From positions 1 to 61,805 of IMG/VR virus record IMGVR_UViG_3300030099_004395: a stretch of DNA of 61,805 bases, one strand, 5' to 3'. The notes beneath the pieces are model-generated. The model worked only from the letters and a program-made list of their open reading frames with translations, was not told where the DNA came from and ran no database searches. A program made the translations under genes and the position numbers. This DNA is from a virus (Duplodnaviria; Caudoviricetes). Positions 1 through 61,805 of this stretch are shown here, piece after piece. The first letter of the stretch is position 1, and every line of letters starts with the position of its first letter.

Positions 1-45
1 TGAATCACATATAAGATTAGACTCCATTTTATTAAATTTTTTCAT
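1..45 (-). CDS. hypothetical early protein, 5' part (runs off window start)
   Basis: ATG at 45 reads MKKFNKMESNLICDS; starts 5 nt downstream of repeat motif A. Confidence 0.55.
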   Translation of the reverse strand, partial: MKKFNKMESNLICDS

Positions 46-50
46 ATTGT

Positions 51-83
51 TATTATCTAATAGTGTTCGTATTTAGTTTGTAA
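51..83 (-). promoter_or_regulatory. motif A copy 1, putative early promoter
   Basis: minus strand TTACAAACTAAATACGA-N8-AGATAATA; ungapped match to four other copies. Confidence 0.7.
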
Positions 84-507
84 TATTTTGTTTTACTTTA
101 AATAGTATGTCTCCATGGTGTTCATGGAAGAATTCAAACCATTCATCTTCAAATACATCATAACCTGCTTCAGTTAAGTAGTTTTCATGTTGAAAAACAT
201 ATCTTCTACCCATTTCATCACATATCATTTCAAATAATGTGTCGTCAAAGTGTTTTAGTATTTTTTCTGCTATAGCAGTTTTAGCGTGTTCTATATCGTC
301 TTTTGTATATTTACTTGGATTCATTTCTTTTTTTTTCATTTCTTCTGGCCAAAACTTTTTAGATCCTTCAGCTCCTGCTTTGTCAAGATCTTCTTGATGG
401 ATATCACCATCGTGTTCGTCGGCTTTGTGTATATTAGCTATACCTTCATAGCTTTCTGAAGGTTTCCAATGTGGATTTACTTGTCTTAGTTTGTTTAAAT
501 CTGCCAT
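73..507 (-). CDS. hypothetical acidic early protein
   Basis: 144-aa ORF in tightly packed minus-strand operon. Confidence 0.75.
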   Translation of the reverse strand: MADLNKLRQVNPHWKPSESYEGIANIHKADEHDGDIHQEDLDKAGAEGSKKFWPEEMKKKEMNPSKYTKDDIEHAKTAIAEKILKHFDDTLFEMICDEMGRRYVFQHENYLTEAGYDVFEDEWFEFFHEHHGDILFKVKQNITN

Positions 508-508
508 A

Positions 509-727
509 TTATCGTAGCATTGTGCCGTAGCCTTTACGGCGTGTTAGTTTAGCGATGCGCTCTGCATCTGCTCGAGACAATATTTGTATACTATTGCCTG
601 TTTTATGGTTAATAACTGGTGCACAACCATACTTTTCTATTGTAGAACATGCTACACAGTTGTTGTAACCATACTTAATTCTTACCGGGTGGATCTCATT
701 TCCACATTTACATATTTGATTTTTCAT
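509..727 (-). CDS. DksA/TraR-like C4 zinc-finger protein
   Basis: CKCGNEIHPVRIKYGYNNCVAC resembles the TraR/DksA zinc finger; start moved to MKNQ at 727 because the upstream part is structured RNA. Confidence 0.55.
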   Translation of the reverse strand: MKNQICKCGNEIHPVRIKYGYNNCVACSTIEKYGCAPVINHKTGNSIQILSRADAERIAKLTRRKGYGTMLR

Positions 728-880
728 AGAGCGAGAGAGAGGAGTCGAACCTCTCATGTCTAGAACAGTCTGCATGTCAGTATTGTTTCAACTTTAGATG
801 CACCTGACCTCGCTGTCCAAGCTGAGCCGTCACTCAGCCCCACGGTTTTTCTTCTTCACCGCTACGACACGGTGGGTTGA
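727..880 (-). ncRNA. tRNA-like structured RNA, non-canonical
   Basis: T-arm GAGAGG-TTCGACT-CCTCTC; acceptor-like GCGAGG/TCTCGC; 3' end T-CTA; upstream hairpins GCTGAG/CTCAGC and CACCG/CGGTG; GC-rich island between ORFs. Confidence 0.55.
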
Positions 881-889
881 AGTTGTGGT

Positions 890-1060
890 TTAGTTAATTA
901 CAAAAGTTAAACCTTTGTAGTTGAACCATGAGTTACACTCGTCTGGTATATTGCTTATTGTATAGCCTTTTACTATTTGACTTACTTTCTTTTGTGTTAT
1001 AGTTTCCCAGCTGATCTTTACTTTAGATCTATCACTGGGATAAAATTTTATTGTTTTCAT
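890..1060 (-). CDS. small hypothetical protein (56 aa, MKTIKFYPS...)
   Basis: ORF read manually; fills operon gap. Confidence 0.6.
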   Translation of the reverse strand: MKTIKFYPSDRSKVKISWETITQKKVSQIVKGYTISNIPDECNSWFNYKGLTFVIN

Positions 1061-1074
1061 ATATGTATAATCAA

Positions 1075-1308
1075 TTACTTATCGTTATTAGTTTGTAATA
1101 ATTTTCGTTGTTTTTCAATAAACATTGTGTAAAGCATTAGCTGTCTTACACTAATAAGACCAGTATTATAGTCAAATTCTACCATTTGTTCCATTGCATC
1201 TAAGTTTTTATACACTTTTTTAACATTTCCTTGTTCGTAAAGTGTTGTTTTCATAGATTTTGTGGTAGAACAACTAGTTAAAGCTATTAAAATTAATAAT
1301 TTTTTCAT
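1075..1308 (-). CDS. putative lipoprotein
   Basis: MKKLLILIALTSC signal peptide with lipobox Cys. Confidence 0.6.
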   Translation of the reverse strand: MKKLLILIALTSCSTTKSMKTTLYEQGNVKKVYKNLDAMEQMVEFDYNTGLISVRQLMLYTMFIEKQRKLLQTNNDK

Positions 1309-1472
1309 TTTGTATATGTAATTTTATTTACTAGTTTTCTAACTTCCGCGCCAAATTCTTGATCATTAGGAAACTTATTTGCTAGTTCATTTATCTGTAG
1401 CCATCTAATTTTAGCAAGCTTATCATATTCTGTATCTTTCCATGCTGTTCCTAGGAATACTTCGTTACTCAT
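1305..1472 (-). CDS. small hypothetical protein (55 aa, contains PNDQEFGAEVRK)
   Basis: ORF read manually; ATGA overlaps with both neighbours. Confidence 0.65.
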   Translation of the reverse strand: MSNEVFLGTAWKDTEYDKLAKIRWLQINELANKFPNDQEFGAEVRKLVNKITYTK

Positions 1473-1672
1473 AGCTCTTCAAATTTTATAATACCACCAT
1501 CATCAAACCAAGTTAACTCTGGATCTATAATTAATTCACCTTCGTATATTTTTCTTGCTTGGTTGTAAGCATATTGCCATTTTTGAGTTTCAGTACCTGC
1601 TGTTTGCCTAGTACCATAGTATCCGGCTAAAATATCTTTTGTTATAGCCTCTATTGCTTGTATTTCAGTCAT
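1469..1672 (-). CDS. hypothetical protein
   Basis: ORF track; coupled to neighbours. Confidence 0.65.
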   Translation of the reverse strand: MTEIQAIEAITKDILAGYYGTRQTAGTETQKWQYAYNQARKIYEGELIIDPELTWFDDGGIIKFEEL

Positions 1673-1853
1673 TATTTATTATATCTTCTAATTTATATTG
1701 TAAGTTTATATATTCTTCGCAAGTTTCTATCATTTGCATTGCTGCTCTCATCTCTGATCCGCCGCTTTCTAACTCACCATCTTCTAGTGCCATTACACAG
1801 TCTTGTAAATCTCGCAGAGTGTTCTCAAATCTGCAGTAACTCATATTTGCCAT
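1665..1853 (-). CDS. hypothetical phage protein (MANMSYCRFENT-type)
   Basis: ORF track; N-terminus recalled as a common phage small-protein motif. Confidence 0.7.
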   Translation of the reverse strand: MANMSYCRFENTLRDLQDCVMALEDGELESGGSEMRAAMQMIETCEEYINLQYKLEDIINND

Positions 1854-1855
1854 AT

Positions 1856-2026
1856 TTATTTTATTAGTGCGTTAATTACTTTAGTTATTAGTTTGTCAGC
1901 GTCTTCAACATACTTGTCATCTGTTTCAGTGTAACCTAGTTCTTCAAACATGTAGTAGTCTAGCTCGTTGTAAAGTACAGTGACTAACCTGTCACATACT
2001 CTATCTATTACTTCTTGCTCAGTCAT
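1856..2026 (-). CDS. small acidic hypothetical protein (56 aa)
   Basis: ORF read manually, MTEQEVIDRVCD... Confidence 0.6.
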   Translation of the reverse strand: MTEQEVIDRVCDRLVTVLYNELDYYMFEELGYTETDDKYVEDADKLITKVINALIK

Positions 2027-2310
2027 ACTAGATCTAGTTTATTAATTAGTTCTTTAGATTTTTGTCTTAACATGGCATCACCGTGATTGTCTAGTATCAT
2101 TCTATGTAATACATTTTTTACTTTAGTAGTTCCACTTACCATAAAAGTTCTTGCATCACTTGCATTACTTTCTGTGAAGTCATAGAATGAAGATCCACCA
2201 TACTTATCTGATAGTTTGTTTAAGTCAGCGATGAAGTTTTCAACTATTACACTTACTTCTTCATTTATTTTACCTTGAAGTGCTTTTTCTATTGCGTTAG
2301 TAGTTTTCAC
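2023..2310 (-). CDS. hypothetical protein
   Basis: GTG start overlapping upstream stop. Confidence 0.65.
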   Translation of the reverse strand: MKTTNAIEKALQGKINEEVSVIVENFIADLNKLSDKYGGSSFYDFTESNASDARTFMVSGTTKVKNVLHRMILDNHGDAMLRQKSKELINKLDLV

Positions 2311-2456
2311 TTTTTCTTAGTTTTTAAGTCATTATACGCTTTTTTCAACTGAGCGATTTCAGTTTGACACTTTCTTATTTGTTCTTTGTTACCAGTTTTC
2401 TGATAGAATTGTGTCCAAGAGTACAGATTTTCTAGTTTTTTTGTTATATCTCTCAT
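2307..2456 (-). CDS. small hypothetical protein (49 aa)
   Basis: ORF read manually, MRDITKKLENLYSW... Confidence 0.55.
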   Translation of the reverse strand: MRDITKKLENLYSWTQFYQKTGNKEQIRKCQTEIAQLKKAYNDLKTKKK

Positions 2457-2620
2457 TAGAATAAGAAATTATACCAAAAAACAAATAGATTTTTAAGAGC
2501 TATTATCATTGTTGGCACCCATATTGCTAAGAATATAGTTGTCATGATCGTAGCATATATCTTTAGCATTTTTTCTTCAAATGCTTTGATACAAAAGTTG
2601 ATTATTGCTTTTTTAACCAT
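2456..2620 (-). CDS. small membrane protein (54 aa)
   Basis: hydrophobic stretch IYATIMTTIFLAIWVPTMIIAL. Confidence 0.55.
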   Translation of the reverse strand: MVKKAIINFCIKAFEEKMLKIYATIMTTIFLAIWVPTMIIALKNLFVFWYNFLF

Positions 2621-2879
2621 TGTTATATTTTTTGATTTTGTTGAATAACTCGTGTATTTCTTCGTTTGGAAAGGTAGAATACACCTCGTCTACCTTGTCT
2701 TTGACATAGTCAAATGTAAATTCGTTTGGTTTAACACCGTAATGACTTACAATTAAATCTCTTTTGTCATAACCATAAGGACTATGGTATGAATTGAAGA
2801 TCTGTAGCTTCATGTCTCTGCCATAATTGAGTATCATAGCGTCAAGATTTTTTGTAGATATGTATGTTACGTTGTTCAT
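2613..2879 (-). CDS. hypothetical early protein
   Basis: ORF track; ATG 5 nt downstream of motif A copy 2. Confidence 0.7.
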   Translation of the reverse strand: MNNVTYISTKNLDAMILNYGRDMKLQIFNSYHSPYGYDKRDLIVSHYGVKPNEFTFDYVKDKVDEVYSTFPNEEIHELFNKIKKYNNG

Positions 2880-2884
2880 ATTGT

Positions 2885-2917
2885 TATTATCTTTACTTGT
2901 TCGTATTTATATTGTAT
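2885..2917 (-). promoter_or_regulatory. motif A copy 2
   Basis: ATACAATATAAATACGA-N8-AGATAATA then ACAAT-ATG, same spacing as copy 1. Confidence 0.7.
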
Positions 2918-3120
2918 AGTTCGATAAGTAGATCTTCAGTTCTATTTAAGTTATCTAAGTAGTATTTTGCTTCTTCTTCGCTTATTCTACCATTATTTAT
3001 ATCTTCTCTTATCCAAGTTTTCTGATCTTGTACATTATCTATTGCTTCACTCCAGTGAGATTTTTCAGGTAACTCATAAGGTTGAAGTAGTTGTGCTATA
3101 GTTATTAGTATTTTAATCAT
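2893..3120 (-). CDS. hypothetical protein
   Basis: ORF track. Confidence 0.6.
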   Translation of the reverse strand: MIKILITIAQLLQPYELPEKSHWSEAIDNVQDQKTWIREDINNGRISEEEAKYYLDNLNRTEDLLIELYNINTNK

Positions 3121-3201
3121 TGTCTAGTATTTCTTTTATACTTGTTACTAAAATTGTTAAAGTTACTATTGCGGCGAACGCAATTGGTGCTGCTAAAAAT
3201 A

Positions 3202-3396
3202 TCATAGTATTTGATTTAGTAGGTGATACAATTCATCTTGTTTAGTTTTAGGTAGATCTACATAGTTAGTTTCACCTGTGTAACCACCAAGATGATTAAT
3301 TACTTGCTGAGTCATTTCAGCTTGATGTACTGTTTTTGCCATTTCGTCAAATGCTTTTGACCATGACCAGTTTGAAGGATTGTTAGGATTATACAT
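3202..3396 (-). CDS. hypothetical protein
   Basis: ORF track. Confidence 0.65.
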   Translation of the reverse strand: MYNPNNPSNWSWSKAFDEMAKTVHQAEMTQQVINHLGGYTGETNYVDLPKTKQDELYHLLNQIL

Positions 3397-3565
3397 AGTG
3401 TTCAGTTTTTAAATTATATACTTTGTAAATACATTTAGTTATATCTATATCTATTTCTTCAAGGAAGTCGATAAAGTCATCAGTTAGATTAGGTGAGTCA
3501 TTGTACTGATAAGTAGTTTCACCATCAGGAAGTATGATCTCGAACTCGTATTCAAAGTTGTTCAT
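3389..3565 (-). CDS. small acidic hypothetical protein (58 aa)
   Basis: ORF read manually, MNNFEYEFEIILPDGE... Confidence 0.55.
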   Translation of the reverse strand: MNNFEYEFEIILPDGETTYQYNDSPNLTDDFIDFLEEIDIDITKCIYKVYNLKTEHYV

Positions 3566-3583
3566 AGTTATTATTTAATTAGT

Positions 3584-3685
3584 TAGTAACCGAGCGAGGA
3601 ATCGAACCTCACTACCAACCATTTCGGCTATGTGGTGCACTCGTTCATATTTGATTTACCAGTAAACGAGTAGAACTAACTGGAC
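3584..3685 (-). ncRNA. H-type pseudoknot followed by tRNA-like minihelix
   Basis: P1 CCAGT/ACTGG and P2 ACTCGTT/AACGAGT; then AGCCGA...GTGAGG-TTCGATT-CCTCGC-TCGGTT-A-CTA. Confidence 0.6.
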
Positions 3686-3697
3686 TATTTAGTTTTA

Positions 3698-3934
3698 TTA
3701 AGATATTTCACTTAATTCTCTGCAAAACTTTGGTACAGTGTTTGAGTTAGTATAGCTACCATATTCTTGAAAGCATGGCATTGACTCAAACTTTTCTTGA
3801 AATGTAGTATATATTTCGTCGTGATCATAAGTGAATGTTTGATCTTTTTTGTTAGTGAAAGTGATTATTACATTTTCGCCAATTAGAGTTTTTCTGATTA
3901 CAAATCTTTTAGTTGTTAATTTAGAATTTTTCAT
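3698..3934 (-). CDS. hypothetical early protein
   Basis: ORF track; downstream of motif A copy 3. Confidence 0.75.
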   Translation of the reverse strand: MKNSKLTTKRFVIRKTLIGENVIITFTNKKDQTFTYDHDEIYTTFQEKFESMPCFQEYGSYTNSNTVPKFCRELSEIS

Positions 3935-3966
3935 AGTTTATATATTTATTTATTATTAGTTTATAT

Positions 3967-3999
3967 TATTATCTTTACTTGTTCGTTATTAGTTTGTAA
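3967..3999 (-). promoter_or_regulatory. motif A copy 3
   Basis: TTACAAACTAATAACGA-N8-AGATAATA. Confidence 0.7.
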
Positions 4000-4104
4000 A
4001 GGTGATTGTTTGTTTATTAGTTAAAAATTAGTTTATAGTCTTACACTTGTTTTCACAATAACTTACATAGTTATTAAATATATTTATATTTAAGTGTATA
4101 ATTA

Positions 4105-4245
4105 TTAGTTTTTATAGTCAGGTAAATCATTATGATGTTGCATAAACTTGTAATGCATTGGGTGGTTTGTATAATGCCAGCCGAGTGTAAGCATTTCATA
4201 AAGTGATTTAATTTCTTTAGTTTGTTTTTTAGTTAAGTTATTCAT
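4105..4245 (-). CDS. small hypothetical protein (46 aa)
   Basis: ORF read manually, MNNLTKKQTKE...; downstream of motif A copy 4. Confidence 0.4.
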   Translation of the reverse strand: MNNLTKKQTKEIKSLYEMLTLGWHYTNHPMHYKFMQHHNDLPDYKN

Positions 4246-4272
4246 AATTAGTTTATTTAATTTTTATATTTA

Positions 4273-4305
4273 TATAATCTTATTTGAGTCGTATTTACTT
4301 TGCAA
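4273..4305 (-). promoter_or_regulatory. motif A copy 4
   Basis: TTGCAAAGTAAATACGA-N8-AGATTATA. Confidence 0.65.
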
Positions 4306-4441
4306 TTAAAATATTATATTTAGTAATTGATAGATGAAGTTAATAAACATAGTGAATAAGAATACGAGTGAAATGTTGAAAGTTATTAGTTTTAATTTAT
4401 ACATGTTAATTTATTTTTAGTTTTTAATTTAATTACATATA

Positions 4442-4474
4442 TATAATCATATGCGAGTCGTAATTACTTTGTAT
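4442..4474 (-). promoter_or_regulatory. motif A copy 5
   Basis: ATACAAAGTAATTACGA-N8-TGATTATA. Confidence 0.65.
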
Positions 4475-4654
4475 GATCGCACGTATAAAATATATAACAC
4501 AATATTATTACGATAAAAAATCAATATATATAATAAAATTTTAAAAATAACAAGGGGGCCCGCAATTATATATTTCAATTTCGTTTTATGACGCAATTAT
4601 ATTTTGGGGTGGGCTACGCTATAGCCCCAGGTATCTAATATTATTTTATTTTAC

Positions 4655-4702
4655 TGTGACATTAGCCTATAAAGTATACCTAGTAGTAGGCTTGTGTCAC
4701 AC
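4655..4702. repeat. inverted-repeat site B, copy 1 (candidate origin or operator)
   Basis: TGTGACATTAGCCTA-N17-TAGGCTTGTGTCACA; second copy at 60338-60383. Confidence 0.7.
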
Positions 4703-4811
4703 TTTACTAAATGTAAATTACTCAATTTACCTGTAAATACTATAATTATAACTCATATGTAGAAATGCATGCGAAATAGGATTAAAAAACAAACTACAAA
4801 AATTATCAATT

Positions 4812-5513
4812 ATGCCAAGTATGGAAAAAATGGAGGATTCTCCAGCATTGCTTAAAAAAATGAGAGCTAAGAAGAAAGCTCGTAAAGCAAAGCGATTAGA
4901 AAAAAGAGCTAAGAAAGCTTCTTCTAGAGGTAACGAAGCTAAAGCAGCTAAACTTAGAGGTAAAGCTGAAGGTAAAAGAATAAAAGCTAAAGGTTTAAGA
5001 AAATCAGCAGCTGAGAAAAAAGCTAAAAGAAAAGTTCTTAAGAGTAAAGCTAAATCTGCAGTTAAAGCTGGTTTAGGTAAAGCTAAAACTGCTGCTAAAA
5101 AAGCTGCTGGTAGTAAAGTAGCTAGTAAAATTAAAAAGGCTGCTGGAAAAACACCAGTTGGAAAAGCGGTTAAAGCTGTTAAGAAAGCTGCACCTAAAGT
5201 AAAAGCTGGAGTTCAGAAAGCGGCTACTAAAGTAAAAGCGGCTGGAAAAGCATTTGCTGCTGCTAAGTACGATCAACCAGGTATGTATAACAAACCTGCA
5301 ATGTATGATGGACCAGGTGGACAAGAAACTCCTAAATTAGGAAGAATGTCTATGCAACCTCAACCAGGCATGTACGGTAAAGGATCTAAGATTTCTTACG
5401 GTGGTGGTGCTGTAACAAGCATGAAAATGGGTGGCATGAATAAACACGCTGGTAAATCTAACCAACCTGGCATGCATAAAATGCCTAGCTTTATTAAAGG
5501 TAGAAAAAAATAA
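4812..5513 (+). CDS. Lys/Ala-rich histone H1-like basic protein with PxMY-repeat tail
   Basis: KKAA/KAK low-complexity region; tail carries QPGMY, KPAMY, QPGMY and QPGMH. Confidence 0.75.
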   Translation: MPSMEKMEDSPALLKKMRAKKKARKAKRLEKRAKKASSRGNEAKAAKLRGKAEGKRIKAKGLRKSAAEKKAKRKVLKSKAKSAVKAGLGKAKTAAKKAAGSKVASKIKKAAGKTPVGKAVKAVKKAAPKVKAGVQKAATKVKAAGKAFAAAKYDQPGMYNKPAMYDGPGGQETPKLGRMSMQPQPGMYGKGSKISYGGGAVTSMKMGGMNKHAGKSNQPGMHKMPSFIKGRKK

Positions 5514-5519
5514 AATACA

Positions 5520-6500
5520 ATGGCGATAATATATACTTACCCGAAAAAGGCAAGTGTTGAAGCTACTGATACTTTTTTGATAACTGATAGCGCTGACAAT
5601 AACACTAAAACTGTTAGCGCTTCAGCTATTGCTTCTTACATCGATGATGAAGTAGATCTACAAGAGGTATTAAATAAAGGAAACACAGCCTCACAAGACA
5701 TAAATTTAACAGGTGATTATAACGGATCTGGTAATATAAACTTATCAGGTAAAATATCAATCAATGGAGCAGCGCAAGGAATATTTTTAGATGATCCAAA
5801 TATACAACAGATATCTAAAAATTCAGGTCCTATGCGAGTTATAACTTTGGGTGGAGATTTAGAGTTAGTATCAGTTACTGACGGTATATCTTTAAGAGCT
5901 GACAATGGTGGATTCTCAATAGACTCGAGTTCAGCAGACTTAGATTTAAGTGTTGTTAACTTTAATATGGTAGCTACTGAATCAAACATAGAAGCTGACA
6001 CTGTTATAGTAGGAAATACAACAGCTGGTGGTAAAGTTAGAATACGAGGTGGTAGTGGCGGTAGTGGTTATTATCCAAATTTAATAACTGATGAGTTTTC
6101 ATTTAATGGACATGTTAGATTTAATCAAGTAGTAAAAGATGTAAACGGAACAACAGGTGGTGCTGGTCAAGCATTGCTAGCTGTGGCAGGTGGTAAAGTA
6201 CAGTGGACTACTTTAAATTCACAAACACTAACACAAAATCAAATACTAGTAGGTAATGCATCAAATGTACCTACAGCAAGTGGATTGATCACAGCTGATA
6301 TAACAACAGACAATATTACAATAGGAGTTTCTACTTCTGAGGTTTCTGTTCTTGGTAGTTTAGATATACCTACAAATGGTGGAACTAAATTAGCTACATC
6401 GTCAGGTAAGCGTGGCGAACTAGCTTTTGATAGCAACTACATGTATATATGTACATCAACTAATCAATGGAGAAGAATACCATTAGAATTAATTCCTTAA
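5520..6500 (+). CDS. fibre-like virion structural protein
   Basis: G/S/T/N-rich beta composition; C-terminal GELAFDSNYMYICTSTNQWRR motif typical of phage fibres. Confidence 0.6.
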   Translation: MAIIYTYPKKASVEATDTFLITDSADNNTKTVSASAIASYIDDEVDLQEVLNKGNTASQDINLTGDYNGSGNINLSGKISINGAAQGIFLDDPNIQQISKNSGPMRVITLGGDLELVSVTDGISLRADNGGFSIDSSSADLDLSVVNFNMVATESNIEADTVIVGNTTAGGKVRIRGGSGGSGYYPNLITDEFSFNGHVRFNQVVKDVNGTTGGAGQALLAVAGGKVQWTTLNSQTLTQNQILVGNASNVPTASGLITADITTDNITIGVSTSEVSVLGSLDIPTNGGTKLATSSGKRGELAFDSNYMYICTSTNQWRRIPLELIP

Positions 6501-6513
6501 ATAACCGAACTAT

Positions 6514-6530
6514 CAAGTGATAGTATATAA
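6514..6530 (+). promoter_or_regulatory. motif C, putative middle/late promoter
   Basis: CAAGTGATAGTATATAA, intergenic; recurs at 19021, 29524 and 36056. Confidence 0.5.
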
Positions 6531-6560
6531 TAACCAACGTTTAACATAAAACCAAATACA

Positions 6561-6848
6561 ATGACGTTTTTATATACCCGCACTAATACGTGGAATAGTG
6601 CACCACAACCAACGGAAAAGACCATTAAACTATGGGAACATATCTCAGAAAAGAAAAACTGGAGAATAGTTCAATTACCTAATGGATACTTACAAACCGA
6701 ATACAAAGACACCGATGACAATTGGCACGATGTTACTAGAAGAGAAACAATACAAGGAGCTGAACAAGCAATAGATGCATCGATAGAGCATTACAATAAA
6801 AAGCTTGAGTTTCTAAAAGGGCCAAAAGTAGTCAAAACCTTTGAATAA
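6561..6848 (+). CDS. hypothetical phage protein
   Basis: ORF track; A-rich start context. Confidence 0.75.
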   Translation: MTFLYTRTNTWNSAPQPTEKTIKLWEHISEKKNWRIVQLPNGYLQTEYKDTDDNWHDVTRRETIQGAEQAIDASIEHYNKKLEFLKGPKVVKTFE

Positions 6849-6880
6849 TATTCGACACAAATATAATTTAATTAAATACA

Positions 6881-8440
6881 ATGGAAGAAATAAAGTTAGT
6901 TAAAGAACTGGCCTTTGGTGAACACGCTAGAGGCCAGATACTAACTGGCGTTGAAAAACTAACTAATGCAGTTAGTTCTACACTTGGCGCTAGTGGTAAA
7001 TGTGTTATACTAGAAGACCACAACGGTAAACCTATTATAACTAAAGATGGAGTCACGGTAGCAAACTCAGTTACACTTAGAGATCCATTAGAAAATATTG
7101 GTTCTACACTTATCAAAGAAGCAGCACAAAGAACTGTTAAAGATGCAGGTGATGGAACAACTACTGCTACAGTATTAGCAAAAGCAATACTTGATGAAGC
7201 AATAAAACATGATCAACTAGATACATTAAGAAATTTAAAAGATGGTATAATATTAGGTGTTGATAATGTTATAAAGTATTTAAACAAGAACAGCAAAAAA
7301 GTAAAAGGTAATAAAATAGATCAAGTTGCTACTATATCTGCAAACAATGATAGTGAGATAGGATCTGTAATAGCTAATGCTTTTAAAATGGTAGATCAAG
7401 ATGGTGTTGTAATCATGGAGGTTAACGAACAACCTGAAACAACTGTTGAACTTATAGAAGGAGTACAATACGATCAATCAATAACTAGTCCGCATTTTAT
7501 TACTGATAAAGATAAAGGCACTGCAGAGTTAGACAATCCTTATGTTTTAATAGTAGACTCTGTGATTGATAATGTTAGAAAAATACAAGGTGTACTTGAG
7601 TATATAATAAAATCAAACAAAAGTTTATTAATAATAGCAGATGTAGATCCTCAAGTAGCTAATGCTTTAGCAATGAATAAGATTAAAGGTAACATTAAAG
7701 TTAATATTGTAAATGCTCCAGTGTATGGTATTAATAGAAAGCAAACACTAAGCGACTTATGTGATGTTACTGGCGCAACGTTAATTGACGAAGACTTAGG
7801 AGATGATATGGATATAATAAGTGTTGATTTGCTAGGTAGATGTTTGAAATCTGTAACTAGTACAGATAATACTTTAATTCAAGTTGATTTATCAGACAAT
7901 GACATAGTCAAAGATAAAATAAAAAATTTAGAACAACAAAGAAAAGATACAAGAAATCCTAATACTAAAGTTAGATTAGAAAAAAGATTAGCAATGCTAA
8001 GAGCTAAGATGGCGGTAGTCAAAGTAGGAGCTAACTCAGAGGTTGAGCTAAAAGAAAAGAAAGATAGAGTTGAAGATGCTATATGTGCTACAAAAGCCGC
8101 GATTAAAGAAGGTATAGTCCCTGGTGGTGGGATTGCTTTGTTAAATGCTTCTCAAAATTTAAAACCTAAATCAATAGGTGAAGAAGTATTATATTGTGCT
8201 ATACGTAAACCTTATGAAATAATATTGCAAAACGCTGGTATTAAAGATATACCTGAAGAACAAGATAAGGGTAAAGGATTAGATGTGGTTACAGGAGATA
8301 CGGTGGATATGGTTAAAGCCGGAATAATAGATCCTTTGTTAGTTACCAAAAGCGCTTTACAAAACGCGGCTTCAGTAGCAACCACTATATTATCAACCGA
8401 TTGTGTTATTAATAATATTAGAAATGAAAGCAATAGGTAA
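6881..8440 (+). CDS. groEL: chaperonin GroEL (Cpn60)
   Basis: ITKDGVTVA, AGDGTTTATVLA, EKKDRVEDA, GIVPGGG and GIIDP motifs; lacks GGM tail. Confidence 0.97.
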   Translation: MEEIKLVKELAFGEHARGQILTGVEKLTNAVSSTLGASGKCVILEDHNGKPIITKDGVTVANSVTLRDPLENIGSTLIKEAAQRTVKDAGDGTTTATVLAKAILDEAIKHDQLDTLRNLKDGIILGVDNVIKYLNKNSKKVKGNKIDQVATISANNDSEIGSVIANAFKMVDQDGVVIMEVNEQPETTVELIEGVQYDQSITSPHFITDKDKGTAELDNPYVLIVDSVIDNVRKIQGVLEYIIKSNKSLLIIADVDPQVANALAMNKIKGNIKVNIVNAPVYGINRKQTLSDLCDVTGATLIDEDLGDDMDIISVDLLGRCLKSVTSTDNTLIQVDLSDNDIVKDKIKNLEQQRKDTRNPNTKVRLEKRLAMLRAKMAVVKVGANSEVELKEKKDRVEDAICATKAAIKEGIVPGGGIALLNASQNLKPKSIGEEVLYCAIRKPYEIILQNAGIKDIPEEQDKGKGLDVVTGDTVDMVKAGIIDPLLVTKSALQNAASVATTILSTDCVINNIRNESNR

Positions 8441-8684
8441 GTATATAGTTATAGAACCACATAATGAATCAACTACTAAAACTAAAGGAGGTTTGTTATT
8501 AGCTGAATCACAAAGAGAAGATATAAGATACAGACGTGCTAAAGTTATAAAGCCTGGCACAGATGTAACAGTTATTAAAAAAGAAGATGAAATTTACTAT
8601 GATAAAGCCGCTGGCTTTAATATTGAAATAAATAAAGAGAGTTACAAAATAATAAAAGAAACAGATATAGTAATAGTATTATGA
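8424..8684 (+). CDS. groES: co-chaperonin GroES
   Basis: MKAIGKYIVIEP...TKGGLLL mobile loop...IIKETDIV; directly follows groEL. Confidence 0.9.
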   Translation: MKAIGKYIVIEPHNESTTKTKGGLLLAESQREDIRYRRAKVIKPGTDVTVIKKEDEIYYDKAAGFNIEINKESYKIIKETDIVIVL

Positions 8685-9292
8685 GTTTATTAACCGAGCG
8701 TAAAAAGAATAGTTTTAAACTAGCAGGTGGACCAGCATTTTTTGGTACAAATGCGATGACTAAGCTATTAGAAGAAGCTAAAAATAAAGTTAAAGAAGCC
8801 GCATTAAATTCGAGACCATCTGACGAAGTTGCTCCTAAAGTTGGTAGTGCTCATAGAAATAGCTCTAGAAACAATTGGCTTGAAAGATCTAAAGCACAAG
8901 GTGAAGAAATGGCTGAAGAAAAAGCAGCTGAAGAAAAAGCGAAAGCAGAAGAAGAAGCAGCTAAGAAAGCAGAAGTTGAAAGAGAAGCATTAAGTCAAGG
9001 TGAAAACATAGCAGATTCAGAAGGTAGAAAAGGTAGAAAAGCAGCTAAGAAGGATGCTAAAGCCGAAGCTAAAGCAGAGAAAGCAGCACTAAAACAACAG
9101 TGTGCTGGATTAAGAGGTAAAGCTAAAAGACAATGTAATTCTTCTGCTAGAAAAAATTTTAGAAAAGATAAGAAAGCTATACGTAAAGCAAATAGAGCTA
9201 AAAAGAAAGAAAACTTTGGTAAAACTAAAGTAGGTAAAACATTGAAAAAATGGACCTGCACTAAAAGAAGAAGAAGAAAAGGTAAATGTTAA
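8681..9292 (+). CDS. basic K/A/E-rich protein, putative internal virion protein
   Basis: low complexity; highly basic C-terminus with four Cys; N-terminal FKLAGGPAFF. Confidence 0.65.
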   Translation: MSLLTERKKNSFKLAGGPAFFGTNAMTKLLEEAKNKVKEAALNSRPSDEVAPKVGSAHRNSSRNNWLERSKAQGEEMAEEKAAEEKAKAEEEAAKKAEVEREALSQGENIADSEGRKGRKAAKKDAKAEAKAEKAALKQQCAGLRGKAKRQCNSSARKNFRKDKKAIRKANRAKKKENFGKTKVGKTLKKWTCTKRRRRKGKC

Positions 9293-9735
9293 TGAGATTA
9301 AATTCAAAAGATTTAAAAGAATTAAACTTACTTAAGCATTATAGAATAATACGTAAATGGGCTTGTAAAAGCTATGATCTAAACGACGCAGACTTAGAGC
9401 TGTTAATATACTTAGAAGCTTTAAACCTATTTACGAAAGATGATTTTAAAAAAGGTACGTATTCATATAGTTGGGATAATAGGCGCTGGAACAGACTATT
9501 GAAACAAGGGTGGATTACGGTGTGGAGGAAGAGAAACCGCACAACTCAAAAATATCATATATATAAAGTATCCGTAAAGTGTAAACAACTTATATCGCGT
9601 ATGTACCGTATAATGCTAGGTGAAGAAGACATGCCTACATTAAAGATTGAAGCGAAAAGCAATTACACTAATAAAGTTATATCTAAATCTATAACTTTTG
9701 TAAACAAAGATAAAACAAGATCAAATGGCTTATAA
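9292..9735 (+). CDS. putative winged-helix (MarR-like) DNA-binding protein
   Basis: LNDADLELLIYL...RLLKQGWITVW...YKVS pattern. Confidence 0.55.
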   Translation: MRLNSKDLKELNLLKHYRIIRKWACKSYDLNDADLELLIYLEALNLFTKDDFKKGTYSYSWDNRRWNRLLKQGWITVWRKRNRTTQKYHIYKVSVKCKQLISRMYRIMLGEEDMPTLKIEAKSNYTNKVISKSITFVNKDKTRSNGL

Positions 9736-11533
9736 ACAAGATAGAAACCCTGGTAAGATAGAGTATGGACCTGCTGGTTATAGAGATCCTAGAAAAATTT
9801 CTAAAAACTATAACGCGTTAGAGTTTAGTATGCCTGACTTAGACAACATAATAGATAATAAAGCTGATGGTGAACAAACTACAGAAGATCTAAGTAATAA
9901 AACAGGAACTGAAAAGGAAGGTGTAGTAACTAAAGGTGAAACTGTAAAACCTGCTAATGCTGACTTAATGAAGAAAGTTGAAAACAGCGAGAAGGTTCAA
10001 TCTTTCATAGATGAAGGAAAAAGTTTAAAAGGTGAAAGGAAAAGAGGTAGACAACTTAAAAGAGGTATTAATACTGCTATTAGACAATTTGAAAGAGACA
10101 GTAGAAAAAGAGGTTTAAGCCCAGAAAGAGAAGAAAAGCTTCAAGCAGCTAAAGATGAAAGAGATAGATTAAGAGGATTAGAAACTGCTAAGAAGGAGGA
10201 AGATAAGATGATCAAAAAAGAAAACAAAGAAACAGAAAAAGAAATTAAGAAAGCTAACAAAAATAAAATTAAAAAAGCACAAGCTGAGTTTGATAAAATG
10301 CAAGCAGAAAAATACGGAATCGTTGATGGTGAATTTAAAGAAACTAAAGTCGATGATTATGAAGAACTTAAACATGATCTATATGAACAAGATCAAGACA
10401 GAAGGTGGGGAGTAGGAACAAAAATGTATAAAGATATGAGACCTAAAAACTTAATGAACAAAGGTAATAGAATGCCTGAAATAGATAGCGAAGAAACTAG
10501 ACCTGCTATGTACAATCAAGGTCGACCTATGAACTCTGGTATATTAGAGAATAATCCTAATATAATGCAACCAGATAATAAAGTGCCATTTTCACAGCAT
10601 CAGACTAATGAGAAGTTTAGCAATATAGCTAGTGCTTCACCTGATCCGTTTCAAGCTTCTAATACACCAAACAAGCCTATGGGTGGATTAGATCAAACAT
10701 TTAGCCAAGGTCAAATGGCGATGTACGGTATGGGTCCTGAGTTTAATCCTAAATTAAAAGCTGCATCAGAAGCGGGTGATTTAGATGACAATCCAAATTT
10801 TAAAGCAAAAGTAGACGCTGCACCAGCTAGTCACTACCATATTAGTAAAGGTAAATATGCTAATGATACTAGAGTAAATAAAGCGAACTATGATGCAACT
10901 GAAAGAGATGACGCTGCTCATATTGATTATTTAAAGAAAGATATCGATTACGATGCTAAGCATAACAAAAGCGATATAGACATGACAGCTGATGAGAAGC
11001 ATATATCTAAATTAGCTGGAGACATGAAGTATGATAAAGAACATCATTCACCTGCTTATGGTAAACACGGTGCTGCTTGGAAAAGAAAGACAAATGAAGG
11101 CACTAATAAAAGAGGTCAAAAGGTCACTATTGAACAAACTAAAAGAGAGAAAGCTGAAAAACCAACTGACTACTCAGATAACTTTACTATGAACTTTGGT
11201 GACAAAGAAGGTAAGGGTAAGCCAGCAAAAGATAATACAGTTACTTTTACTAGAGAAACTAAGAGAGGCACTAAAGTTAAGAGCGCTGAGGGCGGTACTC
11301 GTAAGTCAAAGAGATTATTGAGTAAGTTCAAAAGGCAAACAGCTAGAGGAACAAGAGAAAAAGCTCAATATGATCAACCAGGTAGCTTTAAAGGTTTAGT
11401 TAGTAAGCTACAGAAAAAAGGTAAATCAAAATCAGTTGCTACTAAAATTGCTGGTAAAATAGCTAATATAAAAAGAAAAGGTGGAGGTAAAGGACCTACA
11501 GCAAAACAGAAAGCAAGAATGCGTAAGAACTAA
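9725..11533 (+). CDS. modular charged protein with PxMY and YDQPG linkers, putative internal head polyprotein
   Basis: 602 aa; GPAGY, RPAMY, MAMY, SPAY and YDQPG separate compositionally distinct segments. Confidence 0.7.
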   Translation: MAYKQDRNPGKIEYGPAGYRDPRKISKNYNALEFSMPDLDNIIDNKADGEQTTEDLSNKTGTEKEGVVTKGETVKPANADLMKKVENSEKVQSFIDEGKSLKGERKRGRQLKRGINTAIRQFERDSRKRGLSPEREEKLQAAKDERDRLRGLETAKKEEDKMIKKENKETEKEIKKANKNKIKKAQAEFDKMQAEKYGIVDGEFKETKVDDYEELKHDLYEQDQDRRWGVGTKMYKDMRPKNLMNKGNRMPEIDSEETRPAMYNQGRPMNSGILENNPNIMQPDNKVPFSQHQTNEKFSNIASASPDPFQASNTPNKPMGGLDQTFSQGQMAMYGMGPEFNPKLKAASEAGDLDDNPNFKAKVDAAPASHYHISKGKYANDTRVNKANYDATERDDAAHIDYLKKDIDYDAKHNKSDIDMTADEKHISKLAGDMKYDKEHHSPAYGKHGAAWKRKTNEGTNKRGQKVTIEQTKREKAEKPTDYSDNFTMNFGDKEGKGKPAKDNTVTFTRETKRGTKVKSAEGGTRKSKRLLSKFKRQTARGTREKAQYDQPGSFKGLVSKLQKKGKSKSVATKIAGKIANIKRKGGGKGPTAKQKARMRKN

Positions 11534-11588
11534 TATAATTATGTAATTATATTAATACAAATATGTTAAACAAATTAAAAAAATAGTT

Positions 11589-11756
11589 ATGCCAAGTTAC
11601 GGAGAATACCAAGCACCAGCAGGTAAAAAATTAAAGTGTGGTTGCAAACCACTAGGAACACGTAAAATGATTTCAAGAAATCCATTTATTACTACTACGT
11701 TAAGATTTGATAATCCACCATACGGTGGCAATGGAGCGTTGAACGCTAATAAGTAA
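11589..11756 (+). CDS. small basic protein (55 aa, MPSYGEYQAPAG...)
   Basis: ORF read manually; TAATG coupling to next gene. Confidence 0.65.
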   Translation: MPSYGEYQAPAGKKLKCGCKPLGTRKMISRNPFITTTLRFDNPPYGGNGALNANK

Positions 11757-11920
11757 TGGGACTTGATGATCTAAAGTTATATTGTTTAAATATAACTTCT
11801 TTCACAATCGCTAGCTTCGATTGGTTAGAACCAGTATTAAAAATATTACTACTAATTGTAACTATAGGGTATACAGTACACAAATGGTGGGTAATGAAAA
11901 ATAAAAACAATGGCAATTAG
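11756..11920 (+). CDS. putative holin (54 aa)
   Basis: hydrophobic VLKILLLIVTIGYTV with basic tail; upstream of amidase. Confidence 0.55.
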   Translation: MGLDDLKLYCLNITSFTIASFDWLEPVLKILLLIVTIGYTVHKWWVMKNKNNGN

Positions 11921-12164
11921 AAAAGACTTACTAAGAATGCAGAACAATATTAAAAGGGTTAAAAATCCTTTTGGCCCTGCAGCTTTAGGCGAAGATGAAA
12001 AATTAAAGCCAGTTCCAGATAATAGAAACTTATTAGAAAAAGGATTGGATTATATTACCGGCGGTGATAGCAGAACTAAGATGGATATCGAAGGAAAAAC
12101 AGTAGAATATACTGACAGCAAGGGTAATGCTTATGATAAAGATAAAAATAGAATAATTAAGTGA
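11910..12164 (+). CDS. hypothetical protein (FGPAAL motif)
   Basis: ORF track. Confidence 0.65.
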   Translation: MAIRKDLLRMQNNIKRVKNPFGPAALGEDEKLKPVPDNRNLLEKGLDYITGGDSRTKMDIEGKTVEYTDSKGNAYDKDKNRIIK

Positions 12165-12574
12165 GACAAATAAATAAAATTATTGTACATTGCTCTGCAA
12201 CAAGAGAAGGAGAAAATTTTGATGTAGCTGAGATACGCAAATGGCACGTAGAAGGTCGTGGCTGGAGCGATATTGGTTACCATTTTTATATCGACCTATA
12301 TGGAGAAATACACAAAGGTAGAGATATAGATAAAATCGGAGCTCACTGCAAAGGAAACAATCGTGGTTCAATAGGCATATGCTATTGTGGTGGCGTTGAG
12401 GCAGATGGTAAGACTCCGAAAGATACTAGAACATACGAGCAAAAGGTTGCTCTACTTGCGGTACTTAGAACTTTAAAAGCTATGTATCCTAACGCAGTAA
12501 TACACTCACATAAGGATTTTGCTAATAAAGCATGTCCATCATTTGATGCTACTAAAGAATATGAAAATCTCTGA
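12161..12574 (+). CDS. endolysin, N-acetylmuramoyl-L-alanine amidase (T7 lysozyme-like)
   Basis: HCSAT, DIGYHF, GAHC and H...KACPSFD zinc-amidase motifs. Confidence 0.92.
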   Translation: MRQINKIIVHCSATREGENFDVAEIRKWHVEGRGWSDIGYHFYIDLYGEIHKGRDIDKIGAHCKGNNRGSIGICYCGGVEADGKTPKDTRTYEQKVALLAVLRTLKAMYPNAVIHSHKDFANKACPSFDATKEYENL

Positions 12575-12833
12575 AGGAACAGAATTTAAAATAGACCTTA
12601 AAACTATTATAAGTATAGTAGTTGTAACGTCGATGTTTGTAGGTATGTATTATACTTTACAAGATGATATATCTGATGCTAAGAAAATGCCTAAAGCTGT
12701 TATAGATCGTATAGAGTATGATTTAAAACAAGACTGGCATACTAATCACATTAACAAGCTAGAAGAAGAAGTTAAAGAATTAAGACAATGGTGTAGAGAG
12801 CTTGATGAAGAACTTTATAAAAGAAAAAGATAA
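12561..12833 (+). CDS. membrane-anchored coiled-coil protein (lysis accessory or spanin-like)
   Basis: single TM helix followed by coiled coil; follows amidase. Confidence 0.5.
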   Translation: MKISEGTEFKIDLKTIISIVVVTSMFVGMYYTLQDDISDAKKMPKAVIDRIEYDLKQDWHTNHINKLEEEVKELRQWCRELDEELYKRKR

Positions 12834-12988
12834 TGGCTACTAAAAGACGCGCTAAAAGAAAAAGTAAAAGTAAAGGAAAAAAAGATGCTTGCTATTACAA
12901 AGTTAAAGCAAGAGTAAAAGTGTGGCCTAGTGCCTACGCGTCTGGTCAATTAGTACAATGTCGTAATAAAAGAAAGGGTAAGAAGTAA
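12833..12988 (+). CDS. small basic protein (DACYYKVK...WPSAYASG motif)
   Basis: ORF read manually, 51 aa; TAATG coupling on both sides. Confidence 0.7.
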   Translation: MATKRRAKRKSKSKGKKDACYYKVKARVKVWPSAYASGQLVQCRNKRKGKK

Positions 12989-13152
12989 TGGCTAAAAAAA
13001 CTGTAAAAGCACCCGCTGGATATCATTGGATGAAAAAGGGAAACAACAACTACAAGTTGATGAAGAATCCTAAAGGAGGATATAAGCCTCATAGTAGAGC
13101 TACTTTGTCTGCTAGTTTTGATATACAAAAAGTACATAGAACAAAAAAGTAA
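12988..13152 (+). CDS. small basic protein (KAPAGYHWMK motif)
   Basis: ORF read manually, 54 aa. Confidence 0.7.
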   Translation: MAKKTVKAPAGYHWMKKGNNNYKLMKNPKGGYKPHSRATLSASFDIQKVHRTKK

Positions 13153-13674
13153 ATGGCAACTAGAAAAGTTTGTTTACCAAAAGCTAAAATAGCCAGCATG
13201 AGCAAAGCTGAGAAAGACAAAGTTGTAAATGCTAAAAAGGCCGCTGCTAATCAAGGTAAGAAAAAAAGATCTAGGAAATCAAATGTAAAAGGCGCTAGAC
13301 CTAAAAACGCTACATTAAGAGATTGGTTTAAAAAAGAAAACTGGACAAACGTAGAAACAGGCGAAGAATGTGGAGCTCCAACAATGTATGGCCCTGCAAA
13401 AAGATTAAAATTTGGTAGAAAGAAAAAAAGAAAGAAACAAGTTAAGTTATCTGTAGGTAGAGGAGAGAAGTTATCTGTAAAAAGAGGTAGCGGTCTAACT
13501 GCTAAAGGTAGAAGAAAATACAACAAAGCAACTGGTGGTAATTTAAAAGCACCAGTAACTGGTAAAGTAAAGCCTGGTAGTAAGGCTGCAAAACGTAGAA
13601 AGTCGTTTTGTGCTAGATCAAGAAGTTGGACAGGTCCTAGAGGTAAAGCTGCTAGGAAAAGATGGAAATGTTAA
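13153..13674 (+). CDS. two-domain basic Cys/Trp protein
   Basis: N-domain CLP...LRDWFKKENW...CG; linker APTMYGPAK; C-domain GLTAKG...RRKSFCAR...RWKC. Confidence 0.75.
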   Translation: MATRKVCLPKAKIASMSKAEKDKVVNAKKAAANQGKKKRSRKSNVKGARPKNATLRDWFKKENWTNVETGEECGAPTMYGPAKRLKFGRKKKRKKQVKLSVGRGEKLSVKRGSGLTAKGRRKYNKATGGNLKAPVTGKVKPGSKAAKRRKSFCARSRSWTGPRGKAARKRWKC

Positions 13675-13684
13675 AACAATAATT

Positions 13685-13843
13685 ATGGAAAAAGTAAAAA
13701 TAATAGTTAATCACCCTCTTTCAAAAGCTGTAGCTTGTGGAATTGTCGGTGCGTTTATGTTAGTTGAAAGTCATGCTTTTTATTCAGGTATAGCTTTTGG
13801 TATTGCTATAAGAGAAATGTTGTTAGCGTTTAAATCTGAATAA
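13685..13843 (+). CDS. small membrane protein
   Basis: two hydrophobic segments; start at MEKVK. Confidence 0.55.
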   Translation: MEKVKIIVNHPLSKAVACGIVGAFMLVESHAFYSGIAFGIAIREMLLAFKSE

Positions 13844-14361
13844 TGGCATTTAAACTACAAGCACCATTTAAAATAGATAATGTACCGCAATACGAGGTGG
13901 CGTTTCAATACGATAATCAAAAGGACGGATCACCTCAACCTGTAGCTAGAGCAAATAAAAACTTTAGTATAATATATAATAAAGATGAACACGATGCTGA
14001 AACTAGAGAAGAAGCTAGACATCATGAAGGTGAGCATTTAAAATCTATGTTAACTAAAGATAAAAAAGGTAATCCAGAACTAGACTACAGTCCGGCCGGC
14101 GTTACATATAAAGGAAAGTTCTATGATAGAAACGATCCATCATTTAATGAAGCTGATCCTAATCTCCCATATGAAAAGCCCGCTTACGAAGCCGGAGAAA
14201 AAAAAGATCCTAAAACTTTAGAGATAAAACCAAAACATTATCAGTCACCTGGTTTCAATGAGCTAGGAACTAAAAGCGGTGTAGATTCAGACGAAGTGAA
14301 TATGAACGAAAACTTTGGTCCTTCATTAAAAAAATGGGCAAGTAATAGATATGAAAGATAA
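13843..14361 (+). CDS. zincin-like metallopeptidase, candidate head maturation protease
   Basis: HEGEH (HExxH, 14023-14037) with downstream LPYEKPAY third-ligand motif. Confidence 0.7.
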   Translation: MAFKLQAPFKIDNVPQYEVAFQYDNQKDGSPQPVARANKNFSIIYNKDEHDAETREEARHHEGEHLKSMLTKDKKGNPELDYSPAGVTYKGKFYDRNDPSFNEADPNLPYEKPAYEAGEKKDPKTLEIKPKHYQSPGFNELGTKSGVDSDEVNMNENFGPSLKKWASNRYER

Positions 14362-14800
14362 GAAAAAGTTTAAAGAGACTAAAGTAGGAATTTTTTTAAA
14401 AGAAAAAGCTCCTAAGATTTTAGACACTGTAGGTGAGTTTTTACCAGATCAAGGTGGTTTAGGTATAGTAAAAAACTTAATAACAAGTGATAAAAGTATT
14501 AAGGCCGCAGATAAAGAAATGGCACTTAAACTTTTAGATCAAGATATAGCAGAAATGAATAACATCTCGCAGAGATGGAGTAGCGATATGAAAAGCGATT
14601 CATGGTTAAGTAAAAACACTAGACCTATGACGCTAATATTTCTTACTTTAGCTATGACAATATTTATAGTATTAGATTCAACTGTACTATTAGAAATAAA
14701 AACAGGTTGGGTTTCGCTATTAGAAGCTTTACTTATTACGGTATATGTAGCGTACTTTGGATCTAGAGGCGCTGAAAAAATAACAAAAATTAAAAATTAA
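14351..14800 (+). CDS. holin of 3TM (GTA-holin-like) family
   Basis: SDSWLSKNTRP followed by TM helices and YFGSRGAEK. Confidence 0.75.
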   Translation: MKDKKKFKETKVGIFLKEKAPKILDTVGEFLPDQGGLGIVKNLITSDKSIKAADKEMALKLLDQDIAEMNNISQRWSSDMKSDSWLSKNTRPMTLIFLTLAMTIFIVLDSTVLLEIKTGWVSLLEALLITVYVAYFGSRGAEKITKIKN

Positions 14801-14805
14801 AAACA

Positions 14806-15375
14806 ATGGCAAGTACAAGTGTACAAGGTAATTGGGCTGCACAAGCTAGGGTATTTGGGCATGATGCTATACCTGTAGCTTTAAATTCAATTAGTAAAGT
14901 AGAAATAAACGCAGGTGGAACAGGTCACGAGTTAAATGATGTTATTACATTAACAACAGTAGCTTGCAACTTAAAAGTAACTGAAGTTGAAGCAGGTGTT
15001 GTTACTGGTGTTATGTTAGTACCTAACTCTACGGCTTCAGGTTCTCAACCATACGGCAAAGGTGGTACTATCGGAACAACATATAATCAATCTGCTACAA
15101 CAGGTTCAGGTACTGGTTTTTCTGCTACTGTTACAGAAACTAATCTTCCCCATACAGACGTTAGAGGAGCTAGTTTATACGTAACAACTGATTTAGAAGA
15201 ATTATCAGTTGTAATGGAATCAGGTAACTTATACGCCTCTTCAGGACCTGCACATACAGCAAACTTTAAAGGAGTACAAGCAGGAACATTCTTACCTATA
15301 TTAGTTAAGAAAGTTGTAGCTTGGACAAGTTCTGCTGGTGCTGATCAAGATCTTGAAGTAATAGCTCTTTACTAA
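14806..15375 (+). CDS. virion structural protein
   Basis: G/T/V-rich; C-terminal FKGVQAGTFLPILVKKV...IALY. Confidence 0.6.
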   Translation: MASTSVQGNWAAQARVFGHDAIPVALNSISKVEINAGGTGHELNDVITLTTVACNLKVTEVEAGVVTGVMLVPNSTASGSQPYGKGGTIGTTYNQSATTGSGTGFSATVTETNLPHTDVRGASLYVTTDLEELSVVMESGNLYASSGPAHTANFKGVQAGTFLPILVKKVVAWTSSAGADQDLEVIALY

Positions 15376-15548
15376 TGCCTACTACTCAAGGTAACGTAAA
15401 TGCAATTCCATGGTGGAAAAAAGTAGACGGAGGCGGTGTAACACCTCCAGAAACTTTTTTTATAATACCTGAAAATAATAGCGTATATCCTTTTATAGCT
15501 CAAGAATCAGGTTTAACAAATTTAATGAAACAAGAAATAGCACCTTAA
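15375..15548 (+). CDS. small structural or fibre-associated protein (57 aa)
   Basis: ORF read manually, MPTTQGNVNAIPWW... Confidence 0.55.
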   Translation: MPTTQGNVNAIPWWKKVDGGGVTPPETFFIIPENNSVYPFIAQESGLTNLMKQEIAP

Positions 15549-15549
15549 G

Positions 15550-16953
15550 ATGGCAAATATAAAGTTTTCAGGTTTTACAGCACCGGGTGGTTCGTTTACT
15601 CCAGCTAGAGTAAGTACCTACTTTGTAGGTTATGATAATTCTGGAGGTCCAGATAATGTTCAATTTTTAGTATCTGATGTTGAAGGTATACTTAATTGGC
15701 CAGAATATAATATGAGGTTGCAATCAACCACACTTAACCCTACTCTGGAATATGTACAAACAACAGGTTACTCCTATGGTACTGCTTCAGGTACGTTACA
15801 ATTTCAAGGTGGAACAAATGTAACAATAACAAGGCAAAGTGATTCAAAGTTAAAGATTGACGCTACAGATACTAATGATACGTCTTTACCAATTAAAAAC
15901 GGTGCTGGAACAGTAGAGTTTACAGCAACAGACACTACCGGTCTTAGAATAGTAGGTGGTGGTTCTGTAACAGCTACATATATAGCAGGTAGTCAACAAG
16001 TAGCTTTAACAGGTACAGATACTAATTTTAGTTATGCTCTATCAACAGCTGACAATAATCCTAATATAGATATAGAATTAACTGGCAGTGGTGGTGGATC
16101 AGATAGTGGTTACGAGGTTATAGCTGGATCAAACATAACTCTTACAGAAAACGGGTCAAACACTGGTTATACTATTGCTGCTGCTAATGATAATACTACC
16201 TATCAATTAGTTAATAATACAGGTGGTGGTAACCAATGTGTGATAGAATTACAAACATCAACATCAACACCCTCAGGCAACGTTACTCTTTCACCGGGTA
16301 GTAATATAACTATAACTAATCCCGCTGCTAATTTTTATACTATTTCCGCAGCCGCGTCTACATCATGGACTCAACAAGCTGATTTCGGGTCTAACAATAC
16401 TATAAACAATGGAGATACTTTAGATATAGCAGGAGGAGTGTACATAAAAACAACGTCAAACGCAACTTCTGGTAAAGAAGTAGAAATTGATCATAGTTTA
16501 ACAACTAGAAGTGATACTACTTCTACTGCTTCACCAGGTTCTGGTGGTACATTTACAGTTGTAGATTCCGTAACTTCAAATAACACAGGTCACGTAACGG
16601 CAGTAAATGTTAAAACAGTAACAATGCCAACTGTTACACCAGGTGGCGGTGGTTTAAATCCAACTGTTAAAACAACAAGTTATACTGCGTCAGCTGACGA
16701 TTTTATAATATGCAATGTAAATGGAACATTAGATATAACTTTGCCAGCTGCTGGAAGTTCTTCTGTAGGTGATATTATTGGAGTTAAATACGCTTCTCAA
16801 AATGCACAAACAGATAAACTTAGAGTATTTACAAATGCGTCGGGTGATAAAATAGATGGCACTGATAGAAGTTCATCTCCATTACCTATACCTTCTGTTA
16901 ATACTTACTACGAATTTATATACGGATCAGCTAATAACTGGTATATTAAATAA
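15550..16953 (+). CDS. tail fibre protein
   Basis: T/G/S/N-rich with repeated G[ST]N[VI]T[IL]T units; C-terminal YTASADD...ITLPAA fibre motif. Confidence 0.75.
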   Translation: MANIKFSGFTAPGGSFTPARVSTYFVGYDNSGGPDNVQFLVSDVEGILNWPEYNMRLQSTTLNPTLEYVQTTGYSYGTASGTLQFQGGTNVTITRQSDSKLKIDATDTNDTSLPIKNGAGTVEFTATDTTGLRIVGGGSVTATYIAGSQQVALTGTDTNFSYALSTADNNPNIDIELTGSGGGSDSGYEVIAGSNITLTENGSNTGYTIAAANDNTTYQLVNNTGGGNQCVIELQTSTSTPSGNVTLSPGSNITITNPAANFYTISAAASTSWTQQADFGSNNTINNGDTLDIAGGVYIKTTSNATSGKEVEIDHSLTTRSDTTSTASPGSGGTFTVVDSVTSNNTGHVTAVNVKTVTMPTVTPGGGGLNPTVKTTSYTASADDFIICNVNGTLDITLPAAGSSSVGDIIGVKYASQNAQTDKLRVFTNASGDKIDGTDRSSSPLPIPSVNTYYEFIYGSANNWYIK

Positions 16954-16954
16954 G

Positions 16955-17653
16955 ATGAGTTATACATTTGGAAAAGAAGGCGGAACAACGTTTGGTATGT
17001 TAGATTGGAACGATATTTTTTCACCAAATACAACTATACCTTGGGACGATATTTTAAAAGATTTAGATACTGTTATATGTAGAATACCTTACACTATAAC
17101 AAATAATCTTGGTACTGTAAATATGGTTGCACACAGGCTTTTAACTAATTTTAAAATATATGGATATAATCATTGGCTAGGAGATGGTATTACTTTAGGT
17201 TTAAATGTTAGTACTCATGATTTTATACCAGGTGAACCAGCTAGAATATCATCAACAGCTGCACCTGGTGGAACATTCGCTAATGTTAGAGCTTGTTTTG
17301 AAAGACCATCAGGCACGCCATCAGCAAATGATGTTACTTTAGGAATATGTTTAGAAACTGTACCAGCTTTTAATTCGTCTGATTTTACAGGTAATTATGC
17401 TTCTGTATTAGTAACAGGTGTTTGTCCAGGTTTAAGAGACAATGGCTCTACAGCAATGGACTTTGGAGAAGCATTATTTGTAGATACAGATTTTATAGGT
17501 GGAAAAACTAGAGGTTGCTTTAAAACTGCTGCAAATGCTGGTGGACAAGTTGGAAGACCACTATCTTTAGATACAGATATAATTATAAATTCTAGTGGCG
17601 ATGCTGTAGATGGTTGTACAGTATTGTTATTAAACAAATCAGAAGTTTGGTAA
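16955..17653 (+). CDS. fibre-associated structural protein 1
   Basis: start moved to MSYTFG just after upstream stop; cement-like C-terminal beta domain. Confidence 0.6.
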   Translation: MSYTFGKEGGTTFGMLDWNDIFSPNTTIPWDDILKDLDTVICRIPYTITNNLGTVNMVAHRLLTNFKIYGYNHWLGDGITLGLNVSTHDFIPGEPARISSTAAPGGTFANVRACFERPSGTPSANDVTLGICLETVPAFNSSDFTGNYASVLVTGVCPGLRDNGSTAMDFGEALFVDTDFIGGKTRGCFKTAANAGGQVGRPLSLDTDIIINSSGDAVDGCTVLLLNKSEVW

Positions 17654-17662
17654 AATTTTAAT

Positions 17663-18403
17663 ATGAGCTATCAAGAACTACCTTATACTTACGGCAAAAA
17701 AACACTTAAGCAGATAAATGATATGACTGGAATGGTTGAAGGTGATACTGTTTTTAATACTACATGGGGTTTGATAGAAATATATAGTGGCACAATGTGG
17801 ACTAATTCTCAAATGATTGAAACTATTTTTATTCAAAGAAGTACAACAGGAAGTACCAATGGTCGACTAACAGCAATGCCACCTATACCACAATACGCCA
17901 GTACTTATCCAAGAGTTCAACTACAACCAATACAAGGAACTAACAATGATGAACAAAATGGATATGTAGTTATGCAAGCAGCTGATAGTTCATTTGTTAC
18001 TCCAACTAGCACTGAGATTAGAAACGCTGCTGGATATCAAATTTTAGCGGTAGCAAGTACTGATCAAGATAGAATTTTTGGTGTAACTGTTAGAGGAGTT
18101 GATGACAATGAAGAGTCTGTAGCTAGAATAGGTGTTGCTTTTATGGGTAACTGGAATGGTTATGTTACACCTAACACAAACTCAGGTGATTCTAATTTAG
18201 AAGCTGTACAAGGTTGTTTTTGTAAAATATCAAGCTCAACTACTCAAGCTGGTATGTTAGATGATAGTTTTCCTGATGCTATAAACTCTGGTAACTTTGG
18301 TCCACTTGTAAATGGTAGAAGATTACCTTTGTTTCCATCTTCAGCTTCTACAGCTCCTGATAGAAATATAGAGTTTCAAATACATCATATGGAGGTTGCT
18401 TAA
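17663..18403 (+). CDS. fibre-associated structural protein 2
   Basis: GDTVFNTT...YSGTMW fibre-like motif. Confidence 0.6.
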   Translation: MSYQELPYTYGKKTLKQINDMTGMVEGDTVFNTTWGLIEIYSGTMWTNSQMIETIFIQRSTTGSTNGRLTAMPPIPQYASTYPRVQLQPIQGTNNDEQNGYVVMQAADSSFVTPTSTEIRNAAGYQILAVASTDQDRIFGVTVRGVDDNEESVARIGVAFMGNWNGYVTPNTNSGDSNLEAVQGCFCKISSSTTQAGMLDDSFPDAINSGNFGPLVNGRRLPLFPSSASTAPDRNIEFQIHHMEVA

Positions 18404-18413
18404 AAATTAACAA

Positions 18414-19016
18414 ATGGCTTTTCAAAATTTTTTTACATACGGCGCTATAAATAGAGATACTATTACTACCTTTGTAAATGACGTTTCATTTGAACCGTTG
18501 TTTACTGGAGGTCAAACCGTTTTTGATAGAACACAAGAAAATAATATGGCTTGGATAGATAATTCAAGTGGTAAAGGTATTATGAAATCAGGTGATATGT
18601 TTACAACTAACTATGCTGGTTTTTCTGCTCCGTTTCAATTTTCTTGGGTATCACCTAGAACAGGTACTAATGATAATAGAGTTAAAGCTGGTTTAGACGA
18701 TATGGAAATAGGTGATGGTGAAGAAGTAAATAAAAGTGGAGATAGTTGTGTTGGTTTTACTTACAACTATTCTACAAGTTCTTCAGATTTACTAGCAGTG
18801 CAATTTTCTGGTGTATGTGAATTAAGAGCTACTGGCACTTTTAATCAAGGAGATTTAATTAAAGCAGATGATGCGGGAGTAGGAGCTTCAGCTGGTCAAG
18901 GTGTTTTAACTTCAACTCAAGATGATGACAACACTTTTGGAATACAATTAAATGATTATAACTATGGATCAGGTGGATATGTTTTAGCAAAAGTAAATTG
19001 CTCAGAAAAGTTCTAA
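18414..19016 (+). CDS. fibre-associated structural protein 3
   Basis: GQTVFDRT; VQFSGVCELRATGTFNQGDLI cement-like motif. Confidence 0.6.
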   Translation: MAFQNFFTYGAINRDTITTFVNDVSFEPLFTGGQTVFDRTQENNMAWIDNSSGKGIMKSGDMFTTNYAGFSAPFQFSWVSPRTGTNDNRVKAGLDDMEIGDGEEVNKSGDSCVGFTYNYSTSSSDLLAVQFSGVCELRATGTFNQGDLIKADDAGVGASAGQGVLTSTQDDDNTFGIQLNDYNYGSGGYVLAKVNCSEKF

Positions 19017-19020
19017 AAAA

Positions 19021-19037
19021 CAAGTGATTATATAAAA
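19021..19037 (+). promoter_or_regulatory. motif C copy
   Basis: CAAGTGATTATATAAAA, intergenic. Confidence 0.5.
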
Positions 19038-19062
19038 AACAATAATAATTAAATTTAATAAA

Positions 19063-19302
19063 ATGAATAAAATAAAAAAAGAAGAGCTAGAAAAAATTAA
19101 AAGTCAAGCTACTAAAACAAACCAACTACTAAATGAAGTAGGTTATTTAGAATCTAGAAAACATCAACTACTACATGATTTAGCTGGTTTGAATGAAGAG
19201 ATAGATATCTACAAGCAAGAACTAGAAAAAACATATGGTCAAGTTACTATAAATCTAGAAGACGGCAGTTTTGAAGAAATTGAAAAAGTAGAAAATGTCT
19301 AA
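19063..19302 (+). CDS. small coiled-coil protein
   Basis: ORF track; LEKTYGQVTINLEDG C-terminal motif. Confidence 0.75.
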   Translation: MNKIKKEELEKIKSQATKTNQLLNEVGYLESRKHQLLHDLAGLNEEIDIYKQELEKTYGQVTINLEDGSFEEIEKVENV

Positions 19303-19525
19303 TGTAATTAGAAAAATAAGTATAGGCTCGGATTATAAAAATGATGCTATGCATTATTCAGTTGGTCAAGAAGTTTATGGTGGTCATACTATATGTGATA
19401 TTATAGGAGATAGTAGCGATGGTGAGTATTTAATTTATATTAAAAAAAATAACGAAATATTACCATGGAAAAAATTTAATCGCAATATGGCTATAGCGGT
19501 TGAGTTTGATCTTAAATACGAATGA
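19295..19525 (+). CDS. hypothetical phage protein
   Basis: ORF track; coupled to neighbours. Confidence 0.75.
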   Translation: MSNVIRKISIGSDYKNDAMHYSVGQEVYGGHTICDIIGDSSDGEYLIYIKKNNEILPWKKFNRNMAIAVEFDLKYE

Positions 19526-20115
19526 AAAGTTTATATAACTTTCTAGTAAAACCATATGATACTAGATATAACAATGTAAAAAAAATAGATGATAAAAATC
19601 TTATTATTAATACTAGCATTGAAAATCATAGGTTTGTTAGTAAAAAAGCGGTAGTTGTTTCTACACCTACTGCTTTTGATACAGATATTAAACCAGGTGA
19701 TATAGTATACGTACATCATAATATATTTAGAAGATGGTATGATCAAAAAGGTAAAGAAAGAAATAGCTCACTTTATTTTAAAGATGACTTATACTTTTGC
19801 AGTCTTGATCAAATATATATGTATAATCAAAAGTGCCATTTAAATTATTGCTTTGTAAAACCTATAAAAGATAAATCATTTCTAAGCATAGGTAAAGAAA
19901 GAAACCATTTTGGTATATTAAAATATTCTAATAAGTCGTTAGAACGCGTAGGATTAAAACCTGGAGCACTTGTTATATTTACACCAAACTCAGAGTTTGA
20001 ATTCATTATAGAAGATGAACGACTTTATTGTATGAAATCTAATGATATAGCTTTAACTCATGAATACGAAGGAAACGAAGAAGAAAATAATCCAAGCTGG
20101 GCAAAAAGCAGTTGA
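19522..20115 (+). CDS. tandem GroES-fold-like protein
   Basis: two units: FLVKP...AVVVS...IKPGDIVY and CFVKP...GILKY...LKPGALVIF...CMKSNDI. Confidence 0.5.
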   Translation: MKSLYNFLVKPYDTRYNNVKKIDDKNLIINTSIENHRFVSKKAVVVSTPTAFDTDIKPGDIVYVHHNIFRRWYDQKGKERNSSLYFKDDLYFCSLDQIYMYNQKCHLNYCFVKPIKDKSFLSIGKERNHFGILKYSNKSLERVGLKPGALVIFTPNSEFEFIIEDERLYCMKSNDIALTHEYEGNEEENNPSWAKSS

Positions 20116-20335
20116 GGAACTAATCAAAGTAGCTAAAGAGGCTATTGTTGATTCTGGAGATGATGTGTCAGCTGATAGATTAAAAAATGCAGCTGCTACT
20201 AAAAAGTTAGCTATATTTGATGCTTTTGAAATACTAACTAGAATTCAAGAAGAAGAAGAGTTATTAAAAGAAAAACCTAAGGATAAAAAAGAAGAAAGAG
20301 TATTTAAAGGTTTTGCTGAAGGGAGGAGTAAGTGA
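20060..20335 (+). CDS. putative terminase small subunit
   Basis: small helical protein directly upstream of terminase large subunit. Confidence 0.5.
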   Translation: MNTKETKKKIIQAGQKAVEELIKVAKEAIVDSGDDVSADRLKNAAATKKLAIFDAFEILTRIQEEEELLKEKPKDKKEERVFKGFAEGRSK

Positions 20336-22554
20336 GTTACGAACAAACGCTTTGGAAAGAAGTTAAAGATGTTGTAAATCCTAAAATTATGTCTAAAAAC
20401 AATAGATATAATAAATGGGAATATGGTTATAATGCTGATTATGATTTTATAGTAATTAGTAAAAGTGGAAAAATTGGAAAGATCATTGAAATTCAAAATC
20501 TCCGTATTGCATTACCAGCAGAGCGTCAACCGTTTAAACGAAGCGAAAGCAAAGCGGAACAGTTCTGGCAAAAGCAAGAATATCCCAAAGAGTTAAGTAG
20601 GATAAAAAGTAGATTTGATTGGGACGAGTACCCAATAGATTTTAAAGAAAAATGGTTTGATTATATAGATGAAGAATTTAAACGAAGAGAGCTGGGCTAT
20701 TGGTTTTACAACGCTGGTGTTGCCACTTATATTACTGGTACTCATTACATGTATCTGCAATGGTCAAAGATCGACGTTGGAGCTCCCGATTATAGAGAGT
20801 CAAACAGACTCTTCTTCATATTTTGGGAAGCATGCAAAGCAGATAATAGATGTTATGGAATGTGCTATCTTAAAAACAGACGGAGTGGATTTTCTTTTAT
20901 GTCCTCAGCTGAACTTGTTAACCAAGCCACAATATCTAGTGATGCAAGATTCGGAATCTTATCTAAAACTGGAGCAGATGCTAAAAAAATGTTCACAGAT
21001 AAAGTTGTACCAATATCCGTTAACTATCCGTTTTTCTTCAAACCAATCCAAGATGGTATGGACCGTCCAAAAACCGAACTCGCTTATAGAGTGCCAGCTT
21101 CAAAGCTTACTAGACGAAAACTAGATGATAACGTAAAGTTAAAAGAATTACAAGGTCTTGACACAACTATAGACTGGAAAAACACGGGGGACAACTCTTA
21201 CGATGGTGAGAAATTAAAATTATTAGCACACGACGAATCAGGAAAATGGGAACGACCAGACAATATATTAAACAACTGGCGAGTTACAAAAACTACACTA
21301 AGATTAGGCCGAAGAATAGTAGGCAAGTGTATGATGGGCTCAACTTCAAACGCGTTAGATAAAGGTGGAGACAACTTTAAAAAATTATACAACGATTCAG
21401 ACGTTACAAAAAGAAATAGAAACGGACAAACAACTAGTGGACTCTATTCTCTTTTCATACCTATGGAGTGGAACTACGAAGGATTCATGGATACTTTTGG
21501 ATTACCTGTATTCACTACGCCAAAAAATCCAGTCAAAGGAATTGATAATGCATACATTGACATCGGAGTAATAGAGCATTGGCAAAATGAAGTAGATGGA
21601 TTAAAACAAGACAGTGACGGATTAAACGAATATTATAGACAGTTTCCAAGAACTGAGCAACACGCTTTTAGAGATGAAAATAAAAATACTTTATTTAATC
21701 TTACAAAGATATATGAACAGATTGATTATAATGAAGAAATGATAAATGAAAAATCTGTTACAAGAGGTAATTTTGGTTGGAACAATGGTATTGTTGATAC
21801 TAATGTTACTTTTTATCCAAACAAAGATGGTAGGTTTTTAATATCGTGGGTACCACCTGTTAATTTACAAAATAGTGTAATAGTTAAAAATGGTATTAAA
21901 TATCCTGGTAATGAACATATAGGTGCGTTTGGTTGTGATAGTTACGATATATCAGGAACTGTTGATGGTAAAGGATCTAAAGGTGCTCTTCACGGATTAA
22001 CTAAATTTTCTATGGAAGATGCACCACCAAACCACTTTTTTTTAGAATATATATCTAGACCACAAACAGCAGAAATATTTTTTGAAGACGTTTTAATGGC
22101 TTGTCATTTTTATGGTATGCCTATACTAGCTGAAAATAATAAACCTAGGTTACTTTATTATTTTAAAAGAAGAGGATATAGAGGTTTTAGTATGAATCGA
22201 CCTGATAAAGTTTGGAATAAATTATCAACAGCAGAAAAAGAAATAGGTGGTATACCTAATTCAAGTGAAGATATTAAACAAGCTCACGCAGCCGCTATAG
22301 AACATTATATAGAAAATTATATAGGTAAGTTAGAAGAAGGATATGGTGATATGTATTTTCAAGAAACTTTATCTGATTGGGCAAAATTTAATATAAACAA
22401 CAGAACAAAGCATGATGCTTCTATTAGTTCCGGTTTATGTATAATGGCTTGTAACAAAAATAGATATAGACCTACTATGGAAATTAATAAAAAACCAGTG
22501 TCTATAAATATAAAAAAATATAACAACACAGGATCTATTTCACAAATAATATAA
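20332..22554 (+). CDS. terL: terminase large subunit
   Basis: KNRRSGFS Walker A-like, LLAHDE Walker B, GSTSN motif III, nuclease FGCDSYD...HDASI; upstream of portal. Confidence 0.88.
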   Translation: MSYEQTLWKEVKDVVNPKIMSKNNRYNKWEYGYNADYDFIVISKSGKIGKIIEIQNLRIALPAERQPFKRSESKAEQFWQKQEYPKELSRIKSRFDWDEYPIDFKEKWFDYIDEEFKRRELGYWFYNAGVATYITGTHYMYLQWSKIDVGAPDYRESNRLFFIFWEACKADNRCYGMCYLKNRRSGFSFMSSAELVNQATISSDARFGILSKTGADAKKMFTDKVVPISVNYPFFFKPIQDGMDRPKTELAYRVPASKLTRRKLDDNVKLKELQGLDTTIDWKNTGDNSYDGEKLKLLAHDESGKWERPDNILNNWRVTKTTLRLGRRIVGKCMMGSTSNALDKGGDNFKKLYNDSDVTKRNRNGQTTSGLYSLFIPMEWNYEGFMDTFGLPVFTTPKNPVKGIDNAYIDIGVIEHWQNEVDGLKQDSDGLNEYYRQFPRTEQHAFRDENKNTLFNLTKIYEQIDYNEEMINEKSVTRGNFGWNNGIVDTNVTFYPNKDGRFLISWVPPVNLQNSVIVKNGIKYPGNEHIGAFGCDSYDISGTVDGKGSKGALHGLTKFSMEDAPPNHFFLEYISRPQTAEIFFEDVLMACHFYGMPILAENNKPRLLYYFKRRGYRGFSMNRPDKVWNKLSTAEKEIGGIPNSSEDIKQAHAAAIEHYIENYIGKLEEGYGDMYFQETLSDWAKFNINNRTKHDASISSGLCIMACNKNRYRPTMEINKKPVSINIKKYNNTGSISQII

Positions 22555-22557
22555 TAA

Positions 22558-24975
22558 ATGCAGATTTACACAAATAATAATAGTTCATTTCCAGATCAGG
22601 TAGTACCTGATTCAGTTAAAGAGTCTTGGGAATACGGTAAAAAAGTAGCATGGGCTATAGAAGGTGATTGGTTTAGTGGAACTAGATCTGGAGTTGAAAA
22701 CAGATTTAACACTAACTACAATAACTTTAGAATGCGAAGATTGTATTCTAGAGCTGAACAGCCAGTGCAAAAGTACAAAGATGAGTTAGCTATAAATGGT
22801 GATTTAAGTTACTTAAACTTAGATTGGAAACCTGTACCTATTATACCTAAGTTTGTTGATATTGTAGTAAATGGAATGGATGATAAGCTGTATGATGTAA
22901 AAGCATTTGCACAAGATCCAGAGTCAAGAAAATTAAGATCTAAATATGCTGAAGATATATTAAGAGATGTACAAGCTCAACAGTTTTTAAATATGCTTAA
23001 AAATGATGTTGGTTTAGATCTATACAATACAAGTAATCCTGAAGAGCTTCCTGAAAACCAAGAAGAGTTAGATTTACACATGCAGCTAAGTTATAAGCAA
23101 GCTAGTGAAATAGCTGCTGAAGAAGCAATAAATAACACTTTAGAATATAACAAGTATTATTTAACAAAACGTAGAGTTATAGAAGACTTAGTTGTATTAG
23201 GTATAGGTGCTGTAAAAACAAACTGGAATAAAGCTGAAGGCGTTACAGTTGACTATGTTGATCCAGCTAGAATGGTTTATTCATACACAGAAGATCCAAA
23301 CTTTGAAGACATGTGGTATGTTGGTGAAGTTAAAAATATTACTTTAGCTGAAATAAAAAAAGAATTTCCTAACTTAACGGATGCAGATCTTGAAAGAATA
23401 CAACAATATCAAGGCAATAGTAATTTTTTATATAACTGGAATGGTAGAAGAGATGGTAATGCTATATATGTTTTGTATTTTGAATATAAAACTTATTCTA
23501 ACCAAACTTTTAAAATTAAAAAGACTGCTACAGGTTTAGAAAAATCTTTACAAAAACCAGATACTTTTAATCCTGAAGCTAATGACAATTTTGATAGGAT
23601 TAGTAGATCAATAGAAGTATTATACAGTGGAGCTAAAATACTAGGTTATGACGAAATGCTTAGATGGGAGATGTGTAAAAACATGACTAGGCCTAAGTCA
23701 AATTTAGTTAAAGTTAATATGAATTATACTATATGTGCGCCTAAATTATATATGGGTAGAATAGAAAGTCTTGTTAGTAGAATGATGGGCTTTGCAGATA
23801 TGATTCAATTAACTCATTTAAAAATACAACAAGTAATTTCTAAACTAATACCTGATGGTGTTTATTTAGATGTTGATGGTTTAGCAGAGGTTGATTTAGG
23901 CAATGGCACCAGATATAATCCTCAAGAAGCACTTAATATGTATTTTCAAACTGGTAGTATATTAGGTAGATCAATGACTACAGAGGGAGATCCAAATCCT
24001 GGTAAAGTTCCTATACAAGAGCTACAGTCGAGTTCAGGTGGTCAAAAAGTACAATCATTAATATCTACTTATCAGTATTACTTGCAAATGATAAGAGATG
24101 TAACCGGACTAAATGAAGCTAGAGACGGTAGTATGCCTAATGCAGATTCATTGGTAGGTTTACAAAAGCTTGCAGCTGCTAATTCAAATACAGCAACAAA
24201 ACATATTTTAAATTCTTATTTATATTTAACTGTTAGAACGTGTGAAAATATAGTTAATAGAACTTCTGATTCTGTAGAGTTTGCATTAACTAATGAAGCG
24301 TTAAAAAATAGCATATCAACATGGAACGTAGGGCAACTAGATGATATGCAAGATATGCATTTATATGACTTTGGCTTATATTTGAGTTTAGTCCCTGATG
24401 AATTAGAAAAAGAACAATTAGAATCTAACATACAAGCAGCGTTACAAAGTGGTAGTATTAATTTAGAAGATGCTATAGATATTAGACAAATAAACAACTT
24501 GAAGCTAGCTAATCAAATGATTAAGCTTAAACGTAAAAAAGCTGCTGAAGCTGCTCAAGCTGCAGCACAAGCTAATATTCAAGCACAAGCTCAAGCAAAT
24601 ACAGAATCTCAACAAGCTGCTGCATTAGCTGAAGCTCAAAAACGTGAAGCAATAGCAGATACTGAAGTTAAAATTGAAAAAGCAAAAAATCAATTTGCTA
24701 TAGAAAAATTAGAAGCTGAAGCGCAAATAAAACGACAGCTGATGGAATTAGAGTTTAATTATAACATGCAGTTAGGTGAACAAAAAGTACAAAGAGAAGC
24801 TGCAAGAGAAAAAGAAATTGAAGAACGTAAAGATAAAAGAGCAAGAATTATAGGCACACAGCAAAGTGCAATTGCTAATCAAAAACAAAAAGAAGGTGAT
24901 GCAATAGATTTTGAAAATCCTGCTATTCAACAAAGTTTAGAGGATCCATTACAAAGTATATTAGATCAATCTTAA
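22558..24975 (+). CDS. portal protein
   Basis: 805 aa after terminase; PIIPKFVDIVVNG; Q/A-rich coiled-coil C-terminus. Confidence 0.82.
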   Translation: MQIYTNNNSSFPDQVVPDSVKESWEYGKKVAWAIEGDWFSGTRSGVENRFNTNYNNFRMRRLYSRAEQPVQKYKDELAINGDLSYLNLDWKPVPIIPKFVDIVVNGMDDKLYDVKAFAQDPESRKLRSKYAEDILRDVQAQQFLNMLKNDVGLDLYNTSNPEELPENQEELDLHMQLSYKQASEIAAEEAINNTLEYNKYYLTKRRVIEDLVVLGIGAVKTNWNKAEGVTVDYVDPARMVYSYTEDPNFEDMWYVGEVKNITLAEIKKEFPNLTDADLERIQQYQGNSNFLYNWNGRRDGNAIYVLYFEYKTYSNQTFKIKKTATGLEKSLQKPDTFNPEANDNFDRISRSIEVLYSGAKILGYDEMLRWEMCKNMTRPKSNLVKVNMNYTICAPKLYMGRIESLVSRMMGFADMIQLTHLKIQQVISKLIPDGVYLDVDGLAEVDLGNGTRYNPQEALNMYFQTGSILGRSMTTEGDPNPGKVPIQELQSSSGGQKVQSLISTYQYYLQMIRDVTGLNEARDGSMPNADSLVGLQKLAAANSNTATKHILNSYLYLTVRTCENIVNRTSDSVEFALTNEALKNSISTWNVGQLDDMQDMHLYDFGLYLSLVPDELEKEQLESNIQAALQSGSINLEDAIDIRQINNLKLANQMIKLKRKKAAEAAQAAAQANIQAQAQANTESQQAAALAEAQKREAIADTEVKIEKAKNQFAIEKLEAEAQIKRQLMELEFNYNMQLGEQKVQREAAREKEIEERKDKRARIIGTQQSAIANQKQKEGDAIDFENPAIQQSLEDPLQSILDQS

Positions 24976-25000
24976 TTATTAATTTATATTATATTATATT

Positions 25001-26182
25001 ATGGCAAAGAAAGAAACAGTTACTGAAGAAGGATCATTTAAAATGCCTTCTAAAAGAAACAAACCTAAACCAAAAAATTTAGGTAAAATAGATAACATAA
25101 GCAAAGTAGATTTAAAACCTAAAGAAGATGCCGTTCAAGAGCAAGAAACAAAGGAACCTGTGCTACAGTCTGATGCACAAGACGAACAGAAAAGGGAAGA
25201 GAGCAAAGTGGAACTGCAAGAAGTGGGATCAACACACGAAGAATCTAAAAGCTCTACCGAAGAGGTTAAAGAAGAAGTAACAGTAATAAATGAAAAACCT
25301 AAAGAAGTCTTAAAAAAAGAACAAGAAGTTAAAGACGCGGTTAGAGATGAACAAGTATTAGGAAGACAACTACCAGAGAATATTGAAAAACTTGTTAAGT
25401 TTATGGAAGATACTGGTGGAACTGTAGAAGATTACGTTACACTAAATAAAGATTATACACAATTTGATGACAAATTACTTGTCAGAGAATATTACAAAAA
25501 AACTAAACCACATTTGTCAGATGATGAAATATCTTTTGTAATGGAAGATAGTTTTACATATGATGAAGAAGTGGACGAAGAAAGATTTATAAAGAAGCAA
25601 AAGCTGAAATATAAAGAAGAAGTTGCAAAAGCCAAAACTTTTCTCGAAAAAATGAAAAGTAATTACTATGATGAAATCAAGTTGAGGCCATCAGTTACTA
25701 ATGAGCAGAAAAAAGCTATGGACTTTTTCAATAGATACAACAAGGAGCAGTCGCACATACAGACTAGGAGAGATGAATTTATACAAAGAACTAATAATTA
25801 TTTTCAAGACGAATTTGAAGGTTTCAATTTTGAAGTTGGAGATAAAAAGTTTAGATATAAAGTATCAAATCCTACGGAAATGGCTGATAGACAAAGTGAT
25901 GTTAGTAAGTTTATATCTAAATTCATGGATAAAGACGGTAAAGTAACAGATCTAAATGGATATCATAAAGCTATTTATGCAGCTAGAAATGCAGATAGAT
26001 TAGCGCAACATTTTTATGAGCAAGGCAAAGCCGATGCTACAAGAGAAATTGTTTCTCAATCTAAAAACATTAATAGTGAACCAAGATCATCTGAAACAGG
26101 TGAAACATTACCTAACGGTTGGAAGGTTCGAGCGATTACTGGTGCAGACTCTACTAAGTTGAAAATTAAAAAAAGAACATAA
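25001..26182 (+). CDS. putative capsid scaffolding protein
   Basis: acidic, helical; between portal and capsid genes. Confidence 0.65.
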   Translation: MAKKETVTEEGSFKMPSKRNKPKPKNLGKIDNISKVDLKPKEDAVQEQETKEPVLQSDAQDEQKREESKVELQEVGSTHEESKSSTEEVKEEVTVINEKPKEVLKKEQEVKDAVRDEQVLGRQLPENIEKLVKFMEDTGGTVEDYVTLNKDYTQFDDKLLVREYYKKTKPHLSDDEISFVMEDSFTYDEEVDEERFIKKQKLKYKEEVAKAKTFLEKMKSNYYDEIKLRPSVTNEQKKAMDFFNRYNKEQSHIQTRRDEFIQRTNNYFQDEFEGFNFEVGDKKFRYKVSNPTEMADRQSDVSKFISKFMDKDGKVTDLNGYHKAIYAARNADRLAQHFYEQGKADATREIVSQSKNINSEPRSSETGETLPNGWKVRAITGADSTKLKIKKRT

Positions 26183-26198
26183 ATAAAAATTAAACAAA

Positions 26199-27665
26199 AT
26201 GGCGTTAGTACCAGGCGGGTCGTTTCCCGCAAAAATCGTTCCTGCACAGAATAGAGTTGTAGTGCAGGATAATTACATTGATTTCAACAGCCTTGCTGGT
26301 GGACAATGGGCTCAACAATATCTACCTGAGCTTTACGAACAAGAGGTAGAAAGATACGGAAACAGAACATTATCTGGTTTCTTGAGAATGGTAGGAGCAG
26401 AAATGCCAATGACTTCTGATCAAGTTGTTTGGTCTGAGCAAAACAGATTACACATTGCTTATAACGAGGTAACTGTTACTGTTTCAGGAGCTGCACCTTC
26501 ATACACTATTGATATTACTTTACCAGCTGGAGCTACACAAGGAGCTGTTAGAACTGGAGCTACAATTTTAGTTTCTGATAATGCTACAGGTTTAAGTACT
26601 GCTAAATTTTTAGTAACTAATGTTACTGGTGGTGGATTAAATCAATTAGCTGCTAAGTGCTACGAAACTGTACCTGCTGCTTTAACTGCTGCTGGTGCTA
26701 AATGTAGTTTATTCGTATACGGTTCTGAATTTCCAAAAGGAAGTGAAGGAATGAAAGGCGCAATCGAGCCAGCTGTATCTACTTTCACTAACTCTCCAAT
26801 TATCATTAAAGATAACTACGAGTTAAGTGGATCTGATGCTGCTCAAATTGGTTGGATTGAAGTTGCTACTGAAGACGGAACTTCTGGATACCTATGGTAT
26901 TTAAAAGCTGAGTCTGAAACTAGACTAAGATACGAAGATTACTTAGAAATGGCAATGGTTGAAGGTGAGCTTTGGTCTCATGCTGCTACAGCTTTTGGTA
27001 GTGAATTTGGTCCTGCTGGTGGAACACAAGATATCAAAGGAACTGAAGGTTTATTCTCAGCTATAGAAAACAGAGGTAATGTATTCTCTGGATTTGCTGG
27101 AGCTGCTGGACCTGGTTCAGGTGCAATTGCAGACTTTGATGAGATTCTTAAAAATCTTGACAAGCAAGGTGCTATTGAAGAAAACATGCTTTTCTTATCT
27201 AGACAAACTGCTTTAGATTTTGATGATATGATTGCTGCTATGAATGGATCTTATGCGTCAGCCGCTGCTGCTTCATACGGTTTATTTGACAACGAGCAAG
27301 AAATGGCATTAAACTTTGGATTTACAGGATTTAGAAGAGGTTCTTATGACTTCTATAAAACTGACTGGAAATACTTAAACGATGCATCTACTCGTGGTTT
27401 ATCTAAGCAAATTGATGGTGTTATGATTCCTGCTGGAACATCTACAGTATACGATCAAATGTTAGGATCTAACATCAGAAGACCTTTCTTACACGTAAGA
27501 TATAGAGCGTCTGAAACTGAAGATAGAAGATTCAAAGCTTGGATCACTGGATCTGTTGGTGGTGCTTACACTTCTGACTTAGATACAATGAAAGTTAACT
27601 TCTTATCTGAAAGATGTTTAGTTACTCAAGCTGCTAACAATTTTGTATTGTTTACAGGAGCATAA
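26199..27665 (+). CDS. major capsid protein
   Basis: 488 aa; strong codon bias; position after scaffold; followed by terminator. Confidence 0.82.
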   Translation: MALVPGGSFPAKIVPAQNRVVVQDNYIDFNSLAGGQWAQQYLPELYEQEVERYGNRTLSGFLRMVGAEMPMTSDQVVWSEQNRLHIAYNEVTVTVSGAAPSYTIDITLPAGATQGAVRTGATILVSDNATGLSTAKFLVTNVTGGGLNQLAAKCYETVPAALTAAGAKCSLFVYGSEFPKGSEGMKGAIEPAVSTFTNSPIIIKDNYELSGSDAAQIGWIEVATEDGTSGYLWYLKAESETRLRYEDYLEMAMVEGELWSHAATAFGSEFGPAGGTQDIKGTEGLFSAIENRGNVFSGFAGAAGPGSGAIADFDEILKNLDKQGAIEENMLFLSRQTALDFDDMIAAMNGSYASAAAASYGLFDNEQEMALNFGFTGFRRGSYDFYKTDWKYLNDASTRGLSKQIDGVMIPAGTSTVYDQMLGSNIRRPFLHVRYRASETEDRRFKAWITGSVGGAYTSDLDTMKVNFLSERCLVTQAANNFVLFTGA

Positions 27666-27672
27666 AAATAAT

Positions 27673-27694
27673 GGAGGGTGAAAGCCCTCCTTTT
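27673..27694 (+). terminator. intrinsic terminator
   Basis: GGAGGGT-GAAA-GCCCTCC-TTTT. Confidence 0.8.
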
Positions 27695-27717
27695 ATAAAT
27701 CTTAAATAATACTTAAC

Positions 27718-28098
27718 ATGGCAAACTTAATAAGAATCCCAATCAAAGGAGCTTCTGTTGGAAACAGCAATGAGCCACGATATGGTATTGTAAATGTTGA
27801 TGGTGCGTACGATGTAGGCGTAAGCGGATCAGACGAACACATAGACATTTATTCTACAATACCTGCAGGTGGTACACAGGTTTTAATTACAACAATAAGC
27901 TACTATGCAAACGGTGGTGGAACAGCTGTCGTTACAGCGCAAGATATAGAGAACTTCAAAGATCTAATCCTTGAGTCTAATCAAAATCCTGCGTCTAATC
28001 CAATTTTTGAACTAGAGGGTGCTGCTACTGCAGCTGCTGCTGACTTAGAAGATTATCAAGCTGATAACTTCTCTATCTCAGCTGGTACTCCGAAATAA
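27718..28098 (+). CDS. putative auxiliary capsid protein
   Basis: follows MCP; N-terminus MANLIRIP matches next gene MANYIKIP. Confidence 0.55.
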   Translation: MANLIRIPIKGASVGNSNEPRYGIVNVDGAYDVGVSGSDEHIDIYSTIPAGGTQVLITTISYYANGGGTAVVTAQDIENFKDLILESNQNPASNPIFELEGAATAAAADLEDYQADNFSISAGTPK

Positions 28099-28106
28099 TT
28101 AACATT

Positions 28107-28709
28107 ATGGCAAATTATATAAAAATACCTTTATCATTGAATCCAGGTAGACCAATGTTAACAGGTACGGGGTCTTTAACTACTTCAATAACAACTAACA
28201 GTACAGACGCAACTAACCAAGTTGCTACTGCAACTACTTTTACAACTGATGGCTTAGGTACATCAGGTGTAGTAGATTTAACAATCGCTGGTAATACAGT
28301 TACTGTTGCATCTGTTGTTACAGCAGGTGATGGTTATAAAGCTGGTGACACTTTAACTTTTAGTAAAAGTGATATCGGTGGATCAACTGATGTTGTTATA
28401 ACTTTAGTCGCTGCTGATTTAGCAACTTTTGAAGGAAGTGAAACAAACCCTTATCAAATGATACCAGTAGATGATATCATGCTTGTTGAACCTGTTTCAG
28501 CTACTCAATGTAAATTAGTTACTAACCTTTGGGATGGTACTGATACAAAAGAGTGGACAGTTACAGTTTCAAATGCACCTGCATCTACTAAAGAACAGCT
28601 ATGCGCTGATCTAGCAGAAGCTATTAATGAAGCTTCACAAAATGAAAACGAACAACCTGAAGTTGAGTTCTTTAACTTAGCTACAGTAGAAGACGTTGAT
28701 TTAAGCTAA
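28107..28709 (+). CDS. putative auxiliary capsid protein with inserted beta domain
   Basis: paralogue of previous gene with a T/G-rich insertion (AGDGYKAGDTLT). Confidence 0.55.
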   Translation: MANYIKIPLSLNPGRPMLTGTGSLTTSITTNSTDATNQVATATTFTTDGLGTSGVVDLTIAGNTVTVASVVTAGDGYKAGDTLTFSKSDIGGSTDVVITLVAADLATFEGSETNPYQMIPVDDIMLVEPVSATQCKLVTNLWDGTDTKEWTVTVSNAPASTKEQLCADLAEAINEASQNENEQPEVEFFNLATVEDVDLS

Positions 28710-28721
28710 TACAAAAAGTTA

Positions 28722-28745
28722 TCCCCACTTCGGTGGGGACTTTTT
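28722..28745 (+). terminator. intrinsic terminator
   Basis: TCCCCAC-TTCG-GTGGGGA-C-TTTTT. Confidence 0.85.
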
Positions 28746-28761
28746 AATTTTATTATATATT

Positions 28762-29523
28762 ATGGAAACAAATGAAAAAAAGACTCCAAGTAAATGGGAG
28801 TATAAAGATAGAAATTACTATTTAATTAATGGAAAAAATCCATTAACGTTTACTATACCTAGTAGACATTCACGTAGATATCCACTTCTACATTTTGATG
28901 AAGAATTAGGTTATCAAAGAGAAATAAGATATGCAAGTAATCAACAATCACCTTTTGTAGATGAACAAAAAGGTGAAGTTACTTTAGCACACGTAGTTTT
29001 CAAAAACGGTCATTTAATCGTTCCTAAAGAAAAAAGAAACTTACAAGAGTTTTTAGCTATACACCCTCACAAAGGTATATTATTTAATGAGTTTGATGCT
29101 GAAGAAGAAGCTGAAGATCAATTTGATTATTTAGAAATGGAAATAGAAGCTATGAATTTAGCTTATGATATGGACGTTGATGAAGCTGAGGCTATATTAA
29201 GAGTGGAAGTTGGAACTAGTGTTAATAAGTTGTCATCTAAAGAAATTAGAAGAGACTTATTAGTATTTGCAAAAAGAAATCCTCAACTATTTTTAGACTT
29301 AGCTGAAGATGAAAATGTACATCTTAGAAACTTTGGTATAAAAGCAACTGAGCAAAGAATAATAAAACTAGCAGACGATCAAAGAACATTTGCTTGGGCT
29401 AGTAATGGCAAGAAATTATTAACAGTGCCATTTGAAGAAAATCCCTACTCAGCACTTGCTGCTTGGTTTAAAACTGATGAAGGACTTGAGGTTTATAAAT
29501 CAATAGAGAAAAAAATAAAATAA
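28762..29523 (+). CDS. hypothetical protein of the morphogenesis module
   Basis: 253-aa ORF. Confidence 0.75.
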   Translation: METNEKKTPSKWEYKDRNYYLINGKNPLTFTIPSRHSRRYPLLHFDEELGYQREIRYASNQQSPFVDEQKGEVTLAHVVFKNGHLIVPKEKRNLQEFLAIHPHKGILFNEFDAEEEAEDQFDYLEMEIEAMNLAYDMDVDEAEAILRVEVGTSVNKLSSKEIRRDLLVFAKRNPQLFLDLAEDENVHLRNFGIKATEQRIIKLADDQRTFAWASNGKKLLTVPFEENPYSALAAWFKTDEGLEVYKSIEKKIK

Positions 29524-29538
29524 CAAGTGATACTAAAT

Positions 29539-29563
29539 AAGGCGGCTATGCGGCCGCCTTTTT
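29539..29563 (+). terminator. intrinsic terminator-like hairpin
   Basis: AAGGCGGC-TATGCG-GCCGCCTT-TTT. Confidence 0.75.
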
Positions 29564-29574
29564 AAATAAAAACT

Positions 29575-30315
29575 ATGCCAGGATTTAACAAAATAAATGT
29601 TAATACTGTATACCAAACGGTATTAAGTATATTAAACAAAGAACAAAGAGGTTATATTACACCTTACGAGTTTAACAACTTAGCTAATCAAGTTCAACTG
29701 GAGATTTTTGAAAGTTACTTTGAAGATCTAAATAGTTTTTTAAAAACACCTATGAATAGTAGTGAATATGCTGATAGAGTTAAATTAACTAGAGAAAAAA
29801 TAGCAGTATTTGAAACAAGCTCCGGGATTCAAATTACAGGTGGAGTAGGTGATTTATCAACACTTACACCTAAGTTACACAGATTCGGATATATTAGTTA
29901 TGTAAATGGAAGTAAACTACCTGTTAGATTACAAGAGTTAACACCTAATGAGTTCAATATGGCTAGAAGGTCTACTATAGCTCAACCTACTAGTGATTAC
30001 CCTGTGTTCTATCAAAACGGTGTAAATATATATGTGTTCCCACAAATAAATAGTACACTAACTGTACCAATACAAAGATATGAATTATTTTATGTGAGAG
30101 TACCTAATATAGTTAATTGGGGATATACTGTTAATAGTGTAGGTGCTTATATATATTCTCCTACTGCTTCTACAGATTTTGAAATATCTAATATAGATCA
30201 AACCGAAGTAATATTAAAAATACTTGCTTATGCTGGAGTTGTAATTAGAGATAATGAAATTACACAAATGGCTTCTCAAGCAGTTGCAGTACAAGATCAA
30301 AAAGAAAAAATGTAA
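29575..30315 (+). CDS. putative head-tail adaptor or ring protein
   Basis: LNKEQRGYITPYEFN N-terminus; YVRVP motif; position. Confidence 0.6.
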   Translation: MPGFNKINVNTVYQTVLSILNKEQRGYITPYEFNNLANQVQLEIFESYFEDLNSFLKTPMNSSEYADRVKLTREKIAVFETSSGIQITGGVGDLSTLTPKLHRFGYISYVNGSKLPVRLQELTPNEFNMARRSTIAQPTSDYPVFYQNGVNIYVFPQINSTLTVPIQRYELFYVRVPNIVNWGYTVNSVGAYIYSPTASTDFEISNIDQTEVILKILAYAGVVIRDNEITQMASQAVAVQDQKEKM

Positions 30316-30318
30316 AAC

Positions 30319-31530
30319 ATGGGACTAGTAAAAGAAAGTAATTCACAATATTATTCAGGACAAAAAATATTAGATAATACTCTAGGGCTAGGGGTAAAAG
30401 AATTTACATTTCCAAATTACAATACTGAGTTAGTTAGCGCTTTTGGATTACCTGAAGTAACACCAGGTGTTCAAACTTACACTAGAATAGGATCTACAAG
30501 TAATTTTGAAATATACCATGGTACCGGATCTCCTTTAATTTTTAATAAAATAGATGAAGATAGAATTAGAGTTAAAGATTCAACTAATAATACTATTGAA
30601 ATAGCTAGTGGTAATGTTGGTTTAACAGATGGTTTTGTTATGTGTCAATTAACACAACCAGCTATAAACTCTAATTATGGTGGCTATAGCTGGATACCAT
30701 TAAATAGTATTATTGATAACTTTTTATTTGCTTATGTAGGTGAAGATAAAATATTACCAAAGGTAAGACGTAACGATGTTATATTTCATGCCAAACGAAC
30801 TTTGCAAGAACTTAGTTATGACGTATTAAAAGTAATTAAGTCTCAAGAACTTACTATACCACCAAGCCTTTCTGTTCCTATACCTCAAGACTTTGTGAAT
30901 CAAGTGGCGTTGTCGTGGGCTGATAGCTCCGGCGTTATGCACCCTATATATCCCTTAACTGGATTGAGTGGCAACCCATATGATTTACCAATACAAGACA
31001 ATAAAGGTATACCAACTCAAGATTCGTTTGAAAACAATATAGACGCAGATCAATCTATAATAGAAAATAGATGGAAACAAGCAACTAGTCAAGAAATAAC
31101 TGGAGATTATGATGCTTACAATCAGTCAGGTGTTTTTGATTATGTTTGGTGGAAACAAGCATATGGACAAAGATATGGCTTAAATCCTAGTACGTCTCAA
31201 GAAAACGGCTGGTATAGTCTAAACGAAAGAACTGGTAGGTTTTCTTTTAGTAGTACATTAGCTAATAGATGTATAATTTTAGAATATGTATCTGACGGTT
31301 TAGCTTATGATGACGATATGAGAATACCTAAAGTTGTTGAAGACGCTATGTACGCTTCTATAATGTACAGTTTACTTTCTGTAAGAAAATTTTCTGACCC
31401 AGGTATGTTGCAGTTTTACAAGAGAGAAAAATATGCTAAAACAAGAAACGCTAAAATAAGGTTACAAGATTTTAATTTAGAAACATTAACACAGGCTTTT
31501 AGAAACCAGTCTAAGTGGATTAAACACTAA
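30319..31530 (+). CDS. putative tail ring or tubular protein
   Basis: IPQDFVN, LEYVSDGL; position. Confidence 0.6.
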   Translation: MGLVKESNSQYYSGQKILDNTLGLGVKEFTFPNYNTELVSAFGLPEVTPGVQTYTRIGSTSNFEIYHGTGSPLIFNKIDEDRIRVKDSTNNTIEIASGNVGLTDGFVMCQLTQPAINSNYGGYSWIPLNSIIDNFLFAYVGEDKILPKVRRNDVIFHAKRTLQELSYDVLKVIKSQELTIPPSLSVPIPQDFVNQVALSWADSSGVMHPIYPLTGLSGNPYDLPIQDNKGIPTQDSFENNIDADQSIIENRWKQATSQEITGDYDAYNQSGVFDYVWWKQAYGQRYGLNPSTSQENGWYSLNERTGRFSFSSTLANRCIILEYVSDGLAYDDDMRIPKVVEDAMYASIMYSLLSVRKFSDPGMLQFYKREKYAKTRNAKIRLQDFNLETLTQAFRNQSKWIKH

Positions 31531-31534
31531 TTAA

Positions 31535-34500
31535 ATGCAACAAACTTACAAACATTCTTTCACAGATTCTAAAATGCAAAAGGATCTTGATGCTAGACTT
31601 GTGTCTCCACGTGAGTATAGAGACGCGGTTAATGTAGCTGTTTCAAGATCTGAAGGTGCAGATGTAGGAGCATTAGAAAATATTTTAGGTAATAAATTTC
31701 TTTCTAGTTTACAATATCCAAATGCTACTGCAGAAACTAGATTTTATATAATAGGTTGGTATATAGACGAAGATCAAGATAAAATATATACATTTGTAAC
31801 TAATTATAAAGATAATTCTCCTACTAAATTAGAAAGCACGGCAGGTCCTTTGTCGTATCACTCAATCGTAGAAACTGACGTTTTAACTGGAAACTCAAAT
31901 ATCTTAGTTTCTGGTTCTTTCCTAAACTTTTCGGCTAATAGCCCTATAAATCATGTAGATCAAATAGAAACTTTACTATTTTGGACTGATAATAGAAATC
32001 AACCAAGACAAATAAATGTTACTACAGCTCGAGCTAATCCTATAGCTTATAATAAAGAGTCAGATGTATCTGTGGCTAAATACTATCCTTATAAGCCAAT
32101 AAAAATTAAAAGAGAATTTAGTCTTACAAATTGCGTTTTTACAAGTAGAACAGAAGCAGCTAGTATCACTACCCCGGGTTATGACGCTTGGTACGATTAC
32201 TTTATACTAGAAGACACTCCTAGTCAAGATGTTATAGATAATTTTATAGACAATATAGGTGCTAAAGGTTATGCTGAAGATTCTAATGGTAATAAATATG
32301 AGTTTAGAGTAGCATTTTTTCAACAAGCAGGTTTTGATCCAGAAACTGCAGGTGTTGCTTTAAATAACGCTATATTGCCAGCACCTTTTGATAGTTCTAA
32401 TAATGTACCTGGTAATCCTAATAGGCCTTATTTATTGTTTATAGATAGAGCTTTAAGTACTTCTGTTTTTCCTAGATGGGATGGAGTCAATAACCCTATT
32501 CCTGCAAACAATAAGTATAATATAACTTTATTTCAAGAAAATAATAAAGATATAAGCAGCGCGTGGAAACAAGAAGATCAGTTTAAATTAACTTGTTATA
32601 ACGAAGATTTTTCAGGACCAGGTATAGGTGTACAACTGCTTCCAGATGGAGCTACATACGCTAGTTTAATACCTAGCATGTTTTATTTTGGAACTAGAAG
32701 TTGTCCTAATACTAATATTAATGGTGTTTCAGCTTCAGGATATAGCGCATGGGCTTCACCTCCAAGTTCTACTTTTTCTACTTTTGAGGTATTTAGAGTG
32801 TTAAACGCTTTTCCAAACAATACTACACAATCTGGTACATTTCCAGCTGGTGTAGAGGGTAAAAATTCATATCTTAGAGTTACTCATCCAAAAATACCTA
32901 AACAAAGATATGTTGTCTGTACTTTTCTTCTAACAGCTCCAGTAATACCTTCTGCAACACCAGATAAACTAATAGCCTACTTTGGTGAATATACTAAATT
33001 AAGAAACGGTGAATTACAATTTGTACGCTTATACACTGAATTTGGCATTACAGATAATGATGTATTAAGCTTTCATTTACCTAATAAATTTTATAATCAA
33101 GATTTTCCAGGTGATCCTGCTTTTTTAGAAGATAAGTTTGTACGTTTTGCTTATAGATATAAATTTAATGATGGTGAATATTCTCTTTTATCACCGTTTA
33201 CTCAGTCTATTTTTATACCAAAACAAGGTGGTTATTTCCAGAAATATGTAGGTACAAATAAACAATCAGCTTCAAATAACGATGTATTAAATCAAGAACA
33301 AGAAGCTGGTGAAAATACTATAGTAAACTTTTTAACAAATGAAGTAACTGAGGTTGCATTAGATATTCCACTACCTACCCAAGTAAACAAACTAAAGTCT
33401 ATATTAAAAGTTGATGAAATAGAAATTGTATACAAAGAGTCAACGGCTTTAGCTTTAAAAGTCGTGGAAAAATTATCATTAAACGATTTTTCGTCAAACA
33501 CTAATAAATTTTTAACATACGTATATCAAAGTAGAAGACCTATAAAAACTTTACCTGACAGTGTAATTACTAGAGTTTATGATAAAGTGCCTATTAGAGC
33601 AGCTACACAAGCTTCTGCTGGTAATAGAATAATATATGGTAACTTTCTAGACGCACATACTTCACCATTAACTTTAGATTATTTAGTAGGTGTTAGTGCT
33701 AAATTCACGCCAGCATTTAACGAATACAATGGTAGTGATATAGCTTATCCTAACCACACTTTAAAACAAAATAGAACTTATCAAGTTGGTATAGTTCTAC
33801 AAGATAAGTATGGTAGATCTAGTGATGTAATATTATCCTCAATAAGAGATACAAGCTATGAGGAAAATTCAGGTCCATTTGCAAATAACCCTTGTGTATT
33901 TGGTGGATCTACTATTTACTCTCCGTATTTTGATAATGTAACTGAACCAGATGCTAACGGTACAAACATGCAAAATCCTAGAACAGGTTTAGTAGATTGG
34001 CCAGGTGATTCATTAAAAGTATTATTTGCTAATACTATACCTAATGTAATTTCAACTAATGAAGGTTATCCTGGTTTGTATGATAACTTAATAACAATAT
34101 TAGAATATTCAGGCGCAGGAGCTTCAGATCCGGGTATGACTGGATTATTTTCTATGGGCTTTAGTTCTTCAGTAGGATTTATAGAAGATGTTAAGGTGGG
34201 TAACTTTATACAATGGTTAGACACTTCTGTTGATACAGAGTATGAGTTTGAAATAGCAGCTATTAGTGTAGCAAACAACACTCTATATGTTAAAGACAAT
34301 GTAGATGTTAGTTTTCCAGGTGTAATAAGTCCTAATACTAGAATGAATATTATGGAAAGAAACGAAAATGGTTTCTATTCATATAAGATGGTTGTAAAAC
34401 AAACCGAGCAAGAGTTTTATAATGTTTATTTACCTAGTTTATTAAATGGTAAACCTATAATAAAACCTTTCAAACTAGAAGTAAGTGGTACATTTGGTAC

Positions 34501-36052
34501 GGGTACAGTTAATAATACTGTAACAAATCCTGCTGCTGATCCTAGAACTTTCTTGCTGTTGGAAGGTATGAACTTTACCGTAGGTGGAACAGAGTTTACT
34601 ATTACTAATATTTTAAATGATGAAAATTTTGTGTATACTCCAGCGACAAGCTTTACATCTACACCTAATGTTGAGTTCTTTACTAAGTCTTCTAAAAATA
34701 TAATTAATGTAACTACTTTATTGACTGATAATGCAAATAAAGTTCCACCAGGTTTAATTGAGACAACGCCTGTTCAGCAACAATACTCACCAAGTAACAC
34801 AACTTTATATCCTAGAGTTGCGATTCAAGAAGGTTATACAGCTACTAATCCTTTCTATACAGGTGTTACTAGTCAAAATATACCTATATTTCCTGGTAGA
34901 AGCGATATGAAGGTAAGAGCTGTAGGTAATTTCTTTGCTTTAAACACAGACGCAAATACAGCTGGTCTATACGAAGCTAAATCAGATCCGCCATCTGCTA
35001 ATATAGAAAATACATTTAGACTTGGTAGAGATGCAGAAACAGTTAAACCTGATAGTATAGAACCTTTAGTATTCACTGCTTATGAAACTAATCCAGTTAA
35101 ATCTGCAATAGAGATATATTGGGAAACTGGAACTAGTGGATTGATAAGAGATTTAAATAATTCTATATTAGACGATACAACTGTTCCGTTTGCTTTAAGT
35201 CAAAATTTAGAAGAATTAGCTTACTCTGAAAGTATGGATAGAACAGGTGCTATTAATACTAGAAGAATAGGTGCTCCATTTCAAATATTAAATATTAATA
35301 GTGTTGTTGTTCCTATTACTTCTGCTAAGTCTATTAGTTTAGTAGACATAACTAATCAAGATGGTTCGTTAGCATATAATGTATCTAACAGTGTATTAAC
35401 TCTAGTAAATCCTACTTTAGATCCTACATTACCCGCAAATACTCTATCTATATGCCAATCTTTTAACAATAATTTGTATTTTGGTGAAGTAGCTGTTAAC
35501 AACTTTTTAAAAGGTATTCTTAGAGTGGAAGTAGAAAATCCATTATTAAATATATATGACTTTCCTTTTGAGATAAAATTAAGAAATGTAACTCCACAAA
35601 CAGGTTATTGTGAAAACGCTGCGGGAGCTCGTATAGTTTTAAATAATAACAGTGGTACTAGTGAAACAGAGATAGGTGTTTCTAATGTTGCTGGTTGGAA
35701 TAGAGCTGACACTATGGGTACTTTTGGTGCTACTAATGGAACTAGTTTAAACAATGGTACTAATGCTTATAAAGAAATGGATATTGATGTTTATTATGAT
35801 AGAGGTGGTGGAGAAGTAGTTAGAATTTCTGAAGATTGGTTTGGTATTGAAGTACTACCTTATATTAATCCTAACTATCCTATTTATGGCTCAAACAATG
35901 CTGGGTTTATATTAAACATTAGTGATGTAAATAAGAAAAGTGATAGTAGCACTTGGCCAGCTGAAACTCAAGTTCAGGTTATTGCTAAAGACGCAAACGG
36001 ATCAGGTGATAGATTTAGAATTGGCTTGTATCTTTTAAGTATAAGTTATTAA
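31535..36052 (+). CDS. tail stabilization (nozzle-like) protein, N-terminal part with large insertions
   Basis: KMQKDLDARL...EYRDAVN, LFWTDNRNQPRQIN, FVRFAYRYKF. Confidence 0.7.
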   Translation: MQQTYKHSFTDSKMQKDLDARLVSPREYRDAVNVAVSRSEGADVGALENILGNKFLSSLQYPNATAETRFYIIGWYIDEDQDKIYTFVTNYKDNSPTKLESTAGPLSYHSIVETDVLTGNSNILVSGSFLNFSANSPINHVDQIETLLFWTDNRNQPRQINVTTARANPIAYNKESDVSVAKYYPYKPIKIKREFSLTNCVFTSRTEAASITTPGYDAWYDYFILEDTPSQDVIDNFIDNIGAKGYAEDSNGNKYEFRVAFFQQAGFDPETAGVALNNAILPAPFDSSNNVPGNPNRPYLLFIDRALSTSVFPRWDGVNNPIPANNKYNITLFQENNKDISSAWKQEDQFKLTCYNEDFSGPGIGVQLLPDGATYASLIPSMFYFGTRSCPNTNINGVSASGYSAWASPPSSTFSTFEVFRVLNAFPNNTTQSGTFPAGVEGKNSYLRVTHPKIPKQRYVVCTFLLTAPVIPSATPDKLIAYFGEYTKLRNGELQFVRLYTEFGITDNDVLSFHLPNKFYNQDFPGDPAFLEDKFVRFAYRYKFNDGEYSLLSPFTQSIFIPKQGGYFQKYVGTNKQSASNNDVLNQEQEAGENTIVNFLTNEVTEVALDIPLPTQVNKLKSILKVDEIEIVYKESTALALKVVEKLSLNDFSSNTNKFLTYVYQSRRPIKTLPDSVITRVYDKVPIRAATQASAGNRIIYGNFLDAHTSPLTLDYLVGVSAKFTPAFNEYNGSDIAYPNHTLKQNRTYQVGIVLQDKYGRSSDVILSSIRDTSYEENSGPFANNPCVFGGSTIYSPYFDNVTEPDANGTNMQNPRTGLVDWPGDSLKVLFANTIPNVISTNEGYPGLYDNLITILEYSGAGASDPGMTGLFSMGFSSSVGFIEDVKVGNFIQWLDTSVDTEYEFEIAAISVANNTLYVKDNVDVSFPGVISPNTRMNIMERNENGFYSYKMVVKQTEQEFYNVYLPSLLNGKPIIKPFKLEVSGTFGTGTVNNTVTNPAADPRTFLLLEGMNFTVGGTEFTITNILNDENFVYTPATSFTSTPNVEFFTKSSKNIINVTTLLTDNANKVPPGLIETTPVQQQYSPSNTTLYPRVAIQEGYTATNPFYTGVTSQNIPIFPGRSDMKVRAVGNFFALNTDANTAGLYEAKSDPPSANIENTFRLGRDAETVKPDSIEPLVFTAYETNPVKSAIEIYWETGTSGLIRDLNNSILDDTTVPFALSQNLEELAYSESMDRTGAINTRRIGAPFQILNINSVVVPITSAKSISLVDITNQDGSLAYNVSNSVLTLVNPTLDPTLPANTLSICQSFNNNLYFGEVAVNNFLKGILRVEVENPLLNIYDFPFEIKLRNVTPQTGYCENAAGARIVLNNNSGTSETEIGVSNVAGWNRADTMGTFGATNGTSLNNGTNAYKEMDIDVYYDRGGGEVVRISEDWFGIEVLPYINPNYPIYGSNNAGFILNISDVNKKSDSSTWPAETQVQVIAKDANGSGDRFRIGLYLLSISY

Positions 36053-36055
36053 AAA

Positions 36056-36071
36056 TAAGTGATAATATATT
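36056..36071 (+). promoter_or_regulatory. motif C copy
   Basis: TAAGTGATAATATATT immediately before ATG at 36072. Confidence 0.45.
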
Positions 36072-37973
36072 ATGGCAACTATTATAGAAGTAGAATATTA
36101 TAATTCGGTTTGGTTAAAAAGAATACTAACACCAGAAACTAAATATCAAATAACACCAGACACTGTTACAGGTCCTACTTTTACTCCTAGTAACATACTT
36201 AAAGGTGGTGCAGGCACATCTCCAAGGCGTGGTGTTTTTCCATTGTCAAATGTATATGCTAATCCACAAACTCAAAATATGACTGTTGCTGTTCCAGGTA
36301 ATACTGATACTGTAATATCAAATGGCACTTCTAATACTAAAGAAAATTTTTACTTAGAAGACATGTATATTAAAGGAGGCTTTAACAATACTTCTATGGA
36401 TTTTGGTGCTAGAGCTTTCTTAGATAGAGAAGAGCCAATACAACAAGATAGATTTGCTGCTTTAATATATTCAGGAGTGTTTAATTCTAGAACAGGCGTA
36501 AATAGAACTAATGAGTTTCCTGTAGGTGAACAAATAACTAAATCAGCTAATCCAGATAATGGTAGTATTCAAAAGCTTTATGCTGAAGAAAACAACCTAC
36601 TGGTATTACAAGAAAATAAATGTAATAGAGCTTTAATAGATAAAGACGCTATATTCTCTGCAGAAGGTGGAGGTACGGTAACTACTTCAAAAGCTGTAAT
36701 AGGTCAGATAGTTCCTTACGCAGGAGAATATGGAATTAGTAGAAATCCAGAGAGCTTTGCTATATATGGTTTTAGAAAATATTTTAGCGATAGAAATAGG
36801 TCAGCTATATTAAGATTATCTCATGATGGTATTACTGAAATATCTGAGTACGGTATGCGTGATTGGTTTAGAGACAACTTAGATCCTTTAAATGATAACA
36901 TAACAAATACTTTTAAATTTACTTTAGGCAAATCAAAATGGAATAAAGATGAAAGTTGGATATGTGTAAGTAATGAAACAGACAGATTGACAATGGAATT
37001 ACCTTTAGGATCTGCACTATACTTACAGGATGCTACTCTTGGTGAGGTGTTTGTTGGTTATGTACAAGAAATAATAGATCTTAACGATGGTAGTTCTTAT
37101 CCGATACAAATTAAAATAGATAGAATTATAACTTTAAATAGTGCTATAGGAATAGAGAAATCTTATGTTTTAAACTATAATAGAAGTTATGTTAAAGGTG
37201 GTTATGATATTTACAACAAGCAGTATGTAGTATCACTACAGTATAATGGTAATGCTGGTAATGTAAGTGAAGATAACACTTTTTATACTTTAGGTTTTGA
37301 TGAAACAACTAAAGGTTGGACTAGCTTTTATACTTATAGATATGAAGAGCTAGGTAGCTTGAAAGGTAATGTGTACACTACATTTAGAAAACCTATTGAT
37401 GCTCCTAATTCTACTTCTACTAGTAACAGTGGCTTATGGTCGCAATACAGCGATCAAGTAAATAGAGGTAATTTTTACGGTGAAGATAATCCTTCAACTG
37501 TCACGTTTGTAGCTAATCCTAATCCATCTATACAAAAGAACTTTTTAGCTATAGACTATGAAGGTAATAGCGGTTGGAAGGTTGTTAGCATGACTTCTGA
37601 TGAAACAGGCTTTGATAAAGAATGGTCAGGTGGTGTACCGTTGAGTACTTGGAAACTATATTTTGATACTACAAATTTAATAAGAAGTTATTATGAAGGA
37701 CAGTACGATGGACTTGGCAATACAGGATCAGCCGCTAGTCCTCTTAATCCACCGTTATTACACGCTGGGTTTGATAGAAAAGAAAACAGATATGTAGCTA
37801 ACTTAATTAATAATAGTTCAGCAATGCCTGGTGAAGTGCAATTTGGAGATCAAATGAGTGGTATAAAAGGTTTTTATTCAGAAGTAAAAATGAGTACAGA
37901 TACTACTACAGATCCAGGTGGTTTTAAAGAACTATACACAGTAGGTTTAAGATACAGTGTATCATCAATGTAA
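36072..37973 (+). CDS. tail stabilization (nozzle-like) protein, C-terminal part
   Basis: GSIQKL, GEYGISRNPESFA, GITEISEYGMRDWF, GWTSFY beta-propeller-type motifs. Confidence 0.7.
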   Translation: MATIIEVEYYNSVWLKRILTPETKYQITPDTVTGPTFTPSNILKGGAGTSPRRGVFPLSNVYANPQTQNMTVAVPGNTDTVISNGTSNTKENFYLEDMYIKGGFNNTSMDFGARAFLDREEPIQQDRFAALIYSGVFNSRTGVNRTNEFPVGEQITKSANPDNGSIQKLYAEENNLLVLQENKCNRALIDKDAIFSAEGGGTVTTSKAVIGQIVPYAGEYGISRNPESFAIYGFRKYFSDRNRSAILRLSHDGITEISEYGMRDWFRDNLDPLNDNITNTFKFTLGKSKWNKDESWICVSNETDRLTMELPLGSALYLQDATLGEVFVGYVQEIIDLNDGSSYPIQIKIDRIITLNSAIGIEKSYVLNYNRSYVKGGYDIYNKQYVVSLQYNGNAGNVSEDNTFYTLGFDETTKGWTSFYTYRYEELGSLKGNVYTTFRKPIDAPNSTSTSNSGLWSQYSDQVNRGNFYGEDNPSTVTFVANPNPSIQKNFLAIDYEGNSGWKVVSMTSDETGFDKEWSGGVPLSTWKLYFDTTNLIRSYYEGQYDGLGNTGSAASPLNPPLLHAGFDRKENRYVANLINNSSAMPGEVQFGDQMSGIKGFYSEVKMSTDTTTDPGGFKELYTVGLRYSVSSM

Positions 37974-37979
37974 TTAAAT

Positions 37980-38381
37980 ATGAATATAAGAAAATTAACA
38001 GAATCTGATTATGAGGTTCTAGAAGCATGGTGGAAAGCATGGAAGTGGCCACCAATTGAAAAAGACTTTTTACCAGACAATGGAACTGGTGGATTTGTTA
38101 TAGAAAAACAAGGCACTATGATAGTTGCTGGATTTGTTTATATAACAAACTCTAAGGCAGTTTTACTCGAATGGATTATATCTAATCCTGAATATAGAGA
38201 AGATGACAGAGACATGGCTATAACATGTCTTATAAGCACGATTGAAAAGATAATTAAAGAATGGGGATATAAATATATATTTAGTATAGGTAGAACAAAA
38301 GCATTAATAGATAAACACAAAGATTTAGGGTATCATGTAGATGATACGCCATCACATGAAATAACAAAAATTTTAAATTAA
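37980..38381 (+). CDS. GNAT-fold acetyltransferase-like protein
   Basis: MNIRKLTESD...EWIISNPEYR...KDLGY GNAT-like pattern. Confidence 0.55.
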   Translation: MNIRKLTESDYEVLEAWWKAWKWPPIEKDFLPDNGTGGFVIEKQGTMIVAGFVYITNSKAVLLEWIISNPEYREDDRDMAITCLISTIEKIIKEWGYKYIFSIGRTKALIDKHKDLGYHVDDTPSHEITKILN

Positions 38382-38386
38382 TAATT

Positions 38387-39097
38387 ATGGCAGTAGCAAC
38401 AGGAGTATTAATAGCAGGAGGTGTCGCAGCGGCAGCAGGTGCGACAAGTAGTATCATTGCTGCAAACAAAGCTAAGAATGCTAGAGACGCTCAGTTAAAT
38501 CAAGCAAACATATTACAACAACAGCTAGATGATCTTGAAGCATCAAGACCTAAGTTTAAAAATCCTTATGAGAATCTAACTAACTCGTTTGAAAACTTAA
38601 ATAATCCCTACGCTAATTTAACTGTATCTACTGAAGCTGCCAGGATACAGGCTGAGGAAGCAGATATAGCTTTAGCTAATAGCTTAGATCTAATGCAGGA
38701 ACAAGGTATGGGTGCTGCTGGTGCTACAGCTTTAGCTCAAATGGCTTTGAAAAGTAAAAGAGGTATTGCTTCTACAATTAATGCTCAAGAAACTCAAAAT
38801 AAAAAGATGGCTGCTCAAGGTCAAGCAAACGTAGATAAACTAAAAGCAGAAGGCCAACAAAAGTTAGACTTTATGAAAGCTAAAGGTGACGCTATGGAAC
38901 AGCAAGACGCTATTAGTTGGCATCAACAAAAATTAGATAGAACAGCTGGTTTAATGGATAACGCTAGACAACAAGCAGCAGATAATGACGCAGCTAGAAA
39001 CGCAGCTATAGTTGGTATAGGAACTTCAATAGCTCAAGGAGCAGGTATAATAGCTGGAGGATTTGGTCCTAAATCAAATTCAACACCAAATACATAG
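38387..39097 (+). CDS. internal virion or ejection protein
   Basis: A/G-rich hydrophobic termini with Q/A coiled coil. Confidence 0.65.
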   Translation: MAVATGVLIAGGVAAAAGATSSIIAANKAKNARDAQLNQANILQQQLDDLEASRPKFKNPYENLTNSFENLNNPYANLTVSTEAARIQAEEADIALANSLDLMQEQGMGAAGATALAQMALKSKRGIASTINAQETQNKKMAAQGQANVDKLKAEGQQKLDFMKAKGDAMEQQDAISWHQQKLDRTAGLMDNARQQAADNDAARNAAIVGIGTSIAQGAGIIAGGFGPKSNSTPNT

Positions 39098-39099
39098 AT

Positions 39100-40749
39100 A
39101 TGGCATATAACAGACCCCAAAGAATTATAGATAAAAGTTTTGACACTTTTGTAAGAGCTACTAAGGAGTTTAATTCTAAAGTAACTAATAGCATGCAAGG
39201 TATAGCTAATAGTGTTATGAAACAGAAGAGAGATCAAGATGCTTTGACAGAAAAACAAGATGATCTAGAAAGCGAAATGCTAGACAAAGCTAACTCGTTT
39301 GGTAGTACTGGTGATGCTATGCTTGATGAAAATATTGTAGGTTTTTGGAATGATAAGGTAGAAGAATACTTTAGAATAAAAAACGCAATGCAAAGAGGTG
39401 ATATAAGTAGGAGAGAAGGTAACTTAGCATTAAAAAGAATAGAAGGTTTACCAGCTCAATTTAAATCTCAAGCAAATTATTTAGCAAATCAAGTATCATT
39501 ATATAACGATGTTTCTGGTTTAAAAACAGGAGCACCGGGATCTATAAGTTCTGTTAGCTCACAAGAAAGTCAACAAGTTCTTAGAACAATGTCTGAAGGC
39601 GGTAATGTTCAAATAGTAGAACGTGGTGGTGTATTATACTATTATACTCCAGATACTGTAGATGAGAATGGAAACGTCATTAAAAAAGGAGCAATGTTAA
39701 ATGGTTCTGAACTAGTTGCTAATCAAGCTATAAATAAAAATCTATTTGAAACAATACAAGATATATCACCAATGGAAGAACAGTTGTTTAATAAAAGTTT
39801 AAACACTGACGATATAGTAGATGAGACTTTTATACAAATGAAAGTAGAAGAGAAAGATGGTAAAATATACAAAAGTAGAGTGATTAAAGATCCTGAAGCA
39901 GCGCAAACGGCAATACTAGAAAGTCCAATGATGAATGCTATTATCAACGATAAAAGCATGATGACAACTTATTTTCAAGATGTTATTCCTGACGCAGGAG
40001 AAGATGGTTATTCTCTATCTGAGTTTTATAACAGCGATGAAGGTAAAGCTATGCGTGATGCTGGTATTACAGAAGAAGAATTTGTAAATAGTCGATGGGG
40101 TGAAATGGTAGGCGAACCTGATGATCCTAAAAACGAAGCGCTTGCATCTGGTCAAGAACAAGCTGCTAGAAAATGGATTGCTAATGATACATTAAATAAG
40201 TTTACTCCAGGTTTAAATAGTATAAAAGGTAATTACTTTAGTATAGAAAACAAACCTAAAAAAGAAAAATCTAGTGGTGATGATAAAAATAAACCATATG
40301 AATATGGTAAAGGAGTTGGAGATCAAGTACAAACAATGGGTGGTGCTTATGAAGATACTATTGAAATTGCTGATGAGCTATACGCTGATCCAAATACTCC
40401 ACCAACTACTCAACAAATATACGAGTCATTAATAAATAATCCAGCTATAGACGAAACAGATAACGATTTTTATATGGGTGATGGTACTCCAGATGGTGGT
40501 AAATTAGGTGTATTATATCACGATAACGTTCCTGTATCTATGGGTAAGTTTAAAACTAAAAAGGCTTATGAAGATTATGTTTTTAGACAAATAGGTATGA
40601 AGCCAGAAACTATAGGACATTTTAGAAAAGAAAATCCACCACCAAAATATCAACTTACTGAGGAAGATAAAAAGAAAATAGAAGCTGCTAAACCAGGAGA
40701 GTCAATAACTTTAGGTAACGGAAAAACAATTAGAAAAACCAAAAAATAA
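39100..40749 (+). CDS. internal virion or ejection protein
   Basis: 549 aa between ejection-type genes. Confidence 0.6.
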   Translation: MAYNRPQRIIDKSFDTFVRATKEFNSKVTNSMQGIANSVMKQKRDQDALTEKQDDLESEMLDKANSFGSTGDAMLDENIVGFWNDKVEEYFRIKNAMQRGDISRREGNLALKRIEGLPAQFKSQANYLANQVSLYNDVSGLKTGAPGSISSVSSQESQQVLRTMSEGGNVQIVERGGVLYYYTPDTVDENGNVIKKGAMLNGSELVANQAINKNLFETIQDISPMEEQLFNKSLNTDDIVDETFIQMKVEEKDGKIYKSRVIKDPEAAQTAILESPMMNAIINDKSMMTTYFQDVIPDAGEDGYSLSEFYNSDEGKAMRDAGITEEEFVNSRWGEMVGEPDDPKNEALASGQEQAARKWIANDTLNKFTPGLNSIKGNYFSIENKPKKEKSSGDDKNKPYEYGKGVGDQVQTMGGAYEDTIEIADELYADPNTPPTTQQIYESLINNPAIDETDNDFYMGDGTPDGGKLGVLYHDNVPVSMGKFKTKKAYEDYVFRQIGMKPETIGHFRKENPPPKYQLTEEDKKKIEAAKPGESITLGNGKTIRKTKK

Positions 40750-40753
40750 TATT

Positions 40754-43700
40754 ATGGGTAACGGAAACGATTGGGTGCCAGAAGGATTTGAATTAGTAGA
40801 AGATGAACCTACTAATGCCTCTTTTGAAATACCTGAAGGCTTTGAACTAGTAGAAGAAGAAGAAAAAGAAAAACCTATTACCGAAGGGGTAGCTCCAGCA
40901 GCTACTCAAGGCGAGCCAGAAGTGTCAGCAGAAGATATGGTGGCCAATGATATTAAAAATTTAGAAACAACCTTGTATGATGAGAAAGTAGTTGCCGCTG
41001 CCAATGCTGATGCAGCTGAGTTAGAAGCTGCTCAAAAAGCAGAGGAAGAATATGAAGGAAGTGCTAGAACAAAAAGAGTAAGAGATGAAAAACTACAAGA
41101 TTCTAAACAATACCAAAAAGCTTTAAAAGATGGAGGGTATGTAGACAAATCATTTGACTATAAGCATGTTGAAATAACTCAACCTGATGGAAGTATTAGA
41201 ACATACCCTTATTCTGAGGTAGCTGCTAACTATGGAGACGTAGATGAATATGTTAAAAGATGGCAAGGTAAAGCTAGAGTAGTAGATAACACACCTCAAG
41301 AAGTACAAGAAGAACAAGGCTTTGTTGATGGCAAAGATCAAGTAAGTAAAGAAACTCAAGCTAGAATAGAAAAAGAATCTGCTGATAGAAAAAAGAGAAT
41401 AGAAGAATTACAAAAGAAAAAAACATCAAGAGAAAATCAACTAAACAGTTTAGAAGCTAAGAAAAAATACAACGAAGAATATTTAGCCTCTAAAATACTA
41501 GATAAAGAAATTTCTAGAATAGACGAAACCTCTGACTATTTTAAAGAACACTTAGGTAAAAATATATATGAAAACTTAAGTGAAGCTATAGACGCAGAGA
41601 GCATGTTTGGTTTTGATGAAGACGAATTAATAGATATAATAGATAACAATAAAGATGAAGCTAAAAAATATTTAGATAAGTTTTTTAAAGGCGATAAAGA
41701 GTTTTACGAAAAATGGAAAAACTATTATAATAGTGATGGAGAAGATTATGATTTTAATTGGACTAAAAATTATTTAGGTGATAAGCTAGTAAAACAAAAT
41801 TTAAGAGACGCAAAAGGTAAGTATAATGAAATGTTTCATTATGAAAGAGAACACACTCCTGAACAGCGAAGAAGAATTAATGAGTTTCAATATGAGAATT
41901 TACTAGGTGTAGATGAAGTAGCAGAAGCTAGAAAAGCCCACAATGAAGAGTCACAAAGATTACAAGAGATAGGACAAGACTGGGTTGTTGATGAAAACAG
42001 AGGGCAAAAAATATACAGTAGAAAAGTAAATAAAGTTAGAGATAATTTTGGTTTATTACAGCGAGAAGATATAGCTGTAATGCATGATCTTTATGGTAAT
42101 GATACAGAAGGTAAGTACGCGGAAGGACAGTATGGTGTAGATACTCCCCTGTCAAGAGATGAGTTAAAAGCTTTGTCATTAAAAGCAGAAGAAAAAATTC
42201 AACAAACAAATACTCGTTTAGCTGAGGATTTTGCAACATACCAAAGGCAAGCTGACGAGTTAGAAGCAGACTTCGCACCTTATAGAGATAATATAAATGC
42301 GTCATTAGAAGTTATAAAAGAACTTGAAGCTAAAGGTATAAGTTCTACTTCTTCTAAAGAAGATATTGAAGCGTATAACGCTGCTATACAAAACGTGAAA
42401 GATCAACAAGCAGAAATGCTAACTTCAGGTCTTTATCAAAGAGAAGAAGATTTAGTTCAAACATATTCAGATCTAAAAGTTGCTAATGATAGATTAATGG
42501 CTCAAGCAGATTTAACTGGTGATTTAAGTTTAGCTGTAGATGCTTCGTTAAAAGATTATAGTAACATACACCGTATGGGATTACAACTTGAAATAGGATT
42601 TTTAGGTAGTGGCGCTATGATGCTAGGTAGTATTACAAAAGGTGTTGGTGATGCTATAGCTTGGGGTACTGATGTATTTACTGATGCAAGCGACGAAGAA
42701 GTTCAAGATCTTTACGATCAAGCTGACAAAATAAAAGGTGTAGCTACAAACTACAATGCTAGATTACAAAATGCTCTAAACAACGAGTATACTAGAAACA
42801 TTACAGTAGATGACGCTAGTTGGAGTACGTTAGATACTTATATGGGTCAAATGTTTGCTAACAACTCTCCTTCTATATTGACAACTTTAATGACTTTACC
42901 AATGGGTGGTCTTGGTGGTTTAAGTTCTGGAGCTGCTCGAGGTACATTAGCTTATAGAGCAGCAGCAATGAGAGCACAAATGCAGGCTGCAAGACTTTCA
43001 CAAGGTTTATTTTTTATGCAAGGCTACGGTGGTAAAATGGCGGACTTAGAAATTACTACATTAAACGCAGAGCAAAAAATAGCTGACTTAAATAAAATGA
43101 TTGCAGATTCTACTACAGAATACGAAAAGAAAGGTTATCAGCAACAACTAAATGAATTAAACAGACAAGTTAGTATACCACAGTGGCAAAGAACCACGTC
43201 AGCTATGATAGGTGGTTTATCTGATATGTACATGGAAAAGCTTGGATCTTTAAGCTATGTTAATAAGTTTACTAGAATAGCACCAATATCAGGAAGTAGT
43301 ACGTTTAAAAAAATGATGTATAGTGGTTTAAACACAGGTTTAAACTTAAGCAAGGAGATTGGTGAAGAAGTTGGTGTACAAATAATTAATAACGCTTCTG
43401 ACAATATATTTTTAGGTGAAGACAAAAGTTTATTAGACGGTATAAATGAAGACTTCTTAGTTAATACTGCTTTTACGTCATTAGCTATACAAGGCCCGGG
43501 TATGGGTGGTAATGCTTATAATATTATTAGAGATGAGGTTACTAACCAAGTTGATAGAAAAAAGACAATACAAAGACGTAACGAGTTATTTAGAATAGAA
43601 AATGAACTAGCTAATAATAGAACTAAATTAACTAAAAAAGAACAAAGAAAATTAGTTGATAGAAAAAGAGCTATTATAAGAGCAGAAGCGATGCAAGACG

Positions 43701-46700
43701 TTATGACAACTCAAAAGCTAGCTCGTATGAGTACGTCAGATAAAAAAGCTTTATTTGAGTTAAATAGAAAACGTAGAAAAGCTTACAACAATATAAGAGC
43801 AGAAGCAGCTAAAGGTTCTAGTAAAACTTCAAGAGATAGAAAAGATAGATTAGTATCTGAATATAAAAAGATAGATGAGCAAAGAAATAATTTGTTAAGT
43901 CAGGAAGCTAGAGCAAGAGAAGAAGCTTCAAAAGATAATTTTGATCCAGCACAACATGCATACAACTTAGGTTTAAATGATTTTTATACTGATGTTGTAG
44001 CTATGAATCAAGAGATGAAAGGTAATAAGTTAATACGTTTTAACTCTGAAAACAAACCTAACATAGAAAGTTTAACAAACCAATACGGTAAGGAAACTGC
44101 TGAAGCTATAATGAAATCTTACGAAGGTGGTAACAACGCTGCTAACGTTCCAGGTACCAATGATATTATTTTATTTCAAGATAATATAGATGTCAACATG
44201 CAGAATACTAAAATGCAAACTGAATCTGAAATAGCAGCTGTAGCACCTATGCATGAGTTATTACATATTCAAAATAGAAATGCTGGTGTTGTTAAAGATG
44301 GTGTTGTTGTTGAGCAAGCTAAAGTAGCTATTGAGCAACTTGATGCTTCGATGAAAACTAACTTAGACATTGGAAAAATTACTCAAGAACAATACGATAA
44401 CTTTGTTAAAAGAAAAGAAGGATATACTACTAAAGATGGTGTCAATGTTGAGGAGTTATTAAATTTATATGGAGACTTTGTAAACATTGGAGTGTTAACA
44501 CCTAGCAGTTTAAATGGTATGTATGGTATTAAAAATACTTTATCTGCGTTAGTTAATAAGTTTAATCCTACAAATCAAGCTTGGTTGTTTCCTATGCAGA
44601 CAGGTAAAGATGTATTTGGTTACTTACAAAGTTTTAGAAAGCAAGCTGAAAAAGGTAAAGTTGCTATAGATCAAGAGGAAGAAAAGAAAGAAGATGGTAT
44701 AGTAGAATCTTCTAACCTACAAGAAATGGCAAAAGATTTTGATATGTCTAAGCCATCTGGTAGAACTAGATTTTTAAATGAAAACTTAGCTAAAGATAAA
44801 GATGGTAATTTTGTAACTGATATTACCAAATCTAAACTAGGTCAAGATATAGGTGGTATAGTAGAAACTACTACTAGAAGACTTTATGATAAAGTACCTG
44901 CTGATCTCAGACAAGGCGTAACAAGAGATGACTTTAAAAATGATTTAACTACTTTAGCTAGTACACTAATTCAACAAGAGTTTGATCCTAGTAAACAAGA
45001 CTTAGATAAGTTCTTAAGTAATAGGTTAAATTTAAGAGCAAACAAGCTAGCAACAGATACATTTGGTCAAGAGTTTACAGATGATATTACAGAAGCAAGA
45101 GATATAGCTGCAGAAGAAACAGCTGATATAGTTAAAGATGATAATAAAAAAGTAAATCAATCTCAAAGAGGTATTAGACTAAAGAACAGATTACAGACAA
45201 ATGAAGAACAAGCTGAAACATTAAAGCAAGCTGTAGATCAAATAAAATCTGAAATAAATAATTTACCTATAGATCAATTAAATTTTAAAACACTAAAAGA
45301 TTTAGCTACAGATAAAGTTCAAGAACTTTTTGGTATAGTACCTAAACCAGGTAACCTAACTAAAGGTGATGTTGCTAACGCTCAAAACTTTATTAATAAA
45401 AATGTAGAAGCATTAATGACTATGCTACCTGAAGGAGCAACTCCAAGTGGTACTTCTACAGGTGTTCAAAAAGTTTTATTAGACAAGCTATATAGAAAAA
45501 CAGATAGAGCTGCAATGGCTAAAACAGGTAGTAAAGCTGGTTTACCTGTGCAACAAAAACGTAATGATATAACTCAAGCTGAGTTTAAAGAGATATTTGG
45601 TATAACACCAGCAGGAACACCTAATGTTAGTGATCGTAATACTAGTGCAAGGATAAAAGCTTTAGTTGCTCAGACAGAACGTATGTTAACTAATCAAGAG
45701 GTTAGAGCAGCGTTAGAAAAAGAAGGTCGAGATATTCCACAAGCTTTAGCAGAAGGAAAAGCTGAAGTAATGTTTTCTATAAGTTTAAATAATATAACAC
45801 CAGAGCAAAGAGAACTATATGATAAACTCTCTAATGCTAGATCTATAAACGATGTAGCTAAGATATTAAACTTAGGAGATGTTACGGTAAATGAAAAAAA
45901 CAGAGTAGCTAAGCAAATGGAAATATTAAAAGCTATAGTAGATCACAAGCTAAGTGTTAATGTTTTTAAAGCTGCTATGCCTGCTTCATCAGGTGCTGTT
46001 AGAATGAGAGTTGGTAAAGTACCAACATTAGATAAGTACTTAGCTGACAATAATATTAAAGGTGTACCCGGTGATGTTTGGTATAAGTTAACTAATGGTA
46101 AATTTGCTAAAGGTGTTTATAAGGGAAAAAATGCTAAAGGAGTAAAACAATTTGGACCTCCCGTAGATAGCGATGGTAATCCATTAACTAATTTAGTTGC
46201 TCAAAGAGGGAGGTTGTATTATGGTGTTACAGATCCAGCTTATATAGAAGCACTTGAAAAAACTAGAAATGATACTCAAAAACCAAAAAGAATAAGGGTT
46301 AAAGGTGTTATAACTCAAAAAGAGTTTAATGCTAATAGAGCTCAAAGCGATATGAACATGGATATACTAGAAGATGTAGCATTACAACTAGGTAATGCTG
46401 TTAAAGCTGGTATGAATCCTGCTATTGCCGCTTTGATTATAGCTCAAGGATATCAAGCTACAGCTGGTCTTATTAAGATAGCTGCTAGATTTGATAATGT
46501 TTCTGATGTTATGGAGTACGGTAAATCTAAGAAACAAAGAACAGGTGAGAAGTATAGAGAAGAACACAACCCACCCGCTTCTGTAATAGGTGCTACATTG
46601 ATAGGAGCTATTGTAAACAAAAACGTAGAAGAGATATTTCCATTTATTAGAAAGAATTATTCTCAAACACAATTGTCTAAAGCTGCTGATGAGATGTTAG

Positions 46701-49678
46701 ACATGGCTAAGCTAGATGCTACTATACCTACTGGTTATAGTATATTTAATAATCCTATAATAAGGTTAGCTGCCGCAGGGATAAACACTAATGTTATAAC
46801 AAATTTAATTAGTGGTAAGTCAATGATGGCTGATTATGGTTTAGATGTACCTAATAATTTAAAGAATAATACAGCTGTTGTAGAGTTACAAAACAAATTA
46901 GTAGCAGAAGTAGAAAATGGTAAGTCAATAGAAGATGCTAAAGCTGAGCTAGATGCTTTCTTACCTTTAGCCCCTGACATGCAAGAGTCTGCTAATGAAA
47001 ATGTTCCTTTACTTAATGAATCTAAAGTGTTAAATGTTAATGACAACATGACACCTGATGAATTACTTAGTAAAGCAGCTACTATAGATGAAGCACTACG
47101 TTTAGCTAGAAAAGATAAAAAGAAAATTAAAAAGATCCGAGTGTTTGATTTTGACGACACGTTAGCTAGAACTAATAGTATAGTTTATTATACTAAAAAA
47201 GATGGATCTCAAGGTGAATTAACAGCTGAACAATTTGCTAGTGATGGAGCTAGGCTTGTACAAGAAGGAGCTGTAATGGATTTTTCAGATTTTAATATAG
47301 TAAGAGATGGGTCTCGTGGCCCATTGTTTAAGGTAGCTCAAACAATAAGAGATGCTAGAGGTAATGAAGATCTTTATGTATTAACAGCTAGAGCACCACA
47401 AGCTCAACAAGCTATATACGAGTTTTTAAAAGCTGAAGGTTTAGAGTTTAAAATAGAAAACATAGTTGGCTTAGGTAATTCATCTGGTGAGGCAAAAGCT
47501 AATTGGATAATAGATAAAGCAGCAGAAGGTTTTAATGATTTTTATTTTGCAGACGACGCTTATCAAAACGTTAAAGCTGTTCAAGATGCTTTAAGTGTTA
47601 TTGATGTTAAGTCAAAAGTTCAACAAGCTATTTTAAATGAAAGTAAAAATCTAAACAATGACTTTAATAAAATACTAGAAGAAAGATCTGGTATAGGTAG
47701 AGAAAAAACATATTCTAGATCTAAGGCTCAAGTTGTAGGTAAAAGAGTTGGTGGTTTTAAATTTTTTATACCTTACTCAGCAGAAGACTTTCAAGGTCTT
47801 ATTTATAAAACATTGTCTAAAGGTAAGCTTGGTGAAGAACAAATGGCTTGGTATAAAAAGAACTTGTTAGATCCATATGCTAGAGCTATGGAAAACTTGT
47901 CTAAAGCTAGACTACAATTAATGCAAGACTTTAATACTTTAAAAAAGAAACTAAATGTACCTGCTAACTTAAAAAAGATTAATGAGTCTGGTTTTACAAA
48001 CGAACAAGCTGTAAGAGTTTACTTATGGAATGAGACTGGTAAAGATGTACCTGGTTTATCTCAAAAAGATTTAAAAGAATTATTAGATATAGTAAATAAT
48101 AATCCTACTTTAAAAACTTTTGCAGATCAAATACTTAAAATAACTAAAGGTGATGGTTATTCTAACCCTGGTGAAAGCTGGTTAGCAGGTACTATAACAA
48201 CAGATCTTATAGATGTTATAAACGATGTTAAGAGACCTAAGTATCTAGCTGAATGGCAACAAAATTCTGATATAATATTTAGTGAACAGAACTTAAATAA
48301 GTTAGAAGCTATATATGGACCTAAGTATAGAGAAGCAATGGAGAACATGCTTAGTAGAATGAGGTCGGGTAAAAATAGATCTTTCACTGGTAGTAGACTA
48401 AGCAATAGAGTATTAGATTATATTAATGCTTCAAATGGAGCTATAATGTTTTTTAATATGAGATCTGCTATACTTCAAACTATATCTAGTGTAAACTTTA
48501 TGAATTGGAGTTTTAATAATCCTTTAAAAGCAGGCCAAGCTTTTGCTAATCAACCTCAGTACTGGAAAGACTTTATGGAGTTAATGAACTCTGACTTTCT
48601 TAAAGACAGACGTAATGGACTACGTATAAATATATCTGAGAGTGAAATAGCTGATGCTGCTAAAACTTCAGGTAATAAAGCCAAAGCTGTTTTAAATTAT
48701 ATACTTGAAAAAGGTTTCTTACCTACACAGTTTGCTGATAGCTTTGCAATAGCTACAGGTGGTGCTACATTTTATCGTAACAGAATAAATGATTTAATGA
48801 AGAACGAAGGCATGTCTGAATCTGAAGCTAAGGTAATAGCAATGAGAGAGTTTAGAGAGATATCAGAAGAGTCTCAACAGTCTAGTAGACCTGATAAAAT
48901 TTCACAACAACAATCAAGTGATTTAGGTAGATTAATATTAATGTTTGCTAACACGCCAATGCAATATGCTCGTATACAAAAAAGAGCATTTCAAGATTTA
49001 ATAAACGGTAGAGGAGATGCTAAGTCTAATGTAAGTAAAATAATATACTACAGTGTTGTTCAAAACTTAATATTTAATGCGTTGCAACAAGCTTTATTTG
49101 CTATAGGTTTTGGCGATGATGATGAAGAGGATAAAGAAAAAGAAAAGTATTTTGACACTGCAAATGGTATGGCTGATTCGTTCTTAAGAGGTTTAGGTAT
49201 AGCTGGAGCATCTGTATCTGTTGTTAAAAACTTCTTGTTAGATATATACGAAAGATCTGGTAGATCAAGACCAGAATATGTAGATAGTGTTTGGAAGTTA
49301 ATGCAGTTCTCTCCACCTATAAGCTCAAAGATATCTAAAATTAGACAAGCGTTATGGCAGTTTAATAGCAAGAAAAGAAGAGAACAGATATCAGAGATGG
49401 GACCTTTTAATATAGACAACCCAGCTTATGAAGCTAGCGCTAAAGTTATATCAGCTACAACAAACGTACCTTTAGATAGAGTTTTACAAAAGTATGATAA
49501 TATTAGTCAAGCTATGGCAGAAGAAACAGAGTGGTGGCAAACTGTAGCGATGTTAGCTGGTTGGCCATCTTGGCAGTTAGGAGTTGAAGATCAAGACACT
49601 GTTAAGACTACTGGAAAGTCAAAGTCAAAAGTTAAAACTAGAAAAAGAAAAATAAGAAAACGTAAACCAAAACGTTAG
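40754..49678 (+). CDS. giant multidomain (polyvalent) ejection protein
   Basis: 2974 aa; HELLH zincin at 44252; sigma region-2-like FDPSK at 44981; EEHNPP at 46559; HAD motifs DFDDT, LTAR and FADD at 47147-47557. Confidence 0.8.
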   Translation: MGNGNDWVPEGFELVEDEPTNASFEIPEGFELVEEEEKEKPITEGVAPAATQGEPEVSAEDMVANDIKNLETTLYDEKVVAAANADAAELEAAQKAEEEYEGSARTKRVRDEKLQDSKQYQKALKDGGYVDKSFDYKHVEITQPDGSIRTYPYSEVAANYGDVDEYVKRWQGKARVVDNTPQEVQEEQGFVDGKDQVSKETQARIEKESADRKKRIEELQKKKTSRENQLNSLEAKKKYNEEYLASKILDKEISRIDETSDYFKEHLGKNIYENLSEAIDAESMFGFDEDELIDIIDNNKDEAKKYLDKFFKGDKEFYEKWKNYYNSDGEDYDFNWTKNYLGDKLVKQNLRDAKGKYNEMFHYEREHTPEQRRRINEFQYENLLGVDEVAEARKAHNEESQRLQEIGQDWVVDENRGQKIYSRKVNKVRDNFGLLQREDIAVMHDLYGNDTEGKYAEGQYGVDTPLSRDELKALSLKAEEKIQQTNTRLAEDFATYQRQADELEADFAPYRDNINASLEVIKELEAKGISSTSSKEDIEAYNAAIQNVKDQQAEMLTSGLYQREEDLVQTYSDLKVANDRLMAQADLTGDLSLAVDASLKDYSNIHRMGLQLEIGFLGSGAMMLGSITKGVGDAIAWGTDVFTDASDEEVQDLYDQADKIKGVATNYNARLQNALNNEYTRNITVDDASWSTLDTYMGQMFANNSPSILTTLMTLPMGGLGGLSSGAARGTLAYRAAAMRAQMQAARLSQGLFFMQGYGGKMADLEITTLNAEQKIADLNKMIADSTTEYEKKGYQQQLNELNRQVSIPQWQRTTSAMIGGLSDMYMEKLGSLSYVNKFTRIAPISGSSTFKKMMYSGLNTGLNLSKEIGEEVGVQIINNASDNIFLGEDKSLLDGINEDFLVNTAFTSLAIQGPGMGGNAYNIIRDEVTNQVDRKKTIQRRNELFRIENELANNRTKLTKKEQRKLVDRKRAIIRAEAMQDVMTTQKLARMSTSDKKALFELNRKRRKAYNNIRAEAAKGSSKTSRDRKDRLVSEYKKIDEQRNNLLSQEARAREEASKDNFDPAQHAYNLGLNDFYTDVVAMNQEMKGNKLIRFNSENKPNIESLTNQYGKETAEAIMKSYEGGNNAANVPGTNDIILFQDNIDVNMQNTKMQTESEIAAVAPMHELLHIQNRNAGVVKDGVVVEQAKVAIEQLDASMKTNLDIGKITQEQYDNFVKRKEGYTTKDGVNVEELLNLYGDFVNIGVLTPSSLNGMYGIKNTLSALVNKFNPTNQAWLFPMQTGKDVFGYLQSFRKQAEKGKVAIDQEEEKKEDGIVESSNLQEMAKDFDMSKPSGRTRFLNENLAKDKDGNFVTDITKSKLGQDIGGIVETTTRRLYDKVPADLRQGVTRDDFKNDLTTLASTLIQQEFDPSKQDLDKFLSNRLNLRANKLATDTFGQEFTDDITEARDIAAEETADIVKDDNKKVNQSQRGIRLKNRLQTNEEQAETLKQAVDQIKSEINNLPIDQLNFKTLKDLATDKVQELFGIVPKPGNLTKGDVANAQNFINKNVEALMTMLPEGATPSGTSTGVQKVLLDKLYRKTDRAAMAKTGSKAGLPVQQKRNDITQAEFKEIFGITPAGTPNVSDRNTSARIKALVAQTERMLTNQEVRAALEKEGRDIPQALAEGKAEVMFSISLNNITPEQRELYDKLSNARSINDVAKILNLGDVTVNEKNRVAKQMEILKAIVDHKLSVNVFKAAMPASSGAVRMRVGKVPTLDKYLADNNIKGVPGDVWYKLTNGKFAKGVYKGKNAKGVKQFGPPVDSDGNPLTNLVAQRGRLYYGVTDPAYIEALEKTRNDTQKPKRIRVKGVITQKEFNANRAQSDMNMDILEDVALQLGNAVKAGMNPAIAALIIAQGYQATAGLIKIAARFDNVSDVMEYGKSKKQRTGEKYREEHNPPASVIGATLIGAIVNKNVEEIFPFIRKNYSQTQLSKAADEMLDMAKLDATIPTGYSIFNNPIIRLAAAGINTNVITNLISGKSMMADYGLDVPNNLKNNTAVVELQNKLVAEVENGKSIEDAKAELDAFLPLAPDMQESANENVPLLNESKVLNVNDNMTPDELLSKAATIDEALRLARKDKKKIKKIRVFDFDDTLARTNSIVYYTKKDGSQGELTAEQFASDGARLVQEGAVMDFSDFNIVRDGSRGPLFKVAQTIRDARGNEDLYVLTARAPQAQQAIYEFLKAEGLEFKIENIVGLGNSSGEAKANWIIDKAAEGFNDFYFADDAYQNVKAVQDALSVIDVKSKVQQAILNESKNLNNDFNKILEERSGIGREKTYSRSKAQVVGKRVGGFKFFIPYSAEDFQGLIYKTLSKGKLGEEQMAWYKKNLLDPYARAMENLSKARLQLMQDFNTLKKKLNVPANLKKINESGFTNEQAVRVYLWNETGKDVPGLSQKDLKELLDIVNNNPTLKTFADQILKITKGDGYSNPGESWLAGTITTDLIDVINDVKRPKYLAEWQQNSDIIFSEQNLNKLEAIYGPKYREAMENMLSRMRSGKNRSFTGSRLSNRVLDYINASNGAIMFFNMRSAILQTISSVNFMNWSFNNPLKAGQAFANQPQYWKDFMELMNSDFLKDRRNGLRINISESEIADAAKTSGNKAKAVLNYILEKGFLPTQFADSFAIATGGATFYRNRINDLMKNEGMSESEAKVIAMREFREISEESQQSSRPDKISQQQSSDLGRLILMFANTPMQYARIQKRAFQDLINGRGDAKSNVSKIIYYSVVQNLIFNALQQALFAIGFGDDDEEDKEKEKYFDTANGMADSFLRGLGIAGASVSVVKNFLLDIYERSGRSRPEYVDSVWKLMQFSPPISSKISKIRQALWQFNSKKRREQISEMGPFNIDNPAYEASAKVISATTNVPLDRVLQKYDNISQAMAEETEWWQTVAMLAGWPSWQLGVEDQDTVKTTGKSKSKVKTRKRKIRKRKPKR

Positions 49679-49719
49679 GAACAAAAAAAATGGGCACCAT
49701 ACCCAAAGTTCCTGTAACC

Positions 49720-49748
49720 AAAAAGGGAGGCCGCAAGACCTCCCTTTT
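49720..49748. terminator. bidirectional terminator at convergence of the two arms
   Basis: AAAAAGGGAGG-CCGCAAGA-CCTCCCTTTT; a second minus-strand hairpin TGGG/CCCA plus T8 lies at 49683-49705. Confidence 0.85.
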
Positions 49749-49753
49749 ATTAT

Positions 49754-49789
49754 TTAGCAGCTACAATAGCCGTTACAAAATGGACACAT
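49754..49789 (-). CDS. Cys-rich micro-peptide MCPFCNGYCSC
   Basis: 11-aa ORF with A-rich leader, ending just before the terminator. Confidence 0.45.
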   Translation of the reverse strand: MCPFCNGYCSC

Positions 49790-49822
49790 AATTTTAAGTT
49801 TTAAGTTATTATAATTATAGAT

Positions 49823-50182
49823 TTAACTAACAATTGCCTCTACATTCCATATAAAAATTATTTGAGGAATAGATAAATCTACTGTAGGTCTATATGACAC
49901 TCCTGGTGCTTGAAGGTTTCTAATAGTATCATCTAATCTTTGTCTTTCTATACTTAACTCTGCTGAAGGTAGTGGATTTGTAGAAGGAGCAAATATATTG
50001 TCTGAAAGATAAATATTTATCTCTAGCTTTCTATCTTCAGGTAAAATATATCTTACTGAAAGTGCACCTAAAGTGGTATCTGCTATAACTGATCCTACTC
50101 TATTAGTGTTGATAACAAATGATTTACCAAGCAGAAACGAGTCACTCCAAACAGTATTTGGTTCTAATTTTATAAATCCCAT
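49823..50182 (-). CDS. hypothetical protein, possible paralogue of 27718/28107
   Basis: MGFIKL...FVINTNRVGSV pattern. Confidence 0.65.
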   Translation of the reverse strand: MGFIKLEPNTVWSDSFLLGKSFVINTNRVGSVIADTTLGALSVRYILPEDRKLEINIYLSDNIFAPSTNPLPSAELSIERQRLDDTIRNLQAPGVSYRPTVDLSIPQIIFIWNVEAIVS

Positions 50183-50487
50183 TAGCTTAAGTTATAAGTT
50201 GTTAATATATAAATAGGTACTGAAGGATCAAATAAATTACTACCTTCTGTTATGTTACTTAAAAAATCCCAAAGCTCTTTTGCAATTGTTACGTTATCTG
50301 CAAGTGTTTGGTTTTGAGTTATTATCTCTGAATACTTTTCAATAGTTCCTCCAGTGCGATAATAAATACGCACTCTGTAAGCAGCAGGTGGTCCAACAGC
50401 TTGCTGGAAAACTTCAACTGAATATACTTCAGTTGTGTTTATCATTCCGACCCCAAAATCAGTTTTTATTCCTATTATTTCGCTCAT
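50182..50487 (-). CDS. hypothetical protein, possible paralogue of previous gene
   Basis: IIGIKT...MINTTEVYSV pattern. Confidence 0.65.
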   Translation of the reverse strand: MSEIIGIKTDFGVGMINTTEVYSVEVFQQAVGPPAAYRVRIYYRTGGTIEKYSEIITQNQTLADNVTIAKELWDFLSNITEGSNLFDPSVPIYILTTYNLS

Positions 50488-50489
50488 AA

Positions 50490-52352
50490 TTAATTAATTT
50501 CACAAGCACCACCAGCGCAAGCAAGTTCACCACTTAGATCAGTGTTATCTTCTGTTTCGACAACCTTTTCTAAATTTATATCTTTTAAATGTTGTAACTT
50601 ATTTATATAAGTTCCTTCGTCAATATCCTCAAAAGGCGCTTGAGTATATGTTCCGCCATCAAATGGTAATACAGATAAACCGTTGTAACTATCTCTATTA
50701 ACCCACATCCATTCTCCTGCATCTTCCCACTCTTCAGGTTTTAAACTAACAGTAGCAGATACGTTATGAGTATTAGATCCTTTTCTGTGACCAGGTACAA
50801 CCCATTCTGTAGCTACCTTTTTTATACGTTCAAGTAATTGAAAAGGTGATTCAGTTCTAAGTATAGATCCAGCCGGAGCTTTTTGTGGTATGCTAATTAC
50901 AGCCGTATCATGAGGTCTAAAAAACTCATCTTCAACTAGTAGTGGATGGTTTTCAAGTAAGTATTTATATATACTTTCGTTTTTACCAACTCTGATCCTA
51001 CGCAGATAATAATCATTATGCCATGCATGAATACCCGAAGACGTTCCCAGTGCCAGAGATGTCGTCCCTGCAGGCTTTACGGTTGTACATCGTGCTGCAG
51101 AATTAATTCCAATCAGCTTCGCGACTCTTGCGTTTTCTCTTTTTACTACGCTTGCGGCTTTCTTCATGTCGTATCCTAACACCGCACCCGATCCTATCCC
51201 AGTCATCGAGACGCCTATTAAAGCGTCTTTCTCTGTTGTTTGTTGCCATACTTCTCTTAAGTAATGAAAGTCTGTATATCCTGCTTGTAGTGTACCTATA
51301 AAAGCAGCAGCTTTCACTCGTTCGTTTAATTCTTCTTGTGATTCAATATCACTAGCGTTTACTTCACATAAGTTGCAAAACTGATATGGTCGTAAAGCTA
51401 TTTCACAACAAGGGTTTGTACCCCAGTCTTTATCATTGTTAAAGTATATCCCAGGTTCACCTGCTCCTGATAATTCTACACGCTTCCATAGATCCATAAA
51501 GAATGATTTAGTTACCTTATGTCTCATTAAAACAGCTGAATTATTTGCTCTTCCTCTTTGTGGATTTGTTTCCCACCAATTTCCAGACTTCGCTGAGATC
51601 ATCTCTTCGTCTCCTGCTGAGAACAGACTTATTAAAGCTGCTCGACGTATTCCACCAGCTAAGACGGCGTCTGCAATATGGCAAACTATATCGTGTACTT
51701 CTATAGTGGAGAGCATATCTCCATCTTCCTTTGAGTCTAAAACTCCTGTTATCTTTACTATACATTCTTTAAGTGGTTGAGGTCCAGGTGCTTTACCACC
51801 AGACGTTACTAACAGTGCACCCTTGGGGCGTATATCAGAGTAATCAAACTCTATTCGTGAACTTCTCTTGTCACCTAAATATGATTTCATTAACACTTTA
51901 ATAGCATCAGCCCAACCTTCAATTGAGTCACCTATTAAAAATCTTCTTGTTCTTTTGGTGTATGGTTTATTTACTGGATCTAATTTTTCTACATGGTGTT
52001 GTTGTACAGAATAACCTACACCAGTACCACCAAGTAATAAAAACATTATCTCATTAAACGATTCAATATGATCAATAGGTAAATAAGCACAATTGTAAAC
52101 ACGATTAGGTGATATTTCAATTGGCTTACCACCGAACTGAAGAGATCGCATAGATGGTAAAATTTTCTTTTCATAAACTAATTTATAAACTTTTTCTATA
52201 TTTTCTTTTAAATCAGGATACTTTTTAATATGCATGTTCTTGTTTCTTGTAACAAGTTCTTCCCATGTTTCTCTTCGATTTAATTCTGGCATGTATTTCG
52301 CGTACTTCATGTAAACGGTAATATCACTTAGTATCTGATTTGATAGCTCCAT
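50490..52352 (-). CDS. nrdJ: class II (B12-dependent) ribonucleotide reductase
   Basis: YNCAY, GGTGVG, TNPCCEI, TTVKPAGT and C-terminal CAGGAC; no small subunit adjacent. Confidence 0.88.
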   Translation of the reverse strand: MELSNQILSDITVYMKYAKYMPELNRRETWEELVTRNKNMHIKKYPDLKENIEKVYKLVYEKKILPSMRSLQFGGKPIEISPNRVYNCAYLPIDHIESFNEIMFLLLGGTGVGYSVQQHHVEKLDPVNKPYTKRTRRFLIGDSIEGWADAIKVLMKSYLGDKRSSRIEFDYSDIRPKGALLVTSGGKAPGPQPLKECIVKITGVLDSKEDGDMLSTIEVHDIVCHIADAVLAGGIRRAALISLFSAGDEEMISAKSGNWWETNPQRGRANNSAVLMRHKVTKSFFMDLWKRVELSGAGEPGIYFNNDKDWGTNPCCEIALRPYQFCNLCEVNASDIESQEELNERVKAAAFIGTLQAGYTDFHYLREVWQQTTEKDALIGVSMTGIGSGAVLGYDMKKAASVVKRENARVAKLIGINSAARCTTVKPAGTTSLALGTSSGIHAWHNDYYLRRIRVGKNESIYKYLLENHPLLVEDEFFRPHDTAVISIPQKAPAGSILRTESPFQLLERIKKVATEWVVPGHRKGSNTHNVSATVSLKPEEWEDAGEWMWVNRDSYNGLSVLPFDGGTYTQAPFEDIDEGTYINKLQHLKDINLEKVVETEDNTDLSGELACAGGACEIN

Positions 52353-52542
52353 CTTCTTTTTCTTCTTTAACTTTTTCTTTTATTTTACCTAAAGCATCTT
52401 CATAATCTGGCATATGCTTTATCGTTTCTAATGTACCCATTGATACAGTTCTCAAGTAATCCAGCTCTTGCATCATGTGTTGTATAACACTTGTCAAAGA
52501 CTGGATTTTATTTTTCATTTCAATTAAAGTTTGTTCTTTCAT
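52324..52542 (-). CDS. hypothetical coiled-coil protein
   Basis: ORF track. Confidence 0.7.
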   Translation of the reverse strand: MKEQTLIEMKNKIQSLTSVIQHMMQELDYLRTVSMGTLETIKHMPDYEDALGKIKEKVKEEKEDGAIKSDTK

Positions 52543-53102
52543 TTATAAAACATTACAAATACTTTTCTTCCTTTTTCCCAACATTTATTAGGATATTTAC
52601 TGTGAAAATAATTAGATGGATATGATAGTAATCTATTTTGTTTATATCCTATTACTGTATTTAATTTCCAGTTTTCTAACTTGTTAGACTCATTTAAAAT
52701 TAGATCATCGTATTTACTAGATGTTAATTGAGACATAGGTAAACTATGCCCTAGCTCTTTGTGTTCCCACAATGCCGTACCATTTAATTCATCTAAACCT
52801 GGTTCTGATAAGTATAACACTATAGCTCTAGTAGGTAATTCACCCGCTATAATAGAGTCACAATGTATTCTCCAGTCTGTATCTAATTCATCTGTAGCTA
52901 TTCTAAAAAAAGAAAGTATATTATTTATTTTCTTATTTTCAATATCAGATAATCTATTACACATGTACGATGTAAAATCTTCTGGTGAATCCATTATCCA
53001 AAATTTTTTATCACCTGTATCTACTTCTCTAAAATCTACTAAGTATTTATTTAAAGTTCTTAAAATATTATTTCTTAAAAAATCGTCAATTACGTATATC
53101 AT
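52539..53102 (-). CDS. 2OG-Fe(II) oxygenase
   Basis: IYVIDDFL; HCD (HxD); GTALW; NRLLSY...FHS; RKVFVMF. Confidence 0.75.
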   Translation of the reverse strand: MIYVIDDFLRNNILRTLNKYLVDFREVDTGDKKFWIMDSPEDFTSYMCNRLSDIENKKINNILSFFRIATDELDTDWRIHCDSIIAGELPTRAIVLYLSEPGLDELNGTALWEHKELGHSLPMSQLTSSKYDDLILNESNKLENWKLNTVIGYKQNRLLSYPSNYFHSKYPNKCWEKGRKVFVMFYK

Positions 53103-53253
53103 ACTTATTACTATATTCTATTAACTCTTTATATTTTAAATAACCTTTGCTTTCAATACTCCATTTAATAAACTGATCTAACTTACGCTCAGCATATTTT
53201 CTTCTAGCTAAGTCTTTTTTTTCCCAAGTATTAAGTTCACGGTTTCGTCGCAT
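53086..53253 (-). CDS. small basic hypothetical protein (55 aa)
   Basis: ORF read manually, MRRNRELNTWEKK...; fills gap. Confidence 0.5.
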   Translation of the reverse strand: MRRNRELNTWEKKDLARRKYAERKLDQFIKWSIESKGYLKYKELIEYSNKYDIRN

Positions 53254-53651
53254 TCTTTTTGATTTTGAGGTTTATAGATCTTAACTTTAGGAAGTTTTTT
53301 CGCGGCATACATCTTAAAAAGTTTCCAACGTATAGGAAAAGACTCATTAGGCCGTCCTTTGCATTCGATGACGAAGTTATTTCCTGTAAAATCAGGTGTA
53401 TAAGTGACTTTACGTATCTTTTTGCCTCCTCTATCTCTATATTCTCCTTTAGAGTTTGCTTGTCTTTCATAACATTTATTTTTAAAGTCAAACGAAGGGA
53501 TCAACTCATAGCTAACCCCTTCATATTTAGCTTTTATTTTTGCGGCTTTTAATGCTTTATACATATAAGCTTCAAGGCCTGACTTAAACTCTATGTTATC
53601 AACGATAACTTTTTTAGATCGTACAGGACCTCTTTTCTTACGTCGAAACAT
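53208..53651 (-). CDS. T7 endonuclease I-like PD-(D/E)xK nuclease or resolvase
   Basis: FKSGLE...YTPDF...IECKG. Confidence 0.8.
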   Translation of the reverse strand: MFRRKKRGPVRSKKVIVDNIEFKSGLEAYMYKALKAAKIKAKYEGVSYELIPSFDFKNKCYERQANSKGEYRDRGGKKIRKVTYTPDFTGNNFVIECKGRPNESFPIRWKLFKMYAAKKLPKVKIYKPQNQKECDETVNLILGKKKT

Positions 53652-53910
53652 CTGTTACGTAATAAGGTAAACCTGGATTACCTATCTCAAGTTCGCTGAG
53701 TTCTTCTCGGGCGGCTTGAATATAAAGTATCGCATCCATTAATTCTTCTTGTACGTCGTTTAAATATGCAGCAAGATCTTTAACACCAGTCTTACGTTCA
53801 TTATCTAGTGTTTGTCCGTATTTTTTGTAACCCACATCAGAACGTGTTACAAATTTGTCACACACTCTTTCTACAACAGGATCTCTGAATTTCATTTCTT
53901 TAGTCTTCAT
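53638..53910 (-). CDS. all-alpha NTP pyrophosphatase-like (MazG-type) protein
   Basis: GYKKYGQTL...QEELMDAILY. Confidence 0.6.
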   Translation of the reverse strand: MKTKEMKFRDPVVERVCDKFVTRSDVGYKKYGQTLDNERKTGVKDLAAYLNDVQEELMDAILYIQAAREELSELEIGNPGLPYYVTDVST

Positions 53911-54727
53911 CTTTTACAAATGTTCCGTTAATCATTTTACCAGTACGTTTTGATATTACTTTGTATGCACTGTCTATACAATGTTCTATAGACACTCCGC
54001 CTAAATGAGCCATGTTGGTTAACACAACTACCATATCACCTATAGCATCTACAAATTCTGCCTCATCATTTTTTAACACTGCCCTACCAAGCTCACCTGC
54101 TTCTTCCATTAACTTACAGAACTGAGTTTTAGTATCACCTTTTTTGTATAAGCCTCTTTCCATAGCCCAATCTCTTATTAACTGAAACCTATCTGTTTCA
54201 ACCCAAGCATGACCCTCTTGTTTTACGTGTCTATCTGCTACTTGACTAACATATTTAGAAAAGTTATCTGCTATAATAGGCTTTACATTAGCTTCATAAA
54301 AAGCTTTATTATATATATAAGATCTTTTCTTATTAAACATAGATGTTGAAGCGTTGTTCATGATCCATTGTATACTTTCTTTTGTTAGCTCAAATGTGCC
54401 ATGTACTGTTTGCCATTTCTTACCTATCTCATCCATTAACCTACCTTTTAATTTGTTTAATGGAACTGGAAATGTTGAGGTTTGTTCGGTTGCGTTTATC
54501 TTCATTTTAAATAATTTATTATATGGTTTAAGGTCTACTTTATAGCCGTAAGACTTTTGAAGTTCTAACTCGCGGCTCGATATATAATCGATGTCTGTGC
54601 TTTGATCTAGAACTTCGTACTCGTCTGGGCTATAACCTTGTTGTTCGGTAACCCTGCTATTAAGATTACGTGTAACACCTATTTTTTTACCCGGTATGTG
54701 GTATAAATAATATGTTGTTTTATCCAT
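53900..54727 (-). CDS. GIY-YIG-like plus MazG nucleotide pyrophosphohydrolase fusion
   Basis: N-terminal YLYH...KIGVT...R...E; C-terminal KLMEEAGEL...DAIGD. Confidence 0.75.
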   Translation of the reverse strand: MDKTTYYLYHIPGKKIGVTRNLNSRVTEQQGYSPDEYEVLDQSTDIDYISSRELELQKSYGYKVDLKPYNKLFKMKINATEQTSTFPVPLNKLKGRLMDEIGKKWQTVHGTFELTKESIQWIMNNASTSMFNKKRSYIYNKAFYEANVKPIIADNFSKYVSQVADRHVKQEGHAWVETDRFQLIRDWAMERGLYKKGDTKTQFCKLMEEAGELGRAVLKNDEAEFVDAIGDMVVVLTNMAHLGGVSIEHCIDSAYKVISKRTGKMINGTFVKDED

Positions 54728-55427
54728 AGTGATCAGCTTTGCGTTGTGCGATATTGGTAGGTTTTAAATATTTACCTAAATCTCTTTCATATAAATGTAA
54801 GTTGTGTGCAAAGTGATAATATGTACCAATTTCATAATCTGTCTCCTCTGCAATTATTTTATGCAGTTCTGAAAAACAATACTGATCATTACAGAAACCG
54901 AACCAGAGATCATTAGATCGCATCGTAACGCACATATTCAAATGATTATTTACAACTGTAAATTGTATTGCGTACGTACATGGTGTATCATGTTCATACT
55001 TGTATATTTCTTTACCATCGTATATGGATATAGCAGCTTGCCTAGTATCAGGATTTTCACGTAGCATTTTAATTACTTCATCAATCTGATTTAACCTTCC
55101 CCACTGCCAACCATAATTAGAATTAACATTACCATGTGCATCAGCCATGCGTTTCCATATAGCAGGTATTTTACCGTATAGTTCACCTAGCTTTTCAATG
55201 TTGCGATCACCTGACCAATACCAACGCCATTCAGCTTCAGCATATTTATACTTCCATTTACGCCAAGGTGCTCTAATTATATTGTTTATAGGATTTTCCA
55301 TTTCAAATCCTATATTAAACAAAGCTTTAGTTCCAGCAAAGTCTGTACCATAATGTTCTATACATTGATACCAATACTCAAAAGCTTCGTTCGCATCTCT
55401 AAATTTATTTGCGAATGTTTTTATCAT
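54720..55427 (-). CDS. thymidylate-synthase-fold enzyme, dCMP hydroxymethylase (T4 gp42)-like
   Basis: NSNYG, PCT, MRSNDLWFGFCND (Asp at the ThyA N177 position), NLHLYE; start moved to MIKT. Confidence 0.75.
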   Translation of the reverse strand: MIKTFANKFRDANEAFEYWYQCIEHYGTDFAGTKALFNIGFEMENPINNIIRAPWRKWKYKYAEAEWRWYWSGDRNIEKLGELYGKIPAIWKRMADAHGNVNSNYGWQWGRLNQIDEVIKMLRENPDTRQAAISIYDGKEIYKYEHDTPCTYAIQFTVVNNHLNMCVTMRSNDLWFGFCNDQYCFSELHKIIAEETDYEIGTYYHFAHNLHLYERDLGKYLKPTNIAQRKADHYG

Positions 55428-55668
55428 AATAAAATCTATATAATTCAAATATTTTACTATATAAGTCATCAGGCCCATATGTTTTAGGACTTATGACTTT
55501 CTTGCCTTTAACTTCAACTTGGATAGTCCACGCTTTATTGTAATTACCCTTGCCTACAGCTAAGGCAGATATGTATATTCCATGTTTTATACACCAACTG
55601 TATGCTATTTTATCTTCATTACTCCATAATGGAGGTTTGCATTCAGTGTACTTAGGTTTTATTCCCAT
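55405..55668 (-). CDS. hypothetical protein
   Basis: ORF track; coupled to neighbours. Confidence 0.7.
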   Translation of the reverse strand: MGIKPKYTECKPPLWSNEDKIAYSWCIKHGIYISALAVGKGNYNKAWTIQVEVKGKKVISPKTYGPDDLYSKIFELYRFYYDKNIRK

Positions 55669-57371
55669 GGCATTGCCTCTTCCATTTCAGGCATTACATG
55701 TGGTACAAAGCAGCCAGACTTTGGTTCCCATGTAAAAAAGGCTTCGGCTCCATTTTCACCGAGGTTTTGAAACTTGCATTTAAGTATTTTAACTTTAGTT
55801 GTTTTAGCTTCATAATCACGATGTACAAGTAAACCGTGATAACTAGCATCGTACCACTCACCACCGCCTTTAATGTTGTACATAGTTGGTTCTTCAATTT
55901 TACCATCTTGTGTTTTATACATTTTAGTAGGATGAGCTACTATAAATACTAGCACATCATATTTTTTAGCAAACGTTTCAATCTTAGTTAAATATTCCAT
56001 TGTATAACGGTTAACGTCCTCTGTGTTACAATCAACGTCTCTAACTTTATTAAATGGATCTATAACAAGACATTTGATACCCTTACGTTTTACAAGCTCA
56101 GCTCCTTTACGTAGTACAGACTCAAGAGTATAACGTTCCATATCTATAAAAAAGAAGTTATCATTAACGTGATCTGCTACTTTATTCCATTTGTCTCTAC
56201 CAATGTCACCTTTTTGAGGCATGTCACCCCATACTTTCCGCATTAACTTGTGAGCATGTAGATATGTAGGAGCATTTTCTGGTGAAGCAAAAGCTGTTTT
56301 CCAACCATACTCTTTATTATAACCTACACACATTTGATCTACAAAATCTGATTTACCTGAACTAGGTATACCAGTTACAGTAATAAACTGCTTAGTATAT
56401 GTACTAAAAATTGAATCAAAATTATTAAGGCCAACAGTATAGCCACGTTTAAAACCGTTTCTAACAAAGTCTGTAATTTCATCTTCTATATCTCTAAACG
56501 TAGTAACGTTTTCTAACGGTACTGGTTTTGCATTTTTAACACGTGACAATAGCTCTTTAGCTGAGTACTTTAATAAGTATTCGTTAGCATCTTTGCAATC
56601 ATCAAATGTAACTAGATAACAAGTTTCAGCGCCTAATCTACGTATAAGCTCAGCTTGTAACGCTAAACCAGGTGGATCGTTGTCAACTGCAATTATTATT
56701 TTCTTTTTATCTTCAAAATAATCTATACAGTTGTCTAAGTAATCTAAGTTGTTGCTATTTAATGTAGCACCATTAGGAACTGATATTGCATTTGGTATAC
56801 CAGCCTCATGTAATGCTAACACATCCATTTCACCTTCAACTATAATACATTCATCGTGTCCTACAGTATTATCTATATTATAAAATACTTTTTCAGCTCC
56901 TTTGTATAACTTAAAGTTTTTACGAGCATCTCTGTATTTAACATTAGTAAGTTGTCCACCTACATAATAATTAAATTGGATAGTATTCTCGGTCTTGCCG
57001 GTTTGAGGCATATATTCAGATGCGGTAGATACTTTTAATTCATCTAACGTATCTTTAGATATACCACGTGTTTTAAACCATTCCAACGTTTTATCTTTTA
57101 CGGGTAGTTTATAACCGTAATCAGGTATAACATAATCACGTTCAGCTTTACCTTTACGTTTATATGTGTGCATTTGAAAAGTGCTATCACAGTTATGACA
57201 AGTACCAAGACCACGCTCCCAATCATAGCTAGCACATTTTGCTTTTCTATTCTCAGGTTTCCTAGAAGACGAACACAGGGGACAAGTCCCCTGCGATTTA
57301 CCTACGTCTAAGCCGTGCTGATTAAATTGGTCTATTTGAAAACCATTTATTTCTATTTCTTCGACTTGCAT
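55659..57371 (-). CDS. DNA primase-helicase (T7 gp4/Twinkle-like)
   Basis: CPLC...CHNC zinc finger; TOPRIM EGEMD, DND, KDANE; Walker A GIPSSGKS; VIDP; VAHP. Confidence 0.93.
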   Translation of the reverse strand: MQVEEIEINGFQIDQFNQHGLDVGKSQGTCPLCSSSRKPENRKAKCASYDWERGLGTCHNCDSTFQMHTYKRKGKAERDYVIPDYGYKLPVKDKTLEWFKTRGISKDTLDELKVSTASEYMPQTGKTENTIQFNYYVGGQLTNVKYRDARKNFKLYKGAEKVFYNIDNTVGHDECIIVEGEMDVLALHEAGIPNAISVPNGATLNSNNLDYLDNCIDYFEDKKKIIIAVDNDPPGLALQAELIRRLGAETCYLVTFDDCKDANEYLLKYSAKELLSRVKNAKPVPLENVTTFRDIEDEITDFVRNGFKRGYTVGLNNFDSIFSTYTKQFITVTGIPSSGKSDFVDQMCVGYNKEYGWKTAFASPENAPTYLHAHKLMRKVWGDMPQKGDIGRDKWNKVADHVNDNFFFIDMERYTLESVLRKGAELVKRKGIKCLVIDPFNKVRDVDCNTEDVNRYTMEYLTKIETFAKKYDVLVFIVAHPTKMYKTQDGKIEEPTMYNIKGGGEWYDASYHGLLVHRDYEAKTTKVKILKCKFQNLGENGAEAFFTWEPKSGCFVPHVMPEMEEAMPWE

Positions 57372-57381
57372 TTACATTTAA

Positions 57382-57687
57382 TTAAAATGGTAGATCAGCT
57401 TCTTCTACCTTTGGTTGTGTTTGATTTTGCGGTTGACTTTCTGTTACTCTATCTGGAAACACACCGTTTGTCCATACTACTTTAACATTACCTAAGTAAG
57501 TCTTTTCACTTTTAGCTTCTCTTTCTTCTTTAGTCTGATCAACTATAACTGGACCTTGATTTCCAAATTGGTCTGGTTCATCATTAATAGTTATGGAAAT
57601 AGGAAGATACCTACCCTTTTTTCCTTTGTATATTTTATCCTTTGGTATCGCGTCTAAATTAATATTAGCTTTTACTATTCCTGCCAT
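57382..57687 (-). CDS. single-stranded DNA-binding protein
   Basis: short OB-like protein with acidic EEADLPF tail. Confidence 0.7.
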   Translation of the reverse strand: MAGIVKANINLDAIPKDKIYKGKKGRYLPISITINDEPDQFGNQGPVIVDQTKEEREAKSEKTYLGNVKVVWTNGVFPDRVTESQPQNQTQPKVEEADLPF

Positions 57688-57689
57688 TG

Positions 57690-58421
57690 TTATAATGTTT
57701 GGTTTATAAAATATTGCTGAGGATCAAAACCCTCTGTGTTATAAAATAGATCATAAGCTTCTGATGCTTTTTCAACTTTTTCTTCTCCTGATTTATAAAA
57801 TTTATCAGAGCAATCAAACAAACCTATTTGACCTGTCTTTTTATCTATTGCTATAAATATAAATTCATAACCAAATAGCTTTTCATAAATATAAGCTTGA
57901 GAATCATAATTATATTTCTTAGCATTCCATTTAAAGTTGTCAAGATCAGAAGTAGTTTTAAGATCTATTATTAGCTTTTCGCTGTGATTAACAACGTCAG
58001 CTTTTCCTTTCCACATTTGTCCAAATAATTCTGTTATTTGAGGTACTTCGTATTCAGAATTTTCTTCTGAGATTAAGTCTCTGCAAACTTTATTGTTTAG
58101 CATTGTAGAAATAAGGTTGTCTATAAGATCAACCTCATGTTGTAGTAAACACATTTCACCTCCTGACATTTCTTTGTAAACTTTAGTATTTCTAGTACTA
58201 GTATCTATTATCTTGTACTTTTTTAGTTTATCTGGTTCAAGTATTGCAGTGTGAAAATAGCCTCCTACTAAGAAGTGAGCATTTGTCTTACTTGGTTCCT
58301 TAAATGATAATGGGTTAGTAAGTAATGTTTTAATATCTGAATTACTTAAATACTGCTTACCAAAATCACCGTAATAATGCTCATCTATTCTAAGCTTTTC
58401 TATTATTTCTTCACGTTTCAT
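57690..58421 (-). CDS. PD-(D/E)xK exonuclease (RecE/DUF3799-like)
   Basis: LSNS, G..FH..ILEP, KGKAD, IDLKTT, YDSQAYIY. Confidence 0.8.
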   Translation of the reverse strand: MKREEIIEKLRIDEHYYGDFGKQYLSNSDIKTLLTNPLSFKEPSKTNAHFLVGGYFHTAILEPDKLKKYKIIDTSTRNTKVYKEMSGGEMCLLQHEVDLIDNLISTMLNNKVCRDLISEENSEYEVPQITELFGQMWKGKADVVNHSEKLIIDLKTTSDLDNFKWNAKKYNYDSQAYIYEKLFGYEFIFIAIDKKTGQIGLFDCSDKFYKSGEEKVEKASEAYDLFYNTEGFDPQQYFINQTL

Positions 58422-58945
58422 AGTGTGCTCAATAACTCAGCTTGCTTAGGTGTTACTTCGTATTTAGCTTTAATAGCGTTTAGACTACCACCTTTTGCAA
58501 TGTATTCCTTAGCTTTAGCTAATGATTCGTTTGTCATCTTTTGCTTGGCAGATGATTTACCATGTGTATTAGTTGCATCTGAGTCTTGAGTGTCATCAAT
58601 CAAAAACAGATTACCAAGTGCATACTTTTTACCATATGAACTTGCAGCACCATATTTCTGTGGCATTTGCATACCTTTTTGTTCAAGATCAATACCTACT
58701 ATAGCTTTAGATTCTATATTATCTTTACCATCAGATACTTTAGCAGTAACCTGCATAACCGGTGGATCAAATGATACTAACTCTTCATTTACAGTAACTG
58801 TTACATTGAGCTCTTTTAAAAAGGGTTTTGTTGCTTCGAGAATGTCTTCGGCAGATCTGAAATAATACTTACCGAATGAGTTAAACCTTGATTTTTTTGA
58901 TTTAAACTCTACTTGGATTTTTGATAATTTTTCGTTAATTGTCAT
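58418..58945 (-). CDS. ERF-family ssDNA annealing protein
   Basis: FGKYYFRSAEDI, QKYGAASSYGKKYAL..LFLIDD..DSD. Confidence 0.88.
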   Translation of the reverse strand: MTINEKLSKIQVEFKSKKSRFNSFGKYYFRSAEDILEATKPFLKELNVTVTVNEELVSFDPPVMQVTAKVSDGKDNIESKAIVGIDLEQKGMQMPQKYGAASSYGKKYALGNLFLIDDTQDSDATNTHGKSSAKQKMTNESLAKAKEYIAKGGSLNAIKAKYEVTPKQAELLSTL

Positions 58946-58988
58946 ACTATTATAATTACATATTTATTATACAATTTACATAGGTAAC

Positions 58989-59738
58989 TCACAGATAATC
59001 AAGTACTTGCGAGTGATCTACGTTTGCTATTAATTTTTCTACAGCTTGCTTTTTTAACTCTGAAATACGCACATAAGCTGAAACACCTTTAATTTCTAAA
59101 GCTGTTGCTATTTCATTAGCAGACCATTTAGGACCGTCAAGACCATAGCTTTTGCTTAATACAAACATTTCGTTCCATTCAAGGTGTTTGTTAAGTAAAC
59201 TTAATATATAAGCATTAAGTAACGTTTCATTGTAAGGATCTGATTTATCAGGTATTTGATAAACCATATCTTCATCATCTTGCTTAGCATCATATGATAA
59301 AAATATAGAATTAAAAAACATTCTAACCATTTTTTCATCTTTAGTACTACGCATTTCATTTAACCTATGCTCAGGTATTCGCATTGTGCCTCTATTTATA
59401 TCAATAGCTCTACGTATTCCACCTCTTATTCTTTTAGCTAAAAATGACTTTAAAGTTTTTTCTACGTCTTCAGATACAAATAATTTTTCTCTATCTATTT
59501 TATCTACAGCTTTACACAATTGTAAACTACCTTCTTGTATTATATCCATAATAGACATAACACCTGAAGCTTCTTGACTAGTAGCAAACTTTCTACCTAT
59601 ATTTTCTACTAATGGTAAAAATATAACTTTAAGTTCTTCAGGTTTGTAATCGATAAAGTTTTTAACTGGTATTTTAGCAATAGATAACTTTACATCTTCT
59701 TTATATCTAATATAGTTTTTTACATTATATTTTTTCAT
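58989..59738 (-). CDS. phage sigma70-family RNA polymerase sigma factor
   Basis: LPLVENIGRKF, DIIQEG..QL..AVDK, MRIPEH, C-terminal HTH ANEIA...KKQAVEKL. Confidence 0.82.
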   Translation of the reverse strand: MKKYNVKNYIRYKEDVKLSIAKIPVKNFIDYKPEELKVIFLPLVENIGRKFATSQEASGVMSIMDIIQEGSLQLCKAVDKIDREKLFVSEDVEKTLKSFLAKRIRGGIRRAIDINRGTMRIPEHRLNEMRSTKDEKMVRMFFNSIFLSYDAKQDDEDMVYQIPDKSDPYNETLLNAYILSLLNKHLEWNEMFVLSKSYGLDGPKWSANEIATALEIKGVSAYVRISELKKQAVEKLIANVDHSQVLDYL

Positions 59739-60345
59739 TTTCTATATTTAAAAGATCCTTTTCTTTTTTTAGTTCTATGCTCATATTTCTATGTATTGTT
59801 CTACTTGAACACTTTAACAATTTAGCTAATTTGCTTATTGTTATTTTCTCATTCATGTCGTTTATATCTAACATACATTGATAAATGTTTTTTTCGTCAA
59901 TACTTTTTCTGCCTATTAACTTACCTACAATACTAAGTTTTTTTGATTTATCTAAACCGCTATTATCTTTAAATACTATTTTACGTAATTTATTTTTAGG
60001 TGGACGATCTAAATCTGATAAAAACACATCTGATACTAAAAAATCAAACTGCTTTTCTGACACATCAAACGTTATAAAGCCGTTTGGTTTATAGCAAATG
60101 TGTATAGCAAGTTGCTTAAACTTTTCAAAATCCATATTAGGATTTAACCACCATAAAGTAATTAAATGCCAAGTTAAAGATCTCATTGTATTTATCTTAG
60201 CATCGCTATTAAATAGACTATAATACCCATGAGTACCGTCAGCATAGTACCATCCCCACTCAAACTCTTGAGTTGGTTGATCTTCTGAATACTTTCGGTA
60301 TATGATGCGGTTATCATTTAAGTATTTCATAGCGCGTTGTGACAT
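59725..60345 (-). CDS. HTH DNA-binding protein, putative replication initiator or regulator
   Basis: C-terminal ITISKLAKLLKCSSRTIHRNM HTH; likely start MSQR at 60345, inside repeat B. Confidence 0.6.
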   Translation of the reverse strand: MSQRAMKYLNDNRIIYRKYSEDQPTQEFEWGWYYADGTHGYYSLFNSDAKINTMRSLTWHLITLWWLNPNMDFEKFKQLAIHICYKPNGFITFDVSEKQFDFLVSDVFLSDLDRPPKNKLRKIVFKDNSGLDKSKKLSIVGKLIGRKSIDEKNIYQCMLDINDMNEKITISKLAKLLKCSSRTIHRNMSIELKKEKDLLNIENEKI

Positions 60346-60383
60346 TAGCCTATTACTATTTATCTTTAGACCTTGTGTCACAC
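60338..60383. repeat. inverted-repeat site B, copy 2
   Basis: TGTGACATTAGCCTAT...CTTGTGTCACAC; both arms identical to those at 4655-4702. Confidence 0.7.
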
Positions 60384-60502
60384 AGAGTTGTAATGTACAA
60401 CTCATGTTCATTAGCTACATTATTTTGTTGTATACACTCTTCTAACCATAAATTAGAATAATACATTACAAAATCTGAATAATCTCTTTTTGATTGTCCC
60501 AT
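60356..60502 (-). CDS. small hypothetical protein (48 aa)
   Basis: ORF read manually, MGQSKRDYSDF... Confidence 0.45.
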   Translation of the reverse strand: MGQSKRDYSDFVMYYSNLWLEECIQQNNVANEHELYITTLCDTRSKDK

Positions 60503-60503
60503 A

Positions 60504-60692
60504 TTATTGTTTTAATAATTGTAAGTATCTATTATATTTTAAATATAATTTTCTAGTATGTTGATCAACGTTACCATACATACATGCTTGTTTACAAATT
60601 TTACTTCTTAGTTCTAAAGTTCTATTTTGTACATAATCAATATGTTTTCTATATCTTAAATATTCTTTTAATATATGTTTTCTTTTTCTCAT
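60504..60692 (-). CDS. small basic hypothetical protein
   Basis: start MRKRK overlaps upstream stop. Confidence 0.55.
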   Translation of the reverse strand: MRKRKHILKEYLRYRKHIDYVQNRTLELRSKICKQACMYGNVDQHTRKLYLKYNRYLQLLKQ

Positions 60693-60892
60693 ATAATTAA
60701 ACTTAATATTAACATCATCCATGTTATACATATAGTAACTACTAAAGCTGTTATAAAGTAATCTTTTTCTTCATCTTTATTTTTAGGTACTCTACCCTGG
60801 TTACCCATACCATCATAGTCTATGTCATCTCTTTCGTAAGCTGCTGGCGATGGTAAGCCAGAGTAGTGACAATGTTTATCTTTTTCTTTCAT
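60689..60892 (-). CDS. small membrane protein (CHYSGLPSP motif)
   Basis: C-terminal TM helix. Confidence 0.65.
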   Translation of the reverse strand: MKEKDKHCHYSGLPSPAAYERDDIDYDGMGNQGRVPKNKDEEKDYFITALVVTICITWMMLILSLII

Positions 60893-61028
60893 TTATTTTT
60901 ATTTGCAAGTGAAACAATTAGTATTAACATCATTATACCAGCTCCAAATATAATTAGATCAGGTACCTCTATTATTCTACCATTAATAGTTTCACCTAGT
61001 TTTATCATAAAATCTTGTTGATAATAAT

Positions 61029-61199
61029 TCATGATATTATTCCTTGTTTTAATAATCTTTGTGCGTTTCTACCAAACCATCCTTGCAGCTTATACGCAAG
61101 ACCAGTATCGTGTAAGTGTTGCCAAGCATCTATTACTTGTTCTTCTGATTCAGCTTCTATAAAACCTTCAGCTAAACCTACTGCTTTGTAATCATTCAT
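61029..61199 (-). CDS. small phage protein (AWQHLHDTG..LQGWFGR motif)
   Basis: start MNDYKAVG overlaps ligase stop. Confidence 0.7.
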   Translation of the reverse strand: MNDYKAVGLAEGFIEAESEEQVIDAWQHLHDTGLAYKLQGWFGRNAQRLLKQGIIS

Positions 61200-61805
61200 A
61201 ATTTCTAATACATTTATAATGTGGATGTCTATAAGAACCTGCTTGAGTTCGTTGAAAGTAAGTAAAGGTAGCACGCTGACCTATATAGTCATGAATGTTA
61301 TCGATCATAGCGGCTAGATCCTTGTAGGTGTAACCTTTGCCCGGTGGGCAACCGAACTGTATACCTTCGTCATCTTGCATGATGAACTTACCAAGCGTGC
61401 CCTGCCTCTTACCTTTACCTGCTTCATAGCCAACAATTGTGGCTTCTGAATCTTCAAAGTCTTTGAACTTCATTAAGTCCCATGACCTAGTATTTTTGTA
61501 TTTACCATCGGTAGATCTGTATATACTACCTTCGTAACCTTGTTTTAAGTATTTATTGTGTTGTTTAACGGCTTCATCATAGTCTAATACAATTTTAGTT
61601 TCTACAGGTTGTATAATATGGTTGTATTTAACCATATTTGCAAGCATAGATAACCTGTTAGTGTATGTAGCGTGAGCAAAATTAGCTACGTCATATACGT
61701 GATATTGTATAAGCTCTGCTGCTTGTTTTCTATGTTCTTCAGTTGGTTTAGTTTTTCTAACTAATGATATAATCTTTTCAAAGTCATCTTTTAGTCCATG
61801 GTTGT
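61192..61805 (-). CDS. ATP-dependent DNA ligase, 5'-truncated by window
   Basis: frame open to window end; YHVYD, GYEGSIYR, RSWDLMKFK motifs and OB domain. Confidence 0.88.
   Translation of the reverse strand, partial: NHGLKDDFEKIISLVRKTKPTEEHRKQAAELIQYHVYDVANFAHATYTNRLSMLANMVKYNHIIQPVETKIVLDYDEAVKQHNKYLKQGYEGSIYRSTDGKYKNTRSWDLMKFKDFEDSEATIVGYEAGKGKRQGTLGKFIMQDDEGIQFGCPPGKGYTYKDLAAMIDNIHDYIGQRATFTYFQRTQAGSYRHPHYKCIRNYE

Follow-up and report, generated by a model that had tools for sequence, protein, structure and literature searches.

The window, by which we mean the whole 61,805-nucleotide stretch of phage DNA analysed here, carries a giant ORF (P0001) that follows the virion genes in the order terminase, portal, scaffold-like, capsid and tail, with three further ORFs lying directly upstream of it (Table 1). 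The capsid protein places the phage in one group with elemoviruses and Cellulophaga podophages. All 80 of the 80 related IMG/VR loci hold a single giant ORF of 2300-3860 aa, unless the end of the contig cuts it. One of these loci (L066) was considered as a natural split gene and rejected: its break falls inside the zincin region, is frameshift-like and does not lie at a motif.

The giant protein is probably carried in the virion of this uncultured marine phage. The clues to its packaging are the synteny after the muzzle and tail genes and the label 'structural protein' on a 3668-aa elemovirus protein (MT497078.1), to which the giant protein itself shows no detectable sequence similarity. A tblastn search with the whole protein gave no match among 50,697 phage records, and no cultured phage is known to carry it. 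In further searches phmmer and a full-length profile returned only coiled-coil or low-complexity noise from the PDB, and Pfam gave no useful match for the protein or for 16 of its homologues. One real relative, from an uncultured virus, was found in BFVD (E = 5.6e-17), together with weak rows for internal-virion, vRNAP and LPD proteins. Foldseek searches of 'pdb' matched model 1 (a 1091-residue segment) to helical repeats only, and for model 2 (915 residues) gave nothing at E <= 0.001, with weak HAD phosphatase rows at a probability of 0.9-0.99.

Table 1. Positions of the giant ORF, its parts and its upstream neighbours within the window.
Feature	Residues (aa)	Position (nt)	Strand	Basis or remark
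Upstream context: muzzle-like gene and three ORFs (133, 236 and 549 aa)		36072..40749	+	
Muzzle-like tail gene		36072-37973	+	crAss_MUZ_C, E 3.8e-9
Giant modular protein P0001, putative cargo/polyvalent protein	1-2974 (2974 aa)	40754..49678	+	ORF call
Variable N-terminal region	1-1059	40754..43930	+	Composition: acidic, coiled-coil and Gly/Ala-rich stretches
N-terminal peptide [VI]PEGFELVE, twice	8-17, 26-35	40775..40858	+	Repeat
Zincin-like metallopeptidase domain	1060-1296	43931..44641	+	Alignment A4, model 1
HELLH (H1167, E1168, H1171)	from 1167	44252..44266	+	Conservation
EE (E1233, E1234), candidate third zinc ligand, helix aa 1232-1244	1233-1234	44450..44455	+	
Linker 1, with site 1 IVESSNL (from aa 1316; 44699-44719)	1297-1326	44642..44731	+	pLDDT <50
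Sigma-factor region-2-like helical domain (predicted)	1330-1439	44741..45070	+	VIA-align
Second subdomain of sigma-like module, conserved	1440-1667	45071..45754	+	
Linker 2, with site 2 VMFSISL (from aa 1672; 45767-45787)	1668-1678	45755..45787	+	pLDDT <50
Module 3, well-folded alpha/beta	1679-2086	45788..47011	+	pLDDT ~90
REEHNPPAS in module 3		46556-46582	+	Conservation
Site A, LNESKVLN	2087-2094	47012..47035	+	Homologue columns
HAD phosphatase, T4 Pnkp 3'-phosphatase type (predicted)	2124-2293	47123..47632	+	VIA-align, phrog_415
Site B, LNESKNLN	2294-2301	47633..47656	+	Homologue columns
Conserved C-terminal helical domain	2302-2950	47657..49603	+	Family's constant part

Modules of the giant protein

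Several unrelated effector-type domains share this one polypeptide: a zincin-like domain, a sigma-2-like domain, module 3 and a HAD phosphatase. They lie between a variable N-terminal region and a constant C-terminal domain. Residues 1-450 are covered in at most 10 of 119 homologues and residues 525-1100 in approximately 44; the doubled [VI]PEGFELVE peptide is likewise N-terminal in 5 of 199 homologues. The C-terminal domain is present in 117-118 of the 119, up to aa 2925, and contains many invariant residues; it is helical, with mixed confidence in the predicted model. Comparison by hhalign with T7 gp16 and the C-terminus of N4 gp50 gave no similarity. The probability for alignment A3 against T7 gp16 was 0.4%, a weak test with a single sequence as template, and N4 gp50 aa 2100-3500 gave no match.

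The zincin assignment combines the motif, the predicted strand-helix order and sub-threshold family matches, and the links to known peptidases are weak. HExxH is expected 0.001 times per shuffle. Exactly one copy is present in 176 of 199 homologues, and in 16 it is replaced by EExxH, with canonical KFSK sets (see below) retained. In alignment A4 (71 sequences, 14% mean identity) E1168 and H1171 never vary, and at least 90% of the sequences have H1167. E1234, which we infer to be a zinc ligand, is invariant in alignment A1, and at least 90% of A4 retains it. Model 1 places strands at aa 1093-1096, 1129-1131 and 1138-1141, ahead of the HExxH helix (aa 1164-1176). Among the 71 sequences, five matched Peptidase_M78 (best E 0.0091), four Reprolysin_3, two Peptidase_M91 and two DUF6782, with all peptidase-family matches below the curated thresholds. 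The top two PDB profile matches, to the snapalysin-type 1c7k_A and 4hx3_A (E 0.11-0.12), cover the strand region and HExxH. For this region, a fold search with the 1091-residue multi-domain model returned helical-bundle noise only, hhalign gave nothing when run against the N4 gp50 region, and the Atlas offered unnamed clusters, with one lead carrying LPD23 on 18% of its members. The family's zincin profile finds 1777 cluster representatives (clusters at 50% identity), and the only short stand-alone relatives found were five fragments.

Residues 1330-1439 are predicted to adopt a fold like sigma-factor region 2, an assignment made from the model and without sequence support. VIA-align matched this segment to SigB (8x6g_H, Z 8.7, rmsd 2.9 over 89 aa), 7d7d_F (Z 8.3) and pro-sigmaK (8vjl_B, Z 7.5), and sigma factors made up about half of the 50 rows, all on aa 1330-1439; for helical bundles, Z values below ~13 may reflect a common arrangement. 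No Sigma70 family was found at E up to 10 in the window segment or in five homologous segments, and neither hhalign nor BLASTP matched the segment to the phage's own sigma-like ORF. For aa 1440-1667, VIA-align listed no match to region 4; this second subdomain is present in more homologues than the sigma-like part. Module 3 gave no family or Atlas lead. In its REEHNPPAS motif, E1937, H1938 and A1942 are invariant and E1936, P1941 and S1943 are kept in at least 90% of sequences.

The HAD module is predicted to have a T4 Pnkp-like phosphatase fold, with its catalytic motifs complete. Its best VIA-align matches are 5uj0_B (Z 13.3, rmsd 2.5, 127 of 142 aa), 4xrp_A (Z 12.7) and 1ltq_A (Z 12.4); other HAD enzymes reach Z values of at most 11.2, against 13.3 for the best of the Pnkp type. 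The domain also matches phrog_415 (E 1e-4). The residues of HAD motifs I-IV (DxDxT, Thr, Lys and DD), namely D2132, D2134, T2136, T2211, K2248, K2255, D2267 and D2268, are invariant, as scored in 65 and 34 sequences. There was no family match to a kinase domain in the giant protein, and a single Walker-A-like string was rejected as a kinase sign, the homologue consensus having no conservation there.

A recurrent serine peptide marks the linkers at which modules are exchanged

The original prediction, made from the letters of the window alone, described a self-cleaving polyprotein with a zincin motif, a downstream EE and four similar short motifs at domain borders. All six were found where it had placed them (HELLH, EE, IVESSNL, VMFSISL, LNESKVLN and LNESKNLN; Table 1). 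The first two short motifs bracket the sigma-like fold (aa 1330-1439) and the two LNESKxLN copies flank the HAD fold (aa 2124-2294), as it had proposed. Its idea of a recurrent short motif held; the hydrophobic-x-[EF]-S-x-x-L pattern that it gave for this motif did not, the family consensus being [KM]-[FL]-S-K with Ser as the invariant position. All four sites align to this one peptide in 119-199 giant relatives, and the copies in the window (VESS, MFSI, NESK and NESK) are degenerate versions of it.

Conservation was followed column by column. At site 1 the homologue columns read K54 / F28, L17 / S62 / K47, with Ser in 62 of 68 filled rows. Site 2 reads M60, K21 / F79 / S78, with Phe in 79 and Ser in 78 of 89 filled rows, and at least 90% of alignment A1 retains its F1674 and S1675. 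Site A (n = 119) reads L91 x x S92 K75 V114 L76; its Ser is present in 92 of 119 sequences, and in 117 of 199 in a second alignment that is ambiguous there. Site B (n = 119) reads [IFV] K74 [F49 E27 L23] S111 K88 x L90, with Ser in 111 of 119 and 179 of 199 sequences.

The window alone is only suggestive, because the predicted pattern, although it occurs 4 times against 0.41 in shuffles, was defined from the same four sites, and because an octamer pair identical at 7 of 8 positions arises in 10% of 300 shuffles. The reality of the recurrent motif rests on its conservation among homologues, which confirms it at the level of sequence. Within the window, the recurrent-peptide pattern is confined to the giant ORF. 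The two LNESK copies are encoded by different codons (TCT and AGT for Ser, with differences in the Leu codons also), and the motif has therefore been kept at the protein level.

A set of 120 proteins contains 177 copies of [KM][FL]SK, compared with 34.6 in shuffles, and KFSK ranks first among the 4-mers present at least three times per protein. For 148 representatives, drawn later as a separate set, there were 201 occurrences of [KMR][FLMY]S[KR] against 68.8 expected, with FSK the second most enriched 3-mer. The giants contain 106 copies of [KM][FL]S[KR] in 231,181 aa, a density of 0.46 per 1000 aa; the remaining + strand ORFs at these loci contain 14 in 123,716 aa, or 0.11 per 1000 aa. Some relatives carry 5-6 copies, and 57 of 199 homologues have no strict motif outside the C-terminal domain. 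A strict copy lies 120-200 aa after HExxH in 80 of 194 homologues, against 8% expected; the scan spanned 100-200 aa and found zero copies at 100-119. In the later set the count was 22 of 135, against 6% expected. Covariation between sites had the expected direction. It was not significant either for the P1 residues of sites A and B (2.8 pairs of 7 changing the same way and 0.1 the opposite way, median p 0.25) or for the +1 residues of sites 2 and B (4.0 against 1.9 of 10 pairs, median p 0.69). Among relatives by capsid protein, the elemovirus and Manatee Spring giant proteins have HExxH motifs, no KFSK and no detectable similarity; the motif is therefore not universal among these phages.

The sites sit between folded domains and not within them. 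In the predicted models sites 1, 2 and B are coil with pLDDT <50 between confident domains, and at site B the low values (aa 2293-2298) come immediately past the last HAD strand. Site A is the end of a helix running into a loop (pLDDT ~60) and, with Val in 114 of 119 homologues at the helix end, may be structural. Alignment of homologues bore out the expectation that the linkers are conserved and that modules are exchanged at them: of 305 internal HSP endpoints, 103 (34%) are no more than 25 aa from a site, where 7% would be expected (11 at site 1, 51 at site 2 and 37 at site A). A further major breakpoint, at aa 1875-1950 inside module 3, has no motif. One cassette of ~145 aa is found at site 2 (P0046, P0060), at site B (P0101, P0029, P0110, P0108) and at site A (L024), and in 5 of these 7 cases it directly follows an xFS-type peptide.

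Processing of the linkers and its alternatives

We tentatively read the giant protein as a self-processing modular virion cargo of the polyvalent or internal-virion kind, with linkers cut by the zincin, in a marine podophage related to Flavobacteriia phages; we give this reading somewhat less than an even chance. The zincin, the sigma-2-like domain with its partner, module 3 and the Pnkp-like HAD domain would be exchangeable modules upstream of the C-terminal domain, whose ~650 constant, helical residues would serve packaging or ejection. The short, poorly ordered linkers, each with one recurrent peptide, would be the processing sites, and the embedded zincin, once folded, would cut them in its own chain or between copies. 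The place of cutting would be the capsid or, more likely, the host after refolding, and the cuts would separate the C-terminal domain from the sigma-like module, module 3 and the phosphatase. Cutting as such, its enzyme and its timing are what we infer here. Several observations count against cutting by the zincin: the EExxH clade keeps its motifs, the window copies are degenerate, one breakpoint is motif-free, 57 of the 199 homologues have no strict motif, site A may be structural, the peptidase-family matches are sub-threshold, the covariation tests were not significant and N4 vRNAP is packaged unprocessed.

The recurrent peptide may instead be a functional linear motif that is never cut, in a protein that acts as one chain in the manner of N4 vRNAP; it could be a docking or packaging contact (with the portal, the capsid interior or the DNA), a hinge for threading or a site of Ser modification. 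A basic, Ser-centred peptide specific to the giant protein would suit such roles, and the strongly conserved C-terminal neighbour of site B and Val-Leu of site A resemble structural contacts. The persistence of the motifs in the EExxH clade points the same way, as does model 1, which places no linker confidently, and N4 vRNAP, which carries a peptidase domain of this type, is packaged unprocessed (Iyer et al. 2017, PMC5512222; excerpts). However, an uncut motif leaves unexplained why an inserted cassette tends to bring a motif copy at its borders, in three places, and why HExxH...E is near-invariant in nearly all members. We consider this explanation unlikely.

The motif could also be functionless, either a recombination leftover of cassettes with shared linkers or a chance similarity between conserved domain edges. 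The post hoc pattern in the window, the octamer pairs in shuffles, the non-significant covariation tests and the 57 homologues with no strict copy all agree with this, and part of the enrichment reflects shared ancestry of one site, because QQA and FSK both derive from site B. Nevertheless, the peptide is common to four non-homologous positions with Ser strongly kept at each, its codons differ between copies, and its enrichment recurs in the later, separately drawn set; moreover, homologous exchange needs more shared sequence than 12-15 nt. A motif with no function is improbable.

Alternatively, the enzyme that cuts the linkers might be a host protease or a different domain of the giant protein, with the zincin acting on host targets or in some other way. 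The EExxH clade, which retains canonical motifs, would fit this. In HFS-type self-cleavage a Ser drives the cutting of its own chain, and such chemistry would be compatible with the invariant Ser and the variable residue (F, L, E or Q) before it; many invariant polar residues are available in module 3 and the C-terminal domain. Against this, no other protease family was found in the 62 ORFs of the window (E up to 0.001), in the giant protein or in 16 homologues, and the sites lie in disordered linkers, unlike those of fold-dependent self-cleavage. The other virion genes lack the motif, which disfavours a general maturation protease. We judge cutting by another enzyme to be quite improbable. 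T4-type prohead proteases, which cut at L/I-x-E, were rejected: such sites fit only three of those in the window, the homologues have F, L or Q, and the 62 ORFs include no such protease.

If the preferred reading, cutting by the embedded zincin, is extended to all relatives, the giant proteins would form a very large uncultured family of self-processing cargo polyproteins with the cleavage code [KM]-[FL]-S-K; this we regard as possible and rather doubtful. Were it true, the zincin would free the cassettes after delivery, and effectors would be swapped at cleavage sites as in multi-effector autoprocessing toxins. In this phage, a released minimal sigma-2-like factor would redirect the host RNA polymerase as soon as infection begins, and a released Pnkp-like end-healing phosphatase would counter RNA-cutting defences of the host. 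Zincin processing of injected polyvalent proteins has been proposed before with no defined site in the excerpted account (PMC5512222), and the giant family supplies a concrete candidate, conserved across hundreds of divergent proteins and placed where cassettes swap. If the cuts are real, the sequence would reveal where effectors begin and end in thousands of giant phage proteins that lack annotation, the injected sigma-like domain would be a new route to transcription start for a phage with no virion RNA polymerase, and the family might be used as a natural scaffold for protein-cargo delivery. An uncut motif would still be a strongly conserved, unexplained linear motif specific to these giant proteins.

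Comparison with known systems

The phosphatase domain of T4 polynucleotide kinase/phosphatase is the best structural match of the HAD module; the module is embedded in a probable virion protein, whereas the T4 protein is a free early enzyme. In MARTX-type toxins and picornavirus-type polyproteins, an internal protease cuts conserved linkers between domains. The giant protein would share with these systems its cassettes between short sites, an in-chain protease and shuffling, but it has no homology to them, its protease is of another class and its cleavage is putative.

Crassvirus cargo proteins are large products of genes located downstream of the muzzle gene; the virion stores and then ejects them (Bayfield et al. 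2023, PMC10172136; excerpts), and the upstream neighbour of the giant ORF shares the crAss muzzle C-terminal domain. Unlike crassvirus cargo, the giant protein is without the DxDGD RNA-polymerase motif. Cleavage and proteolysis go unmentioned in the excerpts of the crassvirus account (PMC10172136).

The podoviral internal virion proteins T7 gp16 (IVP-D), N4 gp50 and H66 gp60 have domains for the host cytoplasm (Hardies et al. 2016, PMC4819975; excerpts). Like the genes described there, the giant ORF comes after the tail genes and a pair of smaller helical ORFs, and in both cases domains that must act within the cell are joined to a constant helical part. The giant protein differs in having no hhalign similarity to T7 gp16 or the C-terminal part of N4 gp50 and no lysozyme domain, in carrying its constant part at the C-terminus and, as far as the excerpted account extends, in having passenger modules bounded by a repeated peptide.

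A parallel in architecture is with polyvalent proteins, for which processing by a zincin has been proposed (Iyer et al. 2017, PMC5512222; excerpts) and which, like the giant protein, join unrelated enzymatic and regulatory domains to an HExxH...E peptidase. The core of their MPTase domain, a three-stranded sheet followed by the HExxH helix and a Glu helix, has the same order in the model of the giant protein. No Pfam LPD or MPTase model matches the giant protein, the excerpts of PMC5512222 define no cleavage motif, and the word 'sigma' is absent from that paper. Set against that part of the polyvalent-protein account, what distinguishes the giant protein is a specific recurrent linker peptide, together with a visible exchange of cassettes.

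A recurrent peptide at module borders

Every motif that the original prediction had placed in the giant protein was found at its position. The pattern carried by the four proposed linker sites was defined from those same sites; it is found 4 times, where shuffles give 0.41. HExxH is expected 0.001 times per shuffle, and a 7-of-8 octamer pair arises in 10% of 300 shuffles. From the window alone the case for linkers is modest. The motif is confined to the giant ORF within the window, and its two LNESK copies differ in serine codon family (TCT vs AGT) and in leucine codons; their likeness is kept at the protein level.

The suggestion that the four sites share one motif held in aligned homologue columns, where all align to one recurrent peptide, but the consensus is [KM]-[FL]-S-K, and the window copies (VESS, MFSI, NESK and NESK) are degenerate forms common to its closest clade. 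Shuffles yield [KM][FL]SK 34.6 times, the real sequences 177 times; of the 4-mers that one protein holds at least three times, KFSK is the most common. Strict copies outside the C-terminal domain reach six per relative among 199 homologues (0 in 57, 1 in 57, 2 in 35, 3 in 31, 4 in 13, 5 in 3 and 6 in 3). Motif density is ~4x higher in the giants (this protein and its large homologues) than in the remaining ORFs of their loci. A later draw of 148 more representatives by the zincin profile has 201 occurrences of a relaxed pattern, versus 68.8; by 3-mer over-representation FSK ranks second there and QQA first. Because QQA comes from the site B context, part of the enrichment reflects shared ancestry of one site.

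Two AlphaFold models with family alignments (aa 1040-2130, pLDDT 77.6; aa 2060-2974, pLDDT 62.2) place none of the four sites in a confident domain core, in keeping with the predicted position outside folded domains. Sites 1, 2 and B fall within stretches of pLDDT <50 (aa 1297-1326, 1668-1678 and 2293-2298), the last immediately past the final HAD strand. Site A, where a helix ends and passes over to a loop (pLDDT about 60), is in these models the least linker-like of the four.

Module exchange at the linkers, put forward as a check of the prediction, was borne out by BLAST comparison of the giant protein with 199 homologues, in which 103 of 305 internal endpoints (34%) lie within 25 aa of a site versus 7% expected (51 at site 2, 37 at site A, 11 at site 1 and 4 at site B). 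Breakpoints without a window motif lie at aa 450-525, 1100-1160 and 1875-1950. A ~145-aa cassette (NWKTDEAGN ... TGTGDA.KV..TVYNG ... LYTTLM) is present in 7 of the 199, at three different linkers; it starts just past an xFS-type peptide in five of the seven, and a second such peptide follows wherever the downstream context shows one.

Coordinates and composition of features in the window and in homologues (P, homologous proteins; L, related IMG/VR loci)
Feature	Position	Strand	Details
Very basic, Lys/Ala-rich low-complexity ORFs	4812-5513, 8681-9292, 9725-11533, 13153-13674	+	upstream of structural block
95-aa ORF	6561-6848		accompanies GroEL-like gene
GroEL-like chaperonin	6881-8440	+	Cpn60_TCP1, E 7e-57
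Terminase-sized ORF		+	structural block
P22-like portal		+	after terminase-sized ORF
Scaffold-like ORF		+	after portal
Capsid protein		+	after scaffold-like ORF
Tail protein, 1505 aa		+	after capsid protein
633-aa tail protein, crassvirus muzzle C-terminal domain	36072-37973	+	PF25729, E 3.8e-9
ORFs of 133, 236 and 549 aa		+	between muzzle-like gene and giant ORF
Giant ORF, 2974 aa	40754-49678	+	end of listed structural block
[VI]PEGFELVE, two copies	aa 8-17, 26-35 (40775-40858)
Site 1, IVESSNL	aligned columns aa 1319-1322		K54 / F28, L17 / S62 / K47; 68 filled rows
Site 2, VMFSISL	aligned columns aa 1673-1675		M60, K21 / F79 / S78; 89 filled rows
REEHNPPAS	aa 1935-1943 (46556-46582)		strand end in module 3
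Site A, LNESKVLN	aligned columns aa 2087-2093		L91 x x S92 K75 V114 L76; 119 rows
Site B, LNESKNLN	aligned columns aa 2294-2300		[IFV] K74 [F49 E27 L23] S111 K88 x L90; 119 rows
249-aa ORF	58989-59738	-	weak Sigma70_r2 match, E 7e-4
Cassette at site 2			P0046 (aa 1065-1264), P0060
Cassette at site A			L024 giant ORF (aa 2125-2304)
Cassette at site B			P0101 (aa 2122-2263), P0029, P0110, P0108
EExxH clade			P0038, P0070, P0071, P0080, P0082, P0088, P0090, P0091, P0095, P0098, P0101, P0109, P0112, L040, L046
L066 giant gene pieces	4302-7190, 7238-12313		broken just before HExxH

The zincin-like domain and proposed linker processing

E1168 and H1171 do not vary across 71 sequences of 14% mean identity, and H1167 and E1234 are each retained in 90% or more of them. 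Exactly one HExxH is present in 176 of the 199 homologues and two in one; 16 have EExxH at the same place, and five of the remaining six are fragments. In the modelled domain three short strands lead to the HExxH helix, and a later helix bears the Glu; this strand-helix order is that of the MPTase core of polyvalent proteins as described in Iyer 2017 (PMC5512222). Its matches to known peptidases were sub-threshold in every case. The zincin profile recovers 1777 cluster representatives at E <=0.001, and a strict motif lies 120-200 aa past HExxH in 80 of 194 homologues versus 8% expected. In the EExxH clade Glu takes the place of the first His (EELFH). The motif's own Glu and its second His are conserved there, as is the downstream EE, and the KFSK motifs of this clade are the most canonical; the site either binds metal in an altered way or is inactivated.

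On the simplest reading of five facts taken together, the linkers are putative processing sites and the embedded zincin is the candidate protease that would cut them and thereby release the modules. A protein-specific Ser-centred peptide recurs in the linkers, cassettes tend to bring a motif copy along, the protein itself holds a near-invariant metalloprotease signature, a further motif copy sits just behind this domain, and zincin processing of polyvalent proteins was proposed in Iyer 2017 (PMC5512222). This reading is possible, at somewhat below an even chance. Against it, the EExxH clade retains the motifs, many family members lack strict copies, between-site covariation tests were not significant, and N4 vRNAP is packaged unprocessed (PMC5512222). 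Among the rival readings, an uncut recognition or hinge motif is unlikely, and a motif without function of its own and cutting by some other enzyme are each improbable.

Other modules and homologues

Sigma factors account for about half of the best 50 rows of a structure alignment search (VIA), with aa 1330-1439 as the matching stretch (Z 8.7 for SigB, 8.3 for a chain of a T4 late-transcription complex, 7.5 for pro-sigmaK); Z values of this size can stem from a common helical arrangement. None of the sequence methods applied to this segment supports the match, and a sigma-like domain has about an even chance. The separate 249-aa ORF has region-2-like sequence and no detectable similarity to this segment. 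For module 3 (aa 1679-2086), whose fold is modelled with confidence (pLDDT about 90), searches of families, the Atlas and folds gave no match. In its REEHNPPAS, possibly the catalytic site of an enzyme, E1937, H1938 and A1942 are invariant and E1936, P1941 and S1943 are kept in at least 90%. The HAD module, its catalytic motifs all invariant, best matches the T4 Pnkp phosphatase domain and relatives (Z 13.3, 12.7, 12.4). The C-terminal domain is helical and highly conserved.

A whole-length search gave 1662 matches among 7995 scored candidates; the homologues among the 120 matches listed are all metagenomic proteins of about 1800-3500 aa. An IMG/VR scan added 80 loci with one giant ORF each. 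The phage collection held no record matching the giant protein, and the family is without a Pfam model or a named relative. At least 113 of 119 listed homologues share the C-terminal stretch of about aa 1950-2925 (117-118 from aa 2100), and parts N-terminal of about aa 1950 are progressively replaced. The doubled PEGFE peptide, a possible signal for docking or packaging, is N-terminal in 5 of 199 homologues, distant P0091 and P0119 included. At L066 the tail of the upstream piece looks out of frame, and the break is probably a frameshift or assembly error, not a natural split.

The phage and known systems

The record is a complete or near-complete uncultured virus (IMG/VR, 61,805 b, CheckV 96%) with a podophage-type structural block on the + strand. 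Its capsid protein comes closest to those of an uncultured podovirus (49%), Maribacter phage Panino (44%), Flavobacterium elemoviruses (41%) and Cellulophaga phages; GroEL and GroES genes are also present in relatives by capsid protein. One of the basic ORFs carries DUF6321. The phage has the crassvirus muzzle domain and, by capsid protein, belongs with elemoviruses and Cellulophaga podophages; the muzzle-like gene links these marine podophages to crassvirus tail design.

In the portions of the open-access literature covered, no recurrent linker code, cassette exchange at it or sigma-like passenger was found. A zincin within a polyvalent or internal virion protein is of an already known kind, and the giant gene occupies the position of the T7 internal virion proteins (PMC4819975) and of crassvirus cargo protein genes (PMC10172136).
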